Below are positions 1-64,000 of a stretch of DNA of 64,000 nt, one piece after another. Every line of letters begins with the position of its first letter. Within the stretch, counting starts at the first letter, position 1. Where the stretch lies: the IMG/VR virus record IMGVR_UViG_3300037222_000066, one strand, 5' to 3'. The DNA comes from a virus. The notes under the pieces were generated by a model. The model searched no databases. It was given only the letters and a program-made list of their open reading frames with translations, and had not been told where the DNA came from. The translations under genes and the position numbers were made by a program.

Positions 1-139
1 CGGGTCCTGTTGCACCAGAAGGACCATTCACCACAACAACAGGCATCGCGGATACCGGCGAAGGTACATTATGCGTAACCACGGCAACGGGGATAACGTC
101 GGCCGGGGCTCCGATGCCAATGCGAGTAACCGTCATGGC

Positions 140-511
140 TTAATTCCCCGTTATGCCCTGGATAACCTTGAGTTTTCCACTCATGAGCTGAACTCGAATA
201 GGTGGAGCGGAAAAGTCATACATGACAAGATCATAGACATAATCCCCCGGCACGAGCGCCGCGGCTATCACGGTATCCTGCACATTGAAGTGGAGAATAC
301 GTTGATTGATATCGTCAACGACGATAGTGGCGAGGCCTGTCGATATTGTGAGCAGCGCCGCCGGCTGATCCTTATTTCCCTTTACATCTAGGCGAAAGTT
401 CTGTCCGGAAAAATTCCACGACGTATCACCCGCTACACCGAAAATGATCGCATCATTCCAGGTAGCATTGTTCGTAATTTCCATATCAACGCGCGCAGAA
501 GTCTGTGCCAT
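140..511 (-). CDS. hypothetical virion/structural protein (123 aa)
   Basis: ORF co-oriented with and downstream of the capsid gene; no recognisable motif. Confidence 0.45.
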   Translation of the reverse strand: MAQTSARVDMEITNNATWNDAIIFGVAGDTSWNFSGQNFRLDVKGNKDQPAALLTISTGLATIVVDDINQRILHFNVQDTVIAAALVPGDYVYDLVMYDFSAPPIRVQLMSGKLKVIQGITGN

Positions 512-513
512 GT

Positions 514-1209
514 TTATGCCCCACCGCTACCCATACTCGTGAAACTCTTTTGGCTTCGCGTTTTGAACCCTTGCGGAAACGACCAAGCCTGGGCGCCAAA
601 CGTGTTGCCCCGCATAGCCGCAACACGGGCGCGCGAGATACCTTCCTGGAACCGTTTCAAATTATATGTACCCAAAGTGTCACTTGAATAACTCTTTTGG
701 GGGTGGTTCATCATATTCCCCAAAACACCAGCCAAGATGTATCGGCTGTAAACCGGCAAGACCCAGACCGGAGCAATAGGCACCGCGTCGCGCGTGGTCG
801 GTAAGACAACGTTCTTGATTACCGTGACGCGCATGGCCTGCGGAGAACTAGGCGGATTGATCAGATGCAACGTGCCAAAGTCCGGCATGAAGGCAGTCTG
901 CGGGTGAAAGCCCAATGACTGTCCGTTGTTGAGCGCCTCGGCTGCTTCGAGTGCAGCCGAAGTAGAATACAGCGAGCTGGCCGCAGCGCCGCCCAGGCGA
1001 ATAACCTGTCCTTCGCTAACCGATATGTCATAGTCCGCTTGATTGGCCAACGCATCAATATCAACTTGCTCAGTCCAGCAAGACGAAATATCGAAGAACT
1101 CGGTGAAGACTTCAAACAGTTCATTCTTGATGCCGGCATCAGACGCGCCAATCAACTTGATACGCGCCTGGTTCATCAGTCGGGTCATATCCTCGTTGTT
1201 AATAGCCAT
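514..1209 (-). CDS. hypothetical structural protein (231 aa)
   Basis: Abuts neighbours with a 1-nt overlap in the late leftward operon downstream of the capsid gene; possible head-tail or tail-tube component. Confidence 0.5.
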   Translation of the reverse strand: MAINNEDMTRLMNQARIKLIGASDAGIKNELFEVFTEFFDISSCWTEQVDIDALANQADYDISVSEGQVIRLGGAAASSLYSTSAALEAAEALNNGQSLGFHPQTAFMPDFGTLHLINPPSSPQAMRVTVIKNVVLPTTRDAVPIAPVWVLPVYSRYILAGVLGNMMNHPQKSYSSDTLGTYNLKRFQEGISRARVAAMRGNTFGAQAWSFPQGFKTRSQKSFTSMGSGGA

Positions 1210-1664
1210 TACGCAGCCCTCCTAGGAGCGCCGCCGGCCGGGGGCGTGATCATGGTCGAAGCGGCTTGTCCGTTCAAAATTGAATTGAACGCGCCCAAAA
1301 ACGCAGATGCCCGTTGATCCTCGATATCTTCCTGATCGCGCTGGAGCGCGTGGCCTACCATGCCATACAAGAAAGCGAGCCGAAACGCCGGCTCAATGTC
1401 CACTTGCGTGTCGTCTACGGTGGCGAAGTATGGAACCCTCGTACCGTGCTTCCCTATAAACAGGTCAGCACGAATGCGGCGCGCTTCCAACAACATGAGA
1501 TTGAGCGCCGACAATAGCGACGTGTCCTCATATCGAGGCGGACTTATAATATCTTGCAGGAGTATCCGCGCTTCTGTGATATAGTCCTGAACCGTATCCA
1601 GCGCCTGGGATTGATTGCTATCTCTGTCAGCCACGGAAAACCCCCAAGGTTGTCTCCGCACCAT
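1209..1664 (-). CDS. hypothetical structural protein, possible head-tail adaptor (151 aa)
   Basis: Directly downstream of the capsid gene on the same strand. Confidence 0.45.
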   Translation of the reverse strand: MVRRQPWGFSVADRDSNQSQALDTVQDYITEARILLQDIISPPRYEDTSLLSALNLMLLEARRIRADLFIGKHGTRVPYFATVDDTQVDIEPAFRLAFLYGMVGHALQRDQEDIEDQRASAFLGAFNSILNGQAASTMITPPAGGAPRRAA

Positions 1665-1696
1665 ACTGTTTTTGAGTTAACGATTGAATAACGAAA

Positions 1697-1718
1697 GGCC
1701 CGGGAATTACCCCGGGCC
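1697..1718 (-). terminator. intrinsic-terminator-like hairpin downstream of the capsid gene
   Basis: Stem GGCCCGGG / loop AATTAC / stem CCCGGGCC; on the minus strand it is followed by TTTCGTTATT. Confidence 0.4.
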
Positions 1719-1743
1719 CTTATTTAGTGCTTACTCAGGGCTA

Positions 1744-2754
1744 TTAGTTGCCCGGAGTGACCTGAGCCTGAACCAGCGCTTTGCCGTCCACGATCTGATA
1801 ACCGTAGACCTGCAAGCCGCGCAAGATTTGACCGAAGGTCAGCTCGGACCGCAAGGTTTCGACCTTGCTGATCTGGCTGGCAAAAGTCAGTCCGTGCGCG
1901 TGGCCCGCGTAGATCGGCCATTCGCCAGAGTTGAAGTTCGCCGGCTGACTGGTGTTGTTCGGCAGCAAGTTGCTGATGTACAACGTGAACCGGTCGATCA
2001 TGCCCAACCGGCCATTTCGCAGCATCGAGACGCTGTCACCAGACAGATAAGCCTGGCGCAGTTCCGACTGCTTGATCTGGCGACCGGCCCAAGCCGGCAA
2101 CACGACCCAGCGGCCGACTTCCGGGATATTCTGCTCGTCCAGGACCTGTCCCATACGCATCAGAACGTCCAAGAGTTCGATCTGGCCGCCCGTCGGGTTC
2201 TTGGAAACCACGGTGAGCGGAGAGCCTTGGATGCCCAGGTTCAGCGACGCGGTGATGACACCGGCCGTAGTACCCTGGTTTTGAGCAGCCATGCCGCCAT
2301 AGATGCCACCGAGAACGTCCTGGTCCACGGTGATTTTCAGCTGCTGCGCTGCGTCGTCGGACCACATTGACAGAACGTTCAGATCGCTCTGAATTTCCAT
2401 CACGTCGTCCAGGATCAGCGAGAAGTACTTGCCGTTGCCGATATACAACTCGACAGTGCCGGCAGTCGGGCGGTCGAGGCCCAGCAAGCCGTCAGCATCG
2501 TAGTTGTGGATCGAGATCGTGGGCTTCGTGCGGATTTTGACGCGGTCGCCCTTGTTCTTGATCTCGCCCTCGTAATCGGTGTTCGAGATCGCGGCCAGCA
2601 CGGTGCTGGCATAGAACTTTTCGATGAGCTTACCCGACCAGATTTCCGGGATAAATCCCGTAGCCTGGAGGTTGTTGCCCGAAGAACCTACCGGATAAAT
2701 CGCGGGCGTAGTGCCTGCGGTTGCGCCGGGAAAACCTGAACTCGGAATAGGCAT
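1744..2754 (-). CDS. major capsid protein (HK97-fold type, 336 aa)
   Basis: 336 aa, directly follows an Ala/Gln-rich scaffold-like gene; FIPEIWSGKL-type N-terminal region typical of phage coat proteins; strong RBS (rc CCTCTATG context). Confidence 0.7.
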   Translation of the reverse strand: MPIPSSGFPGATAGTTPAIYPVGSSGNNLQATGFIPEIWSGKLIEKFYASTVLAAISNTDYEGEIKNKGDRVKIRTKPTISIHNYDADGLLGLDRPTAGTVELYIGNGKYFSLILDDVMEIQSDLNVLSMWSDDAAQQLKITVDQDVLGGIYGGMAAQNQGTTAGVITASLNLGIQGSPLTVVSKNPTGGQIELLDVLMRMGQVLDEQNIPEVGRWVVLPAWAGRQIKQSELRQAYLSGDSVSMLRNGRLGMIDRFTLYISNLLPNNTSQPANFNSGEWPIYAGHAHGLTFASQISKVETLRSELTFGQILRGLQVYGYQIVDGKALVQAQVTPGN

Positions 2755-2761
2755 AGAGGCC

Positions 2762-2781
2762 CCCTGTTGGTAGGGGCCAGC
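2762..2781 (-). promoter_or_regulatory. stem-loop between scaffold and capsid genes
   Basis: GGCCCCT-GTTGGT-AGGGGCC inverted repeat immediately upstream of the capsid RBS. Confidence 0.3.
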
Positions 2782-2810
2782 ACGTCCTTAACGTGACTTA
2801 TGCCCCCGGA

Positions 2811-3935
2811 TTAGCGGACACGCCCTTCTCGTTGTGCAGCAAAAATGAGTGCTTCATCTGCTGTACGTTCTTTCTCACGTCCGACATAAGATTGTCGTAC
2901 CGGCTGGGAATAGAACTTCGCAATTTGGGCGCGAGTGAAAGTTGGCTTGTCCGCGGGTCCCAGTGTAGCACCAGGGGCCGGCTTCGCCCTGCCAGGAGCT
3001 GCGAGTGATGATAGCGGGACCGCTGCTTGTCTCTGAGGGGCGGCCGGTGTTTCCGACTGCCGCTCTGGCTGCGGGGCTAAATCCTCATTGCCCGTGACTG
3101 CTTCATCTCTGATGAAGCCATCGAAGAATGCTTTGACCTGGGGGCCGTTCGCCGCCTGGTACGCTGCATCCAACATCGCCTTTCTAACCTGACCCGAGTA
3201 AACGTCCCGTAAACGGAGCCAATTTAAAAAGCGAGGATCAGCATTTATTTCTCGCCAGTTAGGAATATCCCTATCCAACAGCTGTCCAACCCGCATTTTG
3301 GCGTCTTGGCGGGCTTGCTGGGTTAGCCTGGCGTTCTGGTTCTTGAGCGCATCCAGCTCAGGACCCACGGTTTCCTGGGCCGCGCGGCGCGCGAGGTCAA
3401 TGAGTTCTGACCCAAAAGCCTGCTCGTCCTCCTGGGTGATCAGCTTGGCGGCCGGCGCCGGCGACTGCTGGCGCTGCTGTTGCTGCGGTTGACGACCCTG
3501 TAAGAGCGTCTGGGTCCGCATCAGCTCGTCCCCGAGCTGGGACATTTGCTCCTGCATGGAGCCAATGGTTTGCTGCGCTGCATCATAACGGCCCTTCATG
3601 GACCGATACCGGTGCTCCCAGTTATCACCCTCAGCTAGCTGCTGGTCAGCCTGAATGTCCGGTTGTTTGACCGGTTCCACAGACGCGGAACCCTCTGGTT
3701 TTGCTGGCTTTTTAGCCCGAATAGGCTTGGGTTTAACCTCGTCGGCGGCCGCTTCGGCCTCCGCGGTGCGCGCGGCTTCGGCAGCGGCCGCGGCCACTTC
3801 CTCCGCGGTCGGCTCGGTCTTGTAATAAGCTTCCGCCTTAGCGGCAGCCTCTTTGACCGATTTTGGGATTAAAACGCTGGTATCTTCGGGGGCGATGGGG
3901 GCAGGCGTGGCGTTACGTTCGACTTCGATAGGCAT
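2811..3935 (-). CDS. scaffolding protein candidate (374 aa, Ala/Glu/Gln-rich coiled coil)
   Basis: Position immediately upstream of the capsid gene; low-complexity EAAAKAEA / QQQQRQQ helical composition. Confidence 0.55.
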   Translation of the reverse strand: MPIEVERNATPAPIAPEDTSVLIPKSVKEAAAKAEAYYKTEPTAEEVAAAAAEAARTAEAEAAADEVKPKPIRAKKPAKPEGSASVEPVKQPDIQADQQLAEGDNWEHRYRSMKGRYDAAQQTIGSMQEQMSQLGDELMRTQTLLQGRQPQQQQRQQSPAPAAKLITQEDEQAFGSELIDLARRAAQETVGPELDALKNQNARLTQQARQDAKMRVGQLLDRDIPNWREINADPRFLNWLRLRDVYSGQVRKAMLDAAYQAANGPQVKAFFDGFIRDEAVTGNEDLAPQPERQSETPAAPQRQAAVPLSSLAAPGRAKPAPGATLGPADKPTFTRAQIAKFYSQPVRQSYVGREKERTADEALIFAAQREGRVR

Positions 3936-3958
3936 GACATTCTCCTAGGCGCGTACGG

Positions 3959-4201
3959 CTATTGCGGTACGGGCGGTTTGGGCTTCTGTTTGTCGCACTC
4001 TCTAAAAACACGCAGCAGGTGCAGGCATTGCCGCGCTTGCCCCTGCAAAACCAAGACGTTGTCCGACCCGGCCGCGGTTACATCGAGAACGACATGGTCG
4101 GTATAGGCAGCAAATGAAGCCACAAAATTGTCCCACCCCTCGGGGTTGGAATTTCGTAGCCGTAGTGCTGTTTCTGTTAAGTCCTTGGGGGGTAAGGACA
4201 T
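3959..4201 (-). CDS. hypothetical protein (80 aa)
   Basis: Co-oriented ORF in the late operon. Confidence 0.35.
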   Translation of the reverse strand: MSLPPKDLTETALRLRNSNPEGWDNFVASFAAYTDHVVLDVTAAGSDNVLVLQGQARQCLHLLRVFRECDKQKPKPPVPQ

Positions 4202-4204
4202 TTG

Positions 4205-4435
4205 TTAGTTGCCGCCTCCGTAACTGCCGCCACCACCATAATCACCGGGAGCCGTCGGGGCGCCGATGGTCGGCGTCGCTTTGGCGTAGTCTTGCATGGT
4301 GCGCGCGGCTGGGTCGCCAGAAGTTAAGGTCTGCATAGCGCTGCGCGACGGCAGTTGCTGCTCGCTGGCACCTTTGCCAGCGTTCTTGACCATCTGGCCA
4401 CCCTTACCTAGCGGGGTCATGTGTTTCTTGAACAT
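4205..4435 (-). CDS. small Gly/Lys-rich protein (76 aa)
   Basis: Tightly packed with neighbours (1-nt overlaps); shares a K-x-HM-x-G-K motif with the 4677-4904 and 45345-45692 products. Confidence 0.4.
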   Translation of the reverse strand: MFKKHMTPLGKGGQMVKNAGKGASEQQLPSRSAMQTLTSGDPAARTMQDYAKATPTIGAPTAPGDYGGGGSYGGGN

Positions 4436-4677
4436 CAGCTCTCTCCCGTTAGCGCGGTATTGCCGAAGCCGAAAGGAGGCGGCGTTGGCTGTTTACCGAA
4501 GTTGGGCTGTCCTGCCTGCTTGCCGTACTGGGTCGTGCTGCCCGGCTGGGGCTTAATGGTTAACGATCCCGGGGGCTGGGCCCGTAAACTGGGCGGGCGA
4601 GACCCCAGAACAAAAGAGGGTCGGGACTGGGCCGTTGGGCCCCGTACCGCCGTTTTCCCCATACGAACGCTCGGCAT
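4435..4677 (-). CDS. small Pro/Gly-rich protein (80 aa)
   Basis: Co-oriented, abutting ORF; low-complexity composition. Confidence 0.3.
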   Translation of the reverse strand: MPSVRMGKTAVRGPTAQSRPSFVLGSRPPSLRAQPPGSLTIKPQPGSTTQYGKQAGQPNFGKQPTPPPFGFGNTALTGES

Positions 4678-4904
4678 TAGCGGGCTCCCGTAATGCCCGC
4701 CGTAGCCGCCTGCGCGCCGGCAAAGCCGTGCATCTTGGTCTTGCCGCCGCTGGCAAACTTCTCGCCAGAGCCAGCGCCGGCGTCGGTCTCGGTCACGCCC
4801 GACTTTTGGGCGCCAACCTTCTGCGCGCCAAACATATGGGTGTTGCCACCCTTGGCGAACTCGACGTTATGCTGCTTCTCTTTCTTCTGGGTATCGACGG
4901 ACAT
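4677..4904 (-). CDS. small Gly/Lys-rich protein (75 aa)
   Basis: Motifs EFAKGGNTHMFGAQK and KTKMHGFAGAQ resemble the 4205 and 45345 products. Confidence 0.4.
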   Translation of the reverse strand: MSVDTQKKEKQHNVEFAKGGNTHMFGAQKVGAQKSGVTETDAGAGSGEKFASGGKTKMHGFAGAQAATAGITGAR

Positions 4905-4967
4905 GGTATCTCTCCCGCTGGATGAAACTGTCTCCGAGAGGATAACCCCTGAAAAACTAATAAGCTG

Positions 4968-5975
4968 TTAAAAGAGGCGGTCTTTCCACGTCCGGGGGGT
5001 CTTGTCCGAGATAATCTCTAAGTCCAAGTGATACTTGAATGGTCGATACCCGCGCACGTCAATTGCTTCCACCATGTTCAAAAGACCCTTGGTTAAGGAA
5101 GTCTTGGTTTCATAGCCCAGGAGCCGGCGGGCCTTATACGACGAACAGTGCGCGTATTTAACTTCTTGCGGGCGACCTGGCATGTAGACAGGAACCAACT
5201 TGAACCGGACTAGATTTGCAATCGTCTGGGCCAACTCGTTGATTGTCACCACACCCTCGTCGGGCCCAATATTGATCACCTCGCCAACCACGTTTTCCTG
5301 GAACGCCATTGCCTTGAGACAGAACAAGCAATCGTCAATGTAGGAGAAGCATCGCTCTTGGGTGCCATCGCCATAGATTACAGGCTGCCGCCCCTGCATC
5401 ATGAGGTTCATCATAATCGAGGCTACGTTGCGGTACGGGTCATCATACTTTTGGCGGGGCCCAATTATGTTGTGGGGTACCGCAATGACATACTCAACGC
5501 CGTGCGTTTCGCACAGGTTTCTTAAAAACTGCTCTACGGCCAGCTTTCCGATCCCGTACGGGTCTTGCGGCCTGCACCGCATGCTCTCGATAAACGGCGG
5601 CATTTGGGTTCCCCCGTAACGCGCCATAGACGAACAGATCACTATACGCTTCACAGAATTCGATATGGCGGCGGAAATTACGGATACACTCGCCCCGACT
5701 ATATTCTGTGTCACAACATGCGGTGAGAACACGCTCAAGCCTTCGTACGCTGTCGCCGCGCAATGATACACTATGTCGCATCCTCGTATCCTTTCCTTCA
5801 CGTCGGAGAAGTCGTTGCAGTCGATCTGGTGAAACTCTACACCAGCCGGGACATTATCCAACTCACCGCCGATCATGTTGTCGATCCCGACAACCTCGTG
5901 TCCGTCAGCCAGCATTACGTCTGCGAGGTGGCTGCCTAAAAACCCAGCCACCCCAGTGATGAATATCCTACTCAC
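4968..5975 (-). CDS. NAD(P)-dependent sugar epimerase/dehydratase (extended SDR, 335 aa)
   Basis: N-terminal Rossmann motif TGVAGFLGSHL (GxxGxxG); catalytic YxxxK as YGIGK; length typical of UDP/dTDP/GDP-sugar epimerases and 4,6-dehydratases. Confidence 0.8.
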   Translation of the reverse strand: MSRIFITGVAGFLGSHLADVMLADGHEVVGIDNMIGGELDNVPAGVEFHQIDCNDFSDVKERIRGCDIVYHCAATAYEGLSVFSPHVVTQNIVGASVSVISAAISNSVKRIVICSSMARYGGTQMPPFIESMRCRPQDPYGIGKLAVEQFLRNLCETHGVEYVIAVPHNIIGPRQKYDDPYRNVASIMMNLMMQGRQPVIYGDGTQERCFSYIDDCLFCLKAMAFQENVVGEVINIGPDEGVVTINELAQTIANLVRFKLVPVYMPGRPQEVKYAHCSSYKARRLLGYETKTSLTKGLLNMVEAIDVRGYRPFKYHLDLEIISDKTPRTWKDRLF

Positions 5976-6579
5976 GATGGATCACGATCAAGAATTCGGG
6001 CATCGTACCGTGGCACTTGTCACACTCGTCCCAGCAATGAGCCTTGCCCAGGCCATTCGGGCACGCGATGGCTTCCCACCGATAGCCCGGCGGCATGGGG
6101 ACGTGATCCATCACGCTCTCGGGCTGACAGTCCAGCGTCACGTCTTCAATGATGTAGACCCCACCAGTCTTGAGAAACGGCAGGAGGGTCTTTGCAGACG
6201 TGATCTGATGCTCCAGTTCGTGCGAGCCGTCGTCAATGATAACGTCGAACAGCGGGTTCTCCCACTTCTCCAGGGACTGGCGCAACTGGGCCGGATTGTT
6301 CTGGTCGCATCCCAGACTATGAATGCGACCCGCGTTAACCAGGCAGGAATAGTTGCTGTCCAACCCGTACACGTCAGCGTTCGGAAAGAACTCCTCCCAC
6401 ATTCGCAGGCTGGAGCCGTAGTTAATTCCAATCTCCAGCAGGCGCAAAATGCTCTCCTGCTTATCCTTGAACAGGTCCCAGTACGCCACCGTGTATGTGT
6501 GGCAGGTGTCGCCGGCGAGATAATGATCGCCGCCTTTATCCGTAGCGTGTTTCTTAGCTAGCTCGCACAGTGGGGTCAT
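5968..6579 (-). CDS. class I SAM-dependent methyltransferase, sugar O-methyltransferase-like (203 aa)
   Basis: HATDKGGDHY N-terminal motif; LEIGINYGSS and DVIIDDGSH SAM-binding motifs. Confidence 0.65.
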   Translation of the reverse strand: MTPLCELAKKHATDKGGDHYLAGDTCHTYTVAYWDLFKDKQESILRLLEIGINYGSSLRMWEEFFPNADVYGLDSNYSCLVNAGRIHSLGCDQNNPAQLRQSLEKWENPLFDVIIDDGSHELEHQITSAKTLLPFLKTGGVYIIEDVTLDCQPESVMDHVPMPPGYRWEAIACPNGLGKAHCWDECDKCHGTMPEFLIVIHRE

Positions 6580-7280
6580 GGGACAAATCCTGTGAATTGA
6601 GTGGCATCGTGGTTGGCGGCATATTGCCTAAACGGGAGACCAGAGTTCAACTCTGTATAGGCCCAGATTGGCAAGTCAATAGGAACCGTGCTGGTACGTT
6701 GAATAAATCTCCTGCACTCCCAATTGTATGAACGATCAATGGCCGGCAGGTATCTTGACGGCCATATGTGGGTCGATCCAACAAACCGCCAGTTTGCACC
6801 GGTGTCGGATGGCACACCTTTCTCCCAGATACCGGGGAACGGAATGTAGTTCATTCTCTCCATGGCTTCGATGCGGCTTATGAATGTGGCAATGATCTCC
6901 TCGGTCACCGGCTTACCAGTCCACGCGCCCTGCTTGAGCACGCCGTAGTCGAGCCACACCCATACGTCTACCCGCGGGTCCGCAGCGGCGGCTATCATGG
7001 CCCACGCGGTGCGCTGGTGTTGCACAATGTTGGACAAGACCATATGCCGCGGCGTGGCGTACCTGTCAGACGGTACCTCCGTTGCCGGCGGCAAGTCAGG
7101 CATAACATGCTCTTTCATGTACCTATACAGCCAGCAATCCTCTAGCGGATAATCGTAGAACACCTTGATCTTGTCCCCGAGCGCCGAAACAAGACCATTC
7201 CCGAGCGCCGTGTATTGCTGGCGCGTCAGGTGCTTCACTTCGAGCGGCACGTAGGCCGTGACGGCTTTGACGATCATCAT
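6576..7280 (-). CDS. tandem paralog B of unknown function, possible group/glycosyl transferase (234 aa)
   Basis: Clear paralogy to 7277-7981 (DCWLY, IVQHQ(R/K)TAW, W(V/I)DYG(V/I)L and C-terminal R(Q/W)Y.A(N/D)H motifs); same length. Confidence 0.5.
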   Translation of the reverse strand: MMIVKAVTAYVPLEVKHLTRQQYTALGNGLVSALGDKIKVFYDYPLEDCWLYRYMKEHVMPDLPPATEVPSDRYATPRHMVLSNIVQHQRTAWAMIAAAADPRVDVWVWLDYGVLKQGAWTGKPVTEEIIATFISRIEAMERMNYIPFPGIWEKGVPSDTGANWRFVGSTHIWPSRYLPAIDRSYNWECRRFIQRTSTVPIDLPIWAYTELNSGLPFRQYAANHDATQFTGFVP

Positions 7281-7981
7281 GCCCTCGCGTAGTTGGTGAA
7301 CATCGTTTCATTGTGGTCCGCCTGGTACCAGCGGATCGGCAGGCTGCCATACTTCTCCACGCGCGCCAGGTCGTTCACTTCCCAGGTCACGTTTCGCTTG
7401 AGGTTGATGTTCCGCATAGTGCGGTCCATGAACTCGTTGGAGAACCGGCGCAGGTACTTGCGGGGCACGACCATCAAGCCCCCGCAGAACCGCCAGGACG
7501 GATTGCTGTCGTCGGACGGCCGATCAGGACCCCAGCATCCCGGGATGGCAAAATCGTCGTCTTTCACCTGCCCGAGGAAGTTGTTGATCACGTCCACGGT
7601 CACGCCCGGTACGTGCAGGATGCCGTAGTCAATCCACACGAAGGTTGTGGCGCTCGGGTCTACGAGGGACGCCGCGCCCAGCCACGCCGTCTTCTGGTGC
7701 TGAACGATATGGTAGGCAAGTGTGTTCTTGGCCGGGTTGTCCCCCATAGAGTGCGTCAAATGAAAAGCGCCGGCCTTCTGCAAGTCCTTGTACAGCCAAC
7801 AGTCTTCAACCGTGTTGTAGAACGCCTTGAACGGCGCGCGGATAGCGCGCAGCCCCTTACCCAACTCACTGTACTCGGACATTGGGCGGGGATGCCCTTC
7901 GATGGGTACAAAGCCGGTGACGACGCGAATTCTAGTCATGCCAGATAAACTCCGATAGCTCGTTGGCGTCCACGGTCGCAA
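7277..7981 (-). CDS. tandem paralog A of unknown function, possible group/glycosyl transferase (234 aa)
   Basis: Paralog of 6576-7280; 4-nt overlaps with both neighbours. Confidence 0.5.
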   Translation of the reverse strand: MRPWTPTSYRSLSGMTRIRVVTGFVPIEGHPRPMSEYSELGKGLRAIRAPFKAFYNTVEDCWLYKDLQKAGAFHLTHSMGDNPAKNTLAYHIVQHQKTAWLGAASLVDPSATTFVWIDYGILHVPGVTVDVINNFLGQVKDDDFAIPGCWGPDRPSDDSNPSWRFCGGLMVVPRKYLRRFSNEFMDRTMRNINLKRNVTWEVNDLARVEKYGSLPIRWYQADHNETMFTNYARA

Positions 7982-9935
7982 TCCAGGCTTCCTTGTCCTC
8001 GCGGCCGTACGAAATCATGATGCTCTGACCGTTCGGGTGCCACGCGAGCCCGGCCACAAACTCGATCACTTTATCGTGAAAGTAGAACGGCTTGGTGATC
8101 CGCTGAACTGTCTTTGACTTGTCGTACCACACGAACCGGTGCTGATAGTAGCGCTTGCCGTTGTGTGGATGCACGCGGGCCTCATGCACGACTGACAGGA
8201 AGCCGCACTTAAATGGGATCACCTGTGAACTTCCACTGATCGCGTCAGCCGCAATGTTGATGGGCGTGCGCGATTTTTCAACACCGTTAGGGCGCACAGT
8301 GACACCCAGACGATAAGCAAACTCTAAATCATTGCCGTCAACCCACGGCATCCAGTTCTTCTCGTGCTGGCGGTGCGCCGGCAGCATGGCCCGAGCATCG
8401 GTGAGTGTGGCGCAGGTAACAAACGTTCCGGGGGCATTTGTTTTGCCAACGTCAATCCTGGCCAACCATTGCTCACACCAGCCCTCGTGGTTCTGTTCCC
8501 GCACACAAGCGTTAATCCACCAGCTGTTATTCCAGCTGAACAACCGCATGTCTTCAAACCCGGTTACCAGATCATATGCCGGCTTCGGCAAATGGGCCTT
8601 AACCTCTGCGTGTTGATTGACCTCAAAGTTATCTTTCAATGATACCAAAAAATTACGGGTGTTGATCGGGTTGGTTGAGTTCGCTTCGCCGTTTGTGCTT
8701 TTGATCAGGTACCGCCCTTGCTCGTCCATCGTGTAGTTGACAGTTCGCACCAGCACACAAATTTGTCCATTAGCCACCGCTATAGACGGGTTCATCGCGG
8801 TGTATCCATCCGGCGGGGTGAACGCAATCCGGCGGGTGGAGAATGACGACATTCTCTCAGACAGGGGCCGGATATAATGAAACAGATTGCCGCGCGCTTG
8901 CTCTCGGGAGAAATCGCTGGCGTCCTTAGACAGTGCAACATAGTTGCACATATCAAACCCACGCTCGCGGCGAGCCTTATCGTAGTACGCTACGATAGCG
9001 AACTCTTCGCGCAGCCCAATGGTGTAGACATAGTCATTCACAAACAACAGATCGCCGGGACGCTTGATGCGTAACCCCTCTTCGGCAACTAGGAGCGCGG
9101 CATAATTCATACCTTTAGTTCTGTAGTAGTTAGCTAGTGCATAGAGGGTTTCCGCACGACTGGGACGAAAATTGTATGCCCCCAACATTTCGGCCACAAA
9201 GCCACTATCATTTCCACTCTCGCGGAGCGTATTAGCGAGGTTAAAGCTAGCATTCCAGATTTCCTCGTCCCATCCCCCGAGTTCAATCCTTTTGCGATAA
9301 GCCTTCGCAGCCTTCTCCGGTTGGCCCGCATCCTTATAAGACTGAGCAAGATAGAACCACGATCTACCATTGTTTGGGTCCGTCTTTATTGCTTCCTTCA
9401 ACAGTCGAATATCTCGTACGGACTTATTCTTGCGATTAGAGCCATCTGCATGATCTTGAAAGTAAATTCCATGCACCTCGCCAGCCGTGGTCACGTCAAG
9501 ATATTCGTGCGTCACACCTACATAGTTTCCAGTGGCAGCACGGCTGACGAAGCGCGCATTGTGGTAGGACAGCGTGCCACCCTTCTGCACGACGTTATAG
9601 GCCATGCCGCTGCCTAGTTGTTTTTTGAAATTTTTGTCCTCGACAACCAGCTCCATATCCGCGTCACACAGGAGCAGATAGTCCCAAGAAAGCGGCGATT
9701 TTCGCGCGAGAGCGAGAGCGGCATTCCGGGCCTGCTCAAAGTTAACGAATGGAGCGTGCGTGATCTCGCCGGGAATTGATGCCGCGGCGAAGAACCCTTC
9801 AATCTTTTGTATGGTGTCATCGGTGCTTCCTGTGTCAACAATGGCATAGCTATCAATATGGGGGGCCACACTCTTGAGCATTCGCTCAATTCGGTCAGCT
9901 TCGTTCTTAACAATACAATTGAGCATTAATTTCAC
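7932..9935 (-). CDS. family 2 glycosyltransferase fused to TPR repeats and a C-terminal beta-rich domain (667 aa)
   Basis: N-terminal CIVKNEADRIERMLKSV...YAIVDTGSTDDT is a typical GT2 signature; central AQSYKDAGQPEKAAKAYRKRIELG TPR-like repeats; C-terminal ~300 aa of unknown fold. Confidence 0.65.
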   Translation of the reverse strand: MKLMLNCIVKNEADRIERMLKSVAPHIDSYAIVDTGSTDDTIQKIEGFFAAASIPGEITHAPFVNFEQARNAALALARKSPLSWDYLLLCDADMELVVEDKNFKKQLGSGMAYNVVQKGGTLSYHNARFVSRAATGNYVGVTHEYLDVTTAGEVHGIYFQDHADGSNRKNKSVRDIRLLKEAIKTDPNNGRSWFYLAQSYKDAGQPEKAAKAYRKRIELGGWDEEIWNASFNLANTLRESGNDSGFVAEMLGAYNFRPSRAETLYALANYYRTKGMNYAALLVAEEGLRIKRPGDLLFVNDYVYTIGLREEFAIVAYYDKARRERGFDMCNYVALSKDASDFSREQARGNLFHYIRPLSERMSSFSTRRIAFTPPDGYTAMNPSIAVANGQICVLVRTVNYTMDEQGRYLIKSTNGEANSTNPINTRNFLVSLKDNFEVNQHAEVKAHLPKPAYDLVTGFEDMRLFSWNNSWWINACVREQNHEGWCEQWLARIDVGKTNAPGTFVTCATLTDARAMLPAHRQHEKNWMPWVDGNDLEFAYRLGVTVRPNGVEKSRTPINIAADAISGSSQVIPFKCGFLSVVHEARVHPHNGKRYYQHRFVWYDKSKTVQRITKPFYFHDKVIEFVAGLAWHPNGQSIMISYGREDKEAWIATVDANELSEFIWHD

Positions 9936-10318
9936 TTGTACTTCTCCAGATAATCTGCAACGAGCCGCAGGTGCTTAGGGCTGTCTACCGCATGACCAGC
10001 GATCAAATTACAAGGTTGGCATAAAATTCCCCTAACTTTTCCGGTATCGTGGTCGTGATCTGTAGTCCAGCCCTTTCGCGTGCCCGCCGCATCACTACCA
10101 CACGCAGCGCATTTGTAATTTTGGGACATAAAAATAGCATCCCGCTGTTCTAGCGTGATGCCATATAACCTAATCTGATTGAGATTTTTTATGCGTAGCT
10201 TATTGTCGTCGCGCCATTGCTGGTACCGCGGACGATTTTTGCGTGAATACTCCGCGCAACGTGCCTTATTACGTTTACGCCACGCCTTTGAATATTCTGG
10301 ACTAGACGGCATTGACAC
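9932..10318 (-). CDS. HNH endonuclease, endonuclease VII family (free-standing homing endonuclease, 128 aa)
   Basis: CAACGSD...TDHDHDTGKVRGILCQPCN motif; paralogous to 20029-20520 and 58430-58849. Confidence 0.75.
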   Translation of the reverse strand: MSMPSSPEYSKAWRKRNKARCAEYSRKNRPRYQQWRDDNKLRIKNLNQIRLYGITLEQRDAIFMSQNYKCAACGSDAAGTRKGWTTDHDHDTGKVRGILCQPCNLIAGHAVDSPKHLRLVADYLEKYK

Positions 10319-10380
10319 TCCGAAGGGGATCGGGGTTTGAGCTATAGGTTTTTAGCCTATAGCTCATTTCGTGTCAACTG

Positions 10381-11073
10381 TTATCCGTTGGAAATTCGGA
10401 GCGGGCCAGTCATGCCGGCATAACCGAAGCCAGTAGCGCCGGTCGTGCCCGTTGGTCCAGGATCATGAACGCGATATACCGCACCGAGAATATGCGGGTC
10501 CACCTTGAGCACAACGAACTTTGTAAACGTGGCCGGATTTTTGTTGTAGCCCGCGGGACCGGTGACGCCGGTGATGCCCGTGGAGCCTGTGGCCGAAGTC
10601 GGACCAGTCTTACCAAACGGCCCAATGCCCGTCGCGCCGGTGATGCCAGTAGGGCCGGTAAAGCCAGTTGGTGAAAGACCGGGCAATCCGACAAATGGAC
10701 CTGTCGTGCCAGTCGGACCAGTCGCGCCGGTATGGGTGGTACCTGATGGACCTGTAGGAGAGGTACCAGAAACACCAGTGCTTGCATTAATAGTGAGACC
10801 GGGACCCTGTGGGCCTGTACAACCCGTCGGACCAGTTTGACCCTGTGAAGGGCCATGAGCGCCGGCACCAATTATCCCAGTTGGACCTGTCGAGCTACCC
10901 GCGGCCGCTGCCGTAGGACCCTTCAAACCGGTTGCGCCGGCCGGGCCATAAACGTTGGCATTGTTGATCAGCTCAACGACTTCCTCCAGCACCGCTGGAA
11001 TTTCGTTGTCATCATACGACTGCGGCGGCTTAGGTGCCGGGGTCAGCGGATTTACATACTTGGCCATGCTCAA
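10381..11073 (-). CDS. collagen-like (Gly-X-Y repeat) protein (230 aa)
   Basis: Long GPTG/GATG triplet repeats across most of the protein, with non-repeat N- and C-termini. Confidence 0.6.
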
Positions 11074-11076
11074 CCT

Positions 11077-11646
11077 TTACCCGTTCGAGATAGTCAGTAC
11101 GCCACTGTTGTTCCACACCTGGTTGACCACATACGGGTCCGCGAGCGGCGGGATGAACAATGTCACCGTGGTCCCGGTCGGACCAGTGTTACCGGTCGCA
11201 CCCGTGGCACCAGTTACACCTTGACCAGTTGCACCGGTAGGCCCTGTCGTGGTGCCCGTGGTGCCCGTGGGGCCAGAGCTACCGGCGGGGCCGGTAGCGC
11301 CAGTCGTGCCAGTCGGACCAGTCGGGCCACCAGCCTGACCAGTGGCACCGGCGGGGCCAGCCGGACCAGCCGGGTTTGCACCCGTCGGACCCGTCGGACC
11401 AGTGTTACCAGTCGCACCCTGCGCGCCGGCCGGACCTTGCGGGCCGCCAAACGAACCGGTTGGACCAGTGACGCCGGTAGGGCCTGTCGGGCCCGTAAAA
11501 CCTGTTGCTGAACCAGTTGGGCCAGTCGGACCGGTCAAACCGGTTGGGCCACCAATGTTACCGGCATTAACTGCGGCAACGACCTGGGCGAGAATATTGC
11601 CAATCTGGTTTCGATCCGGATTGGTGACCGCGGGAATAGTTGACAT
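11077..11646 (-). CDS. collagen-like (Gly-X-Y repeat) protein (189 aa)
   Basis: [13 protein letters not shown]... repeats; globular C-terminal ~40 aa. Confidence 0.6.
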
Positions 11647-11706
11647 AGATGACCCCTTCGAGGCTGCCTGCGTGATATCGGTACGCTAGAATTCGTTGAT
11701 CGTTCC

Positions 11707-12516
11707 TTAATTCTCTAGGATAACTTTCGACCGGCCATTTGGCTTAAACCAGAAGGGAGGAGCAAACCGGGCAAATAGTTCGGGCGGCAAGGAAGTTTCC
11801 CGAGGGATTTTACGAACTCGCTTGCCTACTGCGTGGAGACCAGGAGTACCAAGTCTAGCGTCGAACTCAGACGCCCCGGGTATCGGCTGCACGTTGTCGA
11901 AGTCATGTTTTAGCGCGGGGAGGGATAACCATTCGTAAATAGCGCTAATAACACGCGCGGGATTAGCAGCGAGCCCATCATAATCCACCAACATTAAACG
12001 GTCCGCATAGGGCCCGTAGTATGCCTCTTTCAATGAATTCAGTGGATACCCGATCATCCCGTTAGAAGCCGCCAACATATCAGCACGATCAAATACGTTC
12101 ATATTGGCGTCAAATTTGAACAACCCGCTCACTTGTAACGGATATTTACGTAACAGTTTTTCAACGCTGTCCATAATCCACGCCGGCTGCCGCACACAAC
12201 AGATCAAGCGGCAATCTGGAAACAACTGGACTAGTAATGGCAATTTTCCGGTCCAGGCGCGATTGCTGTCTATCGCAGTAATTCTTGGGTCTTCCGGGTA
12301 GTACGCAGAAAATAAACCGGTAATCATGTTCGCGCGGTCCGCATCGGTTACAAACACGGACGTTTCCTGGTTAGCCGCGGTCGCACGTTGCACGGCATTG
12401 ACAATCCCATATATGGGCGAAATTATTGACGTTTGCAAAAACGGGTTCTGCTGGAGGATCGCAGCGAGTAGCGTGCTGCCGCTACGCGGGAGCCCGCTTA
12501 AAAAGTGAGCATTCAT
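11707..12516 (-). CDS. PAPS-dependent sulfotransferase-like protein (269 aa)
   Basis: N-terminal GLPRSGSTLL motif matches the 5-prime-PSB loop of Sulfotransfer_3/Stf0-type sulfotransferases. Confidence 0.6.
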   Translation of the reverse strand: MNAHFLSGLPRSGSTLLAAILQQNPFLQTSIISPIYGIVNAVQRATAANQETSVFVTDADRANMITGLFSAYYPEDPRITAIDSNRAWTGKLPLLVQLFPDCRLICCVRQPAWIMDSVEKLLRKYPLQVSGLFKFDANMNVFDRADMLAASNGMIGYPLNSLKEAYYGPYADRLMLVDYDGLAANPARVISAIYEWLSLPALKHDFDNVQPIPGASEFDARLGTPGLHAVGKRVRKIPRETSLPPELFARFAPPFWFKPNGRSKVILEN

Positions 12517-12522
12517 AAGGAC

Positions 12523-14838
12523 TTACCCTACACCTGGGGAAATAGGTTTAGCTCCGGGCCCGGGCTGGTTGCCAACCAAGGTTGCCGATTGAGGGCCTAG
12601 CCCATGGCCGGCCGGCTGTCCAGGTCTATTTCCCTGGCCCTGCGCGGCGGCGCGGTTCAAGTCCATTCCTGGGTTATTCGTTTGCCCATCCTGGCCACCG
12701 TTGCCCTCAGGCGTACCAATATGCACGGGCGGCCCTTCTGGCATCTGGGCGCGGGCGGCCAGCGCGCCGGCGGTCAATTCGGTCGCAATACGCTGCACGC
12801 CCAATTCGACGCCCTTATGGACACCTTGCTCGACCTGTTGGGTCATATCGCCGCCGCTGGCCTGTTGCTGCTTCTCAGCAGCGTCCATCTGCTCAATCTC
12901 TTGCTCACTCGGCACGATCTGCTCGCCGTCCAATCCGATGGTACTAGAGACTGACCGCAGCACACTGGCGCGGCCCTTGAGCCCGACGATCTTCTGATCA
13001 ACTGGGTTGATCGTGGCAGACAAGAACTCAATCTGGCGCTGTCGCAAAGTCTCGCGTTGGATCGCAACATTGACGCCCTGGACACTAATCTTCTCCTCGC
13101 CGGTCAGCAATCCGGTTGTATCGGTCAACATGATCAAGTCGGACAGTTGCAGGAGCGCGGGCTCCAGCACGTCCCGGTCAATATTAGCGCTCACGCTCTG
13201 CAAAATCTTCGAGGCATTGCCCATGAGCATAGCCAGCCCGGATGCGGTTCGGCCGGCGCCGCCGGCGGCACCCTGCCCACCAACATACTTCGGAATGGCC
13301 GAAACGTCATCGGCCAGGCCAACGCAGAACTCGAACACAGACTGGAGCTGCTGTGCGTTCGAGGTTGGCATAAAGAACGAAACAGGAACCTGGGCATTAT
13401 TACCCACCGGGTCGTTGCGCGCGTGCCAGCGCTTCCACGGATATAGATCATCAGTGTTCTCGTCCGGCGACACGCGGTCGTCGTTGATCACGACTTGCGG
13501 GCCCGAGGCTATGCTTAAGTTATTGACAAGACTACGTAAAGTGGCGTTTGCCACCTCCTGTAGATCGGTCAGCAAATCGGTCAATCCGTTACCAATGGGG
13601 GTACCCGGCACCTTCTCGAATGATGTAATAAAGTACGGATGGCGCTGTCGCGGGGATGGCGACAAATGCGCCTTAATGACATGCGTGCCAATGACCCACG
13701 CTTGAACATTGTAGTCCCGTAACTCGTCCGGGACAGCCAAACCATACTCTTGCAAAACGCGTCCCTGAACATTGCCGTTGAACTCCATCATGGAGAGCAT
13801 GCCGGACCGGTTCCAGGCCGGGTTCTCGCGGCTCTCTAAAGTTGCCCGTTCTGCATCGGTCGTGTCCCAGTTATCGTATAGGCCTCCACGCCCATATTCA
13901 TCCAAGACAGCTCGGATTTCATCCTCATTATACCCTGGCAAATCGAGCAGATCATTAATCTCGGCTCGGGTGATACGTAGCTTTTCGATGGTGTTTGCAT
14001 TTTCAATGTCCGCGACACCCGGTGTCCACCACAAATCGAACGGCGACACGCGGTTCCAGGTCAGCTTTGGCTTCTGTTGGACTGTGGGAGCGCCTCCGTT
14101 GGGCGGCCACACGACCTCAGGAACGACCTTTACAACCGGGCCTTTTATGCACGCGAACGGGAATATCGGCAGGTCTACCAGGAACTCCGCGAGAGCATGA
14201 TAGAAGCCACCATCGCGCAGCAGCCCTTCAATTTTTTCGTCGCTATCTCGGGCCTGCTGGGTCGCTTTTTTCTTGGCCGCGTCCTTGGCCGCCTCTACCA
14301 ACGCGTCACGGCGCTGCTTAACGTCGGCCGGGTTCGGGGGCTGCCCCTTATGCTGCTGCACGAGCTGCTGCTCGGACTGCATCATCTGGTCAATACTCTG
14401 GATGATTTGCGGCGGCACGACGGGATCGGACGGCGGCTTGACAGACCAGGGCTGGTCCTGGCCTAAATAAATATCCCGGAGCAGCGAACTGGCGGCACGG
14501 CATTTTTGGGCGATCAGGCGGGCGTACACCTGTGACCCGCCGAACTTGGCAATTTCGGCCAATTTGGAGGCATCGTACTGGCCATTGAACGTGCGGAGGG
14601 CAACCAATAGGCGCTCAGACCACCCGGACGCCGTGTTCCGGTGGTTCCGCATTATCTCGAATTGACCCTTGATATAGCCAGCTAACTGGGGTATTTCTGG
14701 CTCTGGAGGGGCATTGTCCTGCGCGGACGCCGTAGCCCGCTCCTGGAGCTGTTGCTCCAGCGCAGCCGGTGGGATAACTTGGAGTACGCCGCTTTGTCCG
14801 AGGTCGCTCATGCCTTGTCCGGCTGAAAAGGATTGCAC
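12523..14838 (-). CDS. portal protein candidate (771 aa)
   Basis: Large protein at the head of the structural operon, divergent from the terminase island; size and position fit a portal. Confidence 0.5.
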   Translation of the reverse strand: MQSFSAGQGMSDLGQSGVLQVIPPAALEQQLQERATASAQDNAPPEPEIPQLAGYIKGQFEIMRNHRNTASGWSERLLVALRTFNGQYDASKLAEIAKFGGSQVYARLIAQKCRAASSLLRDIYLGQDQPWSVKPPSDPVVPPQIIQSIDQMMQSEQQLVQQHKGQPPNPADVKQRRDALVEAAKDAAKKKATQQARDSDEKIEGLLRDGGFYHALAEFLVDLPIFPFACIKGPVVKVVPEVVWPPNGGAPTVQQKPKLTWNRVSPFDLWWTPGVADIENANTIEKLRITRAEINDLLDLPGYNEDEIRAVLDEYGRGGLYDNWDTTDAERATLESRENPAWNRSGMLSMMEFNGNVQGRVLQEYGLAVPDELRDYNVQAWVIGTHVIKAHLSPSPRQRHPYFITSFEKVPGTPIGNGLTDLLTDLQEVANATLRSLVNNLSIASGPQVVINDDRVSPDENTDDLYPWKRWHARNDPVGNNAQVPVSFFMPTSNAQQLQSVFEFCVGLADDVSAIPKYVGGQGAAGGAGRTASGLAMLMGNASKILQSVSANIDRDVLEPALLQLSDLIMLTDTTGLLTGEEKISVQGVNVAIQRETLRQRQIEFLSATINPVDQKIVGLKGRASVLRSVSSTIGLDGEQIVPSEQEIEQMDAAEKQQQASGGDMTQQVEQGVHKGVELGVQRIATELTAGALAARAQMPEGPPVHIGTPEGNGGQDGQTNNPGMDLNRAAAQGQGNRPGQPAGHGLGPQSATLVGNQPGPGAKPISPGVG

Positions 14839-14882
14839 CGTGAACCTAACCGGAACGCGCTAATAATGCCTTAACAATTGCG

Positions 14883-15470
14883 ATGTTGCATTTAATACCG
14901 ACCTGGTGTACGGATTTGGCCATGATCGATCATATTGACGAAAGCGAGCGCCTGGACGAAGTTATACGGGCGGCGCTCCCGGCCACGTTATCGTCCAATG
15001 GCCTAAACCTTTCCGACCTAGCCGCGCTTGCCCGCGACCTGATCCTCAATCTCAGAGAACTGCCGGCCACGCTTGCCGCGCACAAAATCACCCAAGAGCA
15101 ATATGGCAGGATTAAAGAGAACGAATTTTTCAAGCGCGCCCTAGAACAGCTCACCATTGAATGGCATTCAGCCAAGTCAACTACTGACCGGTTGAAAATC
15201 CAAGCCGCGGCGTCGTTTGAATACGCCATGCCAACCATAACCGCGAGAATGGTAAAGAACGATGAAGACCTCGGCAAAGTAGTTGAAGCTGGCAAGCTGC
15301 TCGCTAAAGTGGCCGGCGTGGATAGCAGCGAAGCCCAGGCAGCCTCAAACCCCGGCGAGAAATTTTCTATTGTTATTAACCTAGGAGAAGATACGAAGCT
15401 CAAGTTTGAAAAAGACGTAACCCCCGCGGTGCCACTCTTATTGAAAGAAAAAACCAATGAGCCAGCCTAA
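14883..15470 (+). CDS. hypothetical protein, terminase small-subunit candidate (195 aa)
   Basis: Immediately upstream of the exonuclease and terminase large subunit on the same strand; no motif support. Confidence 0.3.
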   Translation: MLHLIPTWCTDLAMIDHIDESERLDEVIRAALPATLSSNGLNLSDLAALARDLILNLRELPATLAAHKITQEQYGRIKENEFFKRALEQLTIEWHSAKSTTDRLKIQAAASFEYAMPTITARMVKNDEDLGKVVEAGKLLAKVAGVDSSEAQAASNPGEKFSIVINLGEDTKLKFEKDVTPAVPLLLKEKTNEPA

Positions 15471-16227
15471 AGTCGCGTTCTTCGATATCGAGACTGCCCC
15501 ATCCCTAGGCTGGTTCTGGGGCAAGCTATGGGAAACATCAATCATCGACGTGAAGACCCCGTGGTACATGTTGTCTTTTGCATACAAGTGGCAAGGGAGC
15601 GACAAAATTCACATTCACGCGCTGCCCGACTATCCGCTGTTCAAAAAGGACAAGGAGAATGACAAGCACCTCATCGAAGACCTCCACGATCTCTTTGATG
15701 AAGCGGACGTTCTCATCGCCCACAATGGTGACAGATTTGATATCCGTAAGAGCAATGCTCGCTTCATCACCCAGGGCCTGCGACCGCCGTCTCCTTACAA
15801 GTCGATTGATACTCTTAAAGCCGCACGCCGGTTCTTCCAGTTTGACAGCAACAAGCTGAACGACCTGGGCCAATACCTCGGGGTCGGGCGCAAGCTGCCG
15901 CACACTGGGTTCGATCTGTGGTCCCGCTGTATGCGTGGAGAAAAGTCTGCATGGAAGACGATGAAAGAATACAACGCCCGCGATATCGTGCTACTCGAAC
16001 GGGTCTACGAAAAGCTGAAACCCTACATGACAAATCACCCCGATCTTACTATCTACGAAGATGCAGTAGGGTGCCCAACATGCCGGTCCACTCATATTCA
16101 TCGCCGCGGGTTTGCGGTCAGCAGGAAGCGCAAGTATCGCCGCTATCATTGCGGTAACTGCGGCTCCTGGTTCCAAGGAGCCGTCATCAAGCTGGGTGAG
16201 AAAGTCCCCGACAAACACGGAAAATAA
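15457..16227 (+). CDS. DEDDh-type 3-5 exonuclease (RNase H-like fold) with C-terminal zinc ribbon (256 aa)
   Basis: Exo motifs FFDIETAP (Exo I), AHNGDRFD (Exo II) and YNARD (Exo III); CPTC...CGNC zinc ribbon. Confidence 0.6.
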   Translation: MSQPKVAFFDIETAPSLGWFWGKLWETSIIDVKTPWYMLSFAYKWQGSDKIHIHALPDYPLFKKDKENDKHLIEDLHDLFDEADVLIAHNGDRFDIRKSNARFITQGLRPPSPYKSIDTLKAARRFFQFDSNKLNDLGQYLGVGRKLPHTGFDLWSRCMRGEKSAWKTMKEYNARDIVLLERVYEKLKPYMTNHPDLTIYEDAVGCPTCRSTHIHRRGFAVSRKRKYRRYHCGNCGSWFQGAVIKLGEKVPDKHGK

Positions 16228-16310
16228 TATGCGCGATATGCTTTGGGCTCTGGGTCTACAAGCCAGCTTCTGGTTCTGCGTATGGCTGACTTATCGGGCA
16301 GGCTATACAG

Positions 16311-17783
16311 ATGGACAGCGGCATCCAAATGGGCATTGAGTACACAGCACCGCCTACCTGCGCGGCCTTCCAGAAGTCCGAAGCCTTCGGACGGCTAATT
16401 GCTGGGCCCGTGGGCTCTGGTAAGACGACTTCCTGTGTGATGGAGCTAGCGCGCCGGTCCATGCAGCAGGCTCAGGCCGGCGATGGCCTGCGGTACACCC
16501 GCCACGCCATTGTCCGTCAAACCCTCAAACAGTTGAAGGACACCGTGCTCAAGGACTGCCGCTCGTGGCTGGGCGGCCTGGGCGAATGGAAAGTTTCCGA
16601 GAATACCTTCCACCTGAACTTTGGCGACGTACGCTCCGAGTGGATATTCATTCCTCTCGAAGACGCCGCGGATCAAGCGCGTTTGCTGTCCATGCAACTG
16701 ACAGGAGCCTGGTTGTCCGAATGCATCGAAATGAACCTGGACGTTGTCGCGCCAATTACTGGCCGCCTAGGCCGATATCCATCGGGCGCTCAAGGTACGC
16801 CTACGTGGCATGGTCTGATCGCGGATACGAACATGCCTACGGAAATGTCTCCTTGGCATACATTCATGGAGAACCCGAATGCGGATTGGCAGGTCTACAT
16901 TCAGCCTTCGGGATTGTCGCCCAACGCCGAGAATTTAAACTATCTCGTGCAGAATGAACGAACTATCCTGCTGCCTATTGATCATCCAGATCGCTTGGCG
17001 CAGGGCCGCAAATACTACGAACGCTTCGTTGAAATGTACGGCGAGGACAGCGACTGGGTTAAGCGCTATGTCCACGCGCAGTACGGCGATGACCCGTCCG
17101 GCATGGCCGTCTTCAAGGAAAGCTGGCGTTCAGACTTCCACGTTGTGAACGACACGATGCTGATCCCGGGCTACCCCATTGTGGTAGCACAAGATTTTGG
17201 CCGCAACCCGTGGTCATTGATTTGTCAAGCCGATCACATGGGCCGGCTGATCGTTCATGAGGAAGTTCCCGGCACAAACATAGGTTTGGAAAAACATGTC
17301 AACCAAAGCCTGCGCCCTCGACTGCTATCGAACAAGTACGTCGGCTATAAGGTCGCCATGGTTGGAGACCCGGCCGGGGTGGCCAAAGGAAACATTTCCG
17401 AGGAAAGCTGCTTCGACGCCCTCAAGCGCCTGGGATTACCAGCGTTCCCCGCGGTTACGAACGATATTGAACCAAGGCTGCGCGCGGTTGAAGCCTTATT
17501 GGGAAGACAGACAAACGGCGGTCCGACCCTCATGGTGAACCGCCAAGGCTGCCCAATGTTGATACGCGCTATGTCAGGTGGCTATCGCTTCACCAAGACG
17601 AAGGCCGGGGCGCTCCGGGTCGTGCCCGAGAAGAACGATAAAGAGGGATATTCCCACGTAGCCGACTGCTTGCAATACGCTTCTCTCGTCGTTGGAGGCG
17701 GGCTAATGGGTGAAATCGCCAGAAGGTTGCGGGGTCGAACTCGACCAGCAGGCCCCACAATTTCAGCCGCAGCTTGGACATAG
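16311..17783 (+). CDS. terminase large subunit (490 aa)
   Basis: Walker A GPVGSGKTT near the N-terminus, followed by an acidic-residue-rich nuclease half. Confidence 0.8.
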   Translation: MDSGIQMGIEYTAPPTCAAFQKSEAFGRLIAGPVGSGKTTSCVMELARRSMQQAQAGDGLRYTRHAIVRQTLKQLKDTVLKDCRSWLGGLGEWKVSENTFHLNFGDVRSEWIFIPLEDAADQARLLSMQLTGAWLSECIEMNLDVVAPITGRLGRYPSGAQGTPTWHGLIADTNMPTEMSPWHTFMENPNADWQVYIQPSGLSPNAENLNYLVQNERTILLPIDHPDRLAQGRKYYERFVEMYGEDSDWVKRYVHAQYGDDPSGMAVFKESWRSDFHVVNDTMLIPGYPIVVAQDFGRNPWSLICQADHMGRLIVHEEVPGTNIGLEKHVNQSLRPRLLSNKYVGYKVAMVGDPAGVAKGNISEESCFDALKRLGLPAFPAVTNDIEPRLRAVEALLGRQTNGGPTLMVNRQGCPMLIRAMSGGYRFTKTKAGALRVVPEKNDKEGYSHVADCLQYASLVVGGGLMGEIARRLRGRTRPAGPTISAAAWT

Positions 17784-17913
17784 CGTTAGCGCCCGTACAC
17801 GCACTTGATTATGAACTCGTGTAGAGGCCACTTGTCCGGGTTTGAACCTTCAAAGATAATGTTGACTAGGCGATGCCGCATGACAGCGGCATCGCGCATT
17901 GTTTGCCAGATGA

Positions 17914-18053
17914 TCATCGTAATAGCATCACGATCAGGACGATCACCAGGATGAAGCCAATCCCGCCGCCGCCGTACCGGTAAGGTCCGCCAGCGTAGAA
18001 CCCGCCACCTCCGAACAAGAGGATCAGGATCAGGATCAACAGAATTAAGCCCA
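17914..18053 (-). CDS. small membrane peptide (46 aa; two hydrophobic helices around a GGGGFYAGGPYRYGGGG loop)
   Basis: GGAGG RBS 7 nt upstream of ATG at 18053 (minus); the longer 72-aa ORF call has no RBS. Confidence 0.4.
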
Positions 18054-18058
18054 TAGCT

Positions 18059-18358
18059 TTACCTCCGTTGGGTTTGGACCTTTGGCTCGACTGTCGGCCC
18101 TGCGTGATCCGACTTGTCCAAGCCACTGTCATCTACCCTGGGCGCTTGCGTGCCCGGGTCATTGCCGGCGGCGCCATGCGCGTCACCGCGAATATTCTGC
18201 GGCGGGTGCTGTGGGTTCATAACCACAGGCGTTTCCGGATGCTCGGGCGCCGGCCTAAACACTGGTGCCTGCGAACCCGGATCAGTCGTAATGACTTGCG
18301 GCCCCGCGGGGTCTTTTGGTTGAGATAGATCGAGAACAGGCTTTACAGTAACGGTCAT
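18059..18358 (-). CDS. Pro-rich hypothetical protein (99 aa)
   Basis: Co-oriented ORF with a plausible RBS. Confidence 0.3.
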   Translation of the reverse strand: MTVTVKPVLDLSQPKDPAGPQVITTDPGSQAPVFRPAPEHPETPVVMNPQHPPQNIRGDAHGAAGNDPGTQAPRVDDSGLDKSDHAGPTVEPKVQTQRR

Positions 18359-18633
18359 AAGAATACTCCCCAGTTTGTTGCTACGCTTTCCTATTAACGC
18401 GCGACTGAGCCATTAGTTTCCGCTTGAAGTCCAACCGGTTCACCTTGCGACCGTTCAACAGCCGGGCCTGGCGCCGGCGCCGCTTAGCAGTTGCACACAC
18501 AGTCATAATGGCCTCTTAAAGTGGTGTCCGATAAAGTACGATAACGAGTAGCCCGCGGCAAACGAGAGAAACACGGCAATGTGCCAGCCGATCAACTCCA
18601 GCGCGGTCTCGTTTCCGAAAAGAAAGTGACGCA

Positions 18634-19017
18634 CTATTTATCCTCTGGTTTAGCCGCCTCAACAACTTGCTGTGCAACTTTCGCCGCACGGACGACCACG
18701 CTTTCTGCTGTGGCCTGTGCCAGTTGAACTTGCCCCACATTTACCGGGTGTGCCACCAGCTCCAAAGCGATCAACCGGTCAAACTCTATTTTGGCTTTTG
18801 CAATCTTGCGGAGGAGGCGCCCTCTTTTCCAACCCTGATATGTCTTGCTTTCGTAGATTTGAATGCCGTACCAGAGCAACGCGACCACGGCCGCTACCCC
18901 CGGAAACCATCCGACAATAGAACCTAAGAGGGCAGCACCGGATAGAGTATGGCCTATCCAGCTAATAATCCCCTGGCCCTCTTCCACTTCGCTACCCCGT
19001 GCTGCTACAAATGGCAT
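18634..19017 (-). CDS. membrane protein (127 aa)
   Basis: Hydrophobic segments LSGAALLGSIVGWFPGVAAVVALLWYGI. Confidence 0.45.
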   Translation of the reverse strand: MPFVAARGSEVEEGQGIISWIGHTLSGAALLGSIVGWFPGVAAVVALLWYGIQIYESKTYQGWKRGRLLRKIAKAKIEFDRLIALELVAHPVNVGQVQLAQATAESVVVRAAKVAQQVVEAAKPEDK

Positions 19018-19065
19018 AAGTGCCCCGTGTCTGATTTACATAAGGTAAAGAGGAACCATGAATAA

Positions 19066-19431
19066 TTAGTGAATTTTATCGTCTTCCCAAGGGCACTGGA
19101 CCACTAATTCCATGTGTTTTTTCAACATGTCCCGGTGTTTTGCCGCCAGGTCTGTCAACTCTTTTATTGCACTTTCCAGCTTCTCGGGCACCTGGGCGCC
19201 AATTTTAATCAGGTTCTGGATCGAGATCAGGGTCTGGAGCCGGCCGGCCGCGGAGTGCAGCGCGAACGCCGTAGACATGCCATCGACAAACGGCTGCCGC
19301 TCCAGGTGCCGATCATAGCTGTCAACGGTGGCCAGGATGGCCTGGGCTTGCAGCTGCCCTATAGTCGTGATGTTTACCGGCGCCTGGAGAGCGTCGATGA
19401 TCATCATTTCATTTAACAGCGGTGTGGGCAT
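19066..19431 (-). CDS. hypothetical protein (121 aa)
   Basis: Co-oriented ORF in the leftward early block. Confidence 0.45.
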   Translation of the reverse strand: MPTPLLNEMMIIDALQAPVNITTIGQLQAQAILATVDSYDRHLERQPFVDGMSTAFALHSAAGRLQTLISIQNLIKIGAQVPEKLESAIKELTDLAAKHRDMLKKHMELVVQCPWEDDKIH

Positions 19432-20032
19432 TGGTTATATCCATTGGCATTTTTTTCAACTCGTCCGGGTGTTTCTCGCCGGAAATATACAGCGTCAACA
19501 GGTTCAACATATGCTGGCGCTGGGCCGGCTCCATGTAGTACCCGCGGGCCCACAGAGTGTGGATGGTCAGGTTAAATGGCTTGAGGCGCTTACGCAAGTG
19601 GCAGATAACCACGTCGACCATCTTGGGGTCGGTCTCTTCCTTGAGCGAAGATCGCCGGCTCTCGATCACCTGGTGCATCGTGTCCTTGGTGACCTCGGTT
19701 CGATTGATCAACACAGCCAGGAGGGCACCTTGCAACTTTGTCACCTTGAACAGGCGCACGCAGGAGAATACCAGCTCCTGCTCCTGCACGTAATTGTCCT
19801 TCACCCAGAGCGGGGTCCGCGTGTCGCGGTGGGCGCCGGGCGGCCAGTCTTCCTTTGGGTAGTAGGCGATGGACCCGGTGAGCACCGCGGTGCGAACCGC
19901 ATCCCGCACGGCGTCGGCCGTCTGCCTCATAGCCCGGGCAATCGCCCGATATGGCACGCCTTCGTCCGCGAGCCGCACGCAGTATGGCACGAGAACTTTT
20001 GGAATTTCTTCGGATGGCAACAGGTCAGTCAT
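19409..20032 (-). CDS. putative transcriptional regulator with OmpR/PhoB-type winged-helix C-terminus (207 aa)
   Basis: C-terminal DVVICHLRKRLKPFNLTIHTLWARGYYM matches the wHTH recognition helix/wing pattern (V..HI..LR.KL.....I.TVRG.GY). Confidence 0.5.
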   Translation of the reverse strand: MTDLLPSEEIPKVLVPYCVRLADEGVPYRAIARAMRQTADAVRDAVRTAVLTGSIAYYPKEDWPPGAHRDTRTPLWVKDNYVQEQELVFSCVRLFKVTKLQGALLAVLINRTEVTKDTMHQVIESRRSSLKEETDPKMVDVVICHLRKRLKPFNLTIHTLWARGYYMEPAQRQHMLNLLTLYISGEKHPDELKKMPMDITNAHTAVK

Positions 20033-20520
20033 GGGGCACCGGGGGTGTGAATTTCAATATACGAGGCAAGCGCACGTAATCGGGACGGTAGTTCGCCCGC
20101 ATGGCCAAGAGCTAGGTTGCACGGCCGACACAAAATAGCTCGGACTTTTCCTGTCTTGTGATTGTGATCTATTTGCCACCCATATTTGTGGCCTGGATCG
20201 GGGGATAAACACGCAGCACAGCAGCCATTCTGGGCTGCCAATAGTTCATTAAAATCTTCCGGAGTTAGATTGTAGACTTTTTGACGCCACCAGGCACGCA
20301 CTTTTAGGGGGTTAGCTGCTCGCCATTTTTTATCAGTATCTTTTATTCTCTCCTTGTTAGCAAGACGCCAAGCTAACCCCTGGGCCAATCTTTTTTCACG
20401 GTTACGCTGATACCACGCCGCGTGATAAGCCTTTCCTTCTTCGGGGTTTTTATATGCCATAATGTAGGCCCAGTGGAGCTGTACCCCCTGCGGCGCAACG
20501 CGCGAACGACTTACATGCAC
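20029..20520 (-). CDS. HNH endonuclease, endonuclease VII family (163 aa)
   Basis: CCAAC...IDHNHKTGKVRAILCRPCN motif. Confidence 0.7.
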   Translation of the reverse strand: MHVSRSRVAPQGVQLHWAYIMAYKNPEEGKAYHAAWYQRNREKRLAQGLAWRLANKERIKDTDKKWRAANPLKVRAWWRQKVYNLTPEDFNELLAAQNGCCAACLSPDPGHKYGWQIDHNHKTGKVRAILCRPCNLALGHAGELPSRLRALASYIEIHTPGAP

Positions 20521-20572
20521 CTATGCCCCACCGGGCCCGGCCACACAATAAGGTGCATGTCTTATTCATTGG

Positions 20573-20818
20573 TTACTTCATCACCAGTTTGGCGGACAAC
20601 TTGTCCACCCGGTGCAGAGTATAGATGGCGACCTCGACTTCGTCATCCAGGTCCGCGTGTGCGCGTAGCTCTGGGTCGGCTACGAAGTACTTGGTGCCGT
20701 CGCCGGCGTCCTCGCGGTGAACTAGCATTTCATTAGGGAAGCCTTGGGGTTTGGCCATATTATCCTCTGGGGGTTCCATCTGCTTTACGGGTGACGGCGA
20801 CGTTTGCCCACATGGCAT
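20573..20818 (-). CDS. hypothetical protein (81 aa)
   Basis: Co-oriented early ORF. Confidence 0.35.
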   Translation of the reverse strand: MPCGQTSPSPVKQMEPPEDNMAKPQGFPNEMLVHREDAGDGTKYFVADPELRAHADLDDEVEVAIYTLHRVDKLSAKLVMK

Positions 20819-20984
20819 TCGTCCGGTGGTTTCGCATGATAAACGACTTATCAGGTCCGTCTATCAAAAAGGTATCTAGACATTCAGCATAAGCCTTGGC
20901 CGCCTGCCGCAGTTGTGACATGTGGTCAATCTGCTCTTGCGTCGGTTTAAGATATTCGAATGTTGACGCGTGCATCACAGCCAT
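20760..20984 (-). CDS. hypothetical protein (74 aa)
   Basis: Co-oriented early ORF. Confidence 0.35.
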   Translation of the reverse strand: MAVMHASTFEYLKPTQEQIDHMSQLRQAAKAYAECLDTFLIDGPDKSFIMRNHRTNAMWANVAVTRKADGTPRG

Positions 20985-21326
20985 AAAACCCCCAGTATCA
21001 AGCCAAGAACAAACAGTCCAATGCTGAACGAGATCATGACAGACCAGCTCACGTCATGCGGTACCGTGGACCTCATGCCGCCCCCGTGAACCCTGCGATA
21101 ACGATGGTTGGTATCCCTTTGGTGCCGGTCGGCGCCAGCAAGTACATCGGCTCGATGTTTGGCTTGTGGCCGGTCGGCCCCACCTGCGAGAGCCCCTTGA
21201 GCTGCTGTCCTGCCGCACCGATGCCCGTCGTGCCAGTCGGATGCGACGACACCACGTTAATCGTTTTGAGGCCGGCCACGGCTGCCCCAGTGAACCCAGT
21301 CCCGGCAACTATGCGGGCGTTGGCCA

Positions 21327-21608
21327 TCAGGCTGCCTTTCGTTCTAGCTCAACCCGACCCGTGTCCCAAGTAGGAGCATCAGGGCTCCCACTGAGCGGGG
21401 CCGGGCCGCCCTCAGGCGGAATGGTCTTGGCGACGCGCTCGGCTATGGACCAGGCGCCATTCAAGGCGATCAGGTTGTTTTCGGTGGGGGCCATGGCAAA
21501 GTCCGTGACCGCGCGCTCCAAGTTGGACGCGAACAGGTGGAAGGTGTCCCGACCTTCCGGCGACGTGGCCCTAATGGCTGCGGTTCGCAGTTTCAGAATG
21601 AGTTCCAT
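21327..21608 (-). CDS. hypothetical protein (93 aa)
   Basis: Co-oriented early ORF. Confidence 0.4.
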   Translation of the reverse strand: MELILKLRTAAIRATSPEGRDTFHLFASNLERAVTDFAMAPTENNLIALNGAWSIAERVAKTIPPEGGPAPLSGSPDAPTWDTGRVELERKAA

Positions 21609-21640
21609 AGCTTTTCCTTAACATCGCAGCCGCTTATGTG

Positions 21641-21901
21641 TCAAGCGGCATGGAGCGCGAGCCCATACCAGGCGCCGGCGCCAGCGAGCAACGCTCCACC
21701 CAGGTTAGGCCCGAGCAGGTCCGAGTTTGGATTGCCGTTCATCAAGAGGTCACCGACGATGCACACTGCGTGGATGCCGGCAACCAGGATGCCGAGGCCC
21801 GGCAACCAGACTGACACGCCGAACCAGATGCAGGCCATGACCGCTATGGCCGCGTAGCCGTACGGGGTTCGCTTGCCATTATCGTCAAATGCTTGAGGCA
21901 T
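21641..21901 (-). CDS. small membrane protein (86 aa)
   Basis: Two clear hydrophobic helices. Confidence 0.45.
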   Translation of the reverse strand: MPQAFDDNGKRTPYGYAAIAVMACIWFGVSVWLPGLGILVAGIHAVCIVGDLLMNGNPNSDLLGPNLGGALLAGAGAWYGLALHAA

Positions 21902-21925
21902 AGGCAGGACTTTCTTTTGAAGCCG

Positions 21926-22276
21926 TCATACTTTAGGGGCGCTGACATAGTCCTTGAGTACTTCGGTCTGGTGCGGCCACACCGGTGGGTTCTGTATAGC
22001 CGCCGCTAATTGGTGCAGAACGTCTTCCCAATAGTGAGGATCGTTGAGCACAATCATCGCCGGGGCGCGGACATGACTATACTTAGGCCGTCCGTGGACT
22101 TCCCACACACAGCACAAAATCTGATAATCCTTTGTCGGTGCCTGTGTAACTTCGGCGCGTATCAGCTTGATCCCCTTGGGGAATTCCACTGTAGGCGGCG
22201 GGGTAATCTCTAGTGGTGACACCGTTTCACCTTCACTTGGGCGGGCCTGGGTAGCGCGCTTCCGTGTCACCTTCAT
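21926..22276 (-). CDS. hypothetical protein (116 aa)
   Basis: Co-oriented early ORF. Confidence 0.45.
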   Translation of the reverse strand: MKVTRKRATQARPSEGETVSPLEITPPPTVEFPKGIKLIRAEVTQAPTKDYQILCCVWEVHGRPKYSHVRAPAMIVLNDPHYWEDVLHQLAAAIQNPPVWPHQTEVLKDYVSAPKV

Positions 22277-22426
22277 ACCTCGCCAAGTGTTAACGAGTAG
22301 TTAAAGGTTCGGTTTTTGACCCCGAGGTATTTCCAAAGGGGTCTATTTGTAGATTAGGGCGGGCGGCCTGTCCAGCGTGGGGGGAGGTGCTATTGCGTCG
22401 CATTCGCAACAATAAGCCAATGAAAA

Positions 22427-22458
22427 GGCCGCTAGGAAAAACGGTTTCCCTAGCGGCC
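22427..22458 (-). terminator. terminator/attenuator-like hairpin after the first leftward early gene
   Basis: Stem GGCCGCTAGG / 12-nt loop / stem CCTAGCGGCC; on the minus strand followed by TTTTCATT. Confidence 0.35.
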
Positions 22459-22475
22459 TCGGGCAACGCCTAGTG

Positions 22476-22670
22476 TTACTTGTGGGTGAGGTTCAGCGCC
22501 AATTGGCAGATGCCGCCGGGGGTCTGAACACCAGTGAACCCATGCGTGGAACTGACCAGTTTAGTCTTGCCCGATGTAGAGGCAAGCGCTTCATCGTATG
22601 CCGCCTTTGAAACGTCGATGGTGACGGTCATTACATCGCCCTTGATATCAATTTGAAGGGGTTTCGCCAT
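22476..22670 (-). CDS. hypothetical early protein (64 aa)
   Basis: GGAGA RBS 6 nt upstream of the ATG; first gene of the leftward early operon. Confidence 0.5.
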   Translation of the reverse strand: MAKPLQIDIKGDVMTVTIDVSKAAYDEALASTSGKTKLVSSTHGFTGVQTPGGICQLALNLTHK

Positions 22671-22779
22671 TTTATTCTCCTATGTGGCCGGAAAGCGCCG
22701 GCCGTCGCACCCATGCCGCATCGGGCAACGCCCCAGCCATCGCGCGATGGTAAGGTGTGAAGGTGTTACCCTGATACCG

Positions 22780-22980
22780 TCGAGCGATTATACCTCCGTG
22801 TAACCCCTTGATATCATTGAACTCCCCACCGGAAGATTAACTCATTGATTTCATTGGTATATTGGTAATCAGGTTGTACCGTTAATATTGTATATTTATA
22901 CGATAATATTAATTGGCCTCTAATAATTTAACACCTTGATACCATTAAGGAAAAGTCCTTAGTATGTTAATATCACGAAA
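22780..22980. promoter_or_regulatory. AT-rich divergent promoter zone
   Basis: GC content drops sharply; three TTGAT(A/T) -35-like boxes on the plus strand (about 22809, 22846, 22935); a perfect TATAAT on the minus strand at 22787-22792 facing the leftward early genes. Confidence 0.35.
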
Positions 22981-23005
22981 ATCGGAAAAGACACAGCCGT
23001 TTGAA

Positions 23006-23050
23006 CCCACCATTTTCCCCACCATTTTCCCCACCATTTTCCCCACCATG
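23006..23050 (+). repeat. iteron array, 3.5 x 12-bp unit ACCATTTTCCCC (direct)
   Basis: Read directly in the sequence: cccaccattttccccaccattttccccaccattttccccaccatg. Confidence 0.9.
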
Positions 23051-23136
23051 TTGCTCTAGGAGGCATCAAGTTGGAAGGAGAACAAAACATGATCAAATAT
23101 TATATATTCAATAATACCAGTCATTACATGATTACA
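23051..23136. promoter_or_regulatory. AT-rich core between inverted iteron arrays (candidate DNA-unwinding element/origin core)
   Basis: aacaaaacatgatcaaatattatatattcaataataccagtcattacatgattacaat flanked by the inverted arrays. Confidence 0.4.
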
Positions 23137-23183
23137 ATAATGGTGGGGAAAATGGTGGGGAAAATGGTGGGGAAAATGGTGGG
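23137..23183 (-). repeat. iteron array, 4 x 12-bp unit in inverted orientation (AAAATGGTGGGG)
   Basis: aatggtggggaaaatggtggggaaaatggtggggaaaatggtggg. Confidence 0.9.
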
Positions 23184-23346
23184 TTTTAGTAGCCCCATCG
23201 TTTGAAAAGGCAAATACTTACATATTAAGCTTTATTACCTACTGAAGGTTGCACGGTGTGACGGTATATATCTTAAAAGGACATATTTGGTTGTGCTCTT
23301 AATATGTAAGTATTACACCATTCCACCCTCAAACCCCGTCCAAAAT

Positions 23347-23368
23347 CCACCATTTTCCCCACCATTTT
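23347..23368 (+). repeat. third iteron site (2 units, direct)
   Basis: ccaccattttccccaccatttt; a half-site-like caccattccaccc lies at about 23306. Confidence 0.8.
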
Positions 23369-23498
23369 GACCCCTAATCTGTTTCATAAGGTAGGATAAA
23401 CCAGGATATCGAGCCATTCCCAGGCAGGAGCGCGCCCGACGCGGCAGGGGCGAGGCCGAAAAACGGCGGCGCGCCGCGTATGGCCACAGGAGACGACC

Positions 23499-23675
23499 AT
23501 GAAATCCCTTTTGAAGTCCCTTCTACTGAGCTTCGGTCAGTGGTTAGCTGAAATCAGCAATTCCCACGCAGGAACAGTGGGTTGCGCTGCTTTCCACGCT
23601 CATTGCGTCATCTTGGAGCACTATCGGGAATATCCTTATAATTTCCCACGCTCCAATGACTACGAAAGCCATTGA
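23499..23675 (+). CDS. possible small ORF (58 aa)
   Basis: AGGAGA RBS 5 nt upstream of the ATG; overlaps the TTCCCACGC motif cluster, so it may be non-coding. Confidence 0.2.
   Translation: MKSLLKSLLLSFGQWLAEISNSHAGTVGCAAFHAHCVILEHYREYPYNFPRSNDYESH
23561..23651 (+). promoter_or_regulatory. three copies of a TT(T)CCCACGC motif upstream of the rightward early operon
   Basis: At 23561-23569, 23591-23599 and 23642-23651; the motif is related to the iteron core TTTTCCCCACC. Confidence 0.45.
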
Positions 23676-23721
23676 GTTTGAAGCCCTAGCGCATTACGGT
23701 GCGCTAGATCGTTAAACCCCA

Positions 23722-23735
23722 GTGCTGAGGAGCAC
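23722..23735 (+). promoter_or_regulatory. RBS-containing hairpin GTGCT-GAGG-AGCAC, 3 nt before the ATG
   Basis: 21-nt block AACCC(C)AGTGCTGAGGAGCACA is repeated at 24443-24464. Confidence 0.45.
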
Positions 23736-23738
23736 ACA

Positions 23739-24077
23739 ATGATCGGTTCACAGCTTCCACGTTATAGTCAGCCACGTCCCATAGTGGGACAGGCAGAGAG
23801 CACCAAGCGCCAGCGCACGCTGGAGCACCTTCCAGTGGTCAATCTGGCCTCTGATGCCGTTGCCCCGCACGATCCGTCGATGCTGGAGCTTCTGGGCATT
23901 GATCCGCGTGACCTGACCAACCAGTACATCAAGGCCATTCGGGACTTCATCAAGAATGGCCTTGAGAGCGAGAGCAGCTATAAGACTTTGCTGGCTGTCA
24001 CAGGCAGCAAGTGGCTGCTCACCCGTTATGCCCCAACGGTTGCCCCCAGCTTCCTCAAGCCGGCGAGGCCACTATGA
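23739..24077 (+). CDS. hypothetical early protein (112 aa)
   Basis: First rightward gene, preceded by the GAGG-loop hairpin. Confidence 0.5.
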   Translation: MIGSQLPRYSQPRPIVGQAESTKRQRTLEHLPVVNLASDAVAPHDPSMLELLGIDPRDLTNQYIKAIRDFIKNGLESESSYKTLLAVTGSKWLLTRYAPTVAPSFLKPARPL

Positions 24078-24450
24078 CACAACATAACAGCGGTTGGCGC
24101 AGCCACCGCAGACCAGTCAAATTCACCACAGGTGGCCTTATCGCCACATATTCCCGCAATGAGCTGTCCTCAGCTGGGCTGCTCACTGATCGTCCATACA
24201 ATGGACGGTATAACGGTGACACGCTGGACGCCGAGGACAACTACGTTCCTCGCCAGCCAATCGAGGTAACGTACTCGTAGGCTTATAGCCCTAACGGTTT
24301 AACCGGTTAGTTGCGTCTGGACCGTTAGTTCGATAAGCTGGAATACAGGTAGCTACGCCACTGTTATACCAATGAGCTTGGCGTTGCAGTCCCCGAGGCA
24401 TCATATCCGGACTGATCAGTTGGGGAGCGTTATTCGAGAAGCTGAACCCA

Positions 24451-24464
24451 GTGCTGAGGAGCAC
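24451..24464 (+). promoter_or_regulatory. second copy of the GTGCT-GAGG-AGCAC hairpin
   Basis: Identical 14-mer 3 nt upstream of the ATG at 24468. Confidence 0.45.
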
Positions 24465-24467
24465 AAA

Positions 24468-24782
24468 ATGACGACGATACAAGACATGATCGGCATGCTG
24501 AGTGAAGCAACTAGCCTGAACACCAAGAGCATCAAGAGGCTCTCGGACAATGACAAGAAGATCATTGCTTACATCAGCAGGTTAGAGCGTCGCATACTGG
24601 AGTGCCCTGCGCTTGGCCGTAGTCGCAGGCGTCGTAAACCTGCCGCGCTCGCCCTAATTAAACGAGCCGAACGGCCCTGCTTTGCGAAAAGCCGACATGG
24701 GCTTCATAGAATGCATTTTGGTCGTAAGCACCTAGACCATAATGCACAGACTCGAAACCGTCTAAAAAGGGCCAAGTCATGA
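24468..24782 (+). CDS. hypothetical early protein (105 aa)
   Basis: Start chosen from the hairpin/RBS position rather than the longer ORF call. Confidence 0.45.
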   Translation: MTTIQDMIGMLSEATSLNTKSIKRLSDNDKKIIAYISRLERRILECPALGRSRRRRKPAALALIKRAERPCFAKSRHGLHRMHFGRKHLDHNAQTRNRLKRAKS

Positions 24783-24958
24783 TTGCTATCCAAGAAGGTG
24801 ACACGGTGGTACTCACGCTCTCCAACAAGACAATAATGGGCGTGGTCAAGTGGCTGTCAAAGAATGGCGCCAGGGCCACTGTCGAGGTCAAGCGCGGTAA
24901 CAGCCGCATGACCCTTCCAGACTGGGACACGCGCCACATGCGTGCGGTGGCGTCATGA
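24779..24958 (+). CDS. possible small protein (59 aa)
   Basis: ATGA overlap with the upstream stop; fills the gap to the next gene. Confidence 0.3.
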   Translation: MIAIQEGDTVVLTLSNKTIMGVVKWLSKNGARATVEVKRGNSRMTLPDWDTRHMRAVAS

Positions 24959-25167
24959 AGGTGTCAGTCTGCATTAGCCGTTCAGGAGTAGAAACGGCAC
25001 AGCTGATTGTTGAGGCCAAAAGCGTTGATGCTGCTGAAAAGCGCATCGAGAAACTGCTGGATACGACACACCGGGTATCGTTAGAAAGATTGGTCCGAAA
25101 CCGTGGCATACGTTTAGGCGATACTGAGTGCAACGGTGACGAAGAAAGTTCATGGGAGTTGTCATGA
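24955..25167 (+). CDS. hypothetical protein (70 aa)
   Basis: ATGA-coupled start. Confidence 0.4.
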   Translation: MKVSVCISRSGVETAQLIVEAKSVDAAEKRIEKLLDTTHRVSLERLVRNRGIRLGDTECNGDEESSWELS

Positions 25168-25255
25168 GAAACGCATTCTTCGTGTTTGAACTGGTGGGCA
25201 TAGCAATCTTTCTGTCCATCGCAGTTGGCCTGTTCCTTGGCCCGAGGTTGAAGCC

Positions 25256-25504
25256 ATGAAACGGTTAACAATAGCATTTGTGGTTTTGGTTGCGACAGGG
25301 CCATTTGGCCATGCAGGCGGACTAACGGGCCGCCACGTTGCAACTGACCACAGGCACCAGCTTCGACAGAGTAATGGGGCTGGTGCCACCATTTCGCAGC
25401 CCACAGGCGACCACATTGAGTGGAATGGTCCACCGAGTGTGCCGTCGTGGGAGCGTGGCTGCACTAAGTTTGATGAACATGGGAATTGGAGGGACGTATG
25501 CTAG
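25256..25504 (+). CDS. hypothetical secreted-like protein (82 aa)
   Basis: N-terminal hydrophobic signal-like segment. Confidence 0.35.
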   Translation: MKRLTIAFVVLVATGPFGHAGGLTGRHVATDHRHQLRQSNGAGATISQPTGDHIEWNGPPSVPSWERGCTKFDEHGNWRDVC

Positions 25505-25881
25505 ACCTTACCAGGCCAATCACCACTCGCTCTGGCGCCGCGGTTCGCGTTATATGCACAGATAGCCGGGCCAGATCAGGCCCACTGGCTGTGCTGATAA
25601 CCGATGGCGTGCGTGAGCTGCTTCGGTCATATCCTATAACGGGGGAATGCGCTGGTGCTTATGGAACGGCCACTGTAAATAGGTCATTTGATTTAATCAA
25701 TGCCCGCGCGAAGGTGAAACGGTGGCGTGTCACTTACGCAATAAACCCAGCACTTCAAAGGGTGCCAATGCTCTATACGAGCAGCATACAAGCTATTGAC
25801 AGCAATTCAAGCCGTGGTTGGTTGACTTCTGATGTTGTTTCCATCGCGCTGGTGGACGTTTACGAGGACGAACTGCCATGA
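25486..25881 (+). CDS. hypothetical protein (131 aa)
   Basis: Co-oriented early ORF. Confidence 0.45.
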   Translation: MEGRMLDLTRPITTRSGAAVRVICTDSRARSGPLAVLITDGVRELLRSYPITGECAGAYGTATVNRSFDLINARAKVKRWRVTYAINPALQRVPMLYTSSIQAIDSNSSRGWLTSDVVSIALVDVYEDELP

Positions 25882-25888
25882 CAGCGGC

Positions 25889-26287
25889 ATGGTATTTTGC
25901 CCTTGGATTTACGGCAGACGTGTGGTTTTCACTATGGACAATGGTGCCACTATGACAGCAGAAATCATCATGCTCAAGGACAGGCGCAAGCCAGTCCGGC
26001 TTCCACCGACAACGGCACATGCCGAGCAGATGCTCAAAGAGGTACAGCTTGAGCATGACCTGGAGAAATTCAGCGCCCTTAGCGATGCCGAGCTGGACGA
26101 GTTCCGGTTCATATTCGGTGAGAAGGAAAAACGGTTGCAGATACGCAATGCAGCCTATGTCCCACAGGCACCGAAAGCGCGAGTGGCTTTCGCTGATGCT
26201 ATGATCTTGGCATCGCCTGAGACACGCGCTAAGGTCGGCCGCATACTGGATGATTTGGAAGCGGTACTAGGCCGGAGGAAGCCATGA
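25889..26287 (+). CDS. hypothetical protein (132 aa; start uncertain, alternative at 25934)
   Basis: In-frame ATG just after the upstream stop. Confidence 0.4.
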   Translation: MVFCPWIYGRRVVFTMDNGATMTAEIIMLKDRRKPVRLPPTTAHAEQMLKEVQLEHDLEKFSALSDAELDEFRFIFGEKEKRLQIRNAAYVPQAPKARVAFADAMILASPETRAKVGRILDDLEAVLGRRKP

Positions 26288-26443
26288 CCTTCACGATGCA
26301 AGAAATCGCAGACCTTCGAGAAGCCATTGACACAGCCCAAGGGGAGTTGTGCGTGGATTGGAGCGGCGATGGTTCGTTCCCAGAGGGTACCGCGTATAAT
26401 AATCGGCTTGAGTTGTTAAAGGCCAAATTGCTGGAGTTCATAA

Positions 26444-34833: not shown

Positions 34834-35399
34834 CCCCAGATAAACGCACAGGTAACGATGGCAAAGGCTTCTACATTCGCACGTTCACAGGGAAGAAATT
34901 CTACTGGGATAACGTAGATGCCAATGACATTGACATTCATGACATAGCCCACGCCCTTGCTAATAACTGCCGGTGGACAGGGCACGTACGAAAGTTCTAC
35001 TCCGTGGCCCAGCATTGTTTGTATGCTTCATTTGAAGCGCCGCCGGGGTTGGAGCTGTCGGCCCTGCTGCACGATGCATCTGAGGCATATGTGCATGATA
35101 CGCCATCCCCGTTAAAGTGGTATCTGGCGGACCATGACTTCACCGCATTCTCTGACCTGGAGCACACGGTGGACCGAGCAATCTATGACAGGTTCAAGCT
35201 GCCGTACCCGCGGGACCCACGAATTAAAGATATTGATCTAAGGTTGTTGTCCACGGAGAGCCGCGACCTGATGCCGCCTGGTGAGGAACGCATTCACATG
35301 ATTGAGCCTTACCCGTGGCGTATCCATCCAGCTTGTCCAGAGATAGCTGAGAGACAATTTCTTGACCGATTTCGCCACCTAACAGGACAACAAACATGA
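34830..35399 (+). CDS. HD-domain phosphohydrolase, YfbR-like 5-prime-deoxynucleotidase type (190 aa)
   Basis: H...HD...H...D metal-ligand pattern (IHDIAHALANN, LLHDASEAYVHD); ATGA-coupled start. Confidence 0.6.
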   Translation: MTPDKRTGNDGKGFYIRTFTGKKFYWDNVDANDIDIHDIAHALANNCRWTGHVRKFYSVAQHCLYASFEAPPGLELSALLHDASEAYVHDTPSPLKWYLADHDFTAFSDLEHTVDRAIYDRFKLPYPRDPRIKDIDLRLLSTESRDLMPPGEERIHMIEPYPWRIHPACPEIAERQFLDRFRHLTGQQT

Positions 35400-35833
35400 A
35401 TAAGACCGTGCGAAAAAGCGCTAAGCTGGCTGCTGAGCAGCGGCCCACCACCCAAGCCGAGTTGAAGAAAAAGACCCAGCGGGTTCCGCTCGATCTTGTC
35501 TGTCCTGCCGGGGTGGCTCATGAAGCCCAGGCCATGCGGGATGGGTTCATCAAGTATGGGTATGCCTCGTATCTGAACGACGGGGTGGAAATGACAGCCC
35601 GGCACTGTCTTGCCGCTGCCAAGCGCCATATCGAACGGCTGTTGGCCGGCGAGGACAAGGCCCCCGAAGCAAATGGCGCCCACCATGCGGGGCACGCCCG
35701 CGCAATGCTGGGCATCTACTTGGAGTGTATGGAGGCTGGTGTCCTGGTTGACGACCGGCACCCGCGCCACAAGGCTAACCCGTACATCGGTAAGATGTTT
35801 GACCGCATGGCAAAGGAAAACGCAAGTGGCTAA
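35396..35833 (+). CDS. hypothetical protein (145 aa)
   Basis: Co-oriented ORF with ATGA overlap. Confidence 0.45.
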   Translation: MNKTVRKSAKLAAEQRPTTQAELKKKTQRVPLDLVCPAGVAHEAQAMRDGFIKYGYASYLNDGVEMTARHCLAAAKRHIERLLAGEDKAPEANGAHHAGHARAMLGIYLECMEAGVLVDDRHPRHKANPYIGKMFDRMAKENASG

Positions 35834-36497
35834 ACAATTCGCGTGGTCATTCAGCAAGCTCAAGGCGTTCGAGACTTGCCCCAGGAAATTCCATGAGCAG
35901 GACGTGCTCAAGAACTTCCATGAGGGGCAAAGCGAACAGCTGATCTGGGGCAACCAGGTACATCAAACCCTGGCAAAGGTGTTGACCGGCTTGCTGCCAG
36001 CTCTGCCGCCGGAAATGGAGGCCTATCAGAAATACGTGGATATGGTGGCTAAGTTGCCCGGTAAGCTGTATGTCGAGCAGAAATATGCCATCACCAAGGA
36101 CTTTGGGCCCACGACTTATTTCGCGCCGAACTGCTGGTATCGGGGCATTGGCGACGTGGTGAAGATTGAGCGTACACGCGGCGCAATCCTGGACTGGAAG
36201 ACCGGCGCCGTTAAGGTGGACAGCGTGCAGCTGATGTTGATGGCGCTCTGCATATTCGCGCATTTTCCTGTCGTACAGAAAGTCCATACGGGCTTCATAT
36301 GGCTCGCGGAAGATGCGGTCACGATGGAAGAATATGACCGCGAGGATATAGGAGATTGCTGGGCTGGGCTGCTCGGCCGCGTTACCGAGTTGGAAGACGC
36401 CCTCAAGACTGGGGCGTTCCCGCCGAAGCCAAGTGGGCTGTGTCGCAAGTGGTGCCCGGTCACGTCATGCCAGTACCACGGCAAGGGAGGCTTCTGA
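35826..36497 (+). CDS. PD-(D/E)XK nuclease, Cas4/RecB-like, with C-terminal Cys cluster (223 aa, GTG start)
   Basis: GIGDVVK...ILDWKTG (D...D-x-K) core and C-terminal CRKWCPVTSC cluster resembling the Cas4 Fe-S module; AAGGAAA RBS. Confidence 0.5.
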   Translation: MAKQFAWSFSKLKAFETCPRKFHEQDVLKNFHEGQSEQLIWGNQVHQTLAKVLTGLLPALPPEMEAYQKYVDMVAKLPGKLYVEQKYAITKDFGPTTYFAPNCWYRGIGDVVKIERTRGAILDWKTGAVKVDSVQLMLMALCIFAHFPVVQKVHTGFIWLAEDAVTMEEYDREDIGDCWAGLLGRVTELEDALKTGAFPPKPSGLCRKWCPVTSCQYHGKGGF

Positions 36498-36724
36498 TGG
36501 AGAGTAAGGCCAAACTTATCAAAGAACAACTTGCCTTCCTTGGGGTAGAGTTTGACAAAGCTGGTGTGACCTACGACGCTCGCAAGGTGAACACTGGCCA
36601 TGTTATCCTTAGTTTCACGGTGAACGGCAAACCCAAGTCCCTGACAATTGGGGGCTCCCTGGATTGCAATGCCCGGCTACGCAACCGCACGTATCTCCGC
36701 AACATGTTGCGAGGTGATCTATGA
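36497..36724 (+). CDS. hypothetical protein (75 aa)
   Basis: AAGGGAGG RBS 6 nt upstream of the ATG; TGATG overlap. Confidence 0.4.
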   Translation: MESKAKLIKEQLAFLGVEFDKAGVTYDARKVNTGHVILSFTVNGKPKSLTIGGSLDCNARLRNRTYLRNMLRGDL

Positions 36725-36939
36725 TTGAAAAAGTGGTGTGTGTCTCGATATTTGCTATAGTCTTGCTAATGGCTGTGTTGGCCCGCTGGGACTTGCACAC
36801 CAAATACATGGACAAGAGTTGTGTTTGGCAGGATATGCATGCGGATTGCCCGGTTAAAAAAGCGCAACCGGAGGGGCAATGCCTACCGCAACCGGGGTAC
36901 TGTGATATTGATACGGACTGGCGACCGCTGCACAAATAA
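36721..36939 (+). CDS. small membrane/secreted Cys-rich protein (72 aa)
   Basis: N-terminal TM segment; ATGA coupling. Confidence 0.4.
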   Translation: MIEKVVCVSIFAIVLLMAVLARWDLHTKYMDKSCVWQDMHADCPVKKAQPEGQCLPQPGYCDIDTDWRPLHK

Positions 36940-36954
36940 AAAGGGATTAATACG

Positions 36955-37290
36955 ATGATGAAACGACTACTCGTTGCGGTACTGTGCGTGGCGGCAATTG
37001 CCACAACTGCCGAGGCTAAAGGGCAGTGGTGCGGGAGCTATGCTCGTACCCATTTGGTCGGGCAAGACCCAGGAACCAAGTACAACCTCGCCTGTAATTG
37101 GCGGGGATACGGTTCACCATCCTATGCCCACGAAGGGGCAATCGTGGTCTGGTGCAGCGGGCATCACCACCACGTCGGCAAGATAACTGGACCGTGCAAC
37201 GGGTCAGTATGCGTGGTAACCAGCGGTAACGACGGCAATGCAGTACGCACTCGTGCCCGATCCGTTGCCGGTGCAGTGTTCCGACTATAG
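36955..37290 (+). CDS. secreted CHAP-domain (Cys/His peptidase) protein (111 aa)
   Basis: Signal peptide MMKRLLVAVLCVAAIATTAEA; nucleophile context GQWCGSYA; GHHHHVGKI resembles the CHAP His motif (GHVxIV). Confidence 0.45.
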   Translation: MMKRLLVAVLCVAAIATTAEAKGQWCGSYARTHLVGQDPGTKYNLACNWRGYGSPSYAHEGAIVVWCSGHHHHVGKITGPCNGSVCVVTSGNDGNAVRTRARSVAGAVFRL

Positions 37291-37329
37291 CAGGAGTTTG
37301 CCCAACGCGGCATGGGCGCTAGGAGAAAA

Positions 37330-37587
37330 ATGAAAAACAATACCCTCGAAATTCCCGAGTTCCTTAAAATTAGCGCCGAGGAACGTAAGGCGGCTTGGAA
37401 AGATCGACCTTACACAGACCCCTTCGCCGGGGGCCTGACCGATGAACGACGGGCGCTCGAAAAAACGCGCGTCGCGGAAATCGCGGAAGGCCGCAAGTTA
37501 AAGAACGCGCGCGGGTTGGCCAAGATAAAGCAGGCTCACCCAGGAGAACGCTGGGACCGTAAGCACAAGATATGGGTGCCAGCATGA
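37330..37587 (+). CDS. hypothetical protein (85 aa)
   Basis: AGGAGA RBS 4 nt upstream of ATG 37330. Confidence 0.4.
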   Translation: MKNNTLEIPEFLKISAEERKAAWKDRPYTDPFAGGLTDERRALEKTRVAEIAEGRKLKNARGLAKIKQAHPGERWDRKHKIWVPA

Positions 37588-38072
37588 CCCCAGAACAACG
37601 GCAAAAGTGGCTAGCTGGTAGAACCACGCACGGCGCCTACGCAAATGGTAAGGAAACATCTACGCACGCGATATGGCGCGGTATGGTTGCCCGTTGTTGT
37701 AATAAAAACGCAAAAGACTATCCCCGGTACGGCGGATTAGGCGTACAGGTGTGCGCTAGGTGGCGGGCGTTTGATTTGTTCTTAGCAGATATGGGGGAAC
37801 GTCCGGAAGGATTAGAGTTAGATAGATACCCAGATACTTGGGGAGACTATGAACCTGGCAACTGTCGATGGGCTACTCATAGCGAACAGCAACGAAACAA
37901 ACGAAGCACTCGTTTACATGCGTGGGAAGAAGAAAACGTGTGCTTAGAGGAATGGTCTAGGCGAGCAGGTATAAGCAAGCAGTTAGCTTTCTATCGGCTA
38001 AAACAAATGGAAGTACGTCATGACAACCCCCGAAGCAAAAGTGAAGGCCAAGCTCAACAAGCGGTTGGCTAA
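37572..38072 (+). CDS. HNH homing endonuclease (HNH_3/AP2-like; 166 aa, probable start 37584)
   Basis: GLELDRYPDTWGDYEPGNCRWATHSEQQRN motif; paralog of 33055-33501. Confidence 0.65.
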   Translation: MGASMTPEQRQKWLAGRTTHGAYANGKETSTHAIWRGMVARCCNKNAKDYPRYGGLGVQVCARWRAFDLFLADMGERPEGLELDRYPDTWGDYEPGNCRWATHSEQQRNKRSTRLHAWEEENVCLEEWSRRAGISKQLAFYRLKQMEVRHDNPRSKSEGQAQQAVG

Positions 38073-38325
38073 ATATACTAAGGTGTACCGGTATATGCCA
38101 GTATCAAATGGTATGGGTGCGCCTTCGCTCGACTACTTGTTGTGCTGCAATAGTAGGTTCGTGGCTGTGGAGACTAAGGTATTGGGAAAAACCTTGACGC
38201 CTCGCCAACACGCTACTGCTGCCGCGATGCGGGCCGCAGGTGCCTATGTGCGTGTGGTGGACGGCGACGAGAGCCTAGATATTCTCTGTAATCTGCTAGA
38301 GTTTCTAGGGTGCGAGAAAAAATAA
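38020..38325 (+). CDS. VRR-NUC domain nuclease (101 aa)
   Basis: PD-(D/E)XK core SLDYLL...VAVETK; typically paired with an SNF2 helicase. Confidence 0.55.
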   Translation: MTTPEAKVKAKLNKRLAKYTKVYRYMPVSNGMGAPSLDYLLCCNSRFVAVETKVLGKTLTPRQHATAAAMRAAGAYVRVVDGDESLDILCNLLEFLGCEKK

Positions 38326-39866
38326 TGGGCATTCAAGTATCCCGAGCTACCCAGTCGCTAGTGGTTCCCCCGCACCCCGCGGTGGTGAACCTATACGCGA
38401 ACGCGCCCCGTCTGGACGACAACCTGATTATCCCGCACGGCCTGCGCGAGTACCTGCTGTTAAAGCACCTGGGCTACGCGGTGCCGCACCCCATGCTGTG
38501 TTACTACAACTGGGGCAGCAAGACGCCGTTTAAGGTGCAGCTGCATACATGTACGATGCTCACGTCGAACCCACGCGCCTACGTGCTTAATGACATGGGC
38601 ACCGGTAAGACCAAGGGGGCGCTGTGGTCCTGGGACTTCCTGCGTACCGGGGGGTATGCCGGCAAGCTGCTGGTTGTGGCCCCGTTGTCTACTCTCAACT
38701 TTGTGTGGGGGCGGGAGTGCTTTGCCACACTACCCAAGCGCAAGGTGGCGGTGTTGCACGGTAGCAAGGCGCGACGGTTAGAGCGGCTGGCCGATCCCAG
38801 CATAGAGATTTTCATCATCAACCATGACGGTGTCAAGGTGATACTGAAAGAGCTGATGGAGCGGGCCGATATCGACACGCTGATCCTGGACGAGCTAGCG
38901 GTATACCGCAACAACTCTGATCGCTCCAAGATCATGCGCAAATTGGCCGAGCGGTTCAACTGGGTGTGGGGTATGACAGGGGCTCCTATGCCTAACCAGC
39001 CCACGGACGTGTGGGCCCAGGCCAAGATTGTCACCCCTAACACAGTGCCCAAGTTCTTCAAGCAAGCCCGTGAAATGCTGATGATAAAGGTGGACCAGTT
39101 CACCTACCGCCCGAAAGCGGACGCGGTGGAGAACGCATTTAGGATGATGCAGCCATCTGTGCGCTACGCATTGGATGACGTGGTGGAACTGCCCGAAACG
39201 ATATCACGCGTGATCGACGTTGACCTGAGCGACGAGCAAAAAAAGACCTACGAGAAAATGTCCAAGCTGTTCCAGGCTATGGTCCAGGAGAAACAAATTA
39301 CCGCGGTCAACGCTGCCGCGGCGATGAATAAGCTGCTGCAAGTGGCCCTGGGGTGGGTGTACACCAAGTCCCCGGAGTATGTGGTGCTGGATAGCAAGCC
39401 GCGCACCGACGCCATGCTGGACATAATCAACTCGGCCGCCCGCAAGGTGTTGGTCTTCGTGCCGTATCGCCACGCGTTGGCCGGCATGAGCAAGTTGCTG
39501 ACAGGGCAGGATATTGAACATGCTGTAGTGCATGGCGACGTGACAGATCGGGATACGATATTCAACCTGTTCCAGAACACCAACAAATACAAGGTGCTGC
39601 TGGCCCACCCGCAATGTTTGGCGCACGGCCTGACGTTGACCGCTGCCGATACGATCATTTGGACGTGCCCCACGGCATCGTTGGAAATCTATGAGCAGGC
39701 AAATGCCCGCATCCGGCGTGTAGGCCAGATGCACAAGCAGCAGATATTGCATCTACAAGCTACGCCAGTTGAGAAACGGATTTATGCGCTGCTCCGCAAC
39801 AAGCAGCATGTGCAAGACAAGTTGCTCGAACTGTTCGAGGAAGCCACAGAAAGGAAGCTGTCATGA
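38325..39866 (+). CDS. SNF2/SF2-family DNA helicase (513 aa)
   Basis: Walker A NDMGTGKTK and DELA (DExx) box; helicase C-terminal domain region; TAATG overlap with the VRR-NUC gene. Confidence 0.65.
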   Translation: MGIQVSRATQSLVVPPHPAVVNLYANAPRLDDNLIIPHGLREYLLLKHLGYAVPHPMLCYYNWGSKTPFKVQLHTCTMLTSNPRAYVLNDMGTGKTKGALWSWDFLRTGGYAGKLLVVAPLSTLNFVWGRECFATLPKRKVAVLHGSKARRLERLADPSIEIFIINHDGVKVILKELMERADIDTLILDELAVYRNNSDRSKIMRKLAERFNWVWGMTGAPMPNQPTDVWAQAKIVTPNTVPKFFKQAREMLMIKVDQFTYRPKADAVENAFRMMQPSVRYALDDVVELPETISRVIDVDLSDEQKKTYEKMSKLFQAMVQEKQITAVNAAAAMNKLLQVALGWVYTKSPEYVVLDSKPRTDAMLDIINSAARKVLVFVPYRHALAGMSKLLTGQDIEHAVVHGDVTDRDTIFNLFQNTNKYKVLLAHPQCLAHGLTLTAADTIIWTCPTASLEIYEQANARIRRVGQMHKQQILHLQATPVEKRIYALLRNKQHVQDKLLELFEEATERKLS

Positions 39867-40258
39867 CTGAAACTCCCCAAGTAGATGCCATTGTTGAAGT
39901 GTTTATCGCAGTCCGCGATAAGCTTAAAGCAATGGACGACGCCCACGAACTCCTACGGAAAGAGTGGGTGGAGAAAAAAGAGAAACTTTCCGGGTGGTTG
40001 CTTAACTTCTTGGATACGAATGGACTGGACAATGCCAAAACTGTTCACGGTACAGTCCACACTACCACCCGTAGTAGTGCATCACTCGCTGACGCCGATT
40101 TGTTCATGCGATTTGTGATCGACAACAACGAATATGACTTGCTTGATCGTCGCGCTAATGCTACCGCGGTCAAGGAATTCGTAAAGAGCCACGACGGTTC
40201 ACTCCCTCCCGGCGTGAACCTCACCTCGATGAAAACCGTTGGCGTACGCCGCGCCTAA
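39863..40258 (+). CDS. hypothetical protein (131 aa)
   Basis: ATGA-coupled ORF in the replication block. Confidence 0.45.
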   Translation: MTETPQVDAIVEVFIAVRDKLKAMDDAHELLRKEWVEKKEKLSGWLLNFLDTNGLDNAKTVHGTVHTTTRSSASLADADLFMRFVIDNNEYDLLDRRANATAVKEFVKSHDGSLPPGVNLTSMKTVGVRRA

Positions 40259-40274
40259 CCCCAGGAGAACAAAC

Positions 40275-41351
40275 ATGTCCCAGAATAATCTTGTACCATT
40301 CGCTGCCGGCGCCAAGCCGTCAGCTGCGTTCGCGGCAGCGCTCAATACCGCGGACCATGAGAGCCTGGCCGATGGTATCGGCTCCTCTTATGGAATTATT
40401 GGCTACAAAGGTAAGGTGTGGTCGCTCCGATATCACGGAGAGAAGCACGTTTTTACCCGCCCGGACGACAACTCGCCAACCGCGCATATCGATGTCATCA
40501 TCTTGCGGGCGGCGAGTGTCAAGTCCAAGAGCTACTACGGCAAATATGATCCGAACGCCAGCGAAGGCGTGCGGCCAATCTGTGCGTCTCTGGACGGTAT
40601 CAAGCCCGACGCTGACGTGCAGCAGAAGCAGTCTGACGTGTGTGCGATCTGCCCCCGCAACGTGTGGAAGGCAGGCACGGATGGTAAGAAAAGCCGTGAA
40701 TGCACTGACTATAAACGCCTGGCCGTTTTGCTCTTGCCAAACCAGACCCAGCGGTTGCTGGGCGCCGCTTTAATGGAACCTGTGTTCCTGCGTATCCCGC
40801 CGGCATCGTTGCAGCCTCTGGCTACCTACGGTGAGCAGTTGAATATGCAGGGCTTCCATTATTCTTCGGTGGCTACGCGCATCACCTTCGACCCGAATGA
40901 GCCGCATCCCAAGATGGTCTTTGCGGGCTTGCAAGCCTTGACCGATGCCGAAGCGCCGGTGGTTCTCCCCATGCGGGAAGACCCCCAGTCTCTGCGGATC
41001 ACCGGGGAAGACCAAATGGCGGCCCATACAGGCCCTTTGCAAGTGACTGGGCAGGCCCAGCCGGCCCAGCAGCTAGCTGCGCCTTCTGTGGACTTGCCGA
41101 AAGCCGCCACGGCCCCCTCGGTACCGCAGGCCACAGATTTAGGGTTGACAGCTATAGTACCCGCCGCGGCCGTCCCACAGACTGCGACGACGATATCCCC
41201 TTCTAAGCCCGGGGGATTATTGGAATTGACAGCAACGGCTGTAGCCCCTGGCGCCCCCGGTGGTGGTCCAGCTGCTGTGGCTGATACAGGTGAAGTGACA
41301 GCCAGTGATGCTGCACTGGACGCTAGGATCAAAGGTCTCTTAAACCCGTAA
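40275..41351 (+). CDS. zinc-ribbon protein with Pro/Ala-rich C-terminal tail (358 aa); possible ssDNA-binding or replication accessory protein
   Basis: AGGAGA RBS before ATG 40275; CASLDG...CAICPRN...REC cluster; sits between the helicase and primase genes. Confidence 0.4.
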   Translation: MSQNNLVPFAAGAKPSAAFAAALNTADHESLADGIGSSYGIIGYKGKVWSLRYHGEKHVFTRPDDNSPTAHIDVIILRAASVKSKSYYGKYDPNASEGVRPICASLDGIKPDADVQQKQSDVCAICPRNVWKAGTDGKKSRECTDYKRLAVLLLPNQTQRLLGAALMEPVFLRIPPASLQPLATYGEQLNMQGFHYSSVATRITFDPNEPHPKMVFAGLQALTDAEAPVVLPMREDPQSLRITGEDQMAAHTGPLQVTGQAQPAQQLAAPSVDLPKAATAPSVPQATDLGLTAIVPAAAVPQTATTISPSKPGGLLELTATAVAPGAPGGGPAAVADTGEVTASDAALDARIKGLLNP

Positions 41352-41358
41352 GTGCTTC

Positions 41359-44337
41359 ATGCTATCTGACCAAACTCGCGAGTTTATGAGCAGAGTAGTT
41401 CCGTGGCCGGGTGCAACAGCACCCGGCTACGTCGATCTTGTATGGGCGCCGGCATTTAGCGGGAAACCATTCAAGTCGTTGGACGAGTTCATGAAGATGG
41501 CCGACTGGGCCAACCGCAAGGAAACGATCAAGGATTTATACTATTGCCTCAGCCTACAGGCAGAAGCTGCCAAAAATCACCGTGGAGGTCTGGTCGCCAA
41601 GCGCCACGCGTCGCTGGCGTTGTCACTCAAGTCCATCTGGCTGGACATTGACGTTAAAGACCCCCCAAAGGGGTATAAGGATTTAGCCGAAGCACTAGAC
41701 GCCCTCCAGGCGTTTCGCATTGCCGCCGATCTACCACCCCCGTCGGCAATAGTGCATTCGGGCGGGGGTCTACATGTCTACTGGATTTCAGACCGTGCTC
41801 TGTCCAAGGCCGAGTGGGAGCCTTATGCTCAAGGGCTCAAGGCACTGGCGGTCAAGCATGAACTGCGTTGTGACGCTGGATTGACCACGGATGCTGCTCG
41901 CATCTTGCGTGTCCCGGATACGTTCAACTACAAGACTACACCGCCTCGGCCCGTGAGGCTGCTGGGGCTGCGGGAACAGTCACTCGACTACGACTTTGCC
42001 CGCAGCCTCGGTTTCCTGGCAGTGATATCGCCCATGGCGACAACCGTTGCCAACAAGACGTTTTTCATTAACGCTGACCAGCCATCGACACCTTCGCCGT
42101 TGCTGGCTGCGCTACCGAAAGATAGCCTGGCCGCTGGTCTGACGACTTACAGCGATCAGTCATTGGACTTTGATAATATTGTCAACGGCTGCGCGTTCAT
42201 ACGGGACGCGTTGAAGACCGAGGGCAAGGACTATGACCAGCCAATGTGGAACTTGACCACGTTAGCGGCAACATTCATGGAGCACGGACATGCGTTGGCC
42301 CACAGAATGGGTAAAGGACACAGCGGATATACTGTTGAGAGCACTGACAAGCTCTGGGATCGAAAAAGTAAAGAACGTAAGGATAAGGGTCTTGGGTACC
42401 CCTCTTGTGCTGCAATTCAAGCTGCCGGCTGCAAGGCGTGCGCGATTTGTCCGAATTTTGCAAAAGGTAAGTCGCCACTCAATCTCGGCGCTCCAGTTGT
42501 TGCCACGGCGGTAGAGGGCACCGTTACATTAATTAAGGCTCCAGACGATTTGAAATTACCGCCAGGGTACGTCCTCAATCCGGACGGCTATATCTGTGCG
42601 GTGGTACCGTCTAAAAAGCCTGGGGCACCAGACCATTATCTCCAGTTGTTTTACAACAAGTTCTTTAAACCTTGGGTTCAAGCTGGGCCCAAAGCACTGA
42701 ACTTTATCACGACCGCTGATAAAGGTATTACCAGGAAAGTCAGCATACAGCTGGAACTGCTAGCTAGCAGTACCGTCATGTGGATAAGTCTGTACAAGCA
42801 GGACGTTATCCCGGTCCACAGATATAAGGCTTTAGCGGAGGGTTTCATGCACGCTTGGATAGCACAAATACAAGACGCCGAAACAGCGCTAATATCACGC
42901 CCGTTTGGGTGGCTCTATACGAAAGACGACGAGAGCACCGAACGGCACGGCTTCGTATATGGTGGAGTTATCTACCATGACGACAACACTACGTCCCCGG
43001 CCGGCGTAGGTGATCTGGAATTGCGCGAGTACTATACTCCGACCGGTTCTATTGCTCCCTGGTTGAAGGCGGCTAAGGTGATCACCGATATGAAGCGTCC
43101 GGAGCTGGACGCCGTTATTGCGTCGTCGTTCGCGGCCCCGCTGCTGGTTGTGCCGGCAAAATATGGATGCGTGTTGAGCGTTTTCGGTGAGAGCGGCGGC
43201 GGTAAGTCCACTGCTGCCAAGGTGGCCGCGGCTGTCTGGGGTAACCCGAAGCTGACCAAGGAAGTTGGGTCTACCACGACCAACTCTATGGTGGAGAAAC
43301 TGGGAGAGGTTAACAACTTGCCGGTATACCGGGATGAAATACGCGAAGACGAGGATCAAAAGAAAGCCTACGACAACTTGTTCATGGCATCGGAAGGTGT
43401 GAACAAGGGACGCTTGAATGCTAACTCGACACAAAAGAAACGGGCACATTGGCAGACACTGATTATCTTTTGCTCTAACACCAGTTTTGTTGACTATCTG
43501 TCAAAAAGGCAGACCCAGACCGACGCCGGTATATATCGGGTGTACGAGTATGAGTTTATCAAGAGCCCTGCTGGGGCACCGGGCGTCTTGTCCAGTACAT
43601 CAGACGTGGACCGTATCATGCAGGTGCTGGAGTATAATTATGGGATGGTCGGCGCTGAATATGCCAAGATGCTGGGGTCCAATCCGGCTGAAATTGACCG
43701 CATAACAAAGAAAATGTGCGACGACTTTGAGGCCGAAACCAAGTCCGAGCAGCCGGAACGGTACTGGCCAGCTACGTGTGGTATTCTGTTGGCGGGGGCT
43801 ACCTTTGCCAATCAGTTGGGTGCCGAAATTGACATACCGGCGCTCCGTGCGTTCCTGTTGAAGACCTACTTTGTCAACCGCGAACGTTGCAAGCAGGCTA
43901 ACACAAAGGGCGGTTCACAAATGAACACCGAAGAAACACTAACTGGGTTCCTCAAGGCTCATATTGGCGAGAGCTTGTGGACAGATACATTCAACCAAGG
44001 GCGGGGTAAGCCAGCCGCCTTGCAAGTTCTGCATGGACCCCGCGTTGACATACCCAAGCCTATCAACGTTCACTGGGCGATCAACGACCGGCGCTTGCTA
44101 ATCTCGCGCAAGGCGTTCTATGATTACCTGGCGGTATCGAAGACCCCCGGTGCGACGTTAAAACGTGGATTGAAAGATCATTATGATATGGCGGAAGTGT
44201 TTATTAAGATGGCCGCCGGCACGCGCTATGTGCAGACACAGGAATTTGTTATGATTATTCCTGTTCCAGAAGGTTCTCCACTGGAAGACGTGATGAACAT
44301 TTACAAACAAATAGTAAAAGAGGAAACTAAACTCTAA
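41359..44337 (+). CDS. primase-polymerase (prim-pol) fused to a D5-like SF3 helicase (992 aa)
   Basis: Prim-pol signature IWLDIDVKD...VHSGGGLHVYW; Walker A GESGGGKSTA in the C-terminal half. Confidence 0.7.
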   Translation: MLSDQTREFMSRVVPWPGATAPGYVDLVWAPAFSGKPFKSLDEFMKMADWANRKETIKDLYYCLSLQAEAAKNHRGGLVAKRHASLALSLKSIWLDIDVKDPPKGYKDLAEALDALQAFRIAADLPPPSAIVHSGGGLHVYWISDRALSKAEWEPYAQGLKALAVKHELRCDAGLTTDAARILRVPDTFNYKTTPPRPVRLLGLREQSLDYDFARSLGFLAVISPMATTVANKTFFINADQPSTPSPLLAALPKDSLAAGLTTYSDQSLDFDNIVNGCAFIRDALKTEGKDYDQPMWNLTTLAATFMEHGHALAHRMGKGHSGYTVESTDKLWDRKSKERKDKGLGYPSCAAIQAAGCKACAICPNFAKGKSPLNLGAPVVATAVEGTVTLIKAPDDLKLPPGYVLNPDGYICAVVPSKKPGAPDHYLQLFYNKFFKPWVQAGPKALNFITTADKGITRKVSIQLELLASSTVMWISLYKQDVIPVHRYKALAEGFMHAWIAQIQDAETALISRPFGWLYTKDDESTERHGFVYGGVIYHDDNTTSPAGVGDLELREYYTPTGSIAPWLKAAKVITDMKRPELDAVIASSFAAPLLVVPAKYGCVLSVFGESGGGKSTAAKVAAAVWGNPKLTKEVGSTTTNSMVEKLGEVNNLPVYRDEIREDEDQKKAYDNLFMASEGVNKGRLNANSTQKKRAHWQTLIIFCSNTSFVDYLSKRQTQTDAGIYRVYEYEFIKSPAGAPGVLSSTSDVDRIMQVLEYNYGMVGAEYAKMLGSNPAEIDRITKKMCDDFEAETKSEQPERYWPATCGILLAGATFANQLGAEIDIPALRAFLLKTYFVNRERCKQANTKGGSQMNTEETLTGFLKAHIGESLWTDTFNQGRGKPAALQVLHGPRVDIPKPINVHWAINDRRLLISRKAFYDYLAVSKTPGATLKRGLKDHYDMAEVFIKMAAGTRYVQTQEFVMIIPVPEGSPLEDVMNIYKQIVKEETKL

Positions 44338-44897
44338 CGGGCGGCGGCTAGAGCAGCCAGTGAATGGGCGCTTTCGTGACCGCCCAGGAATATTCGCATC
44401 TGCCGGGGGACCTCTGCAAAGTTGGTGAAGCCAACGCTGTAAACTTCGGTTCCCCATTTCTTCATGCGGGTAGTCAGGGTGCCTTCCAACGACACCTCCA
44501 GCTTTTTCAGGTCAGCTTCCAGTTCTTCCAATGTCATTTCACGGACCCGCTGGGCCAGATGCGTCATGGCAATACCAGCGGTGCTCTCAGTGAAATCTTG
44601 CACGTTGCAGCAATGAGAAATTACGTCGTTAATGCGGTAGCCAATGTTGACCGAAAAGCAAACCAGCTTCTTGTCTTTTGTAATAACGGACTGCACGGGT
44701 AAATCGAGAACCTCGTCAACTACATCGTAGACTTCGCAGCCGTGCCACAGCCAAATCTTCCAGTGCGGGCCAGGTCCGAGTTCCTGGGGATTTTTACCAA
44801 GCGTCCAACGCACCCCGCGCTGGTAGCTGCGGAAGATCACAAACGGGAACAACGACATTAAGTTGTTCAGGATCATTTCAATGAGGGTGCTATTCAT
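44334..44897 (-). CDS. SPFH/band-7 (prohibitin-like) domain protein (187 aa)
   Basis: LPVQSVITKDKKLVCFSVNIGYRINDV resembles the SPFH core. Confidence 0.4.
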   Translation of the reverse strand: MNSTLIEMILNNLMSLFPFVIFRSYQRGVRWTLGKNPQELGPGPHWKIWLWHGCEVYDVVDEVLDLPVQSVITKDKKLVCFSVNIGYRINDVISHCCNVQDFTESTAGIAMTHLAQRVREMTLEELEADLKKLEVSLEGTLTTRMKKWGTEVYSVGFTNFAEVPRQMRIFLGGHESAHSLAALAAAR

Positions 44898-45129
44898 CTT
44901 CTTTTTTCCCGTGTTCGTCTATTTTTTTATTTATTTCCTCGGGTGTCTCTTTGACGCAAAATGTTTGTTCCGCGCCACCATATAGGATTGTACCTTTTTC
45001 ACACGCATGCCCGGCTCCCTTACCAGAACGGAATGGGCCAATGTCGTCTGGTGAAATCCAGAGAGTGGCTCCGTCAGGGCTGGTAAGCTGGAGCAATGCC
45101 AGAATGGCAATGATGTAGACAGGCCGCAC
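44890..45129 (-). CDS. small secreted protein (79 aa)
   Basis: Signal peptide MRPVYIIAILALLQLTSP. Confidence 0.4.
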   Translation of the reverse strand: MRPVYIIAILALLQLTSPDGATLWISPDDIGPFRSGKGAGHACEKGTILYGGAEQTFCVKETPEEINKKIDEHGKKEDE

Positions 45130-45146
45130 GGGGATGCTCCGATATC

Positions 45147-45338
45147 TTACTTATTTGACTGAGATTTTGCTCGCGCTTTTAACAGCGTTGTTAGATCACG
45201 CTTTGCGGCGCCCATTTCCTTATCAGAAGGCAGCGTGTTTTGGCCCTCAATCGTGAAAGGATTATCATACGGTTGATTAGAGGGTACAATGTCCCCGCCG
45301 TCTTCGTACCGCCTACCTGATTTAGGATAGTCACGCAT
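45147..45338 (-). CDS. hypothetical protein (63 aa)
   Basis: Co-oriented small ORF. Confidence 0.3.
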   Translation of the reverse strand: MRDYPKSGRRYEDGGDIVPSNQPYDNPFTIEGQNTLPSDKEMGAAKRDLTTLLKARAKSQSNK

Positions 45339-45344
45339 TTTACG

Positions 45345-45692
45345 CTACTTGATTACTTTCTTCGTATTCCCAGGCGGCTTCACGAAGCCCTTGCCAGCAC
45401 CGGCGCCGGACTTGGCATAGTTCTGGTCTTCGTCTGCTGATGCGTCCCCTTCGTCGGCGTCACGGAACTCGTCCTTGACCTTCATAAATGAGCTTTCCTT
45501 GCCCAAGACGGGGCCGCCGGCGGCGTAGGACGCAGTTTGAGGTTTCATCCCTTTGCTCAACATGGTTGTGCCTTTATCTGCTTTGTTAAACTCTTTGGCG
45601 ACCTTCACAGAGGGGCCGCCGCCCCCGGGTTTATGCCAACCGTGGGCCACGGCGGCCATCAGGCGGGCTTCTTTAGGTGTCGTACTAGGCAT
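45345..45692 (-). CDS. small Gly/Lys-rich protein (115 aa)
   Basis: VAKEFNKADKGTTMLSKGMK resembles the 4205 and 4677 family motif. Confidence 0.4.
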   Translation of the reverse strand: MPSTTPKEARLMAAVAHGWHKPGGGGPSVKVAKEFNKADKGTTMLSKGMKPQTASYAAGGPVLGKESSFMKVKDEFRDADEGDASADEDQNYAKSGAGAGKGFVKPPGNTKKVIK

Positions 45693-45715
45693 ATCAGACC
45701 ACCCTTAAGTCTTGG

Positions 45716-48700
45716 TTACTGTCCGTAGGCAGCATTTTCGCGTTTATCGTGATATTCCTTGAGTTTCCACTGCCTACTGTTGGATTTTCTAATGGAGTTA
45801 TTCACGGTATCCGGGTCTGTCATCCACGTTGGCGCTGGCCGAATGGCTGTGGCCCGTTCTGGCAGCGTTATATTAGAACCGAATTTTTCGCCCTTAGTTA
45901 TTTGCTTGTAGGAAATCGGACCCAGACTGTCTATGACATGTCCGAGATATTGCCCCATCCGTCCAACAAAGGGATCGTTAGCGTTAGCGATTGGGTCGTT
46001 CTTATAGTCTTTATTGGCCAGCGTTTCCCAGACCAACCGCGGTGCCGTGGACAATTTATTACGGGCCTCTGATGATGGATCATGGAACCAGCCATATACG
46101 TCTTTCTCATACCCTGGCAGCATGGCGCGTTCCGGGTTTCCCCGTATTGTCTTGCCCCCGGTACGACCGGCCATTAAATCGGTACTGTCGTGCGGGCCTT
46201 CTCCGGTCTTTAGATATTGATATGCCATAGAGGTCAACGCCATGACAACCGGCATGGCCACCGTATAGGCCGCGCGCGGATCGTAGTCAGGGTGTGACAA
46301 TTTCAGGCGCGATGGGTCGGTGAGCAGAGACAGAGCGCCGCCGCCGATCTCGCGCACGGTGCCCAGGTTCCACGAGTACGACCGCATGGCTAGCTGCGCG
46401 GACTGCTTCATAGCCTTATTCCAGAAAATATTATCTTGGACCATTTCACCGAAGCGGTTGTCTATGCTGTCACCGATCTTACGCGCCATAGCCACGGACT
46501 GTTCATCAGTAGCATGAGGGTTGGCGCTAACCCATTCAGATAACGTGTCATAGAACGCGCCGTTCTTGAGCTGCGGAATATATTTTTGGAACAGAGGCTG
46601 GGCAACTGTCTCCAGCGTGCGGCCAACAACACGGAATAGCTCTTTACCGGCTTGTATTCCTTGATTGGCAACCCCTTGCACGGTAACTGCATCTCCTTCA
46701 CCCGCGTCTTTCACTCGGTTGATGGCTTCGTCCAGTTGCAGTTTCAGGGCGCCGCGCTTCCATGCGGTAAAGAACGATCCCTCGGCAGAGAATTTGTACG
46801 TCGGGTCATGTCGAGCCCCGATCATGCGAGCGCCAGACCGGGTCATCAGGTCCACCACTTTTTGCATTTCAGGGGTGCCTTCGTGCAGCCCCAAATATTG
46901 TTGTTGCGGTAGATAGCCCTGTTTGTATGACGTGACCGGTGCGGCTATAGACTTGGCAATAGATTTTGCCCCTTTGCTTATGTCACCGCTCATAACTTGA
47001 GATATTCCCTTGGCAAAATCACTGATGATGGCTTCTTTGGCCATCGTAAAAGCGTGGTAGCCGGACAAACCTAGTTCCAGAGCAGTAACCGAATTGGACG
47101 TATGCTGGAGGGCGTCAAAAACTTTGCCACTTTCAGCATTCCCGTGGAAGCCCTGGCTGATGTAGTTGTTGTACACCCGCGCCCAGTCCTCAGGCGCGTA
47201 TCCCTGGCCATGCCCGCTAGTAGGACCGCCGCGCCCGAGCAAGGGCGCATAGCCTTCTGGTATCAGGCTGGTACCAGACCCGGAGGCACCCACTGTCTTG
47301 TTGTCAAAAAACTTTACGATGCCGGCGTCTTTGGCGGTGTCCAGAATATCGGTGGCCTCGATAAAACTGTGCATACTGGCCAGGTAGCGTGACGACACTT
47401 CCAGGGGGTCCGTGGTAGCCAGCTTTAATCCAGCGTTCAAACCGTCTTGGATCGTTGGCATCGTACGTTCATGGAGGCTGGCGGCTGAGCCCTGCTTGTC
47501 ATAGTAGCTATTGACAAATTCCTTGGCCGCTTTGGCATTTTCAAACATATGCGGGAAGTAATTTGTAACAAATTCCTGCTTGGCCATAGAAGGCAGCGCT
47601 TCTAGTTTTGATTTAACATTCCCGAAGGCATCGTTCAGAACCTTGGCCAGCGGCTGGAACCTACCCGCGTCCTTGCCGGTGTCCATTGCCTTCATGAACT
47701 CTACTTTATCCGCTTCCGGAGCCTGGTTGATCTGCTTACGGAAGGGCTCAATGCGATTAGAAGCGATAGCCAGGTCTCGGGCCCGTACGCCGCCCTTACT
47801 GCGGATCAAGCCCGCGGCGCCTTCGGCGTCTTTTGATACTGTTTCCGGGGCAAATATTTTCTTGAATAGACCACCCTTTGGTTCCAGGCTCTTGTTTACA
47901 GCCGCGGGCACTTCCGCCGGCGCGCCGACGCCACCCTTTAACCGTTCCTGCACGGCCTCGTTAGCCTTGGCCGCCCGTTCTGCCTGCTGGTCTTTTAGAG
48001 TGTCCCCTAAGTTCTTTTTTGGCCGCCTCATGGCCAAGGTTTGGCGCTCACCAGGTGCGGCGCTTCCCGCGGGATTATCTTTAATCTGCTTGTCGATCCC
48101 GGCTTTTAATTTTTCGGTCGCGGTTTCCAAATCCGTCTTCGGCATCTGGTCGCGGGTCATCGTTTCTGGGTTCTTCTGCGGCGCCGCAATTTTCTCAGCC
48201 TCGCTCATTGCGTCCCAATTAGCTTTTGCCAGGCGCTTGGCTTTCAAGGCAGCCATTTTTGCGCGTGTAGCCGCTGTAGCCTCGTCAGTTATCTGCTTGG
48301 CCGATTTCTCGATAGCCGGCTTCTCCTCAGCTGCGGCGAGGTATTTTTCGGTGGTTTTATCTGGTGCGCTTCCAGAAAGATCACCCTTAAATGCGTTGTT
48401 TACATCGCTTTCACGGTCTTCCTTTTCCTCCCGTAAGCGTCGGTCGCGGAGGCTTTCCTGTTCTTCCTCTGGTGCGCTCGCCTTAATCTTGGCCTGCTGG
48501 GCCTCAGCTCCAGCAACAGCTTCGTCGCCCTTGCGCGGGTTCAGTGCGCGGTCGGCCTCTGCCTTGTTGCTGGCTTTGAAGCTTTCATATTGCTCATCGG
48601 TGCCCCGATGGAGCAGCTCATTGGTACGAAACTTCTCCGGTGTCGTATGCCCTTTTCCGCGTATCAGCTTTTGAGCTTCCCGCAGCAACGACCATTCTCT

Positions 48701-50902
48701 AGGTTTGTCTACGCCGTTCAAGGTATATGTCTTGAGCGGGTTTTCACCCCCGTTATGATTAGCGGCTTCTACCAGCATATTCTTGGCGCGTGTCCGCAAC
48801 TCTGCATCGGTTTCACCGGCAGTAGCTCTCGTCCAGGCATCCGTGCGGCTTTCCCCTGCCCGGGGCTCGAACTTTGGAAACCAATGCTCGGGCGGCGCAT
48901 TAACCACGGCCTCCGTAGCTCTGATTGCTTGGGTCTTTATTCTGGCGTCCTCTAGATCATTCCCCTTGATAGGCTTGCCGGCAGCGTTTTTTAGGTCAGC
49001 AATATTCAGCCTAGGCTGGTCGTTACGTATGCGCGGGTTCTTAATTTCCGCGGTCGGGTTCTTTACACCACCACTCTGGTTGTGCATCCCTGCGTTCATT
49101 TTAGCCGCGGCTTGTATTTGTTTTGGGCCCGGCGCCATAGCTGCTATGTCGTCTGCCACCTTGGTATATTTACCCCCAGCCGCGCGCAACCGTGCCACCG
49201 TTTCAGCTACTAAATTAGCCTTAGTTATATTGTCATAGTGTTTCTGGGCATGATCTGCGGCCTCACGCATGGTCTGGTCGCCGGGGTTCTCGCGGGCTTT
49301 GTCAATGCCGGCTTTCAGGTTCTCTATCGTACCCAAAGCTTCCTTGAACGGGCTGTTGTCCGGCAGCGGAGTACCGCCCTTCATATCGAGCTTGGGCAAC
49401 GCGCTTATGGCCTGGTCAGTCGTCGGGCGTGCTCGGGGCCGTGCTACAGGGGGCTGCTGTGCAGCAGATTGCTCCTGAACGGGAGCAGCTTGCGCCTGCG
49501 GGCGAGCCTCGGAGAGCGATTGCGCCGCCTTCAACTGTGCATCAAAATTCGATTGAGCGGGACCTTCCTGCATAGTAGGCTTGGCGTTAGGCGGAATACT
49601 GGCTTCTTCTGCCCCGGGATATGGTTGCTTAGGCAACGTCTTGTTGGCCGGCGGGTCAAATGCATCTGCTGGCAGTTCGCCGCGGCTTCCTTGCCCAACG
49701 TTCTGCATACCTTCGTGGGTAGCGTCCAGAACGGCTTTAGCGTGTTCACCCTGGAGGTCAGGCAGCGTGTCAGAAATTGGTGGCTGCCGTGGCTGGTCCA
49801 CGTTAGGCTGGTCAGACGGTGCAACGTAGTCAGGGTTGAGCACCGAAGCGGTGGCCGGATCAATATCTCCCGTGGTGAAACCAGTTTTACCCGACTTAGG
49901 TGGCCCGGGTTTTTCAATATCTGTTGAGCTAATTACGTTTTCATCTTTATGGAATTCCCGCCGCGAGCCAGCCAGTATCTGGTCATAATCCCACTGGTTG
50001 ACCGGCTGCCCGACAGTACCGGGCTTAGGTGTGACTACGGGGCCGTTCTCTGCGGCAATGCCAGCTGCGTTAGTTGTAACATCATTGGCGTCTGCCGCGG
50101 CTCTATCATCGACAGCGCCAGGCGCAGCATCGCCAGGGTGCCCAGGGCGGAATGCTTTGCCTACAGCTGTACCTACAGCAGCGCCGGCCTTTTCAGCGCC
50201 GGCCTTATATGGTTGAAAAAACCCTCGTGGCTTGGCTAGCAATGCGCCCGCGGCGGTGTTCATACCTGCTTCGAATGGGTCTACTTCACCCTTCTCGGCT
50301 AGCTGCTGCCCTATGTTTATCCCGCCCATTATGCCGCCACGTAACAGGTACGAGGCCAATTTCTCGGTTAAGCTGGCGCCAAAAGAAACCACCAACGGGA
50401 CCAGTCCACCGACAACGTCTGATTTCGGATTTTCCTCAGCATTGGCTCGCAACTGGGCACTGTCGTCTACACCCAAGGCTTTCAATGCACGCTCTTGGAA
50501 GCTGTCCAAAACATACCCGGAAGCCATAGCTGTGCCAATACCAGCTGCAAAGCCAATTGGACCACCTATGGTCGCCCCTACTGCGCCGGCGGTTAGCACG
50601 CTGCCAATTGTTGGTACAGCGCTATGAGCGGCTCTACGTGCAACGGTAGCAGCGAGGCCTTCGGCTTCTGGGCCTTGGGTTTCCTGTTCTTTGTCAAACT
50701 GGTCAAAGTAGTTTTGTGGCTCTGTTGCAGGTTGAGTGGGAGCGGGCTGCTGCTGTGCAGCTGCTGGCGGTACTACTGCTGGCGGCGCGTCATCAAACCG
50801 GTCAAAGAAATTTTGGGGTTCCGGCGCGGGTTGGCTATCCGCAGGTGCGGGCTCAGGAGGCTGCTCTGGAGCAGCATCAAACTGGTCGAAATAGTTAGAC
50901 AT
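45716..50902 (-). CDS. giant virion protein (1728 aa), probable internal/ejection protein
   Basis: Size and position next to two other large low-complexity proteins; N-terminus carries three (N/Q)(Y/F)FD(Q/R)FD repeats in a Pro/Ala-rich linker. Confidence 0.55.
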   Translation of the reverse strand: MSNYFDQFDAAPEQPPEPAPADSQPAPEPQNFFDRFDDAPPAVVPPAAAQQQPAPTQPATEPQNYFDQFDKEQETQGPEAEGLAATVARRAAHSAVPTIGSVLTAGAVGATIGGPIGFAAGIGTAMASGYVLDSFQERALKALGVDDSAQLRANAEENPKSDVVGGLVPLVVSFGASLTEKLASYLLRGGIMGGINIGQQLAEKGEVDPFEAGMNTAAGALLAKPRGFFQPYKAGAEKAGAAVGTAVGKAFRPGHPGDAAPGAVDDRAAADANDVTTNAAGIAAENGPVVTPKPGTVGQPVNQWDYDQILAGSRREFHKDENVISSTDIEKPGPPKSGKTGFTTGDIDPATASVLNPDYVAPSDQPNVDQPRQPPISDTLPDLQGEHAKAVLDATHEGMQNVGQGSRGELPADAFDPPANKTLPKQPYPGAEEASIPPNAKPTMQEGPAQSNFDAQLKAAQSLSEARPQAQAAPVQEQSAAQQPPVARPRARPTTDQAISALPKLDMKGGTPLPDNSPFKEALGTIENLKAGIDKARENPGDQTMREAADHAQKHYDNITKANLVAETVARLRAAGGKYTKVADDIAAMAPGPKQIQAAAKMNAGMHNQSGGVKNPTAEIKNPRIRNDQPRLNIADLKNAAGKPIKGNDLEDARIKTQAIRATEAVVNAPPEHWFPKFEPRAGESRTDAWTRATAGETDAELRTRAKNMLVEAANHNGGENPLKTYTLNGVDKPREWSLLREAQKLIRGKGHTTPEKFRTNELLHRGTDEQYESFKASNKAEADRALNPRKGDEAVAGAEAQQAKIKASAPEEEQESLRDRRLREEKEDRESDVNNAFKGDLSGSAPDKTTEKYLAAAEEKPAIEKSAKQITDEATAATRAKMAALKAKRLAKANWDAMSEAEKIAAPQKNPETMTRDQMPKTDLETATEKLKAGIDKQIKDNPAGSAAPGERQTLAMRRPKKNLGDTLKDQQAERAAKANEAVQERLKGGVGAPAEVPAAVNKSLEPKGGLFKKIFAPETVSKDAEGAAGLIRSKGGVRARDLAIASNRIEPFRKQINQAPEADKVEFMKAMDTGKDAGRFQPLAKVLNDAFGNVKSKLEALPSMAKQEFVTNYFPHMFENAKAAKEFVNSYYDKQGSAASLHERTMPTIQDGLNAGLKLATTDPLEVSSRYLASMHSFIEATDILDTAKDAGIVKFFDNKTVGASGSGTSLIPEGYAPLLGRGGPTSGHGQGYAPEDWARVYNNYISQGFHGNAESGKVFDALQHTSNSVTALELGLSGYHAFTMAKEAIISDFAKGISQVMSGDISKGAKSIAKSIAAPVTSYKQGYLPQQQYLGLHEGTPEMQKVVDLMTRSGARMIGARHDPTYKFSAEGSFFTAWKRGALKLQLDEAINRVKDAGEGDAVTVQGVANQGIQAGKELFRVVGRTLETVAQPLFQKYIPQLKNGAFYDTLSEWVSANPHATDEQSVAMARKIGDSIDNRFGEMVQDNIFWNKAMKQSAQLAMRSYSWNLGTVREIGGGALSLLTDPSRLKLSHPDYDPRAAYTVAMPVVMALTSMAYQYLKTGEGPHDSTDLMAGRTGGKTIRGNPERAMLPGYEKDVYGWFHDPSSEARNKLSTAPRLVWETLANKDYKNDPIANANDPFVGRMGQYLGHVIDSLGPISYKQITKGEKFGSNITLPERATAIRPAPTWMTDPDTVNNSIRKSNSRQWKLKEYHDKRENAAYGQ

Positions 50903-53481
50903 TACTGCCCGCCGCGTAGAACTTTAGCCGATGCCCCTGGACCAAATTTCGCGTCATATGCGGCCGCCATTTTTGGGTTCTGTTGTAGACCCCGTATATG
51001 GTCCGCCGTTGGTGTAGGATAAGTAGGTGCGGCCACCTGGGACCCGGGTGTTCGTACGCCGCTATTCACTCCCGAGGTTCCTACTGACGTGTTTGCAGGC
51101 GCCGCCCAATTCTCTTGTAACCGTTTAGCGAAGGCTATCGCAGCCATCGGGTCCTGCGACAAGCGCGGGTTCTGAGCTATCGCGCTTTTCAGAACATCGT
51201 TCTGTTCCTTGGTTAGCTCTCGGCCGCCAGCGGCTACAAGTTTTGCATTGGTTTCGGCTGCTCGGCCATCAATACGGGCTTGATTTTGCTGTCCTCTTGC
51301 ATCATTGGTACGATCAACAGACCCCTGAGGACCATAATGCATTTTGGCGCGTTCAGTTTCCCCTTCTTGTTTGGCTGTGGCCTGTTTTTCCCTGCTGGTC
51401 TGTTCAATACCAGTCGCGCGACCTTCGTTCAAGAATTTAGCGCGGGCTCGGTTTTCATTAATGCCCGGGAACTGCTGGTATGCGGCGTCAACGTTTTCCT
51501 TACCGAAGCTAGCTTCGGCGGCTGCCCGGCGATCCTGCTCCATTGTAGTCGCAACTCGCGGGCGCTGCTGTTGAGCCGGCTGCGCTTGACCAGGCTGCGG
51601 TGCAGCCACCGGGCTAGCACCACGCGGCGGCATCATCATCGGCTGGTTCGCCGTTGGAGTACTGGTTTCAGTACCGGCATCAGGACCCGGCCCAGCGGCT
51701 TGCGAACCCGGCGTAGCATCTTCACCACCAGCGGCAGGGGCGTCTGGGACAGGCTCCGCTAGAGCCTGCGCGCCTTTACTGATTACCGCGCCAGCGGTAC
51801 CTAGTTGCTTGCCTATGTCACTCGGACCATCGGTGGGACCAATATTTCCCATAGCCGCAGCGCCTGCGGACTTATTAGCTTTCTGGAGCGCGACCGCCGT
51901 GCTTTCGTCCATTTTCTGGTCATATAAGGTACCCAAGAATTGCCCAAATTGCTGGAGGCCCAGTTTAATATGCTGGAACGGTTGATCGTTGCCGAGTTTC
52001 GCGGTGGTAGCGGTGACACCCTGGCCCCCGACAGTCGGGGAAAAGTGGGTCTGCGTTCCATCGAGCACATTAGCATCGGCTTCCGTCGCGGCCTGCGCCG
52101 CGGCGGCCACGTTACCTTCCTGGAGTTTCACCTTGGCCAGTGTGGTCTGTAGCTCGTGCTGCTGGCGATAAGACTGCATGATCGGCCACGCGGCTTCGGG
52201 GCCACCGTGCTTGTATGCATCGTTGATAACGGCCAACGCTTTCATAGCGGGTTGATCTTCGCCCGTGGCGTCTTCCGCCGCTTGCACTGCCTTGGCAGAA
52301 GCTGCCCCGGCGCCTTGCAGATAGCCGACAATCTTCTTTGGATCACTTTGAGCCACACCTTGTGCGCCTTGCGCGCCGCCGGCCATAGTGGCCTCGCCCG
52401 TTGCACCCTGTGCGCTTCCCATAGTACCGCTATCGGGCGGCGGCTCAAGAGTATCCCCTGTCGGGATTGCTTCCTGCTGGGGCGCCAAGCTGCTATCGGC
52501 CGGGTCTTCTATGTCGCCACCATCGGCATAGCTAGGCTGTGTCTGTAGTCCCATAGGCGAATACTGGGGAGACGTTTGCGGCGAACCAGGAGCGGCACCT
52601 GGCTGTGGTACATCTTCTGCATCAGCACCCTGCTCGCCAAAGTGAAAATCGGAATTTAAATCCGGTCCACCTTCGCCAGCGCTACCATCTTCCGAGCCTT
52701 TGAACTTGTTACCTTTACGTCCAGGTCCACCCTTATGTACAGGTCCGCCCGCCGCGTACCCCTGTGTATCATTACTAGGTTGGGGGATCGCAGACGGAGG
52801 TGCGCCTAGTCCGCTTTGACTACGTCCAAACTGTAGTACATGGTCAACGGTAGCCATGGCTTCATTAATATCAGTACCCTGTCCGCTGCCATTCTCGGGA
52901 ATGGCCCCGCTACTCGCCTGCTTACCAGGCAGATAATCGCGTGGATCAAATGGCTTTACTGGTTGATCCCCTTGCCGTGATGGCTTCGGGCCTATTGGTC
53001 GGGGGGCGCTACTGTTATCTGCTTGCTGATCTCCAGATTGGGTATCGTCATCGTTGGGGTCAGGAATAGCGCCGCCTCTGGCAAAATGCATTCCAGGAGC
53101 ACCCGTGCTAGTTCCTAGCCCGCCAGTGATAGCTCCTATCCCGCCGTAATTATTCCCGCCCGGGGAAGGGCGCGCCCCGGCCCCAACGGCTTGCGACGCA
53201 AACGGCTGGCCAAAGGCGCGTGCCGGCGCCGCTGGTGTGGCTGCGGGATGAAAATTAGCTGTACCCGGGGCCTGATAAGTTGAAACACCGCCGCGAAACC
53301 CAGCACCGATACCAGTAGGGCTTATGGCGTGATACGCTGCACTATGAGATTGCAAAGGCGCGGCTGCCCGTGCAGCAGGTCGCGGGGTGTTAAAAGCTGA
53401 AACTTGGTTCGCAAACGCCGAATGTTGCTGCGCAAAAGTAGGGGCAGCTTTCATTGTGGTTGCTAAATTATTGAATGCCAT
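50902..53481 (-). CDS. large low-complexity virion protein (859 aa)
   Basis: Gly/Pro/Ala/Gln-rich; 1-nt overlap with the 1728-aa gene. Confidence 0.5.
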   Translation of the reverse strand: MAFNNLATTMKAAPTFAQQHSAFANQVSAFNTPRPAARAAAPLQSHSAAYHAISPTGIGAGFRGGVSTYQAPGTANFHPAATPAAPARAFGQPFASQAVGAGARPSPGGNNYGGIGAITGGLGTSTGAPGMHFARGGAIPDPNDDDTQSGDQQADNSSAPRPIGPKPSRQGDQPVKPFDPRDYLPGKQASSGAIPENGSGQGTDINEAMATVDHVLQFGRSQSGLGAPPSAIPQPSNDTQGYAAGGPVHKGGPGRKGNKFKGSEDGSAGEGGPDLNSDFHFGEQGADAEDVPQPGAAPGSPQTSPQYSPMGLQTQPSYADGGDIEDPADSSLAPQQEAIPTGDTLEPPPDSGTMGSAQGATGEATMAGGAQGAQGVAQSDPKKIVGYLQGAGAASAKAVQAAEDATGEDQPAMKALAVINDAYKHGGPEAAWPIMQSYRQQHELQTTLAKVKLQEGNVAAAAQAATEADANVLDGTQTHFSPTVGGQGVTATTAKLGNDQPFQHIKLGLQQFGQFLGTLYDQKMDESTAVALQKANKSAGAAAMGNIGPTDGPSDIGKQLGTAGAVISKGAQALAEPVPDAPAAGGEDATPGSQAAGPGPDAGTETSTPTANQPMMMPPRGASPVAAPQPGQAQPAQQQRPRVATTMEQDRRAAAEASFGKENVDAAYQQFPGINENRARAKFLNEGRATGIEQTSREKQATAKQEGETERAKMHYGPQGSVDRTNDARGQQNQARIDGRAAETNAKLVAAGGRELTKEQNDVLKSAIAQNPRLSQDPMAAIAFAKRLQENWAAPANTSVGTSGVNSGVRTPGSQVAAPTYPTPTADHIRGLQQNPKMAAAYDAKFGPGASAKVLRGGQ

Positions 53482-53484
53482 TTT

Positions 53485-55494
53485 TTACCCCATAGCCTGC
53501 GGCTGTGGCTGTTGCCCGCCTTGAGCCGGTGCAGTCACTCGCATCTTGCGAGACTGTGCGATTAGCTTCTGGAAGAACTCTTGACCCTTCCACGCAGCAA
53601 CGTCTTTCGGGATCACGAACTCACCGACATTCACGTTGACGCCAGGGCGCCGCCCGTTCAAGCTGGCTTGTACGTCATCGGTGCGGGCGCCGCCGCTCGG
53701 GCTCGCACTTGCTGGCACCCTGCCACCACCAGCCATTTGGAAACCGCCGCGCCCCATTGGCCGCTGCATTTGCTGGCGTTGCGACGGATCGGGAATTGCT
53801 CCACCGCGGGCATATCCGCCACCACCATATCCGCCACCGCCATAACCACTGCTAGTTTGTGAACCGGGCGAATAACCGGGCGTGTAGCCGCTGCCATAAG
53901 CGCCGCCGGAGTTGCCGCCTCCTTGTCCACCAGCGCCAGGGCTATATTGTCCACTAACGCCAGGGCTATAGCCACCAGCCGCCGGGGCACCATAGCCGCC
54001 GCTCGCGCCGTAACCACCAGCCGGGGCGCCATAGCCGCCGCTCGCGCCGTAACCACCAGCCGGGGCGCCATAGCCGCCGCTCGCGCCGTAACCACCAGTT
54101 CCTGGACTTCCTGCCGGTGGACCATATCCCCCGCTAAAATTCTGATTATTACCGAAACCGCTCTGGTCTGGCACGCCCGGTAATGGACCATTGGAAGCAT
54201 CCGGTGGAGTGAACCCTGTTTGCGTTGCTGCGCCGGGTATGTCTCCGCCAGTAGGAATGCCCTGTATTGGAGAATTTTGCTGGTCAAACCCACCAGGAAT
54301 GAACCCGGTATTGTTTATACCTGGGTCCATAGACGGAGCGTTAGGATCACTTCCTGCAAACGGATTGGTCGAAGAACCCTGAACGCCTTGGGAACCGCTT
54401 AGGTCCGCGCTCGGCCCTAATAGATTTGGGTCAACACCCCCATTTATAACATCAGTAGGACCACCTACGCCGCCGCTGGTCTGCATTAAATTGGGATCAA
54501 CCGGGCCCATCGCCGGGGCAATTGGATTTCCATTTTCATCATATTGCTGCGTGCCCTCAGCCGGGCCCGCGGGTTTGCTAGTCGGATTACCAGTGAAAGG
54601 CTGATTGAGCATTGGCGCTCCCGGAACAGGGCGAGCAACGGGATCATAAGCCTGACTGTTAGCGCCTTGGTCGGCTGAACCCTTGCCAAAGTTCCCGAAT
54701 GGGTCATTACCGCCGCCTTTACTGCCGCCACCACCACCGCCAGCTACAGTGGAAGATTGTGTGTTCTGACCAGTTGGCGTGAATTTCGGAGCAGAAGCGG
54801 CTGTATTGAGCGCTGCGATAGCCGGAGTGGTTAGATTGACGCCAGTGTTCGCCGCGCCCAGAGCTGAATTCTCAGCACCTGTCAGGCTCTGTACTTCCGA
54901 GTTCAGGGCGTTGACCGCCTGCCCGGGCAGCTGCTGTCCGACCGCAATGGCCTGCGAGCGTAACTGGCGCCCCGTGGCTGCGGTGGCTAATCTGGACTGT
55001 TGTTCAGATCCGGCAACGGCGGCGGCCTTGCCGGCTTCTTGAGCCTGTTCGAGTGCCGCATATCGCCCAGAAGAAGGATCAATACCATAACCTTCCAGGT
55101 TTTTCTCGGCAGCTAAGCGACCCTGGTCCATAGCCTGAGCGGTGCCGCTCCCGGCCGTCGCTGCTTCACTATCGGCGCGTTCCTTACTGTTAAAACTATT
55201 GGCGTCTTGGATCAGCTGGTCTTGCTGAGGGACATATTTCGACAAGTAGTCGCTGACGCTGGCATTGGCCAGGATACCTGACGTAGCTGCGCTTGACAGA
55301 TACTGTGCAATATTGCTGCTGGTAACCGAGTTCACACCAGCAAAGACGTTGGTGCCCCACTGTAACAACTGGCCGGAAAGAGCCTGTGCAATACCAGAAA
55401 TCTGGTTTAAAATGTCCTGGGTTGCCAGATTGTTCGGTGACGTAACCGGGGTAGAAGTTGAAAATGAACTAGACATAGATGCCCCCAGAGACAA
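53485..55494 (-). CDS. large Gly-rich virion protein with GGYGA(S/P) tandem repeats (669 aa)
   Basis: GGYGASGGYGAPAGGYGASGGYGAPAGG repeats (DNA about 53950-54110). Confidence 0.5.
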   Translation of the reverse strand: MSLGASMSSSFSTSTPVTSPNNLATQDILNQISGIAQALSGQLLQWGTNVFAGVNSVTSSNIAQYLSSAATSGILANASVSDYLSKYVPQQDQLIQDANSFNSKERADSEAATAGSGTAQAMDQGRLAAEKNLEGYGIDPSSGRYAALEQAQEAGKAAAVAGSEQQSRLATAATGRQLRSQAIAVGQQLPGQAVNALNSEVQSLTGAENSALGAANTGVNLTTPAIAALNTAASAPKFTPTGQNTQSSTVAGGGGGGSKGGGNDPFGNFGKGSADQGANSQAYDPVARPVPGAPMLNQPFTGNPTSKPAGPAEGTQQYDENGNPIAPAMGPVDPNLMQTSGGVGGPTDVINGGVDPNLLGPSADLSGSQGVQGSSTNPFAGSDPNAPSMDPGINNTGFIPGGFDQQNSPIQGIPTGGDIPGAATQTGFTPPDASNGPLPGVPDQSGFGNNQNFSGGYGPPAGSPGTGGYGASGGYGAPAGGYGASGGYGAPAGGYGASGGYGAPAAGGYSPGVSGQYSPGAGGQGGGNSGGAYGSGYTPGYSPGSQTSSGYGGGGYGGGGYARGGAIPDPSQRQQMQRPMGRGGFQMAGGGRVPASASPSGGARTDDVQASLNGRRPGVNVNVGEFVIPKDVAAWKGQEFFQKLIAQSRKMRVTAPAQGGQQPQPQAMG

Positions 55495-55677
55495 ATGGCG
55501 CCCCTACAAGTACCTGGAACGCCTTTATAATTCATTAATTGGAGCGACCGGGCCCTGTTTTTGTTAGAATTCGGAAAGCCTGGGCCAGGGCATTAATTGC
55601 GGCAATACAAGACGCTAGGTCTGTAGCCGTCGGAATAGCCGGGTATACCGGTGTTGGAGTGAACTGCGGTGCAGCCA

Positions 55678-58428
55678 TTAGACCCCCCTCAATTCTTTAA
55701 CCGTAGGCGCCATTTGGATATTGGAGATATCCACCCTGGCATTTACTCTCACTTGCCAGAACTCGTATTTCTGGCCAGAGTTGATCCGCAGCAGCTCGCC
55801 TGACGATACCAGCTCCCGGGTCGTGACCAGGTTGCCATCGCCGTACACGCTGATAATCCCATACTGCCCGGGGTCGAGGGTACTCCAACTTCCATCGTCC
55901 GCGGCTGCCTCGTTACGCTTGGCATTCTGTGCGGGCGTCCCGGGTGGGATGCTAAAGAAGACCCGCATGGCCGCCAGGTTGTCCTTGAATTTCTGCTGAT
56001 ATACCTTACTGGTCCAGATATACGGCTGTATAGTAGGAACCGCGTCTGTAAAGTCATAGTAGTTAATGTTGCCCTGCTGGAGCAACATAGTAATACCGGT
56101 CCACGGATCATTAATTATATTGGCTATATCTTGGCCGTTTGGCGCCGTCAGCTGGCTAAACCCGATGCGATGGCCGCCAGGCTGTGGCCAAATAGTGAAT
56201 GACGAGCTATCTGCCGCGTTCAATTCAATCGTGAACCCGTTCTGGGCCTGTGATGCATCACCGTCGGCGCCGATAGTCCCGAAGGCAAAATAGCACGATG
56301 ACTGCATGACGGCAAGCAAGTTTTTCTGCGGGGTCAACTGGGCCCATTTATCCCGCGTGATCCACATTTCAGTGGTGTTCACCATCGGGCCGGTAGTCAC
56401 GATTTTGATCAGGCCCTTCGTGCTGGAATAATACACGCCTTCACTGGTAGCCAGGATGGACCCACGCGACGTACACGGGGCGCTCTCCGGGAACTTGAGT
56501 AAGGTCATGCTACCTGGGTTGACACCGGAGGCAGCGTAAGGGGCACCGTTCGTCGCGGCTACTACGGACGTACCAATTATCCCGAGACCTACAATAGGGA
56601 ATTCCGTGGTGATGACATACCCCGGCGGCCATGCATGCGGTCGATACGGCTCGGAGAACCATATCTCGTTGTCACGGAACCCGACGGACATGCCATTCGG
56701 CATAGCGACAATACCGTTGACACCTTGCTCCGGTGGGAACCAGGTTGTGCTGGGCAGTTGAAAATTCTGCGCGATGATTGCACCAGACCAGGTATCGTCA
56801 ACCTGCAAGGTACCCGTAGACACTAAAGTGCCATCAGTAGCTTGAGCGTCAATGGCCGTTGTAACCGAGTTAGAGGCAATATCAATATCGCCCACCCAGA
56901 AAAATACTGTTGATCCAGTGAGAGCGGACACCGTTCGATAAATTCTAATCGTGGTTATATTTCGTACTACCCCCATGTCATCCGGCACGGGGGGCGTCAT
57001 CTTAATCGTCCAAGTACCATTGGACCAGCCGGTAGTGAGCGTCGGCGGGCTAGGCGGGCTCTCCTCCCCATATGCAGACAACCAGGTGTACACATAGGCT
57101 CGCACGTCCAAGATTGAAGACGTAGTACAGTTCGCCCACATTTGGAAATCGGGAGTAGCGGTAGAGCCAGAGAAAATACCCGGGGGCCCGTTGGTCCAAG
57201 TGTTCGATTGCTGTAAGCCGCCGCCGGCCCCAACGTCATTAGCCTTCTGAAAACCAACGGCTGTGTCGGTCATGAAACCGATCCAGTATTTCGTGGCATT
57301 CAACAGCCCTGGCGGCTGGGAGAACTGACTTATGATCGGCACGCCGGTCATGCAGCCAGTAATAATGCCACCAAATGAGACCAAAGTGCCCGGAGCCCCT
57401 AGATTATCTGAGTAGAGCACGGCAGCAAATTTGCCAGTCGTGGTGGGTGAGGCGGGCATAATCTCTATACTATCCAAAGACATAGCCCCGGTAGTGGTAA
57501 TTGGTGCAACCCATATTGTATTGGCGCCGGGCACATTATCATTGATCGACGTGGACGTAGGCAAACCTAGCAATGTCTGGTTGCCGCCCCCCGCAACGGA
57601 GACAGCCGGAGCAACACCAGGGGGGTATAGCCCTAGCGCCCAAGCGGGCAAGCCCGCGACAATGCGGTCATAGGTGTTGTACTGCGGTGCCAATGAAGGG
57701 CTAGAGAAATAATAGCGGTTGAATTTGTCATCGACCACCGGTGACCGCATTACCTCGGTTTCCTGGTCCAGGAACTCCAACCAGGTAGCTGGTCCGGTGA
57801 TCGTGCTGTCAAATGACTTATTCACGCCTCCAACATACGAAGGGTGTACCCAACTCATACGAGCACCGCCAGTGCTCTCGGTTGTCGTAGTACCATTGTA
57901 TGCGGCACCAGGATCATCGGCTACCACGTTAATACCGCCAGGGAAACCGCCGCCGCCGCTACTAATCGCGAAAGAGTTCTTCGTGGTGGGTGTGGTCCGG
58001 TCAACCGCCATGTTGGCATATGTACCAGTGCCATAAAGAGTACCAGCGCCGGCGGACAAAGTGATTGCAGCAAATAAATTTATCGCGCAAGCGTTTCCAT
58101 CAACACCAATTAATACATCAAATGGGTTCACCAAGGCGGCAACGAACTTGTAGGTCACCTCCCCGATTTTTACCGTGTCACCGGCTAGTGGGAGGACGTT
58201 GATAGACAACGTGTTGCCGGCCACAGCACTGGTTATCACCGGCACGCGATAGGCAAATTTGGCCGCGGAGTTTGTCAGGGCACGCAACAGTTTGGGGAGC
58301 CGCCATCCAGTACAGCTACCGGAGAACAGATAACCATTGGTAGATTGCGCGGCCTGACCCTCGGGCAACAACGTTGTGTCCCAGGCCGGTAGCATTCCTC
58401 CGAACTGTTGAATTTTAATCGGGGCCAA
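55678..58428 (-). CDS. tail spike/fiber protein candidate (916 aa)
   Basis: Large beta-rich Thr/Gly/Ser composition, adjacent to the lysis and fibre genes. Confidence 0.45.
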   Translation of the reverse strand: MAPIKIQQFGGMLPAWDTTLLPEGQAAQSTNGYLFSGSCTGWRLPKLLRALTNSAAKFAYRVPVITSAVAGNTLSINVLPLAGDTVKIGEVTYKFVAALVNPFDVLIGVDGNACAINLFAAITLSAGAGTLYGTGTYANMAVDRTTPTTKNSFAISSGGGGFPGGINVVADDPGAAYNGTTTTESTGGARMSWVHPSYVGGVNKSFDSTITGPATWLEFLDQETEVMRSPVVDDKFNRYYFSSPSLAPQYNTYDRIVAGLPAWALGLYPPGVAPAVSVAGGGNQTLLGLPTSTSINDNVPGANTIWVAPITTTGAMSLDSIEIMPASPTTTGKFAAVLYSDNLGAPGTLVSFGGIITGCMTGVPIISQFSQPPGLLNATKYWIGFMTDTAVGFQKANDVGAGGGLQQSNTWTNGPPGIFSGSTATPDFQMWANCTTSSILDVRAYVYTWLSAYGEESPPSPPTLTTGWSNGTWTIKMTPPVPDDMGVVRNITTIRIYRTVSALTGSTVFFWVGDIDIASNSVTTAIDAQATDGTLVSTGTLQVDDTWSGAIIAQNFQLPSTTWFPPEQGVNGIVAMPNGMSVGFRDNEIWFSEPYRPHAWPPGYVITTEFPIVGLGIIGTSVVAATNGAPYAASGVNPGSMTLLKFPESAPCTSRGSILATSEGVYYSSTKGLIKIVTTGPMVNTTEMWITRDKWAQLTPQKNLLAVMQSSCYFAFGTIGADGDASQAQNGFTIELNAADSSSFTIWPQPGGHRIGFSQLTAPNGQDIANIINDPWTGITMLLQQGNINYYDFTDAVPTIQPYIWTSKVYQQKFKDNLAAMRVFFSIPPGTPAQNAKRNEAAADDGSWSTLDPGQYGIISVYGDGNLVTTRELVSSGELLRINSGQKYEFWQVRVNARVDISNIQMAPTVKELRGV

Positions 58429-58429
58429 T

Positions 58430-58849
58430 TTAATTCTCCTCGATATAGTTCGCTGCCGCGTGCAACAGATCAGGATTATCGAGGAAGCGGCCTAAACCTG
58501 TATTGCAGTTAAGACAAAGAATACCCCGAACGAAACCTATACTCCCCTTAGATTTGCGCGGATTATGATCTGTGTGCCACCCGCGCGATTTCGCGCCATG
58601 CTCGCTAGTACGACATATTTTACATCGCCCCCCTTGTGCAGCTAATAGTTCATCACGCTGCTCAACGGTTATGCCATATGCGTGTTCAAATGCATATCGC
58701 AGCCTCGCTGTACGGTTGTTGACATAGCTACGTTTCTTTTGCGCCCGTTCTTTATCCGGGTGTGCCAACCGCCAACGCTTTCTATAAGCCCGACCCTTTT
58801 CGGAGCGTGCCCATTTTCCCCTAGCTTTTCGGTACACAGCGGTCGTCAT
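58430..58849 (-). CDS. HNH endonuclease, endonuclease VII family (139 aa)
   Basis: CKIC...HTDH...VRGILCLNCN motif. Confidence 0.7.
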   Translation of the reverse strand: MTTAVYRKARGKWARSEKGRAYRKRWRLAHPDKERAQKKRSYVNNRTARLRYAFEHAYGITVEQRDELLAAQGGRCKICRTSEHGAKSRGWHTDHNPRKSKGSIGFVRGILCLNCNTGLGRFLDNPDLLHAAANYIEEN

Positions 58850-58852
58850 TGG

Positions 58853-59221
58853 TTATAACGTCTTTGCGTTCAGCTTCGTGCCTTGTTTCATGTTGGGGAC
58901 ATAATCTTTCGGGCGATAGACCGGTGTGCTCGTACCCTGTGAGGGGTCGCGCTTGGGCACTGGCCGGTTCTTCTGGGCCTCGGCGGCTAGTGCAACACGC
59001 TTGGCGCCTTCCGCCATTTCCAGTTGGGTCTGGGTCGCAATGGCCGCCGGCACGGGAGGGGGAATATACGGCGGCTCTACCTTGTTCCGGTTAGCCAGAA
59101 CCTTGGTAACGAAGTCGTCGCGCCGGATCGTGGCCGCGTCGCGGGTAGCGATCTCGGGCTCAGGACTTGCCTGCGTTGGCTGATCCGCTGGCAGATGCAG
59201 TTTCGGTCGGTCCGTTGGCAT
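58853..59221 (-). CDS. hypothetical protein (122 aa)
   Basis: Co-oriented ORF. Confidence 0.4.
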   Translation of the reverse strand: MPTDRPKLHLPADQPTQASPEPEIATRDAATIRRDDFVTKVLANRNKVEPPYIPPPVPAAIATQTQLEMAEGAKRVALAAEAQKNRPVPKRDPSQGTSTPVYRPKDYVPNMKQGTKLNAKTL

Positions 59222-59412
59222 CGGTATCTCCTACGTTGGTGGGTTTTATAGCGGAAGCATTGAATGCGCCCCCAGTAGCGGCTTCGCGGGCTCCGTGGTC
59301 CTTGTGTTCAGCCCGGCCCTGGGAAAAGAGAATACGCGGCCGAGCGGACGATACTGCTATCGCCGCGGCCAAGGTAGCGTGAGGAGCCTTAAGCTTTTGT
59401 TTACGGGGCATT

Positions 59413-59640
59413 TTAGGCCCTGTTTATCAGCTCACAAGCGGGTTTTACCCGCGCCTCAAATTGATCAAAGGTAGGGTCATCCTTGCCCAGCTGGATCAAC
59501 AAAGTCAGAATATCTAGCTTCCCGTTGTTAGCAACATAGGTTTCGCAGACCTCTTTGGTCTGAAAAGCCAGGCCTTTTCGCTCATACCGGTGCGTTGCTG
59601 CGGTGGCAGATATTGCCAGATACACGACCATTTCAAACAT
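59413..59640 (-). CDS. hypothetical protein (75 aa; internal start chosen to abut the neighbouring gene)
   Basis: The longer ORF call would overlap 59642-59905 by 56 nt. Confidence 0.3.
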   Translation of the reverse strand: MFEMVVYLAISATAATHRYERKGLAFQTKEVCETYVANNGKLDILTLLIQLGKDDPTFDQFEARVKPACELINRA

Positions 59641-59641
59641 G

Positions 59642-59905
59642 TCAGAACCCCGGACAGTGCAGGCTGATCCCCAGCCTGTTGCGTGCGGCCAGATCACGGC
59701 CCAGCACGTTGCCGGCTATTCGGCCGTGCTTGTTGCTGGTGGTGTTGTAACGGATAGCGCCGGGCGCGGTGGGCAGGGCATTAGCTCCAAGAGCTTCGCA
59801 CACGTTGGATATGTCGCCCTGGGTGCCACTCGTGGTCACGCACCCGCCAGGGTTAGCCGCGCCCATGAGCAGCACGGACGCTGCTAGGAGGAAATACCGC
59901 TTCAT
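59642..59905 (-). CDS. secreted/lipoprotein-like protein, o-spanin candidate (87 aa)
   Basis: Signal peptide MKRYFLLAASVLLMGAANPGGC with Cys right after the cleavage region; sits in the lysis cassette. Confidence 0.35.
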   Translation of the reverse strand: MKRYFLLAASVLLMGAANPGGCVTTSGTQGDISNVCEALGANALPTAPGAIRYNTTSNKHGRIAGNVLGRDLAARNRLGISLHCPGF

Positions 59906-59906
59906 A

Positions 59907-60248
59907 TCAGTTCTCCGGGTTGTCGAAAGGGTCAGGAGCCGTTGAAGGCTGTATGGCCTTATTGACTTTCTTGTGGACGGTATTGGTGATGACCACTTGC
60001 TTGTCCACGCAGGCTTGGTTGCTCAAATGCACGATGTAGCTCATGAACACCATCACGCCGGCGGTGACTAAGGCTATCCAGATCAGGTCATTTCGGAGCG
60101 GCCTGAGCCAATTTGCAACCGTGACACCAAGAATGTCGGTGAAGAAGTAGAGCACGATGCAGGCGGCAATGATGACACCGCCGATGCCATATGGCAGGAT
60201 GAAGTGCTTGGCCGCGGCCCAGAAGATTTCAAAGGGTAACCAGAACAT
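59907..60248 (-). CDS. membrane protein of the lysis cassette (113 aa; holin/antiholin or i-spanin candidate)
   Basis: 2-3 predicted TM helices; immediately downstream of the endolysin. Confidence 0.4.
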   Translation of the reverse strand: MFWLPFEIFWAAAKHFILPYGIGGVIIAACIVLYFFTDILGVTVANWLRPLRNDLIWIALVTAGVMVFMSYIVHLSNQACVDKQVVITNTVHKKVNKAIQPSTAPDPFDNPEN

Positions 60249-60791
60249 TTAATCCTCCCGTAAACAGAGTACGCGCTCGGCGCGGCGTCGGTTCATCAAG
60301 CCCGGTAAGAACTTGTGGTTAGCTGTCGTAATCCCTGGTCTCACATCGTGGCCCTGTTCCTTTAAGTCCGCAACGTGATCCAGCGTTTCTCTTGAAGGGA
60401 CAAAATCCTCGCAGGCTTGTTCACTGCGGCCGGCGTTCAAATCGAGTAAGGTGGCCGACTTCTGGAAGTTACCGCAGCCAACGTTGTAGATATAGCTCAA
60501 CAGAGCAACGTGCCTGTGAGCTGGTAAATCTACCTTAACGTACCGCTGAATGCAAGTGTCATATTTGGGGAGGGCGCCCGAGAGCAGCTTTTGACACTGG
60601 ACCGGGGTAAACCGGTCCCCTGCTTTCAGGTTTTTCTGGTCATAATTGGTGATCCCATTACAGACCGTAATGACCCCTGGGGGGTCAATTCGCTCGTGTT
60701 TTGCTGTATAGCTGACACCTTCCCAGGTACACAGGAAGGTAAATGCCGCGGCAACGACGACCGGGGTGAGCGGGTTCCTTTGCTGGGCCAT
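60249..60791 (-). CDS. GH24 phage lysozyme (endolysin) with N-terminal SAR-like hydrophobic segment (180 aa)
   Basis: CTWEGVSYTAKHERIDPPGVITVCNGIT matches the E...D...T GH24 catalytic region; N-terminal PVVVAAAFTFL. Confidence 0.7.
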   Translation of the reverse strand: MAQQRNPLTPVVVAAAFTFLCTWEGVSYTAKHERIDPPGVITVCNGITNYDQKNLKAGDRFTPVQCQKLLSGALPKYDTCIQRYVKVDLPAHRHVALLSYIYNVGCGNFQKSATLLDLNAGRSEQACEDFVPSRETLDHVADLKEQGHDVRPGITTANHKFLPGLMNRRRAERVLCLRED

Positions 60792-61069
60792 TACGCTACC
60801 CCTGGTTGGTTAGTGAACCGCGCGATTGCAAATGTGACCGACATGAGCAACATGAGCGGGCCAAACCACAAAAGATTATCATAGGTAACGAACACCGGCA
60901 GAATGGTCAGGATACAACCAAAAGAGCCCCAGAACGCGGCCGCCCAGAGGGAATGCCATTTGTACGACGTGCGCCAGCCTGGGTCCAAATGGGCATCAGC
61001 TGCCTGAACCGCAGTTGTCTTAACGGCTAAAACAGCATCGGCAATGGGGGTGGGTTTTGGATCATCCAC
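60791..61069 (-). CDS. holin candidate (92 aa, two TM helices)
   Basis: Hydrophobic C-terminal half; immediately upstream of the endolysin with a 1-nt overlap. Confidence 0.45.
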   Translation of the reverse strand: MDDPKPTPIADAVLAVKTTAVQAADAHLDPGWRTSYKWHSLWAAAFWGSFGCILTILPVFVTYDNLLWFGPLMLLMSVTFAIARFTNQPGVA

Positions 61070-61071
61070 CG

Positions 61072-61494
61072 CTACACCGCGTCTTCGATCTCAGTGGCGA
61101 TATGCTTAACCTCGTCCTCGACCACTCGCAGTTCGGCCTCCACCCGGCTACCGAAAGACGGCTTTGCGACCGGCACCGCGGACGTGGCGACAATCACAGT
61201 AGCTGGCGGAACTACTACAGGTTGATTTGACACCGCCTGTTGGGCGTCGGCAGCGCGCGTGACTTCCGCCAGTTCCGCGACAATCGGGAGCTTAAACGCG
61301 TTCGGCGTCACAGACGTTGGGTCCAATACAGCAGCCTGAAAAACTTCCGGGGGCTGAGTTGAAGTGTCCGTCAAGTCCTTTAGGACAGCCTTGGCCTTGG
61401 CTTCCACTTCCTTCGCAACGGTAGCCGCTTCGGCCATTTCGCGGGCGGTCAATTCCTCAATCGGGGTCATGCTAGTTCTCCGGTTATGGCGCAA
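61072..61494 (-). CDS. hypothetical protein (140 aa)
   Basis: Co-oriented ORF. Confidence 0.4.
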   Translation of the reverse strand: MRHNRRTSMTPIEELTAREMAEAATVAKEVEAKAKAVLKDLTDTSTQPPEVFQAAVLDPTSVTPNAFKLPIVAELAEVTRAADAQQAVSNQPVVVPPATVIVATSAVPVAKPSFGSRVEAELRVVEDEVKHIATEIEDAV

Positions 61495-61765
61495 CTACGT
61501 GGAAGTTGATGGTGTCGTTGGTGACTTCCGTTGTATTGCTAGTGGCTACAACGGTAACGGTAAAGTCTTCATTAATAACTCCGCCGGACAGGAAAAACGT
61601 GATTTTGTGCCCCTCTATGATGGCTGTCCCGGATATCGTAGCATCCCCGGAACTCGACGTGACCGTGGCCGCGGTGAGCCAGTCGCCCTCGCGCAGCGCG
61701 TCGCAGTACTCAACGTAGTACTGCCTCACATTCCCTACCGTGTGGTTCTTTTTAGCCAGTAGCAT
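61484..61765 (-). CDS. hypothetical protein (93 aa)
   Basis: Co-oriented ORF. Confidence 0.4.
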   Translation of the reverse strand: MLLAKKNHTVGNVRQYYVEYCDALREGDWLTAATVTSSSGDATISGTAIIEGHKITFFLSGGVINEDFTVTVVATSNTTEVTNDTINFHVVAP

Positions 61766-61779
61766 TTTAATCCCCTATA

Positions 61780-62496
61780 TTATGGAGTTCGGATACCAAT
61801 TTGGAACGACATCCATTGCGCCGCAGTAATAGTCACAGAAAAGCCACCCGTTGCGCCAGCGGTAGGTTGAACTTTATCACAAACCGTTGATGACCCGTTA
61901 ACGGAATTATTAGTGGACCCTTCTAAGGTATACCCGGTGGGAGTTGGAATAGTTTGATTACTACTGATCACTCCTAAAATAGCGACTATCAGTTCATTGT
62001 TAAAGCCCGTTGTTATAGTTGTGCCTAATAATGCGGTTCCTACTATAGTGCTTCCCGCCGCTGAACTTACATCTATAGGGGTCGTTGGATGAGTGCCTGA
62101 GTATTGGAGAACTTGACTTATAATAGTGACTACAGTTTCAGTGGTGGACCATGTAGGAGCCACATCTGAGCCAGTAGCAACCCGCCAAGCCCAAGCACGG
62201 GCGTTTGCTTTAGACGAATTTGAATTTACTATAGTCCAACCGGTTGAAACGGTTAGCGCGGCACCAGTGCCGGTGCCGGTATTATTACAATAGGATAAAA
62301 GCAAATTGCCAGGAACGATTGATGCAGGGAGCGGCGGCACTTGATTATTTAAAACGCCGCTAGTGAATGTACCCGCGTTAACAAACTGTGGTGGCGCAGC
62401 CGCGCCCCAATCCATAAAAAGTGCTTGGTGCAACGGAGCAGCCATCGCGAGGATCGGTGCCGAAGTAGCCAGCAACATGTGCAATATCGACTTCAT
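61780..62496 (-). CDS. Ser/Thr/Asn-rich beta protein, possible fibre distal/receptor-binding component (238 aa)
   Basis: N-terminal signal-like segment; follows the collagen-like fibre gene with a 4-nt overlap. Confidence 0.4.
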
Positions 62497-63980
62497 GTCA
62501 CGCCGTTCCCAGAAATCAACCAGCCGGTGGAATTCAGCTTGACCGCAGACGCGATGCCGTAGCGCGCTAGAGCCCGGGTTCCTGTTGCACCTGACGTAGA
62601 CAGGTTCATCTGATCCGTTGTGATTGCAATCTGTCCACCGGTGTTTCCCATGTTAACAAATGTCAACACTGTTCCATTTACATACGGCACGCTACCGTTT
62701 GCTGGGATCGTAAACGTACAACCTGTCGCACCAGTTGGGTTCACAACCGCGCAGCCGGCATCGCCGGCTACCAGGGTATAAGTGCCAGTTTGGCTATTGA
62801 TTGGAATTTGGCCAGCACCAGTAGGCCCGGTAATTCCCGTTGGACCGGTGTTGCCGGTCGGACCAGCGCCACTGACCCCGGTTGGCCCAGTGATAGTGCT
62901 AGCCGCGCCGGTATTGCCGGTTGGGCCAGTCACGCCGCTGATCCCAGTCGGGCCAGTAACTGTACTCACCGCACCGGTTGGCCCAGTGTTGCCAGTCGGG
63001 CCAGCGCCACTGACCCCGGTTGGCCCAGTAACTGTGCTTGCCGCACCGACCGCGCCGGTATTGCCGGTCGGGCCAGTCACGACGCTCGCCGCGCCTACCG
63101 CGCCAGTATTGCCGGTCGGGCCAGTCACGACGCTCGCCGCGCCTACCGCGCCAGTATTGCCGGTTGGGCCAGTCACGACGCTCGCAGCGCCTACCGCGCC
63201 AGTATTGCCGGTATTGCCAGTTGGGCCAGTAACTGTGCTCGCCGCGCCTACCGCGCCAGTATTGCCGGTATTGCCAGTTGGGCCAGTAACTGTGCTCGCC
63301 GCGCCTACCGCGCCGGTATTGCCGGTTGGGCCAGTCACGCCGCTGATCCCAGTCGGGCCAGTAACTGTACTCACCGCACCGGTTGGCCCAGTGTTGCCAG
63401 TCGGGCCAGCGCCACTGACCCCGGTCGGGCCAGTCACGACGCTCGCCGCGCCTACCGCGCCAGTATTGCCGGTCGGGCCAGTCACGACGCTCGCCGCGCC
63501 TACCGCGCCAGTATTGCCGGTTGGGCCAGTCACGACGCTCGCAGCGCCTACCGCGCCAGTATTGCCGGTATTGCCAGTTGGGCCAGTAACTGTGCTCGCC
63601 GCGCCTACCGCGCCAGTATTGCCGGTATTGCCAGTTGGGCCAGTAACTGTGCTCGCCGCGCCTACCGCGCCGGTATTGCCGGTTGGGCCAGTCACGCCGC
63701 TGATCCCAGTCGGGCCAGTAACTGTACTCACCGCACCGGTTGGCCCAGTGTTGCCGGTCGGACCAGCGCCACTGACCCCGGTTGGCCCAGTGATAGTGCT
63801 AGCCGCGCCGGTATTGCCGGTTGGGCCAGTCACGCCGCTGATCCCAGTCGGGCCAGTAACTGTACTCACCGCACCGGTTGGCCCAGTGTTGCCAGTCGGG
63901 CCAGCGCCACTGACCCCGGTTGGCCCAGTAACTGTGCTTGCCGCACCGACCGCGCCGGTATTGCCGGTCGGGCCAGTCAC
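62493..63980 (-). CDS. collagen-like repeat tail fibre protein, 5-prime-partial (N-terminus beyond the window end)
   Basis: More than 450 aa of [13 protein letters not shown](T/V)VT repeats; non-repeat C-terminal 60 aa. Confidence 0.6.
62821..63980 (-). repeat. nested tandem repeats in the fibre gene: about 48-bp (16-aa) units inside a roughly 900-bp segmental duplication
   Basis: The segment at about 62869-63060 recurs nearly identically at about 63769-63960. Confidence 0.7.
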
Positions 63981-64000
63981 GACGCTCGCCGCGCCTACCG

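Follow-up and report, generated by a model that had tools for sequence, protein, structure and literature searches.

The stretch of viral DNA analysed here (the window, 64,000 nucleotides) carries, directly downstream of its portal gene, a cassette of sugar-modifying enzymes, a sulfotransferase and two collagen-like proteins. We consider it reasonably likely that this cassette is a late-expressed, cytoplasmic post-translational modification system with which the phage O-glycosylates its own collagen-like fibres. The link between enzymes and collagen-like proteins is supported by their joint presence in one phage clade and joint absence in its sister clade, and by homologs of the central GT2-TPR enzyme that adjoin giant Gly-X-Thr genes in unrelated loci. 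Moreover, the closest solved relatives of its GT2 domain (SunS, GmaR and ThuS) act on proteins or peptides, and SgtA of C. difficile has the same architecture (PMC7157674).

Layout of the cassette

The nine genes are tightly packed on the minus strand (4968-12516). The first starts 6 bp past the portal stop codon, and four small conserved genes separate the last from the scaffold-like gene (Table 1). Neighbouring genes overlap by up to 8 nt or are spaced by up to 63 nt; five start/stop overlaps chain the genes of the endonuclease VII, the GT2-TPR enzyme, both GT-A paralogs, the methyltransferase and the epimerase. Promoter-like sites within the cassette showed no excess over chance (8 compared with 9.3 ± 3.1 in shuffles), and membrane-spanning segments were found in none of the nine proteins. 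A preliminary description of this DNA had listed eight adjacent genes; these genes and their coordinates are borne out, all on the minus strand, but the correct count is nine, the endonuclease VII gene having been omitted. All enzyme classes named in that description were recovered by profile or fold searches. The synteny that it proposed to look for is kept in dozens of related contigs; the arrangement is not a product of chance.

Table 1. Features of the cassette and of related genes in the window
Feature	Coordinates	Strand	Evidence and remarks
Major capsid protein	1744-2754		Flank of cassette
Scaffold-like gene	2811-3935		Flank of cassette
Four small conserved genes	3959-4904		Between cassette and scaffold-like gene
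Extended-SDR nucleotide-sugar 4-epimerase-like enzyme (GalE-like), 335 aa	4968..5975	-	PF01370, E 2e-45
SAM-dependent sugar O-methyltransferase, 203 aa	5968..6579	-	PF13578, phrog_21658, MycE/TylE PDB matches
GT-A fold glycosyltransferase paralog, 234 aa	6576..7280	-	Predicted; best match PBCV-1 A64R
GT-A fold glycosyltransferase paralog, 220 aa	7277..7939	-	Predicted; 30% identical to 6576-7280
GT2-TPR-GH130-like three-domain enzyme, 667 aa	7932..9935	-	Domain and fold matches
Endonuclease VII-type homing endonuclease	9932..10318	-	PF02945, E 4e-25
Second collagen-like Gly-X-Thr fibril protein, 228 aa from ATG 11067	10381..11067	-	Paralog of 11077..11646, interrupted repeats
Collagen-like Gly-X-Thr fibril protein, 189 aa	11077..11646	-	PF01391; candidate glycosylation substrate
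PAPS-type sulfotransferase, 269 aa	11707..12516	-	PF13469 and phrog_27463; first gene past portal; accessory member
Portal protein	12523..14838	-	PF23899 (SU10_portal), phrog_332 at 4e-55
Second endonuclease VII copy	58430-58849		
Large Gly-X-Thr collagen-like fibre protein, at least 495 aa	62493..63980	-	Triplets and PHROG tail-fibre families; runs off window end

Enzymes and collagen-like proteins

The largest enzyme of the cassette combines a GT2 domain of GT-A fold (residues 1-165), TPR repeats (about 170-355) and a GH130-like beta-propeller (about 365-656). The closest solved relatives of its GT2 domain are the protein or peptide glycosyltransferases named above. These comprise the glycocin S-/O-glycosyltransferases SunS and ThuS and the Listeria flagellin O-GlcNAc transferase GmaR, which differ from the phage enzyme in their substrates and have no GH130-like domain; against the NCBIfam SunS equivalog the phage enzyme reaches 28 bits, far under the cut-off of 350. 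We predict it to be an initiating protein O-glycosyltransferase joined to a beta-mannosyl-type transferase/phosphorylase.

Both smaller paralogs have a GT-A glycosyltransferase fold, and a homolog of the 220-aa protein was found in most relatives. Their best structural match is domain 1 of PBCV-1 A064R (A64R), a capsid-glycan rhamnosyltransferase that works with methyltransferase domains. However, this match is at the level of the fold, with 9% identity, and the canonical DXD is absent from the paralog family (D111 is present in 32 of 43 sequences, the second Asp is missing). The paralogs are predicted to extend the glycan, their catalysis being putative. The methyltransferase contains HATDKG, scores 30.9 bits with Methyltransf_24 (cut-off 26.3) and matches its phrog at 1e-17; its best PDB matches are the sugar O-methyltransferases MycE (3ssm, 1.1e-18) and TylE (8ia9, 2.9e-17). 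The epimerase carries GVAGFLG and YGIGK and matches best to UDP-Glc / UDP-GlcNAc 4-epimerases (4zrm at 5e-40, 6wjb, 6dnt), while staying under every NCBIfam equivalog cut-off. The sulfotransferase reaches 52.4 bits with Sulfotransfer_3 (cut-off 27, E 1e-13) and 2e-34 with its phrog; the 5′-PSB loop PRSGST and the 3′-PB residues R109 and S117 are invariant in 39 homologs. The endonuclease VII is a mobile passenger outside the pathway: copies lie at differing positions among the relatives, and none is found at the cassette site in one of them (L002).

In the 189-aa fibril protein (40.6 bits with the collagen family, cut-off 27.2) we counted 37 Gly-X-Y triplets; 27 of them have Thr at the Y position and 18 have Pro at the X position. 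An N-terminal motif (..NxIGxILxQVVxxVNxGxIGGPTG) and a C-terminal motif (..PPxxDPxVVxxVWNxxGVLTISxG) are kept across the clade. Its 228-aa paralog shares both motifs, ends in ..LRISNG and has 31 triplets, 20 of them with Thr at Y; a Pfam search gave no match, and PHROG tail-fibre matches arise from the repeats. The likeness to BclA drawn in the preliminary description is a good fit to these threonine-rich repeats. The large fibre protein beyond the head genes contains 87 triplets (Thr at Y in 65), a globular C-terminus and a 357-bp repeat in two copies of 98% identity, and matches PHROG tail-fibre families down to 8e-39. Every cassette-bearing relative that was checked has an equivalent gene past its head genes, and the sister clade has none; the large fibre protein is a second candidate substrate. 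Gly-X-Thr repeats would thus make dozens of threonine acceptors available per chain.

Distribution among relatives and beyond

Relatives were sampled by portal similarity and make up a large, uncultured group of soil phages; a search for a cultured member of this clade found none. All 28 complete cassettes, defined as loci that span portal to scaffold, contain collagen-like genes together with the GT2-TPR enzyme. Among portal-sampled loci with at least 4 kb downstream, collagen-like ORFs were present in 44/44 and the GT2-TPR enzyme in 43/44. Some of the relatives are prophages, for example L011 within a 193-kb contig.

The sister clade has homologous capsid and portal proteins, and neither glycosyltransferase genes nor collagen-like runs were found in Rhizobium phage RHph_TM3_14A and 13 reference-genome loci. 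These loci include Bradyrhizobium, Pseudolabrys and Xanthobacteraceae, and cultured Rhizobium phages belong to the clade. The host of the cassette phage is probably alphaproteobacterial.

The decoration genes differ among relatives. The O-methyltransferase gene is found in 19 of the 28 complete cassettes and the epimerase, which we regard as an accessory sugar-supply gene, in 6. At the same site other relatives have swapped in a prolyl-hydroxylase-type 2OG oxygenase (PF13640; best PDB match OGFOD1), a UDP-galactopyranose mutase or an extra methyltransferase. The sulfotransferase likewise varies: of 69 related contigs, 19 have it at the identical position. It had been called undescribed in a phage structural module; the enzyme class was correctly named, but with this recurrence its uniqueness was overstated.

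Giant Gly-X-Thr genes are also neighbours of GT2-TPR homologs in unrelated metagenomic and bacterial loci outside the clade, at distances of 3-120 bp in L147, L154, L198, L200, L208 and L213 and of roughly 1.3-1.7 kb in L148 and L012. The Gly-X-Thr protein of L012 has 1178 aa, and its contig is bacterial, with a length of 1.1 Mb. Collagen-like runs were observed at 36 of 80 GT2-TPR homolog loci outside the clade compared with roughly 2 of 22 controls. For about half of the more distant homologs, the retrieved DNA contained no collagen-like neighbour; some adjoin type I secretion genes instead.

Possible targets of the proposed modification, and known systems

In the pathway that we infer, from acceptor, step order and sugar identities to virion incorporation and biological role, the cassette would be co-transcribed late with portal and head genes, and its products would all be soluble and cytoplasmic. 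In the 667-aa enzyme, the GT2-TPR part would bind Gly-X-Thr proteins, namely the two adjacent small fibril proteins and probably the large fibre protein, and place the first sugar on threonines. The GH130-like domain and the two GT-A paralogs would extend the glycan, the MycE/TylE-like enzyme would O-methylate it and the GalE-like enzyme would supply a 4-epimerised UDP-sugar. The sulfotransferase may then add sulfate from host PAPS to the glycan or directly to protein. The decorated fibres, presumably virion components, would become fibrils of the head, neck or tail of the particle. The preliminary description had proposed a methylated, possibly sulfated glycan on the collagen-like virion proteins, capsid or tail fibres, and is partly supported: the link to the collagen-like proteins is backed, and virion location, sulfation of the glycan and capsid or tail fibres as targets are its presumptive parts.

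That the sulfotransferase acts on protein (at a conserved N-terminal Tyr-Asp motif or Ser/Thr candidates) or on some unrelated molecule of host or phage, and not on the glycan, is possible but rather unlikely. Its family profile ranks the protein-tyrosine sulfotransferases TPST1 (3.6e-11) and TPST2 (7e-9) ahead of any carbohydrate sulfotransferase in the PDB, the gene is always flanked by the portal and the collagen-like genes, the latter separating it from the sugar enzymes, and Y-D-(D/R/K)-N occurs in an acidic N-terminal stretch of many fibril proteins (SYDDNE in the 228-aa protein). However, the other fibril protein of the window reads PDRN there, with no Tyr, and the motif is equally common in relatives without the sulfotransferase. 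The TPST stretch GEET, in which we take the catalytic Glu to lie, is opposite SISSP of the phage family in the HMMER alignment, so that no Glu aligns with the presumed catalytic one. Sulfotransfer_3 is so broad a family that homology at such distance does not reveal the acceptor.

Glycosylation of other virion proteins (capsid, tail tube or portal) by these enzymes, with the collagen-like genes as mere neighbours, is improbable; it would resemble the mycobacteriophages Che8 and Corndog. The cassette does lie between portal and capsid genes, and the sole experimentally shown case of phage virion glycosylation concerns capsid and tail tube (PMC11600133, citing Freeman et al. 2023). Against this, collagen-like genes and GT2-TPR enzyme are strictly paired in the lineage, the enzyme family adjoins Gly-X-Thr genes in loci without any phage capsid genes, and the homologous capsid and portal proteins of the sister clade have no accompanying glycosyltransferase genes.

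Slightly less probable still is a modification of the host envelope (LPS O-chain, EPS, capsule) or of a molecule that the host secretes, serving superinfection exclusion or release. Phage glycosyltransferases are by default read in this way (PMC7029224), and PHROG places the GT2-TPR family in 'moron, auxiliary metabolic gene and host takeover'; some relatives, such as that in the 193-kb contig, are prophages, and the sulfotransferase weakly matches the Nod-factor sulfotransferase NoeE (2.5e-5, far under the cut-off). However, the cassette encodes no membrane-spanning enzyme, flippase, polymerase or lipid-carrier transferase, its overlapping genes lie inside the late head operon with an internal promoter signal not above chance, and the strict association with collagen-like genes and the protein- or peptide-acting relatives of the initiating enzyme also oppose it. 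Base glycosylation of phage DNA against restriction, a classic role of such enzymes (PMC7029224), is very improbable: no hydroxymethylase or base-hypermodification gene was found in ten scanned proteins of the replication module (of about 25 larger ORFs there), the SunS/GmaR-like GT2-TPR, GH130 and A64R-like GT-A folds are not of the DNA glucosyltransferase type, and a sugar O-methyltransferase and a sulfotransferase would make no sense for DNA.

For the proposed fibre modification, the closest characterised analogue, judged by described architecture, is SgtA-BclA3 of the C. difficile spore surface, in which SgtA (GT-A and 4 TPR) adds beta-O-GlcNAc to collagen-repeat threonines of BclA3, its gene directly adjoins the substrate gene, and the glycan is then extended and capped by other enzymes (PMC7157674). 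On the spores of B. anthracis, the repeats of the collagen-like BclA bear dense glycosylation whose terminal sugar is methylated (PMC10050317, PMC6222408). Similarly, the phage Gly-X-Thr genes have as neighbours a GT2-TPR enzyme, other glycosyltransferases and a sugar O-methyltransferase. However, the phage system, probably of an alphaproteobacterial host and not a Firmicute spore former, has an extra GH130-like domain and a sulfotransferase, and its small fibril proteins have just a motif of about 30 aa in place of the globular C-terminal domain of BclA. Mycobacteriophages (Che8, Corndog/cluster O, Myrna) modify virion proteins with tandem glycosyltransferases and an O-methyltransferase (PMC11600133, citing Freeman et al. 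2023); virion glycosylation by such phage genes was already known, and in this respect the preliminary description was overstated. The likeness is one of phage-encoded gene classes: the targets there are capsid and tail tube subunits of phages of Actinobacteria, and neither collagen-like substrates nor a sulfotransferase, a GH130-like domain or a TPR-bearing glycosyltransferase are reported. Giant viruses glycosylate autonomously, as PBCV-1 does with A064R/A061L. In mimivirus and marseillevirus, collagen-like proteins are hydroxylated and glucosylated, and sulfate-metabolism genes belong to the fibril glycan clusters of moumouvirus and cotonvirus (PMC9614988); these giant viruses infect eukaryotes, and their glycans are N-linked (PBCV-1) or attached via hydroxylysine (L230). 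Within a phage head module, SPP1 encodes gp12, a small trimeric collagen-like accessory protein that decorates the capsid surface (PMC6316719). Unlike the proteins described here, to which it has no sequence relationship, gp12 has 64 aa and lacks enzymes dedicated to it, and no glycosylation of it is known. If the phage fibres are modified as proposed, they would carry a variable anionic glycan coat that would affect adsorption, adhesion or stability.

Gene order around the late head operon

The window represents almost a whole phage genome: it encodes a terminase, a portal, a scaffold-like protein, an HK97-type capsid protein, internal virion proteins, an endolysin, a family A DNA polymerase and an SNF2 helicase, and one of its products recurs in identical form on metagenomic contigs of up to 65.7 kb. 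The preliminary description counted eight genes in the interval from epimerase to sulfotransferase; we found nine, a gene for endonuclease VII having been left out. The motifs it quoted (GxxGxxG, YxxxK, HATDKG and RSGST) are all present in the sequence.

Genes of the portal-to-capsid region in order of transcription, and the third gene for a Gly-X-Thr protein
Feature	Coordinates	Strand	Transcription order	Remark
Portal	12523-14838	-	1	
Sulfotransferase	11707-12516	-	2	
Collagen-like protein	11077-11646	-	3	
Collagen-like protein	10381-11067	-	4	
Endonuclease VII	9932-10318	-	5	
667-aa GT2-TPR enzyme	7932-9935	-	6	
Paralog (GT-A fold)	7277-7939	-	7	
Paralog (GT-A fold)	6576-7280	-	8	
Methyltransferase	5968-6579	-	9	
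SDR epimerase	4968-5975	-	10	
Four small genes	3959-4904	-	11	
Scaffold-like gene	2811-3935	-	12	
Major capsid protein	1744-2754	-	13	
Third, much larger Gly-X-Thr protein with globular C-terminus	62493-63980	-		Runs past window end

Neighbouring cassette genes are spaced between an 8-nt overlap and a 63-nt spacer. The sulfotransferase gene starts 6 bp past the portal stop codon, and five start/stop overlaps chain the genes for endonuclease VII, the GT2-TPR enzyme, both paralogs, the methyltransferase and the epimerase. Promoter-like sites showed no excess in the region (8 versus 9.3 ± 3.1 in shuffled sequence), and none of the cassette products contains a hydrophobic stretch typical of a membrane span. 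Judged from its sequence, the cassette belongs to the late head operon, and its products are predicted to be soluble and cytoplasmic.

Several further features of the window were recorded. The portal carries a Gly/Pro/Gln-rich C-terminal extension of ∼120 residues (12523-12900, residues about 650-771) that is covered by alignments with cassette-bearing relatives; alignments with portals of the cassette-free sister clade end near residue 650. Besides the endonuclease VII-type gene of the cassette there is a second one at 58430-58849. In relatives such copies occupy many different positions within and around the cassette, and between two near-identical contigs (L002 and L003) the gene is present in one and absent from the other, a scatter that is typical of homing endonucleases. 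Immediately upstream of the cassette copy is a 62-nt gap, which contains a perfect palindrome with a 13-bp stem (10338-10366). Two separate ORFs make up the family A DNA polymerase (region of 32099-33058, 33055-33501 and 33456-34457); they correspond to residues 1-311 and 325-636 of the undivided enzyme of Rhizobium phage RHph_TM3_14A. Between the two halves, an ORF of 148 aa (..LDRKDNDGNY..NCRWATP..) resembles an HNH-type homing endonuclease as judged by eye. ARAGORN also reported a tRNA-like gene at 30520-30596 with an undetermined two-base anticodon 'ct'.

Collagen-like proteins and sugar-active enzymes

The first of the two small fibril proteins in transcription order is collagen-like by profile (PF01391, 40.6 bits, cut-off 27.2) and contains runs of 6–9 triplets; the second has interrupted repeats and gave no Pfam match. 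The gene for the large Gly-X-Thr protein lies just after the head-completion genes on the circular map. The window proteins contain Thr-rich, Gly-Pro-Thr-like collagen regions resembling that of BclA: Thr occupies the Y position in 27 of 37 triplets of the first, 20 of 31 of the second and 65 of 87 of the large protein, and Pro is the commonest residue at X. Throughout the clade, both small proteins share a helix-like N-terminal motif and a C-terminal motif of ∼30 residues ending in ..VLT(I/V)S(N/A)G. Neither a globular C-terminal trimerisation domain of the BclA type nor an exosporium-targeting N-terminus was found in them, and the conserved C-terminal motif gave no domain match. By analogy, the small fibril proteins may work like BclA, but they do not belong to the BclA family. 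The large fibre gene (62493-64000) bears nested tandem repeats, including a 357-bp unit in two copies of 98% identity, which suggests recent repeat expansion and possible variation in fibre length.

The model of the 667-aa enzyme (pLDDT 92.7) shows three parts. A GT2 catalytic domain with a DXD motif is followed by TPR repeats, the arrangement of SgtA, GmaR and SunS, and by a five-bladed beta-propeller of the GH130 type (GH130/GT108 class) in which the polar residues R397, N400, Y401, E461, D462, R464, K526, H584, R595, H599 and R600 are invariant. By architecture and gene neighbourhood, its closest characterised analogue would be SgtA of C. difficile, which consists of a GT-A domain and four TPR repeats, is encoded beside bclA3 and transfers beta-O-GlcNAc onto the collagen-repeat threonines of BclA3 (PMC7157674). 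Both paralogs adopt a GT-A Rossmann-like fold. The DXD motif is absent from their family: the strand end where it is expected reads L-D-Y-G, with D111 conserved in 32 of 43 sequences and no second Asp. The paralogs may be a metal-independent variant, their activity being a prediction. By megablast, the region had no match among 50,697 phage records, and neither the full three-domain enzyme nor the GT-A paralog family was found in deposited phages, so that our comparison rests on metagenomic contigs. The GT2-TPR gene of Tunturi_5 lies outside the head module in an uninformative context.

The epimerase is an extended SDR protein with the motifs GVAGFLG and YGIGK (PF01370, 155 bits, cut-off 20.9), and its best PDB matches are UDP-glucose and UDP-GlcNAc 4-epimerases (4zrm with 5e-40, 6wjb and 6dnt). 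No NCBIfam equivalog reached its cut-off (galE 91.7 bits, cut-off 262; LegB 120 bits, cut-off 475). The methyltransferase belongs to Methyltransf_24 (PF13578, 30.9 bits, cut-off 26.3), and its core (residues 26-153) matches the macrolide sugar 2-O-methyltransferases MycE (1.1e-18) and TylE (2.9e-17); at 203 aa compared with 419 aa it is missing the N-terminal auxiliary domain of MycE. BclA of B. anthracis is densely glycosylated and its terminal sugar is 2-O-methylated (PMC10050317, PMC6222408).

Gene associations within and beyond the phage lineage

We sampled IMG/VR by portal similarity, which is unbiased with respect to the cassette, and analysed the best 80 of at least 590 related contigs. 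Among these 80, collagen-like ORFs were found in 44 of 44 loci with at least 4 kb past the portal and the GT2-TPR enzyme in 43 of them. Both collagen-like genes and the GT2-TPR enzyme are present in all 28 loci that reach the scaffold or capsid gene, and in each of these complete cassettes the collagen-like genes, as candidate substrates, lie directly upstream of the GT2-TPR gene. The remaining genes vary: the GT-A paralog family occurs in 23, the methyltransferase in 19, the epimerase in 6 and the sulfotransferase in 5 of the 28. With a requirement of at least 1 kb past the portal, 19 of 69 loci carry the sulfotransferase, which follows the portal directly or almost so and precedes the collagen-like genes; the apparent confinement of this enzyme to the window's own lineage was rejected as an artefact of sampling by the GT-A paralog.

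Other relatives carry substitutes at the cassette position, namely a 2OG-Fe(II) oxygenase, a UDP-galactopyranose mutase with a second SDR, a second methyltransferase, or endonuclease VII in varying positions. The oxygenase (PF13640, E 1e-14) lies inside the cassette of three relatives (L022:10726-11436, L026:7414-8169 and L029:10717-11478); its best PDB match is the prolyl hydroxylase OGFOD1, which hints that prolines of the collagen-like proteins may be hydroxylated, like those of eukaryotic and giant-virus collagens. In another relative a different SDR and a UDP-galactopyranose mutase (L032:8411-9430 and L032:10636-11760; PF03275, E 1e-57) replace the epimerase, implying galactofuranose in the glycan of that phage.

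The sister clade comprises the cultured phage RHph_TM3_14A and loci in Bradyrhizobium, Pseudolabrys, Xanthobacteraceae and other genomes. Its capsid proteins are 64–70% identical to that of the window and its gene order runs from the portal via small genes to the scaffold; no glycosyltransferase genes or collagen-like runs were found anywhere in the DNA examined. Since collagen-like genes and enzymes are both present in the cassette clade and both missing from the sister clade, we conclude that they were gained and kept together. One member of the cassette clade (L011, ENA contig_23932) lies within a 193-kb bacterial contig, which indicates that at least some phages of the clade are temperate or were assembled as prophages.

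Outside the lineage, GT2-TPR homologs of 28–50% identity adjoin giant Gly-X-Thr genes in unrelated contexts, in several cases at a distance of 3–120 bp: 3 bp in L208, 12 bp in L198 (a 201-kb contig), 25 bp in L213, 36 bp in L154 (a 1576-aa Gly-X-Thr protein), 54 bp in L200 and 118 bp in L147. Larger distances separate the homolog from its Gly-X-Thr neighbour in L148 (∼1.4 kb; a 1877-aa protein) and in L012, a bacterial contig of 1.1 Mb (∼1.7 kb; a 1178-aa protein in which over 242 triplets follow one another without a break). The composition of the latter protein (L012:2819-6355) is G 307, T 274 and A 229 of 1179 residues; its gene is close to that of a separate 307-aa DUF4347 protein and divergent from three others, which encode a GT2-TPR-GH130-GT1 fusion, a 290-aa product and a Methyltransf_24 protein. 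Altogether, collagen-like runs were found in 36 of 80 GT2-TPR homolog loci, many of which are only 3–6 kb long; about 22 control loci fetched for other reasons yielded marginal runs in about two. The association is not universal, as some homologs adjoin type I secretion genes and have no collagen-like neighbour. In three bacterial loci of this kind (L130, L131 and L132) no collagen-like protein was found within 10 kb. Here the GT2-TPR homologs are fused to methyltransferase domains and lie beside an ABC transporter/HlyD type I secretion pair; an adjoining 589-aa protein resembles, by eye, a Sel1-type repeat protein, and L131 and L132 also carry a GT-A paralog and a Sulfotransfer_3 gene.

Proposed fibre glycosylation and its alternatives

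Given the observed folds, operon structure and gene associations, we consider late, cytoplasmic O-glycosylation of the phage Gly-X-Thr collagen-like fibres the most likely mechanism. The glycan would be initiated by the SgtA-like GT2-TPR domain, and its extension would fall to the GH130-like domain and the GT-A paralogs; methylation, in some lineages together with sulfation or hydroxylation, would decorate it. We infer that the fibrils accept this glycan and are incorporated into the virion; the sugar identities and the sulfate acceptor are likewise predicted. The small collagen-like protein gp12, encoded in the head module of SPP1, can decorate capsids (PMC6316719), and giant viruses glycosylate collagen-like proteins, some of their fibril glycan clusters including sulfate-metabolism genes (PMC9614988).

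The sulfotransferase has the features of the PAPS-dependent Sulfotransfer_3 family (PF13469, 52.4 bits, cut-off 27), with both PAPS-binding motifs, the 5′-PSB loop PRSGST and the 3′-PB residues R109 and S117, invariant across its family. It is possible, if doubtful, that it sulfates a protein directly or acts on an unrelated host or phage molecule rather than on the glycan. The best solved relatives of the family profile are TPST1 and TPST2 (3.6e-11), a match too distant to fix the sulfate acceptor. We take the catalytic Glu of TPST to lie ∼20 residues past the 5′-PSB loop; in the HMMER alignment, GEET of TPST faces SISSP of the phage family, and no Glu is aligned there. The N-terminal Tyr-Asp motif of the fibril proteins does not track with the presence of the sulfotransferase, the alignment being judged by eye. 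Two bacterial homologs (45–52% identical) give no substrate clue by their contexts, one beside Hint_2 proteins and the other beside a PEP-CTERM protein. In a 4-Mb bacterial genome (L035:1473-9450), two Sulfotransfer_3 genes akin to that of the phage are interspersed with genes for three Hint_2 (Hedgehog/intein-like) domain proteins. Among deposited phages only ten records contain homologs, six from cyanophages and four from uncultured marine viruses; the single context inspected, that of cyanophage S-SKS1, is outside the structural genes and uninformative. A recent paper calls the role of these enzymes in phages unclear (PMC10580990). Our literature search on phage sulfotransferases yielded no description of one in a phage structural module.

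Mycobacteriophages of cluster O, among others, modify their capsid and tail tube by means of three glycosyltransferase genes and an O-methyltransferase gene (PMC11600133, citing Freeman 2023). The cassette has a comparable set of genes in a row, one for an O-methyltransferase and three for glycosyltransferases, the latter with four glycosyltransferase-like domains in all. That the enzymes target virion proteins other than the fibrils is unlikely. Annotations routinely place phage glycosyltransferases among the host-takeover genes, with DNA or O-antigen as their target (PMC7029224). For this cassette we regard modification of the host envelope as quite improbable and modification of phage DNA by the glycosyltransferases as next to negligible; DNA modification was rejected as a role of the cassette after a scan of ten replication-module proteins, out of roughly 25 larger ORFs in that region.

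Glycosylation of the fibres may extend to a broader picture, which we put forward tentatively and hold to be rather doubtful as a whole. The phage coat would be mucin- or proteoglycan-like, made of collagen triple-helix fibrils whose Thr residues carry methylated and, in about a quarter of the lineages, sulfated O-glycans. The GT2-TPR(-GH130)/Gly-X-Thr pair would represent a widespread, so far unrecognised O-glycosylation system of soil and freshwater bacteria and their phages, with SgtA-BclA3 as one special case. If this picture is true, a bacterial virus would for the first time be found to bear a sulfated glycoprotein, and a phage sulfotransferase would receive its first assigned function. 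In the clade, which counts at least 590 IMG/VR contigs, a defined set of enzymes is tied to a candidate substrate, a defined and repetitive protein. If the proposed glycosylation of the fibres is correct, collagen-like fibrils would join the known phage glycoproteins, and virion glycosylation would reach from actinobacteriophages to phages of Gram-negative soil bacteria. The Gly-X-Thr/GT2-TPR gene pair could then serve as a rule for annotating many bacterial loci. The variable genes (epimerase, galactofuranose mutase, hydroxylase, methyltransferases and sulfotransferase) would resemble an O-antigen-style diversification of the phage surface, with consequences for adsorption, adhesion in soil and immune recognition.

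Follow-up and report, generated by a model that had tools for sequence, protein, structure and literature searches.

A predicted PAPS-type sulfotransferase beside the collagen-like fibre genes of a phage, with the fibres as candidate acceptors

In the uncultured phage recorded in IMG/VR as IMGVR_UViG_3300037222_000066, the portal gene is followed by a gene whose 269-aa product has the sequence, the motifs and the predicted fold of a PAPS-type sulfotransferase, its activity being predicted. The stretch of 64,000 nucleotides that was analysed is referred to here as the window (Table 1). The best explanation overall, which we regard as about equally likely to be right or wrong, is that an active PAPS-dependent enzyme sulfates the phage's own collagen-like fibres. 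The enzyme would be a cytoplasmic member of a widespread bacterial family of ~270-aa proteins, its gene being co-transcribed with the late structural genes and probably coupled to the portal gene in translation. With host PAPS as the presumed donor, sulfate would be put on the fibre proteins during their cytoplasmic synthesis and glycosylation, and the progeny would bear negatively charged, sulfated fibres. Sulfation would then be one more, optional step of tailoring, on top of a conserved fibre-glycosylation cassette that the virus encodes. A Ser, Thr or Tyr side chain of the fibre and an O-glycan on the fibre are about equally probable as acceptors.

Table 1. Features of the portal-to-capsid region, with positions in the window.
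Feature	Position	Strand	Evidence or remark
Portal gene	12523..14838	minus	SU10_portal 33.1 bits (above cutoff); phrog_332, E 4e-55; phrog_1216
Sulfotransferase gene	11707..12516	minus	269 aa, ATG start
5'-phosphosulfate-binding loop GLPRSGSTLL, aa 8-17	12466..12495	minus	Strand-loop-helix E3-8, H14-21 (model)
3'-phosphate-binding motif R109-x7-S117, RQPAWIMDS	12166..12192	minus	End of strand E104-108, start of helix H111-124 (model)
Collagen-like fibre protein 1	11077..11646	minus	189 aa, C-terminus ...VLTISNG; Pfam Collagen; PHROG tail-fibre and collagen-like families
Collagen-like fibre protein 2	10381..11073	minus	230 aa, 16-residue N-terminal motif, C-terminus ...PLRISNG; PHROG tail-fibre families
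Endonuclease VII gene	9932..10318	minus	Endonuclease_7 87.9 bits
GT2 with TPR repeats and C-terminal beta-mannosyltransferase-like domain	7932..9935	minus	667 aa; Glycos_transf_2, TPR, phrog_13126
unkA, GT-A-fold glycosyltransferase	7277..7939	minus	Predicted fold
unkB, putative GT-A glycosyltransferase	6576..7280	minus	unkA paralogue, 30% identity, E 6e-30
Methyltransferase, class I SAM-dependent	5968..6579	minus	Methyltransf_24 30.9 bits; phrog_21658
NAD-dependent nucleotide-sugar epimerase/dehydratase	4968..5975	minus	Epimerase 155 bits; GDP_Man_Dehyd 136 bits; phrog_540
Scaffold-like protein and major capsid protein	2811-3935 and 1744-2754	minus	phrog_13678, phrog_267, Phage_capsid_4

The product matched Pfam Sulfotransfer_3 (PF13469) at 52.4 bits (cutoff 27, E = 1.1e-13) and Sulfotransfer_1 at 34.5 bits (cutoff 22), and its residues 3-252 aligned with positions 5-262 of the 280-position profile of phrog_27463, a phage sulfotransferase-like family (E = 2e-34). 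More than 1,100 homologues were found, nearly all of which carry the same Pfam domain. The predicted fold is that of a sulfotransferase and not of a nucleotide kinase, the top structural matches were all sulfotransferases, and the kinase Walker A motif GxxxxGK[ST] was absent from the ORF. In a conservation alignment of 107 homologues, comprising two phage clades and 81 bacteria, R11 and G13 of the 5'-phosphosulfate-binding (5'-PSB) loop were invariant, with S12, S14 and T15 nearly so, as were R109 and S117 of the 3'-phosphate-binding (3'-PB) motif and seven further polar residues (E51, D83, R86, E119, R144, D219 and H228), all of these being invariant. The two motifs aligned with GVPRSGTTL and VRDGRASVHS of TPST1, respectively. 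No N-terminal signal or transmembrane segment was apparent when the sequence was inspected by eye, and the first beta-strand of the model begins at residue 3. The gene is under purifying selection (dN/dS = 0.15-0.19), and the conserved motifs and polar residues together with the low dN/dS make it likely that the enzyme is active.

Tyrosylprotein sulfotransferases (TPSTs) are the nearest characterised relatives of the ~270-aa family. The family profile matched TPST1 at E = 2.9e-11, and similarity in both sequence and modelled structure was closest to the TPST family (reference structures of human TPST1 and TPST2 and of the tick enzyme; PDB 5wri, 5wrj, 3ap1-3 and 8w5z), with carbohydrate sulfotransferases clearly lower in fold and profile. 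The position of the TPST catalytic Glu (E99 of TPST2, 21 residues past the PSB Arg) is taken in the alignment by I32, with I, Q, M, S or T across the family, and that of the catalytic Lys (K158) by S84, with S, N or T. Since the catalytic Glu is not conserved, the ~270-aa family is separate from TPST; given that the Lys is not conserved either, closeness to TPSTs would be no guide to what the phage enzyme sulfates. The first-pass annotation had described an ORF adjoining the portal gene, and its coordinates were exact; the annotation named no strand, and the ORF is on the minus strand. The portal was recognised by SU10_portal, phrog_332 and phrog_1216. Its reading of GLPRSGSTLL as the PAPS 5'-PSB loop agrees with the Pfam score above cutoff and the near-invariance of the loop among the 107 homologues. 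As for the family name it gave, Stf0/Sulfotransfer_3, the second half is borne out by the 52.4-bit match, but the affinity to Stf0 was wrong: Stf0 was neither a family-profile match nor the closest structural neighbour. An affinity to NoeE (NCBIfam NF052394) was also rejected, the match reaching 23.1 bits against a cutoff of 500 and covering residues 5-118 only. Of the 3'-PB motif and catalytic base that the annotation proposed to look for, the former is present and invariant, whereas a TPST-type Glu and Lys are not; the structure prediction that it likewise proposed gave a sulfotransferase fold in the model and no P-loop kinase fold.

The ATG of the sulfotransferase lies 6 nt past the stop codon of the portal gene, which is immediately upstream on the same strand. 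The gene is thus placed in the late structural operon and is presumably expressed late; a promoter and terminator scan from 2.5 to 16.5 kb gave matches at background level. At least 590 relatives of the portal were found in IMG/VR. In 18 of the 20 related phage loci that carry the gene, its start is at most 40 nt from the stop codon of the portal gene and the fibre genes come next, and independent contigs with 60-74% identity have the same portal-sulfotransferase-fibre order. The phage sulfotransferases that occupy this slot fall into at least two deep clades (neighbour-joining tree, no support values). Among cultured phages, the nearest relatives have Rhizobium as their host, and the lineage probably infects soil- or peat-dwelling Alphaproteobacteria. 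Megablast found no near-identical DNA in cultured phages for the region from 7.9 to 16.3 kb. The sulfotransferase is an accessory gene on a conserved fibre-glycosylation cassette: it was present in 19 of 69 related phages, compared with 50 of 51 for the fibres and 35 of 35 for the GT2-TPR protein.

The informative neighbours of the sulfotransferase are the downstream fibre genes and the glycosylation cassette, rather than the portal. Two to three fibre genes follow it per related phage. Fibre protein 1 carries GPT/GxY repeats, and its 87%-identical orthologue in phage L091 contains 26% Gly and 21% Thr; Thr-rich GPT-type collagen repeats, such as those of BclA, are classic O-glycan carriers. 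Gene position and a PHROG tail-fibre similarity driven by the collagen repeats point to the fibres as probable virion components, and within the phage only their adjacency to the gene suggests them as its acceptors. A candidate Tyr site is Y20 of fibre protein 2, within an 11-residue motif that is also found in sulfotransferase-free phages, and the TYDDN-type N-terminus of this protein is kept across the lineage with or without the enzyme. Co-variation of the fibre sequence with the sulfotransferase, in the form of a Tyr-acidic motif specific to carriers, was considered and rejected, as YD(D/R)N occurs in both groups; phage L153, which has no sulfotransferase, encodes fibres nearly the same as those of the carriers L117 and L119, with no visible difference.

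The cassette, located 3' of the fibre genes, encodes four glycosyltransferase domains, a methyltransferase and an epimerase. Its downstream end is marked by the scaffold and capsid genes, and in Rhizobium phage RHph_TM3_14A, which lacks the cassette, three tiny ORFs separate the portal from the scaffold and capsid genes. Residues 376-664 of the 667-aa protein match cyanophage genes annotated as 'beta-mannosyltransferase'. The true start of unkA is probably M15 of an ORF beginning at 7981, and the best structural match of its product was A64R of PBCV-1, which glycosylates the capsid; sequence-only PDB searches with unkA and unkB returned spurious matches only. The GT-A glycosyltransferase fold led us to reject the idea that these two proteins supply the collagen hydroxylases 'missing' from an Iyer-type operon. 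The endonuclease VII gene, whose position and strand vary among relatives, is probably a mobile insertion inside the cassette and outside its function. Counts inspected by eye revealed no clear pattern of mutual exclusion between sulfotransferase and methyltransferase as alternative caps.

Among bacterial homologues, a Gly-rich secreted protein adjoins the sulfotransferase in 28 of 80 loci, the remaining 52 being without one. Starts of Gly-rich ORFs lay within 1.5 kb in 29 of 144 flanks, against 1 of 255 flanks further out (p = 4e-13), and tail-collar-like proteins were found near the homologue in three loci. The recurring feature is compositional only: no bacterial neighbour defined by Pfam was conserved, and neither glycosyltransferase or polysaccharide families nor biosynthetic-cluster families ranked among the 25 commonest Pfam families of the 150 neighbours closest to the homologues. 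The Gly-rich partners are not enriched in Tyr (2.3%), except for one Gly-Tyr repeat protein. In two cultured strains, Roseiarcus fermentans DSM 24875 (locus L013) and Acidiphilium sp. PA (locus L011), the homologue adjoins a Gly-rich protein of the PEP-CTERM kind. No 2OG-Fe(II) dioxygenase was present among the 25 most frequent families near the bacterial homologues, and none of the beta-hydroxylase or PhyH type among the 38 larger window ORFs that were scanned. Distant phage sulfotransferases (S-SKS1 and jumbo-phage contigs) and one prophage copy have no Gly-rich neighbour; therefore, phage sulfotransferases are not all fibre-linked.

The first-pass annotation had further held that the enzyme needs host PAPS and that it sulfates either a virion component or a host surface glycan. 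Signatures of APS kinase, CysD and CysH were all absent from a six-frame motif scan of the window, and families that supply PAPS had no match among the 38 ORFs scanned, so dependence on host PAPS is a fair inference. As to the target, the genomic context best supports a virion component, and no positive evidence was obtained for a host surface glycan. In the latter case, a host glycan or glycolipid precursor (LPS, EPS, capsule or Nod-factor-like) would be sulfated, masking receptors late in infection against debris trapping or superinfection. Most characterised bacterial sulfotransferases of the superfamily, including NodH, NoeE and Stf0, act on carbohydrates or glycolipids and supply a precedent. 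Also in favour are the weak N-terminal match to NoeE (23 bits against 500), the Rhizobium host of the closest cultured relatives, and one homologue in an early or moron-like prophage region, the typical place of host-conversion genes. However, in the present lineage the gene is never early or moron-like and is fixed between portal and fibres in the structural operon, the NoeE score is far under its cutoff, TPSTs are clearly nearer in fold and profile than carbohydrate sulfotransferases, and no polysaccharide or glycosyltransferase family is among the 25 most frequent of the bacterial neighbours. We consider modification of the host envelope rather unlikely.

It is also unlikely, in our estimation, that the target of glycosylation by the cassette is a head protein, be it the major capsid protein or another, and that the sulfotransferase decorates its glycan, with the fibres as bystanders. 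Such a role would fit the match of unkA to the capsid-glycosylating A64R and the location of the cassette, which has the portal on one side and the scaffold and capsid genes on the other; glycosylation of mycobacteriophage capsids and tail tubes by adjacent glycosyltransferases, reportedly described by Freeman et al. in 2023, is established. Nevertheless, the fibres and the glycosyltransferases come and go as a set, a Rhizobium phage with a 65%-identical capsid protein having neither, and the sulfotransferase abuts the fibre genes and not the capsid gene. The Gly-rich partners of the bacterial homologues and the general role of Thr-rich GPT collagen repeats as O-glycan carriers likewise speak for the fibres. 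A small-molecule role, in which an auxiliary metabolic gene would sulfate a metabolite or natural product or perturb the PAPS and sulfur economy of the host, is very unlikely: although Sulfotransfer_3 genes of cyanophages and OM43-phage genomes have been treated as metabolic (PMC10580990), the place in the structural operon is strictly conserved here, the Gly-rich adjacency of the bacterial homologues depends strongly on distance (p = 4e-13), and biosynthetic-cluster families are missing from the 25 most frequent families of their neighbours. Finally, the missing TPST catalytic Glu would suit a P-loop kinase-like protein or an inactive structural remnant with a sulfotransferase-like N-terminal loop, but both PAPS motifs are conserved without a Walker A motif, all top structural matches are sulfotransferases, and seven more polar residues are invariant at a dN/dS of 0.15, making this scarcely credible.

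Sulfation of the fibres by the phage enzyme may also be one case of something broader. Possibly, though this is doubtful, the ~270-aa TPST-like family serves bacteria and phages generally as a system that O-sulfates Gly-rich or collagen-like extracellular proteins directly (in bacteria those of the PEP-CTERM, Hint-domain, autotransporter and PE_PGRS-like kinds, in phages the collagen-like fibres), with the present lineage making sulfated virion fibres by use of host PAPS. If true, a phage particle would for the first time be known to be modified post-translationally by sulfation, and prokaryotes would have a counterpart of the sulfated proteins of the extracellular matrix. To our knowledge, sulfation has so far been demonstrated on no phage virion, and a literature search on the subject found nothing relevant. 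With sulfated fibres, phages could tune the surface charge of their virions, which would affect adsorption to host polysaccharides, soil or peat particles and eukaryotic mucus-like matrices, and could alter how host defences or immune systems recognise the particles. The locus provides a concrete context for phage sulfotransferase genes, with natural pairs of carriers and non-carriers available. The association of the bacterial homologues with Gly-rich proteins (p = 4e-13) points to an unstudied protein-modification system that may reach wider, and it revives an in-silico prediction of 2010 (PMC2938197).

Compared with known sulfotransferases, the phage protein is just 17-24% identical to TPST1 and TPST2, and its family is marked by invariant residues of its own (E51, D83, R86, E119, R144, D219 and H228); with no evident type II membrane anchor it would be cytoplasmic, whereas TPST is Golgi-lumenal. 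Stf0, NodH and NoeE resemble it in superfamily, PAPS motifs, bacterial type and cytoplasmic location. RaxST of Xanthomonas oryzae, the characterised tyrosine sulfotransferase of bacteria and a cytoplasmic TPST-like enzyme of the raxSTAB operon, sulfates the secreted peptide RaxX and is encoded beside a type I secretion system (PMC4646787, PMC4216712); an HlyD-like component was found near 4 of the 80 bacterial homologue loci. By description, the substrate of RaxST is a short Tyr peptide in an acidic context, while the partners here are Gly-rich and acid-poor with ordinary Tyr. The sulfotransferase genes of the cyanophages S-SKS1, S-SRM01 and S-SCSM1 and of OM43-phage genomes share the Pfam domain and phrog_27463 with the present gene at 23-29% identity, but are scattered among hypothetical genes of large genomes, at a distance from structural modules, and lack a Gly-rich neighbour. 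The role of phage sulfotransferase genes, treated as metabolic genes, has been called "unclear" (PMC10580990).

The closest likeness in gene partners is to the bacterial operons of Iyer et al. (2010), whose in-silico prediction was that collagen-like or Gly-rich proteins and tail-collar proteins are modified by the sulfotransferases encoded with them (PMC2938197). The same kinds of partners and the same proposed acceptor class were recovered independently here; those operons are bacterial and add 2OG-Fe(II) hydroxylases, which would hydroxylate before sulfation. We know of no sulfotransferase in the virion-glycosylation systems of chloroviruses or mycobacteriophages. PMC11256854 describes glycosylation of mycobacteriophage capsids and tail tubes by neighbouring glycosyltransferases. 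In these phages and in the A064R system of chlorovirus PBCV-1 the acceptors are the capsid or the tail tube, whereas here they are likely the collagen-like fibres.

The sulfotransferase ORF begins 6 nt past the stop codon of the 771-aa portal ORF and scored above the cutoffs of Pfam Sulfotransfer_3 (52.4 bits; cutoff, 27) and Sulfotransfer_1 (34.5 bits; cutoff, 22); its PHROG family, phrog_27463 (E 2e-34), is of unknown function. The first-pass annotation had placed a sulfotransferase-like gene beside the portal gene without giving a strand, and the ORF, motif and portal profiles all agreed with it. An AlphaFold2 model based on 49 homologues was very confident (pLDDT 94, pTM 0.91), and its best 13 Foldseek matches in the PDB were all tyrosylprotein sulfotransferases (TPSTs; E ~1e-9, TM ~0.58), followed by heparan-sulfate 3-O-sulfotransferases and polyketide sulfotransferases (E ~3e-6); thus, the predicted fold is not that of a P-loop kinase, the alternative named in the annotation. 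The 3'-phosphate-binding motif proposed there as a check was found at the canonical strand-to-helix junction of the model, while the suggested Stf0 affinity was not borne out, the nearest characterised relatives being TPSTs.

In profile and pairwise alignments, the catalytic Glu of TPSTs, 21 residues past the Arg of the phosphosulfate-binding loop, corresponded to I32, a position that varies freely across the family (I/Q/M/S/T), and the TPST Lys corresponded to S84. No membrane anchor was evident in the protein, which opens with its first beta-strand. A TPST proper was ruled out on these three grounds, which place the enzyme in a distinct ~270-aa family. Across 107 aligned homologues (81 from bacteria, the others from two phage clades), R11, G13, E51, D83, R86, W88, R109, S117, E119, R144, D219 and H228 were invariant, and dN/dS came to 0.15 when the gene was compared with its closest full-length relative and to 0.19 for another pair (0.02 for the adjoining portal gene). 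Given these residues and ratios, the sulfotransferase appears to be enzymatically active and maintained by purifying selection, with E51, D83, E119 and H228 as candidates for the catalytic base. Its fold and cofactor chemistry are ordinary; the informative part of its context is the neighbourhood.

Genes and motifs of the sulfotransferase locus, in minus-strand order from the portal gene downstream
Feature	Coordinates	Strand	Remarks
Portal protein	12523..14838	minus	771-aa ORF; Pfam SU10_portal above cutoff; matches phrog_332 and phrog_1216
Sulfotransferase ORF	11707..12516	minus	269 aa, ATG start
GLPRSGSTLL	12466-12495	minus	Residues 8-17 of sulfotransferase
3'-phosphate-binding motif	12166-12192	minus	R109-x7-S117, RQPAWIMDS
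Collagen-like fibre protein 1	11077-11646	minus	GPT/GxY repeats, conserved termini
Collagen-like fibre protein 2	10381-11073	minus	Same features as fibre protein 1
Endonuclease VII	9932-10318	minus	
GT2 + TPR + beta-mannosyltransferase-like protein	7932-9935	minus	667 aa
unkA	7277-7939	minus	Paralogue of unkB
unkB	6576-7280	minus	Paralogue of unkA
Methyltransferase	5968-6579	minus	
NAD-dependent sugar epimerase/dehydratase	4968-5975	minus	
Small ORFs	3959-4904	minus	
Scaffold-like protein	2811-3935	minus	
Major capsid protein	1744-2754	minus	

The four glycosyltransferase domains and the sugar-tailoring enzymes of the downstream cassette point to a virus-encoded protein-glycosylation toolkit; TPR linkage is typical of protein glycosyltransferases. 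A third, longer collagen-like protein (62493-63980, minus; 495 aa), with strong PHROG tail-fibre matches, is another possible acceptor for glycosylation or sulfation enzymes. The window holds two Endonuclease VII genes, one embedded in the cassette and one at 20029-20520 (minus), and the position and strand of the embedded copy differ among related phages, suggesting a mobile, homing-type element. A 13-bp perfect inverted repeat (10338-10366; TGAGCTATAGGTT...AGCCTATAGCTCA) in the 62 nt that separate fibre gene 2 from the embedded endonuclease gene could be a terminator or attenuator past the fibre genes, or an insertion boundary of the endonuclease gene. Elsewhere, a 1728-aa ORF (45716-50902, minus), with an extreme AT skew of -0.34 over 48-50 kb, and the adjoining 859-aa ORF (50902-53481) had no PHROG match, and ARAGORN called a tRNA-like gene without an identity (30520-30596, plus; 2-nt 'anticodon', ct). 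The family-A DNA polymerase appears split between an exonuclease-subunit-like gene (15457-16227, plus), flanked by an unknown gene on one side and the large terminase on the other, and a DNA_pol_A domain fragment 17 kb away (33456-34457, plus).

At least 590 portal relatives were present in IMG/VR, and 80 loci were analysed. Where at least 3 kb followed the portal gene, fibre genes occurred in 50 of 51 loci, and where at least 7 kb did, GT2-TPR occurred in all 35; the sulfotransferase occurred in only 19 of the 69 loci with 1 kb or more. Judging from these counts, it is an optional addition to a conserved core of fibre and glycosylation genes. In 18 of 20 carrying loci, its start lay no more than 40 nt from the stop codon of the portal gene, with the fibres directly next. 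Other phages fill this slot with extra fibre-like proteins that share the fibre N-terminal motif and have other distal domains. Judged from by-eye motifs, slot cargo in loci lacking the sulfotransferase includes a 464-aa protein whose N-terminus is of the fibre type and which has an SGNH-esterase-like region containing GDS(R) (L149, 12598-13992) and a 289-aa metallophosphoesterase-like protein (L163, 10225-11094; L166, 13304-14173). In the closest cultured relatives, Rhizobium phages RHph_TM3_14A, TM27A/B and TM29 (capsid proteins 65% identical), three tiny ORFs separate the portal gene from scaffold and capsid, fibres and glycosyltransferases being missing together. Compared with IMG/VR contig 3300037140_000081 (window 10308-16220 and 4520-9743 against contig 8619-14531 and 15090-20291, respectively), the portal was 98% identical at the protein level, the adjoining sulfotransferase 74% and the cassette genes 74% to 94%, so the cassette is mosaic or fast-evolving beside a conserved portal.

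More than 1,100 homologues were retrieved. Those with 56-74% identity lay on phage-like contigs with the gene order of the window, and those with 42-51% on bacterial chromosomes (Acetobacteraceae, Beijerinckiaceae, Caulobacteraceae, Sphingomonadaceae, Dyella, Pseudoxanthomonas, Mycobacterium and others). Annotated phage records held only distant copies (23-29%), in cyanophages S-SKS1, S-SRM01 and S-SCSM1 and marine single-cell viral contigs; a 2023 paper (PMC10580990) says that what phage sulfotransferases do "remains unclear". In a neighbour-joining tree (no support values), the phage copies split deeply into two or more clades, and one copy grouped within bacterial sequences, a pattern that fits an old divergence as well as several captures into this slot. 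A 292-aa homologue (L006, 8001-8879) in a prophage integrated in a 4.3-Mb bacterial contig lies amid small early-region genes, with an integrase 4 kb downstream, a context unlike that of the virion-module copies.

At 80 bacterial loci, Gly-rich ORFs (a 120-aa stretch with 28% Gly or more, and little Arg) started within 1.5 kb of the sulfotransferase in 29 of 144 flanks, compared with 0 of 132 at 1.5-3 kb and 1 of 123 at 3-4.5 kb (p = 4e-13, Fisher's test; 28 of 80 loci). These partners were diverse: one consisted purely of Gly-Tyr repeats, and among the others were PEP-CTERM, Hint-domain, autotransporter-like and PE_PGRS-like mycobacterial proteins. HlyD-like type I secretion components and tail-collar-like proteins occurred at 4 and 3 of the 80 loci, respectively. 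When the 150 nearest bacterial neighbours were tallied by Pfam family, no glycosyltransferase, polysaccharide or dioxygenase family was among the 25 most frequent families listed. No Gly-rich neighbour was found beside the more distant phage sulfotransferases or the prophage copy. In a Lichenihabitans MAG (L039), a 151-aa ORF of nearly all Gly-Tyr repeats (58% Gly, 38% Tyr) ends 262 nt upstream of the homologue (6001-6792) and, if real, is an obvious candidate Tyr-sulfation substrate.

Sulfation of the fibre glycoproteins is the reading with most support. The enzyme would be produced together with the late structural proteins, draw on host PAPS (the window's six-frame translation held no APS-kinase, CysD or CysH signatures) and add sulfate to the collagen-like fibre glycoproteins while these are in the cytoplasm, either ahead of assembly or in its course. 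Two acceptors are about equally probable. Ser, Thr or Tyr of the fibre polypeptide is favoured by the kinship with TPSTs, by the gene abutting fibres rather than glycosyltransferases, and by the bacterial pairing with Gly-rich proteins, with no glycosyltransferase family among the 25 commonest neighbour families listed. The glycosylation cassette around the gene speaks for a glycan on the fibres, as does the fact that most characterised bacterial sulfotransferases work on sugars. A broader reading, in which virion fibres are O-sulfated directly on the protein by a general system for Gly-rich proteins, is a tentative proposal that we consider doubtful. Against fibre sulfation in either form, gene adjacency is the only link between enzyme and fibres, the fibres show no visible co-variation with sulfotransferase presence, and their virion location is itself a prediction. 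Sulfation of the host envelope instead is unlikely. Tailoring of capsid glycans by the sulfotransferase is similarly improbable. A metabolic or small-molecule role is very unlikely, and a function other than sulfotransfer is scarcely credible.

Annotated phage sulfotransferase genes were already known. New here are the specific, conserved position of the gene as an optional part of a virion fibre-glycosylation cassette across a large lineage of uncultured phages, the recognition of the former unknowns unkA and unkB as capsid-glycosyltransferase-like enzymes, and a numerical measure of how family members associate with Gly-rich secreted proteins. A link with collagen-like proteins had been predicted for bacteria by Iyer et al. 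in 2010 (PMC2938197), whose in-silico proposal was that collagen-like or Gly-rich and tail-collar proteins are modified by the sulfotransferases encoded alongside them. The operons they described include 2OG-Fe(II) hydroxylases as well, whereas none was found among the 38 phage ORFs scanned; the bacterial sulfotransferase/Gly-rich pairing found here matches their prediction.

Follow-up and report, generated by a model that had tools for sequence, protein, structure and literature searches.

Inverted short-repeat arrays around a conserved AT-rich core in a podophage family: a candidate replication origin of the SaPI-Rep kind

The phage and the locus

The window, which is the whole stretch of 64,000 nucleotides analysed here, comes from an uncultivated podophage of about 64 kb and of lytic type. 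Its structural genes encode an SU10-type portal and adaptor, a capsid protein, TerL and T7-like internal virion proteins, and other genes encode a lysozyme, a split family-A DNA polymerase, an SNF2 helicase, a PD-(D/E)XK nuclease and endonuclease VII. An OmpR-like winged-helix protein and a primase-helicase of 992 aa are also encoded. When 62 ORFs were scanned against Pfam, no match was obtained to the integrase, repressor, ParA, ParB, ParM, ribbon-helix-helix or Rep_3/O-type initiator families. The window ends in collagen-like repeats, and a shared terminal repeat was not found.

The nearest cultured relatives are Rhizobium phages, with 33% identity in the primase. Searched as nucleotides against 50,697 GenBank phage records, neither the region nor 20 kb of the replication module found a match. 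The 23-mer of the core described below was absent from 185,579 reference genomes, which therefore provide neither a prophage copy nor a clue to the host.

The arrays under study occupy an 830-bp gap (22670-23499) between small genes that read leftward and the replication module, which reads rightward; an earlier, sequence-only reading of this DNA had placed them between divergent early operons, and this position is confirmed. The features of the gap, and the two proteins that may act on it, are collected in Table 1. The cumulative GC skew has its minimum at about 24-25 kb, near the element; this minimum coincides with the switch in transcription direction, and the skew was discarded as evidence for an origin.

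Table 1. Features of the divergent control region and the two candidate DNA-binding proteins (positions are those of the window)
Feature	Position	Strand	Remarks
OmpR-like winged-helix protein (Trans_reg_C)	19409-20032	-	candidate binder of a conserved element rather than of the arrays
Second motif class AAGGTG-N2-AMGGTG, copy AAGGTGTGAAGGTG	22752-22765	+	left edge of the control region
Family-wide directional motif GGTTGTAC	22872-22879	+	about 206 bp left of the core
Left array	23006-23049	+	3.7 head-to-tail copies of CCCACCATTTTC, 100% matches; sequence read, repeat finder and TRF agree
Conserved AT-rich core, proposed unwinding region	23076-23131	+	56 bp, 25% GC
Candidate leftward sigma-70-like promoter in the core	23097-23124	-	ATGACT (23124-23119), 16-nt spacer, TAATAT (23102-23097)
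Right array	23139-23183	-	3.8 copies of CCCACCATTTTC, inverted, 100% matches; abuts the core; same three methods
AAGGTG-N2-AMGGTG class, second copy AAGGTTGCACGGTG	23245-23258	+	right of the right array
Directional motif GGTTGTGC	23289-23296	+	about 210 bp right of the core; oriented like GGTTGTAC
Third array	23316-23368	+	two perfect copies of CCCACCATTTTC (23347-23368), preceded by degenerate ones (23316-23331; CACCATT, CCACCCT)
Fused primase/DUF927 helicase with C-terminal winged-helix domain, proposed trans-acting initiator	41359-44337	+	992 aa

The repeat arrays

The element is a real, non-random cis element that is conserved in a phage family. Reading of the sequence, the repeat finder and TRF were concordant on both inverted arrays, so that the original observation of the repeats is upheld. 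The presence of a direct and an inverted array stands, with their 3.5 and 4 copies and their bounds corrected to the values of Table 1; the two further units reported at 23347-23368 were recovered as perfect head-to-tail copies. Units recur every 12 bp in the left and right arrays, and at intervals of 10-12 bp in the third arrays. Together, the left and right arrays form a perfect inverted repeat of 46 nt (23004-23049 and 23140-23185), the arms of which lie 90 nt apart.

With up to two mismatches allowed, the 12-mer occurs 16 times in the window compared with 5.7 times expected, a count that none of 100 shuffles reached. All copies without a mismatch fall within the array region, as do nine of the 11 window copies of the CCACCATT octamer. 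Furthermore, a k-mer cluster scan of the 64 kb identified the array region as the only non-coding cluster of short repeats, the remaining clusters being collagen-like coding repeats.

One way to read the 46-nt inverted repeat is as a hairpin or cruciform, that is, an RNA processing site, a terminator or a structured RNA, or alternatively as the terminal inverted repeat of a miniature mobile element. The segment 23000-23190 indeed folds at -62.8 kcal/mol (z = -12), and Rfam returned sub-threshold matches to generic long-hairpin miRNA precursor models. However, no Rfam family matched at its gathering score, and the equivalent region of the relative L125, in which the left array is degenerate, folds no better than its shuffles (z = -0.35); the stem is not conserved, and a structured RNA or cruciform was rejected. 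The mobile-element version (a MITE) was likewise rejected, since in all relatives conservation within the region is highest in the interior, which indicates that the element is resident DNA and not an insertion. The whole proposal is very improbable.

The AT-rich core and neighboring motifs

The spacer between the two inverted arrays, previously given as 86 bp, measures 89-90 nt. Its GC content, put at about 25%, is 31% when the whole spacer is counted; the lower figure holds for the AT-rich part at 23076-23131, referred to here as the core. The core opens with GAGAACAAAACATGATCAA (23078-23096), read as GAAC-N7-GATC, and then runs into TTCAATAATACCAGTCATTACAT. The 60-mer at 23081 has a GC content of 20%, the lowest in the window, a value shared with the 60-mer at 22882 of the same intergenic region.

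Other motifs are scattered through the gap. Copies related to the AAGGTG-N2-AMGGTG class occur in L135, L133 and L001, and in the window this motif has nine hits against 0.57 expected, co-oriented with the genes. The enrichment was not retained as a signal, as most copies are inside ORFs and codon bias may explain it. A small ORF that extends across the right array (23071-23205) and encodes MVGK repeats was rejected as a gene, because its ATG start is ATA in all relatives.

Conservation in related phages

The comparison of close relatives covered six sequences over the region, namely L001, L125, L128, L129, L148 and the window. More distant members (L132, L134 and L135) were found through the neighbors of a 547-aa protein (41-51% identity), and a scan with the 19-mer of the core added L137 (TerL 72%) and L148 (TerL 91%). 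A search for related loci with the two flanking small proteins returned only a contig that had already been found, and a loose three-repeat DNA pattern run against IMG/VR gave mostly unrelated coding repeats. An independent assembly of the same phage (the P0027 contig) ends 1.7 kb before the region.

The intergenic DNA of the close relatives has mostly diverged, with islands that are kept. Within the core, the 23-mer TTCAATAATACCAGTCATTACAT is invariant in five close sequences. On a wider scale, the AT-rich core AGAGAACAAAACATAAACA, flanked by inverted repeats, is common to ten related phage sequences; it consists of AGAGAACAAA(N)CATAAACA followed by an AT-rich stretch, and in all ten it lies in the same divergent gap and in the same orientation. 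The core 19-mer is kept across these ten family members, among which the neighboring 547-aa protein falls to 41% identity with that of the window and TerL to 72%. The relatives read GAAC-N7-AAAC, compared with GAAC-N7-GATC in the window, and L135 carries the perfect form, GAAC-N7-GAAC.

The arrays are more variable. In L001, L128 and L129 the right array, which adjoins the core, comprises four copies spaced by 12 bp; L148 has three copies, and in L125 the array is degenerate. The left array has one to three copies in the close relatives (one good copy in L125 and L129, three in L148). The mirror symmetry described earlier is perfect in the window and, as the left array varies in this way, specific to this genome. 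The third array, with two perfect copies in the window, has four copies spaced by 10-12 bp in the relatives and is a better-kept partner of the right array than the left array is. Positions relative to the core are fixed, with GGTGG at +63, +75, +87 and +99 and the third array at +264 to +297.

Within each genome, the copies have been homogenised to one repeat variant; in L128, for example, all four right copies read ATGGTGGGGAAT. Left and right units also agree with each other, having TTTTCC in the window and a TTTTTT spacer in L148. Since the left and right repeats match per genome, the two arrays evolve together. In the more distant members, the same core is flanked by other repeats: nested inverted pairs of 38 nt and 26 nt in L132, a 30-nt inverted pair plus ACCTTGGCACCTTGCC and GGCAAGGTAACAAGGT in L135, and AAGTATCCAAG motifs in both orientations in L134. 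The enrichment of CCACC/GGTGG is limited to the clade of the window. Because all members share the core while their flanking inverted repeats differ, the family design is one of a fixed core and mirrored flanks that are specific to the lineage. In the distant Rhizobium phage RHph_TM27A, comparable arrays were not found in the divergent region.

The behavior of the contigs has some bearing on another function, in which the repeats would mark a terminus of the genome or a concatemer junction and take part in the processing or packaging of the DNA. In T7, short repeats are arrayed next to the terminal repeat, and the window carries a podovirus-like structural module, with the SU10-type portal and adaptor and the T7-like internal virion proteins. 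Furthermore, several contigs of relatives, assembled from metagenomes, break off within this region or close to it. These breaks, however, cluster at about 23540-23600, inside a poorly conserved small ORF and not at the repeats, and strain variation explains them equally well. The assemblies of the window, L001, L134 and L135 run through the region, the arrays are inverted around a conserved core rather than co-oriented, and the window ends without a terminal repeat. This function is accordingly considered improbable.

A partition site had been suggested together with the origin; it would be the centromere-like site of a plasmid-prophage and be recognized by an adaptor of the ParR or ParB type. 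Arrays of short repeats that flank a promoter are known from R1 parC and the pSM19035 omega sites, and the likeness to these sites speaks for this suggestion. The Pfam scan of the 62 ORFs described above gave no partition, integrase or repressor family, although a small adaptor could escape Pfam, and the genes are those of a podovirus with a lytic life style. The suggestion is left without support, and a partition role is very unlikely.

The primase-helicase

The 992-aa protein, earlier called a primase, is a primase-helicase. Its N-terminal region is primase-like, and Pfam reports a DUF927 match (8e-20). In a phmmer search against the PDB the best hits were SCCmec Cch (5dgk, 3e-7) and SaPIbov1 Rep (8tch, 3e-6). 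The model predicted for residues 560-992 (pLDDT 82) could be aligned from end to end with Cch and with SaPIbov1 Rep, and Foldseek retrieved the same two structures (5dgk, 2e-13; 8tch, 2e-9) over about 440 columns. In sequence, the protein is only 10-17% identical to Rep and Cch.

The C-terminal winged-helix domain (residues 859-992) also has SaPIbov1 Rep and Cch as its best matches, both by sequence and by predicted fold. Among 17 homologues, this segment is the least conserved part of the helicase, with a mean identity of 29% compared with 40-55% elsewhere. Such low conservation would fit a domain that recognizes lineage-specific DNA. The helicase gene ends at 44337 and is directly followed by a convergent gene; the arrays lie about 18 kb upstream of it, and the k-mer cluster scan of the window found no repeat cluster near the gene itself.

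Comparison with SaPI origins

DUF927 is the helicase family of these systems (PMC5862659). SaPI Rep binds 6-12 short iterons via its C-terminal winged-helix domain (PMC9371898; PMC7581432). In the SaPI origin, an AT-rich center divides the iterons into two halves, and at least two iterons of one side are opposed in orientation to at least two of the other (PMC9371898), and two Rep hexamers are proposed to load, one on either side (PMC9371898; PMC7581432). SaPI5 encodes a fused Pri-Rep (PMC9371898; PMC7581432), and the SaPI origins are located directly downstream of rep (PMC7581432).

In function, the SaPI Rep origin is the nearest known counterpart of the element. The phage resembles the SaPI (SaPIbov1, SaPI1, SaPI5) and SCCmec Cch/Cch2 systems in its DUF927/MCM-like helicase with a C-terminal winged helix, and the fusion to a primase is as in SaPI5. 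Of the features typical of SaPI origins, an initiator helicase of the SaPIbov1 Rep/Cch (DUF927) family is present, as is the C-terminal winged-helix domain, for which reading of the iterons is predicted. At least two opposed repeats per side occur in the window, L148 (3+3), L001 and L128, but not in L125 and L129.

Several differences are also apparent. The SaPI origin adjoins rep, whereas the phage element lies about 18 kb away in a divergent early control region. The SaPIs are staphylococcal islands and the window a lytic-type podophage of about 64 kb. Their iterons are isolated 5-6-mers, in contrast to the 12-bp head-to-tail units of the phage, of which 8 bp form the conserved part, and both the family-conserved 19-bp core and the third array are additional here. 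By analogy, the element would work like a SaPI-type origin, and it is a putative member of that class.

The origin reading and a possible mechanism

These observations suggest that the element is the replication origin of the phage, of the SaPI-Rep kind and served by a self-loading DUF927 helicase, a reading to which we attach a probability of about one half. It is favored by the presence in the phage of a helicase whose relatives bind repeats of this sort. It is further supported by the SaPI layout of opposed iterons and an AT-rich center, which is also the layout found here, by the arrays being the only non-coding repeat cluster of the window, by the recurrence through the family of an AT-rich core with flanking inverted repeats, by the agreement of left and right units within a genome, and by the low conservation of the winged-helix segment. 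The origin proposed by the sequence-only reading is in this respect the best-supported explanation, by architecture, helicase kinship and family conservation; it is unproven, and the site may be transcriptional.

Some facts count against an origin. The distance of about 18 kb to the helicase gene departs from the SaPI arrangement, the short left arrays of close relatives mean that the symmetry is not strictly conserved, and RHph_TM27A is without comparable arrays. In addition, the element sits in a divergent early control region with promoter-like sites, one of which is inside the core.

If the element is an origin, initiation could proceed as follows. The primase-helicase would bind the CCACCATT repeats through its C-terminal winged-helix domains. 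Given the opposed directions of the left and right arrays, the core would be bracketed by two helicase rings assembled in opposite orientation. Melting would follow in the 56 bp of AT-rich core between the rings (23076-23131), and the fused primase domain would start primer synthesis on the opened strands. Auxiliary or regulatory functions may fall to the third array (23347-23368) and the remaining conserved motifs, and the leftward promoter-like site within the core could add transcriptional activation of the origin. Both the binding of the helicase to the repeats and the start of replication at this site are inferred. As a whole the origin is plausible, with functional steps predicted from a specific and testable pairing of protein and DNA.

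The OmpR-like protein and a possible transcriptional role

The arrays may instead be operator or activator sites through which a phage transcription factor acts on divergent early promoters, with no direct role in replication; the factor may activate from upstream of a -35 hexamer, form a roadblock or loop the DNA between arrays. This explanation is the main rival of the origin and the less likely of the two.

The position of the element between leftward and rightward early operons is in its favor, as is the leftward promoter-like site ATGACT-16-TATAAT in the conserved core of relatives. The promoter scan flagged this site in L001 and L125 (10 of 12 matches); the version of the window, with 8 of 12, was not flagged. 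The right array begins 15 bp upstream of the candidate -35 hexamer, where activators typically bind. In L125 and L001, the third array adjoins a promoter-like site of the extended -10 type that reads rightward, and in L132 the outer inverted repeat has TGCTATATT reading away from the core on both sides, which by eye resembles a divergent pair of extended -10 promoters and was not flagged by the scan. Across the family, the sigma-70-type promoter scans gave no consistent promoter set.

A candidate regulator is available, as the OmpR-like winged-helix protein is kept in the phage family, and proteins of this class bind tandem direct repeats. The designation of ORF 19409-20032 as a winged-helix regulator is retained as a probable one, with a marginal Trans_reg_C match (25.1 bits against a cut-off of 26.2); the L132 and L135 homologues receive the same Pfam label. 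The phage DNA has further likeness to OmpR/PhoB/CtrA sites, in that the arrays are head-to-tail repeats made of a conserved part and an AT-rich spacer. The core, read as GAAC-N7-AAAC (GAAC-N7-GAAC in L135), has the 11-bp geometry that is also that of the CtrA sites, TTAA-N7-TTAA.

However, the recognition helix of this protein, VDVVICHLRKRL, is nearly invariant (variants ..N..KK. and ..V..KK.) in lineages with unrelated flanking repeats, and the segment VDVVIC(H/N/V)LRK(R/K)L is kept in the window, L148, L134, L135 and L137 despite their differing flanking repeats. Because the helix is conserved where the repeats differ, the OmpR-like protein is a poor candidate for binding the arrays, and the regulator-array pairing entertained in the sequence-only reading is unlikely. 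The target of such a helix should be a conserved motif, and the protein would suit a conserved element, for instance the core, better than the arrays; the comparison with OmpR/PhoB/CtrA sites, from which the left and right arrays also differ in their 12-bp period, would likewise fit the core better than the arrays.

Other points argue against an operator. No other DNA-binding protein was recognized among the small early ORFs, and the 12-bp period of the left and right arrays is not one of 10-11 bp. In the core, the spacer and the -35 region are invariant while the -10 hexamer varies, unlike what a promoter-only constraint would give. Exact copies of the motif are found nowhere else in the window. 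If the arrays were merely a transcriptional operator, the finding would be an ordinary one. The origin and promoter readings are compatible, and an origin that is activated by a promoter in its core is possible.

Implications for DUF927 helicases

A more elaborate version, which is speculative and rather unlikely in its entirety, would combine both functions in a two-key origin-and-switch module that operates across the podophage family. The core (GAAC-N7-AAAC and the AT-rich tract) would be read by the OmpR-like protein or a host factor and the lineage-specific arrays by the fast-evolving winged-helix domain of the helicase, with early transcription coupled to origin firing. Should it be true, this module would be the first defined origin of a DUF927 helicase outside the staphylococcal islands, and it would show origin specificity diversifying around a fixed core.

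Self-loading helicases of the DUF927/Cch type are widespread in mobile elements, and in the literature cited here their origins are defined only for staphylococcal islands, namely the SaPIs and the putative SCCmec origin. If the element is an origin, a helicase of this type would have a clean cis site in a lytic phage that lends itself to testing, and the replication start and the early control region of an uncharacterised phage family would be annotated. About ten related genomes provide natural variants, with different repeat units and copy numbers around one core; given an origin, these variants could be used to learn how winged-helix domains select iterons and how the rings are placed around an unwinding region.

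Comparison with other origin classes

The origins of SV40 large T and papillomavirus E1 have been used as an analogy for SaPI Rep (PMC7581432). The phage element has the same combination of inverted short repeats, a central element and an AT-rich tract, which would load two opposed hexameric helicases. The viral proteins, in contrast, are SF3 enzymes of eukaryotic viruses with an N-terminal origin-binding domain, so that the analogy is one of mechanism only.

Iteron origins such as lambda ori, P1 oriR, RK2 oriV and pSC101 share with the phage element the tandem identical repeats beside an AT-rich unwinding region and the concerted evolution of the repeats. In the lambdoid and theta plasmid origins, the iterons are co-oriented and lie on one side of the unwinding element, an initiator of the Rep_3 or O type is encoded at or around the origin, and DnaA boxes are usual; here, the arrays are inverted. 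The Pfam scan of the 62 ORFs did not find a Rep_3 or lambda-O-type initiator. The DnaA box TTATCCACA, with up to one mismatch, has six hits in the window and none in 22670-23499. Because such an initiator and DnaA boxes are missing from these searches and the arrays are inverted, the element does not appear, by its sequence, to be an iteron origin of the lambda or plasmid type.

As a separate observation made by eye, some copies of the third array in the relatives read TTATCCACC, which matches the DnaA box at eight of nine positions.

The core 19-mer outside the phage family

The 19-mer that opens the AT-rich core between the mirrored repeat arrays also occurs in three other IMG/VR contigs (L138, L145 and L147); a tblastn comparison with 32 proteins from the window found none of them on these contigs. 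There, the 19-mer is embedded in a chain of GAAC tetramers with an exact 11-bp period, and it is adjoined by two perfect palindromes of TGTTTCACGTGAAACA, the canonical ParB parS sequence. This distribution suggests that the tandem GAAC-N7 sites belong to a wider phage or host motif.

Repeats and directional motifs around the arrays

A GC-rich motif, GCCCGAYGCGGCAKGGG, precedes genes in the window and is kept in relatives, with related versions in L134 and L135 of the wider family. It points without exception in the direction of the downstream gene and is followed by a GC hairpin, a ribosome-binding site and the start codon, in that order. Where the hairpin sequence differs, the changes compensate each other (GGCCG..CGGC versus CCCCGA..TCGGGG). 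The motif may be a leader, a promoter particular to the phage or a nut-like site for antitermination, flanking the control region between the divergent early operons.

The perfect inverted repeat AATACTTACATATTAAG is specific to the window; in its place the close relatives carry a conserved palindrome, ATCACATTGTGTCAAATGTGTGAT, which overlaps an extended -10 promoter-like site. Left of the arrays, the four TAACCCCTTGATATCATT-like 18-mers of the window are represented in relatives by one copy, TTGATAYCATTA, and a related motif, CTAAGTATCAA, is present in both orientations in L134 and L135.

The motif AAGGTG-N2-AMGGTG occurs nine times in the window, against 0.57 copies expected, and every copy matches the local direction of transcription. 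Because the majority lie inside ORFs, codon bias may contribute to this enrichment. The copy at 31722 is intergenic; some 26 nt downstream of it lies an inverted copy, and the two pair into a strong hairpin.

Coordinates of repeats, motifs and other genes (window positions unless stated)
Feature	Position	Remark
GCCCGAYGCGGCAKGGG	22710-22726 (-), 23434-23450 (+), 37300-37316 (+)
GCCCGAYGCGGCAKGGG, relative L125	101-120, 350-369
AATACTTACATATTAAG	23213-23229 / 23298-23314	17-nt arms, 68 nt between
TAACCCCTTGATATCATT-like 18-mers	22801-22818, 22838-22855, 22929-22946; 22635-22652	left of arrays; last copy within coding sequence
AAGGTG-N2-AMGGTG	22752, 23245, 24795, 25711, 26459, 27575, 31722, 38827 (+); 22220 (-)
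tRNA-like gene	30520-30596 (+)	ARAGORN
Split polymerase, intervening ORF, HNH gene	32099-33058, 33055-33501, 33456-34457, 37572-38072
Sugar-modification genes	4968-9935, 11707-12516 (-)	NAD-dependent epimerase/dehydratase, methyltransferase, glycosyltransferase-TPR protein, sulfotransferase
Collagen-like (Gly-X-Y) coding repeats	10559-11400, 53811-54098, 62903-63976	long

Contig boundaries

Six of seven short contigs from relatives (L120-L124 and L126) start within about 70 bp of one another, at window ~23537-23606, inside a poorly conserved 58-aa ORF immediately right of the element; the contig of the close relative L128 ends within the third array. The shared boundary suggests strain-level hypervariability, a physical end at this position being the less likely reading. 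As for the window itself, both ends fall in collagen-like repeat sequence, at the right end a 357-bp unit repeated twice with 98% identity, and these repeats are the probable cause of the assembly breaks there.

Other genes

The structural module houses sugar-modification genes, and elsewhere ARAGORN calls a tRNA-like gene for which it assigns no definite anticodon, giving two bases, 'ct'. The family-A DNA polymerase is split across two ORFs, which are separated by an additional one, and an HNH endonuclease gene lies downstream; the fragmentation may be linked to an intein or a homing endonuclease.

Follow-up and report, generated by a model that had tools for sequence, protein, structure and literature searches.

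A covarying hairpin around the Shine-Dalgarno sequence at gene starts of an uncultured podovirus-like phage: a candidate structured ribosome-binding site

Introduction

Why would a phage place its strongest Shine-Dalgarno (SD) sequence, UGAGGAG, in a small hairpin ahead of several of its genes, and is it the hairpin or only the SD sequence that matters? The stretch of DNA analysed here (64,000 nucleotides, called the window throughout) belongs to an uncultured podovirus-like phage of ~64 kb. Its virion proteins are encoded on the minus-strand arms, and the small hairpin motif is found only in the plus-strand operon of non-structural (early and replication) genes, where all plus-strand copies of the motif lie within 23.7-32.1 kb; gene order suggests that the hairpin positions are transcribed. 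A sequence-only reading of this locus had described a ribosome-binding site within a hairpin, placed 3 nt before start codons, with stems that covary around a fixed GAGG, and had offered three explanations: an SD sequence presented in a tetraloop, an RNase III or E site, or the binding site of a translational regulator. A comparison with 50,697 phage records (megablast and blastn) returned no close relative. Among annotated phages, those of Rhizobium come nearest, with a primase identity of 33%, and the relatives referred to below are located in MAGs of Alpha-, Beta- and Gammaproteobacteria.

Results and discussion

The 10-mer GCTGAGGAGC occurs five times in the window, compared to 0.11 +/- 0.37 expected from 100 dinucleotide-preserving shuffles, none of which reached five, and the coordinates given by the sequence-only reading were confirmed. 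In each of the four plus-strand copies, GAGG is the loop of a perfectly paired stem of 5-6 bp. Hairpin 1 (GUGCU-GAGG-AGCAC, 23722-23735) is present in the minimum-free-energy fold, has the C-rich AAACCCC (23714-23720) as its 5' neighbour, and is followed by ACA and then by the ATG at 23739 of a 112-aa ORF. Hairpin 2 (24451-24464), identical to hairpin 1 and preceded by a 187-nt untranslated gap, has a predicted stability of -7.2 kcal/mol on its own and is followed by AAA and the ATG at 24468 of a 104-aa ORF; at both sites, the distance from GGAG to ATG is 6 nt. The two sites share a 21-nt repeat, AACCC(C)AGTGCTGAGGAGCACA, to which site 1 adds one additional C. Relative L001 retains hairpin 1 as GUGCU/AGCAU, with one G.U wobble, and lacks both hairpin 2 and its gene, another gene cassette occupying that place. 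The placement 3 nt before start codons thus holds for these two sites; it does not hold for the pair before the DNA polymerase gene, of which the proximal member ends 13 nt before a GTG and the distal member has no start codon following it.

The conserved core extends beyond the hairpins, as CTGAGGAGC is also found at 28477 and 31770, and GAGGAGCA at 26838, all without a 5' arm, bringing the window to four hairpins and three armless cores. The first of these (CUGAGGAGC, 28477-28485, plus strand) could form a stem of only 2 bp, is preceded by AACCC, lies within the 3' end of the preceding ORF and serves a GTG at 28490, 5 nt away; it is kept in L001. The core at 26838-26845 (plus strand) lies within the upstream coding sequence and serves the ATG at 26850. 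A purine-rich complement of the 16S 3' end at ~4-9 nt from the start, as is usual for an SD sequence, is thus found before the starts at 23739, 24468 and 28490, while the copy at 32058 is not followed by a start and the one at 32077 lies 16 nt from it. Since the orthologous genes of relatives often retain CUGAGGAG without arms, the hairpin is facultative, and the size of its effect could be small.

So is the hairpin itself under selection? Among the relatives, 60 unselected UGAGGAG sites at a ribosome-binding position include 21 with a stem of at least 4 bp, compared to 3.2 expected (P = 1.6e-12), and the excess of pairing is found only at pairs 3-5, with none past pair 5. Stems were found in 13 variants, in which the outer pairs covary around a fixed CU-GAGG-AG; the covariation score of 0.174 was reached by none of 500 shuffles (0.095 +/- 0.015), and slid controls remained at or below 0.095. 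The claim that stems covary around a fixed GAGG is hereby borne out, and over many more stems than the window alone shows. Each of pairs 3-5 is represented by 5-6 different standard pair types, wobble counted, and G.U and U.G wobbles are present in L001 and L009, which points to an RNA rather than a DNA element. On this comparative evidence, the alignment of stems shows that the hairpin is selected as a structure, since the outer pairs are free to covary and no bases are fixed other than the SD sequence and those that complement its 3' end.

Folding predictions are in line with such a structure, the hairpin being present in the minimum-free-energy fold in all eight small-hairpin contexts tested. 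The predicted unpaired probability of GAGG is 0.67 at hairpin-type sites versus 0.47 at non-hairpin sites (P = 0.01), whereas that of the following AG is 0.18 versus 0.43. The predicted accessibility of the whole SD does not increase at hairpin sites (0.47 vs 0.44), and the predicted openness of the start codon is equal in both classes. The SD-to-start spacing in relatives is mostly 5-8 nt, with mostly 1-7 nt between stem end and start; over all sites, the motif mostly lies 4-9 nt before the start codon.

Three further ideas on what the hairpin might do were rejected. Hiding of the start codon by a lower stem does not apply to the family (0.56 vs 0.54), although such a stem does occur at window site 1 and at the polymerase sites of L001, L011 and L028. 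The UGA of UGAGGAG serves as the stop codon of an upstream gene in only ~20% of sites of either class. Lastly, hairpins do not mark genes that lack translational coupling, as a crude test among the relatives showed no preference for untranslated gaps (Fisher P = 0.8).

Our preferred reading, to which we assign a probability of about one half, is that the mRNA of the non-structural operon carries the motif as a structured ribosome-binding site that acts in cis, because its conserved core consists of an SD sequence and the complement of that sequence's 3' end. The short flanking inverted repeat would fold the mRNA into a hairpin of 5-6 bp, with GAGG in the tetraloop and the following SD bases AG paired with the upstream CU. 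Being small and marginally stable (about -5 to -7 kcal/mol), this hairpin would act in cis and keep the GAGG nucleation site open whatever the flanking sequence, after which the 30S subunit would melt the stem and complete the pairing with 16S rRNA. The outcome would be a self-contained, context-insulated ribosome-binding site of tuned strength. Of the three explanations offered by the sequence-only reading, the SD displayed in a tetraloop is therefore the best supported, with most sites located at SD distance. Moreover, the element behaves as a portable gene-start module, since the identical 21-nt block of sites 1 and 2 goes with a cassette that is missing in the nearest relative.

The copies at the polymerase gene are poorly placed for an SD function. 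Hairpin 3 (GCUGCU-GAGG-AGCAGU, 32052-32067, plus strand; five Watson-Crick pairs and one G.U) is the farther of the tandem pair from the polymerase gene, with 35 nt to the GTG (32099) at which the N-terminal fragment of the DNA polymerase starts. Hairpin 4 (CCGCU-GAGG-AGCGG, 32072-32085, plus strand), spaced 19 nt from hairpin 3, is separated from the same GTG by an A-rich spacer, with 16 nt from GGAG to GTG. At the orthologous position, CUGCU-GAGG-AGCAG is found in L001 (17 nt to GTG), L011 (11 nt) and L028 (9 nt), and UUUGCU/AGCAGA in L009, 10 nt from the start. The polymerase hairpin is kept in five lineages (59-98% protein identity) with flanks that have wholly diverged. Hairpins 3 and 4 and the L001 copy, at 16-35 nt, are beyond ordinary SD distance. 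These copies, at 9-17 nt from the start and in tandem in the window, might provide a standby site, an attenuated site or an operator.

The last of these would make the hairpin the target of a trans-acting translational regulator, either a phage or host protein of the CsrA/RsmA type or the polymerase itself, which would recognise the GAGG loop together with the C-G and U-A pairs that close it, and would turn the marked genes down or up. This binding site, likewise among the explanations first offered, is possible but in our estimate unlikely. A fixed loop and fixed closing pairs on a free outer stem are the classic signature of a hairpin-binding protein, and the polymerase gene retains its hairpin precisely where an SD function is doubtful; T4 gp43 provides the precedent for a polymerase that binds a translational operator. 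The 19-nt spacing of the tandem pair is also suggestive, as a CsrA dimer bridges sites best at a spacing close to 19 nt, and GGA lies at the loop/stem junction. However, the SD sequence and its complement already explain all fixed nucleotides, and the register of the GGA is unlike the CsrA consensus, in which GGA is central in an A(N)GGA-type loop. The hairpin is furthermore gained and lost at orthologous genes, as an essential operator seldom is. A search of the 30 non-structural proteins for a regulator that binds RNA, or for an RNase, recognised no such Pfam or PHROG family, a count that weighs little since these are mostly ORFans.

The minus-strand copy of the motif at 31739-31748 is accounted for by a second structure. 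On the plus strand, 31724-31759 form a large hairpin (z = -3.5) with a 12-bp stem, GGUGGCACGGUG/CACCGUGCCACC, and a 12-nt loop, ACUGCUCCUCAG (also written UGCUCCUCAG, UGCUCCUCAGCA and CUCCUCAG), that is the antisense of the motif. A covariance model of this hairpin, R1, yielded 23 matches in total, one per genome and always on the plus strand; 96.5% of the alignment cells are paired, and in 12 of 13 pairs both partners have changed. It has no Rfam C4 match, and a scan of the window with Rfam 15 returned two tRNA matches and no other family at the gathering threshold, RNA thermometers included, permissive scans adding only noise far under threshold. The large hairpin is an undescribed conserved RNA structure. 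All genomes with SD hairpins also have the large hairpin, a co-occurrence that is confounded by phylogeny. Ten nt past it lies the armless core CUGAGGAGCA (31770-31779, plus strand), 5' of an 83-aa ORF that starts with the ATG at 31792 and a 10-bp complement of the loop, for which we propose a pseudoknot helix. Pairing in this helix 2 amounts to 84.7% among relatives, and L033, L009 and L029 carry compensatory changes.

These features bring up a second alternative, in which the small hairpins are targets of an anti-SD RNA: the loop of the large hairpin would pair with the GCUGAGGAGC sites and shut genes off, in cis as a pseudoknot with the next SD or in trans after processing, possibly helped by the two tRNA-like RNAs that carry CCUCAG in their anticodon loops. 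We consider this doubtful, and the same goes for its extension into a full circuit, wherein marked RBS hairpins are combined with one antisense hairpin that mimics the 16S 3' end, acts as a pseudoknot on the RBS of the next gene and, once processed, titrates in trans so as to time early and replication translation, perhaps involving the tRNA-like RNAs. The loop UGCUCCUCAGCA is complementary to window sites 1-4 over 10-13 nt (8-13 nt in relatives), and the singularity, constant strand and very strong stem covariation of the large hairpin, together with the local helix 2, speak for an antisense role. Cluster K mycobacteriophages share the design: forward start-associated sequences (SAS) are many, and a conserved hairpin has a single antisense copy in its loop, a likeness that under the circuit would be an independent invention; occlusion of a ribosome-binding site has been documented for c4 RNA (PMC5320573). 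Against it, the loop does not follow the SD hairpins at their third stem pair, which may be G-C or A-U, so that complementarity shrinks to the 8-nt core in L023, L025, L026, L039 and L059, and covariation of motif and anti-motif is absent among relatives with ACU/AGU stems. The same was seen in Cluster K phage DarthP, where the antisense loop has changed to CCCUCCUUCCCC while all 16 forward SAS stay GGGATAGGAGCCC.

Other signals at these positions were also considered. A sigma-54 promoter in the large hairpin (TGGCACG-N4-CTGC) was rejected, the likeness being limited to the clade of the window and absent from L015 and others with different stems. Scans found neither a sigma-70 promoter nor a terminator at the hairpin sites, and an 11/12 promoter match at 31973-32000 falls in conserved coding sequence (FVDKHGG). 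An intrinsic terminator was set aside likewise, with no U run following the small hairpins, nor the large hairpin of the window.

An improbable third alternative is that the small hairpin is an element of RNA processing or stability to which the SD content is secondary, being either a stem-loop, at the 5' terminus or between cistrons, that keeps out 5'-end-dependent RNase E or an exonuclease, or a RegB-like cleavage site at GGAG. All four hairpins of the window sit in untranslated gaps, and a TATAAT at 32039-32044, 7 nt 5' of hairpin 3, could start a transcript at the base of that hairpin; GGAG spans the loop/stem junction, and T4 RegB cleaves the GGAG of early SD sequences. This TATAAT, however, lacks a -35 element at a suitable distance, and in L001 an ORF takes the place of the segment. 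About half of the hairpins in relatives directly follow or overlap a preceding ORF, a RegB-like protein was not detected, and the model has no need for the tight 4-9 nt spacing to start codons. An RNase III site in particular, also among the explanations of the sequence-only reading, is ruled out on size, as the stems fall short of the required length and no extended duplex is present.

Least probable is that no structure was selected, either because gene-start cassettes were duplicated and the palindrome is a by-product of GCT...AGC around the SD, or because a dimeric protein binds the double-stranded DNA: sites 1 and 2 being one 21-nt duplicate, sites 3 and 4 being a tandem pair and the core occurring in both orientations would agree with this, but the pairing, covariation and R1 data largely refute it, with 13 different complementary stems in independent phages, G.U wobbles, strict strand specificity at SD distance, arms that covary where the half-sites of a DNA operator would be conserved, and a sole inverted copy that is explained by the large RNA hairpin with its covarying stem.

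Comparison with known systems

Early phage transcripts also carry small conserved hairpins of the nut/boxB and RNase III types, some of them located past a promoter. Lambda boxB has a 5-bp stem and a GNRA-like pentaloop, with boxA nearby and no tie to a start codon, whereas the loop of the window motif is the tetranucleotide GAGG, its 5' flank is AACCC-like, and it is tied to start codons. T7-type RNase III sites consist of a ~20 bp duplex, roughly two turns of helix, in which an internal loop is common; the stems in the window have 5-6 bp, and the loop is the SD itself.

CsrA/RsmA sites present GGA in the loop of a short hairpin, often overlap the SD and are often paired. The window offers a short hairpin with GGA at its apex overlapping the SD, and one tandem pair 19 nt apart. 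As far as the sequence allows the comparison, though, the GGA straddles loop and closing pair, so that with a GAGG loop the A of GGA is paired and the A(N)GGA hexaloop register is not matched.

Closer to our preferred reading are structured ribosome-binding sites, at which local mRNA hairpins tune the accessibility of the SD, the GGA displayed in hairpin loops of the rpsA mRNA in E. coli being one example; a thermodynamic model for such hairpins was reportedly formulated by de Smit and van Duin. Here too, an SD or GGA is displayed in a loop, and a marginal stem would compete with 30S binding. Known cases concern single genes; in the window lineage, several genes share one hairpin design, and its stems covary from phage to phage. 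If the element is indeed a ribosome-binding site that insulates against context, this would help explain how mosaic phages keep new genes expressible, and would provide a natural template for the design of portable ribosome-binding sites.

For the large hairpin only, the P1/P7 c4 RNA is a likeness, as it lies in the same operon as its target and has a loop complementary to a downstream RBS, and P1 c4 RNA occludes such a site (PMC5320573). The large hairpin is single where c4 has three, and its target at 10-14 nt downstream implies a pseudoknot geometry.

Of the known systems, the SAS of Cluster K mycobacteriophages comes closest, a short asymmetric AGGAG repeat with symmetric outer GGG...CCC (Pope et al. 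2011, PMC3203893). SAS are located 3-7 nt before start codons, with 11-19 copies per genome in the non-structural half only; they are tied to different gene families in each phage, and one reverse copy per genome lies away from gene starts (PMC3203893). A translational role has been proposed for them (PMC3203893). We confirmed the 13-bp consensus GGGATAGGAGCCC in Anaya and DarthP. In Anaya, as in five further Cluster K phages, we found that the transcribed strand forms a conserved hairpin with the reverse SAS in its loop. Similarly, window sites 1 and 2 end 3 nt before ATG in one orientation (the polymerase copies being the exception), the window motif is non-structural only, and its single reverse copy lies off a gene start; in both lineages, this antisense copy sits in a hairpin loop. 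The sequence, on the other hand, is NNNCUGAGGAGNNN in the window, built on a core CUGAGGAG with variable arms, and copy number is lower. The window motif has no ESAS-like 17-bp inverted repeat upstream, the antisense hairpin of Cluster K has no SD just downstream, and the hosts of the window lineage are Proteobacteria rather than Actinobacteria.

Start-associated repeats over ribosome-binding sites have been known in mycobacteriophages since 2011, without a mechanism. What the window lineage adds is natural covariation of the outer stem, unobtainable from the invariant SAS, which indicates that the element works as an RNA hairpin. Should the SD/anti-SD circuit hold true, SAS would gain a mechanism. 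The companion anti-SD hairpin, present at the reverse SAS of Cluster K as well, makes the hypothesis of translational control directly testable.

Motif copies and genome organization

Re-reading the window bears out the motif sequences and coordinates of the sequence-only reading, in which a UGAGGAG Shine-Dalgarno (SD) core is enclosed by a small GAGG-loop hairpin. At sites 1 and 2, an identical plus-strand hairpin, GTGCT-GAGG-AGCAC (23722-23735 and 24451-24464), is followed by ACA and ATG 23739 and by AAA and ATG 24468, respectively, both copies being part of a common block AACCC(C)AGTGCTGAGGAGCACA. Two more plus-strand hairpins precede the polymerase gene: CTGCT-GAGG-AGCAG at 32053-32066 (hairpin 3), extended to 32052-32067 by a sixth pair, G.U, and CCGCT-GAGG-AGCGG at 32072-32085 (hairpin 4). 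Placement 3 nt before the start codon, as first claimed, holds for sites 1 and 2 and fails for the polymerase pair, whose proximal GGAG is 16 nt from GTG 32099 and thus not at SD distance. This GTG is the sole possible polymerase start: directly before it is an in-frame TAA, and in a relative the synonymous changes set in at this codon. Genome-wide, there are five copies of the 10-mer GCTGAGGAGC where 0.11 are expected, a count reached by none of 100 shuffles, with the fifth exact copy on the minus strand (31739-31748). In a scan for GAGG-loop hairpins of any stem, the perfect 5-bp stems were these four, each on the plus strand.

Armless cores, without the 5' stem arm, are found on the plus strand at 28477 (CTGAGGAGC, before the gene at 28490) and 26838 (GAGGAGCA, before the gene at 26850), and a third is located at 31770. 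Within the window all four full hairpins are located in untranslated gaps of 55-187 nt, and the armless cores within coding sequence of upstream ORFs; across the family, hairpins show no association with untranslated gaps. Most copies, here and in relatives, have a C/A-rich, G/U-poor, AACCC-like 5' flank (in the window at 23714-23721, 24445-24450, 28470-28476 and 32067-32071). Positions -9 to -6 before the motif are about 69% C or A, and this tract may keep the SD free of competing pairing.

In essence the window is a complete phage genome; no GenBank phage is similar at the DNA level, and the closest annotated relatives are Rhizobium phages (33% primase identity). All motif copies are confined to the non-structural plus-strand operon (23.7-44.3 kb), which encodes small ORFans, an M28-like peptidase, a family A DNA polymerase, an SNF2 helicase and a DUF927 primase, and is flanked by two minus-strand arms with portal/adaptor, terminase, internal virion protein and tail fibre genes. 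The polymerase is interrupted by an HNH endonuclease ORF (33055-33501) between its N-terminal (32099-33058) and C-terminal (33498-34457) ORFs, all on the plus strand, and relatives hold different insertions at the same position. The adjacent cluster at 34830-36497, conserved in three relatives (L002, L009 and L011), encodes a dGTP diphosphohydrolase N-domain (PF18909), a DUF4406 protein (nucleoside deoxyribosyltransferase-like) and a PD-(D/E)XK nuclease, which suggests that these phages modify nucleotides or DNA. An AT-rich divergent control region (22800-23400) separates the leftward from the rightward operon. In it the iteron CCACCATTTTCC is present in four direct (~23008-23050), four inverted (~23143-23190) and two more copies (~23348-23370), and the region resembles an origin, a partition site or an operator array. 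Upstream of the polymerase, a near-consensus sigma-70 match (TTGACA-16-TATATT, 11/12; 31973-32000) lies within an 83-aa ORF, where it codes for a conserved FVDKHGG, and a lone TATAAT (32039-32044) ends 7 nt 5' of hairpin 3.

Selection on the hairpin

In order to avoid circularity, sites were taken regardless of their flanks: every plus-strand UGAGGAG followed after 4-9 nt by ATG or GTG, giving 60 distinct sites. Stems of at least 4 bp were found in 21 of these against 3.2 expected (P = 1.6e-12), and stems of at least 5 bp in 12 against 1.2. The claim that stems covary around a fixed GAGG loop stands, with a covariation score of 0.174 in the ungapped alignment (A2) against 0.095 +/- 0.015 for shuffles (0/500 reach it) and 0.04-0.10 for slid controls. 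Pair 3 occurs as GC, AU, UA, CG and GU, pair 4 as UA, AU, GC, CG, GU and UG, and pair 5 as AU, GC, CG, UA, GU and UG. Only C-U-GAGG-A-G is invariant, which is the SD plus the two bases pairing its 3' end. Since wobble pairs occur, strand specificity is strict and the distance to the start codon is fixed, the element is an RNA hairpin and not a DNA site.

The relatives comprise the nearest one, L001 (an IMG/VR genome with 85-95% DNA identity), a graded contig series gathered by homology to the polymerase N-terminal fragment, and, from an alignment of polymerase N-terminal homologues, 69 more viral loci and a further 14 in MAGs of Proteobacteria and other groups. L001 retains the site 1 hairpin as GUGCU/AGCAU, with a G.U wobble, and lacks that of site 2 together with its gene. 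Its polymerase has one UCUGCU-GAGG-AGCAGA hairpin, 17 nt from the GTG and inside an extra upstream ORF, whose reading frame crosses the hairpin (…GCT GAG GAG CAG…) and extends over the polymerase GTG; this AT-rich ORF (L001 15430-15690) is inserted after the 83-aa gene, ahead of the polymerase gene. In three phages with polymerases 59-67% identical (L009, L011, L028), the hairpin precedes the polymerase 9-11 nt from the ATG, in unrelated flanks, and in more distant relatives the polymerase is coupled to an upstream ORF with no hairpin at that position. Before other genes across the group the 5' arms are GTGCT, CTGCT, CCGCT, TTGCT, ATGCT, TTTGCT, TCTGCT, AGCACT, CAAACT, TGAACT, CAACT, GAACT and ACGTT, and among the genes concerned are those that open the two divergent operons of L038 and the first leftward gene of L023.

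A proposed structured ribosome-binding site

What, then, does the hairpin do? The best-supported reading is a cis-acting structured ribosome-binding site, at a probability of roughly one half, which agrees with the structured SD first proposed. Alone, the hairpin has a predicted energy of about -7 kcal/mol, and it is present in the minimum-free-energy fold of all small-hairpin contexts tested. Predicted unpaired probability, compared between hairpin-type and non-hairpin UGAGGAG sites, is 0.67 versus 0.47 for GAGG (P = 0.01), 0.18 versus 0.43 for AG, 0.47 versus 0.44 for the whole SD and 0.49 versus 0.50 for the start codon. Fold energy and GAGG/AG accessibility therefore favour this reading. 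The GAGG loop would offer the 30S subunit a guaranteed nucleation point, upon which the weak stem would be displaced, making the ribosome-binding site independent of neighbouring sequence. The identical 21-nt block at sites 1 and 2 fits a portable gene-start module, as does the site-2 cassette (24281-24782: the hairpin, a 104-aa ORF and a 187-nt untranslated leader), in place of which L001 has an unrelated small gene (8851-9085); the common block could be a recombination joint. A lower stem hiding the start codon occurs at window site 1 and three polymerase sites and is not general in the family, nor is the motif's UGA commonly an upstream stop codon.

A less probable reading, an operator for a protein, would suit the fixed loop with its free stem, the persistence of the hairpin before the polymerase gene at a non-SD distance, and the 19-nt spacing of the tandem polymerase hairpins. 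However, no RNA-binding family was detected among the phage proteins searched, and many orthologous genes do without the hairpin. The RNase III site also proposed at first falls away, pairing in excess of the shuffled-partner control being limited to pairs 3, 4 and 5, and nut/boxB, terminator, promoter and Rfam-family readings likewise each lack a defining feature. In view of the polymerase copies and the antisense hairpin, there may also be a layer of regulation.

A conserved anti-Shine-Dalgarno hairpin

The most novel by-product of this analysis is a conserved anti-SD hairpin. Read on the transcribed strand, the minus-strand motif copy supplies the loop, ACUGCUCCUCAG, of a hairpin with a 12-bp stem (31724-31759; z = -3.5); its anti-SD loop UGCUCCUCAG is followed, 10 nt past the stem, by the SD-like CUGAGGAGCA (plus strand, 31770-31779; whole element 31724-31779). 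The hairpin recurs in at least 20 related phages, where the loop is the same and the stem sequences differ completely; a covariance model gives one match per genome, in every case on the plus strand (23 matches in total; window match 31716-31795). In its alignment 96.5% of cells are paired, with both-side changes in 12 of 13 pairs and a score of 0.685 against 0.197 for shuffles, counts that lean towards structure because the alignment was fitted to the covariance model; RNAalifold on a plain MAFFT alignment finds 9 of 13 pairs compensated. UGAGGAG lies 10-14 nt past the stem in 9 of 15 members, and the other six have a shorter or more distant SD-like sequence (UGAGG, GGAGGAG, AGGAG). The helix between loop and SD is 84.7% paired with compensatory changes at both ends (CUCUG with CAGAG in L033; C-G in L009 and L029 against U-A in the window), and the lengths of loop and linker are compatible with an H-type pseudoknot, which we infer may sequester the SD of the next ORF. 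Complementarity of 10-13 nt also links the loop to all four SD hairpins of the window, but specific pairing in trans is unsupported, because in other phages the third stem pair of the SD hairpins has no counterpart in the loop of the large hairpin. Directly 5' of the large hairpin's stem is a conserved CAGUGA(A/G)G-like tract.

Two plus-strand tRNA-like genes (30364-30437 and 30520-30593; Rfam tRNA, 33 and 39.5 bits), kept in L001, L009, L011, L014, L016 and L027, resemble tRNA-Glu in acceptor, D and T body. Their anticodon arm is abnormal, with a G.A mismatch in the stem and a loop of 8 nt, C-CCCUCA-G (or 6 nt), of which CCUCAG is complementary to the motif's CUGAGG; ARAGORN calls one of the two, as tRNA-???.

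Comparison with known systems

The closest mechanistic precedent for the large hairpin, which matches no Rfam family, C4 included, is the c4 RNA of P1/P7, processed from its own operon's transcript and occluding a ribosome-binding site through its loop (PMC5320573). For the SD hairpin, the nearest described system is the Start-Associated Sequence (SAS) of Cluster K mycobacteriophages, which it resembles in position, genome compartment, outer symmetry, SD content and one reverse copy per genome (PMC3203893). Among the Cluster K loci compared (L102, which is Anaya, and L103-L108), the reverse SAS of Anaya (JF704106; L102 34850-34900, record ~59850-59900) lies in an unannotated gap; on the transcribed strand it makes up the apical loop, CCUCCUAUCC, of a hairpin with two tiers, GCGCGG/CCGCGC stacked on GGCGUUGACC/GGUCGACGUC. 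Conservation of this region extends to 135 K phages, and six diverse ones preserve both stems. The DarthP loop has become CCCUCCUUCCCC through drift, keeping the anti-SD core alone, while 16 of 16 forward SAS copies are unchanged; the drifted loops of DarthP and Amgine retain a CCUCCU-like core resembling the 16S rRNA 3' end. Its different sequence places the window element outside the SAS family; the two are alike in kind, and the window element provides the covariation that is missing from the invariant SAS.
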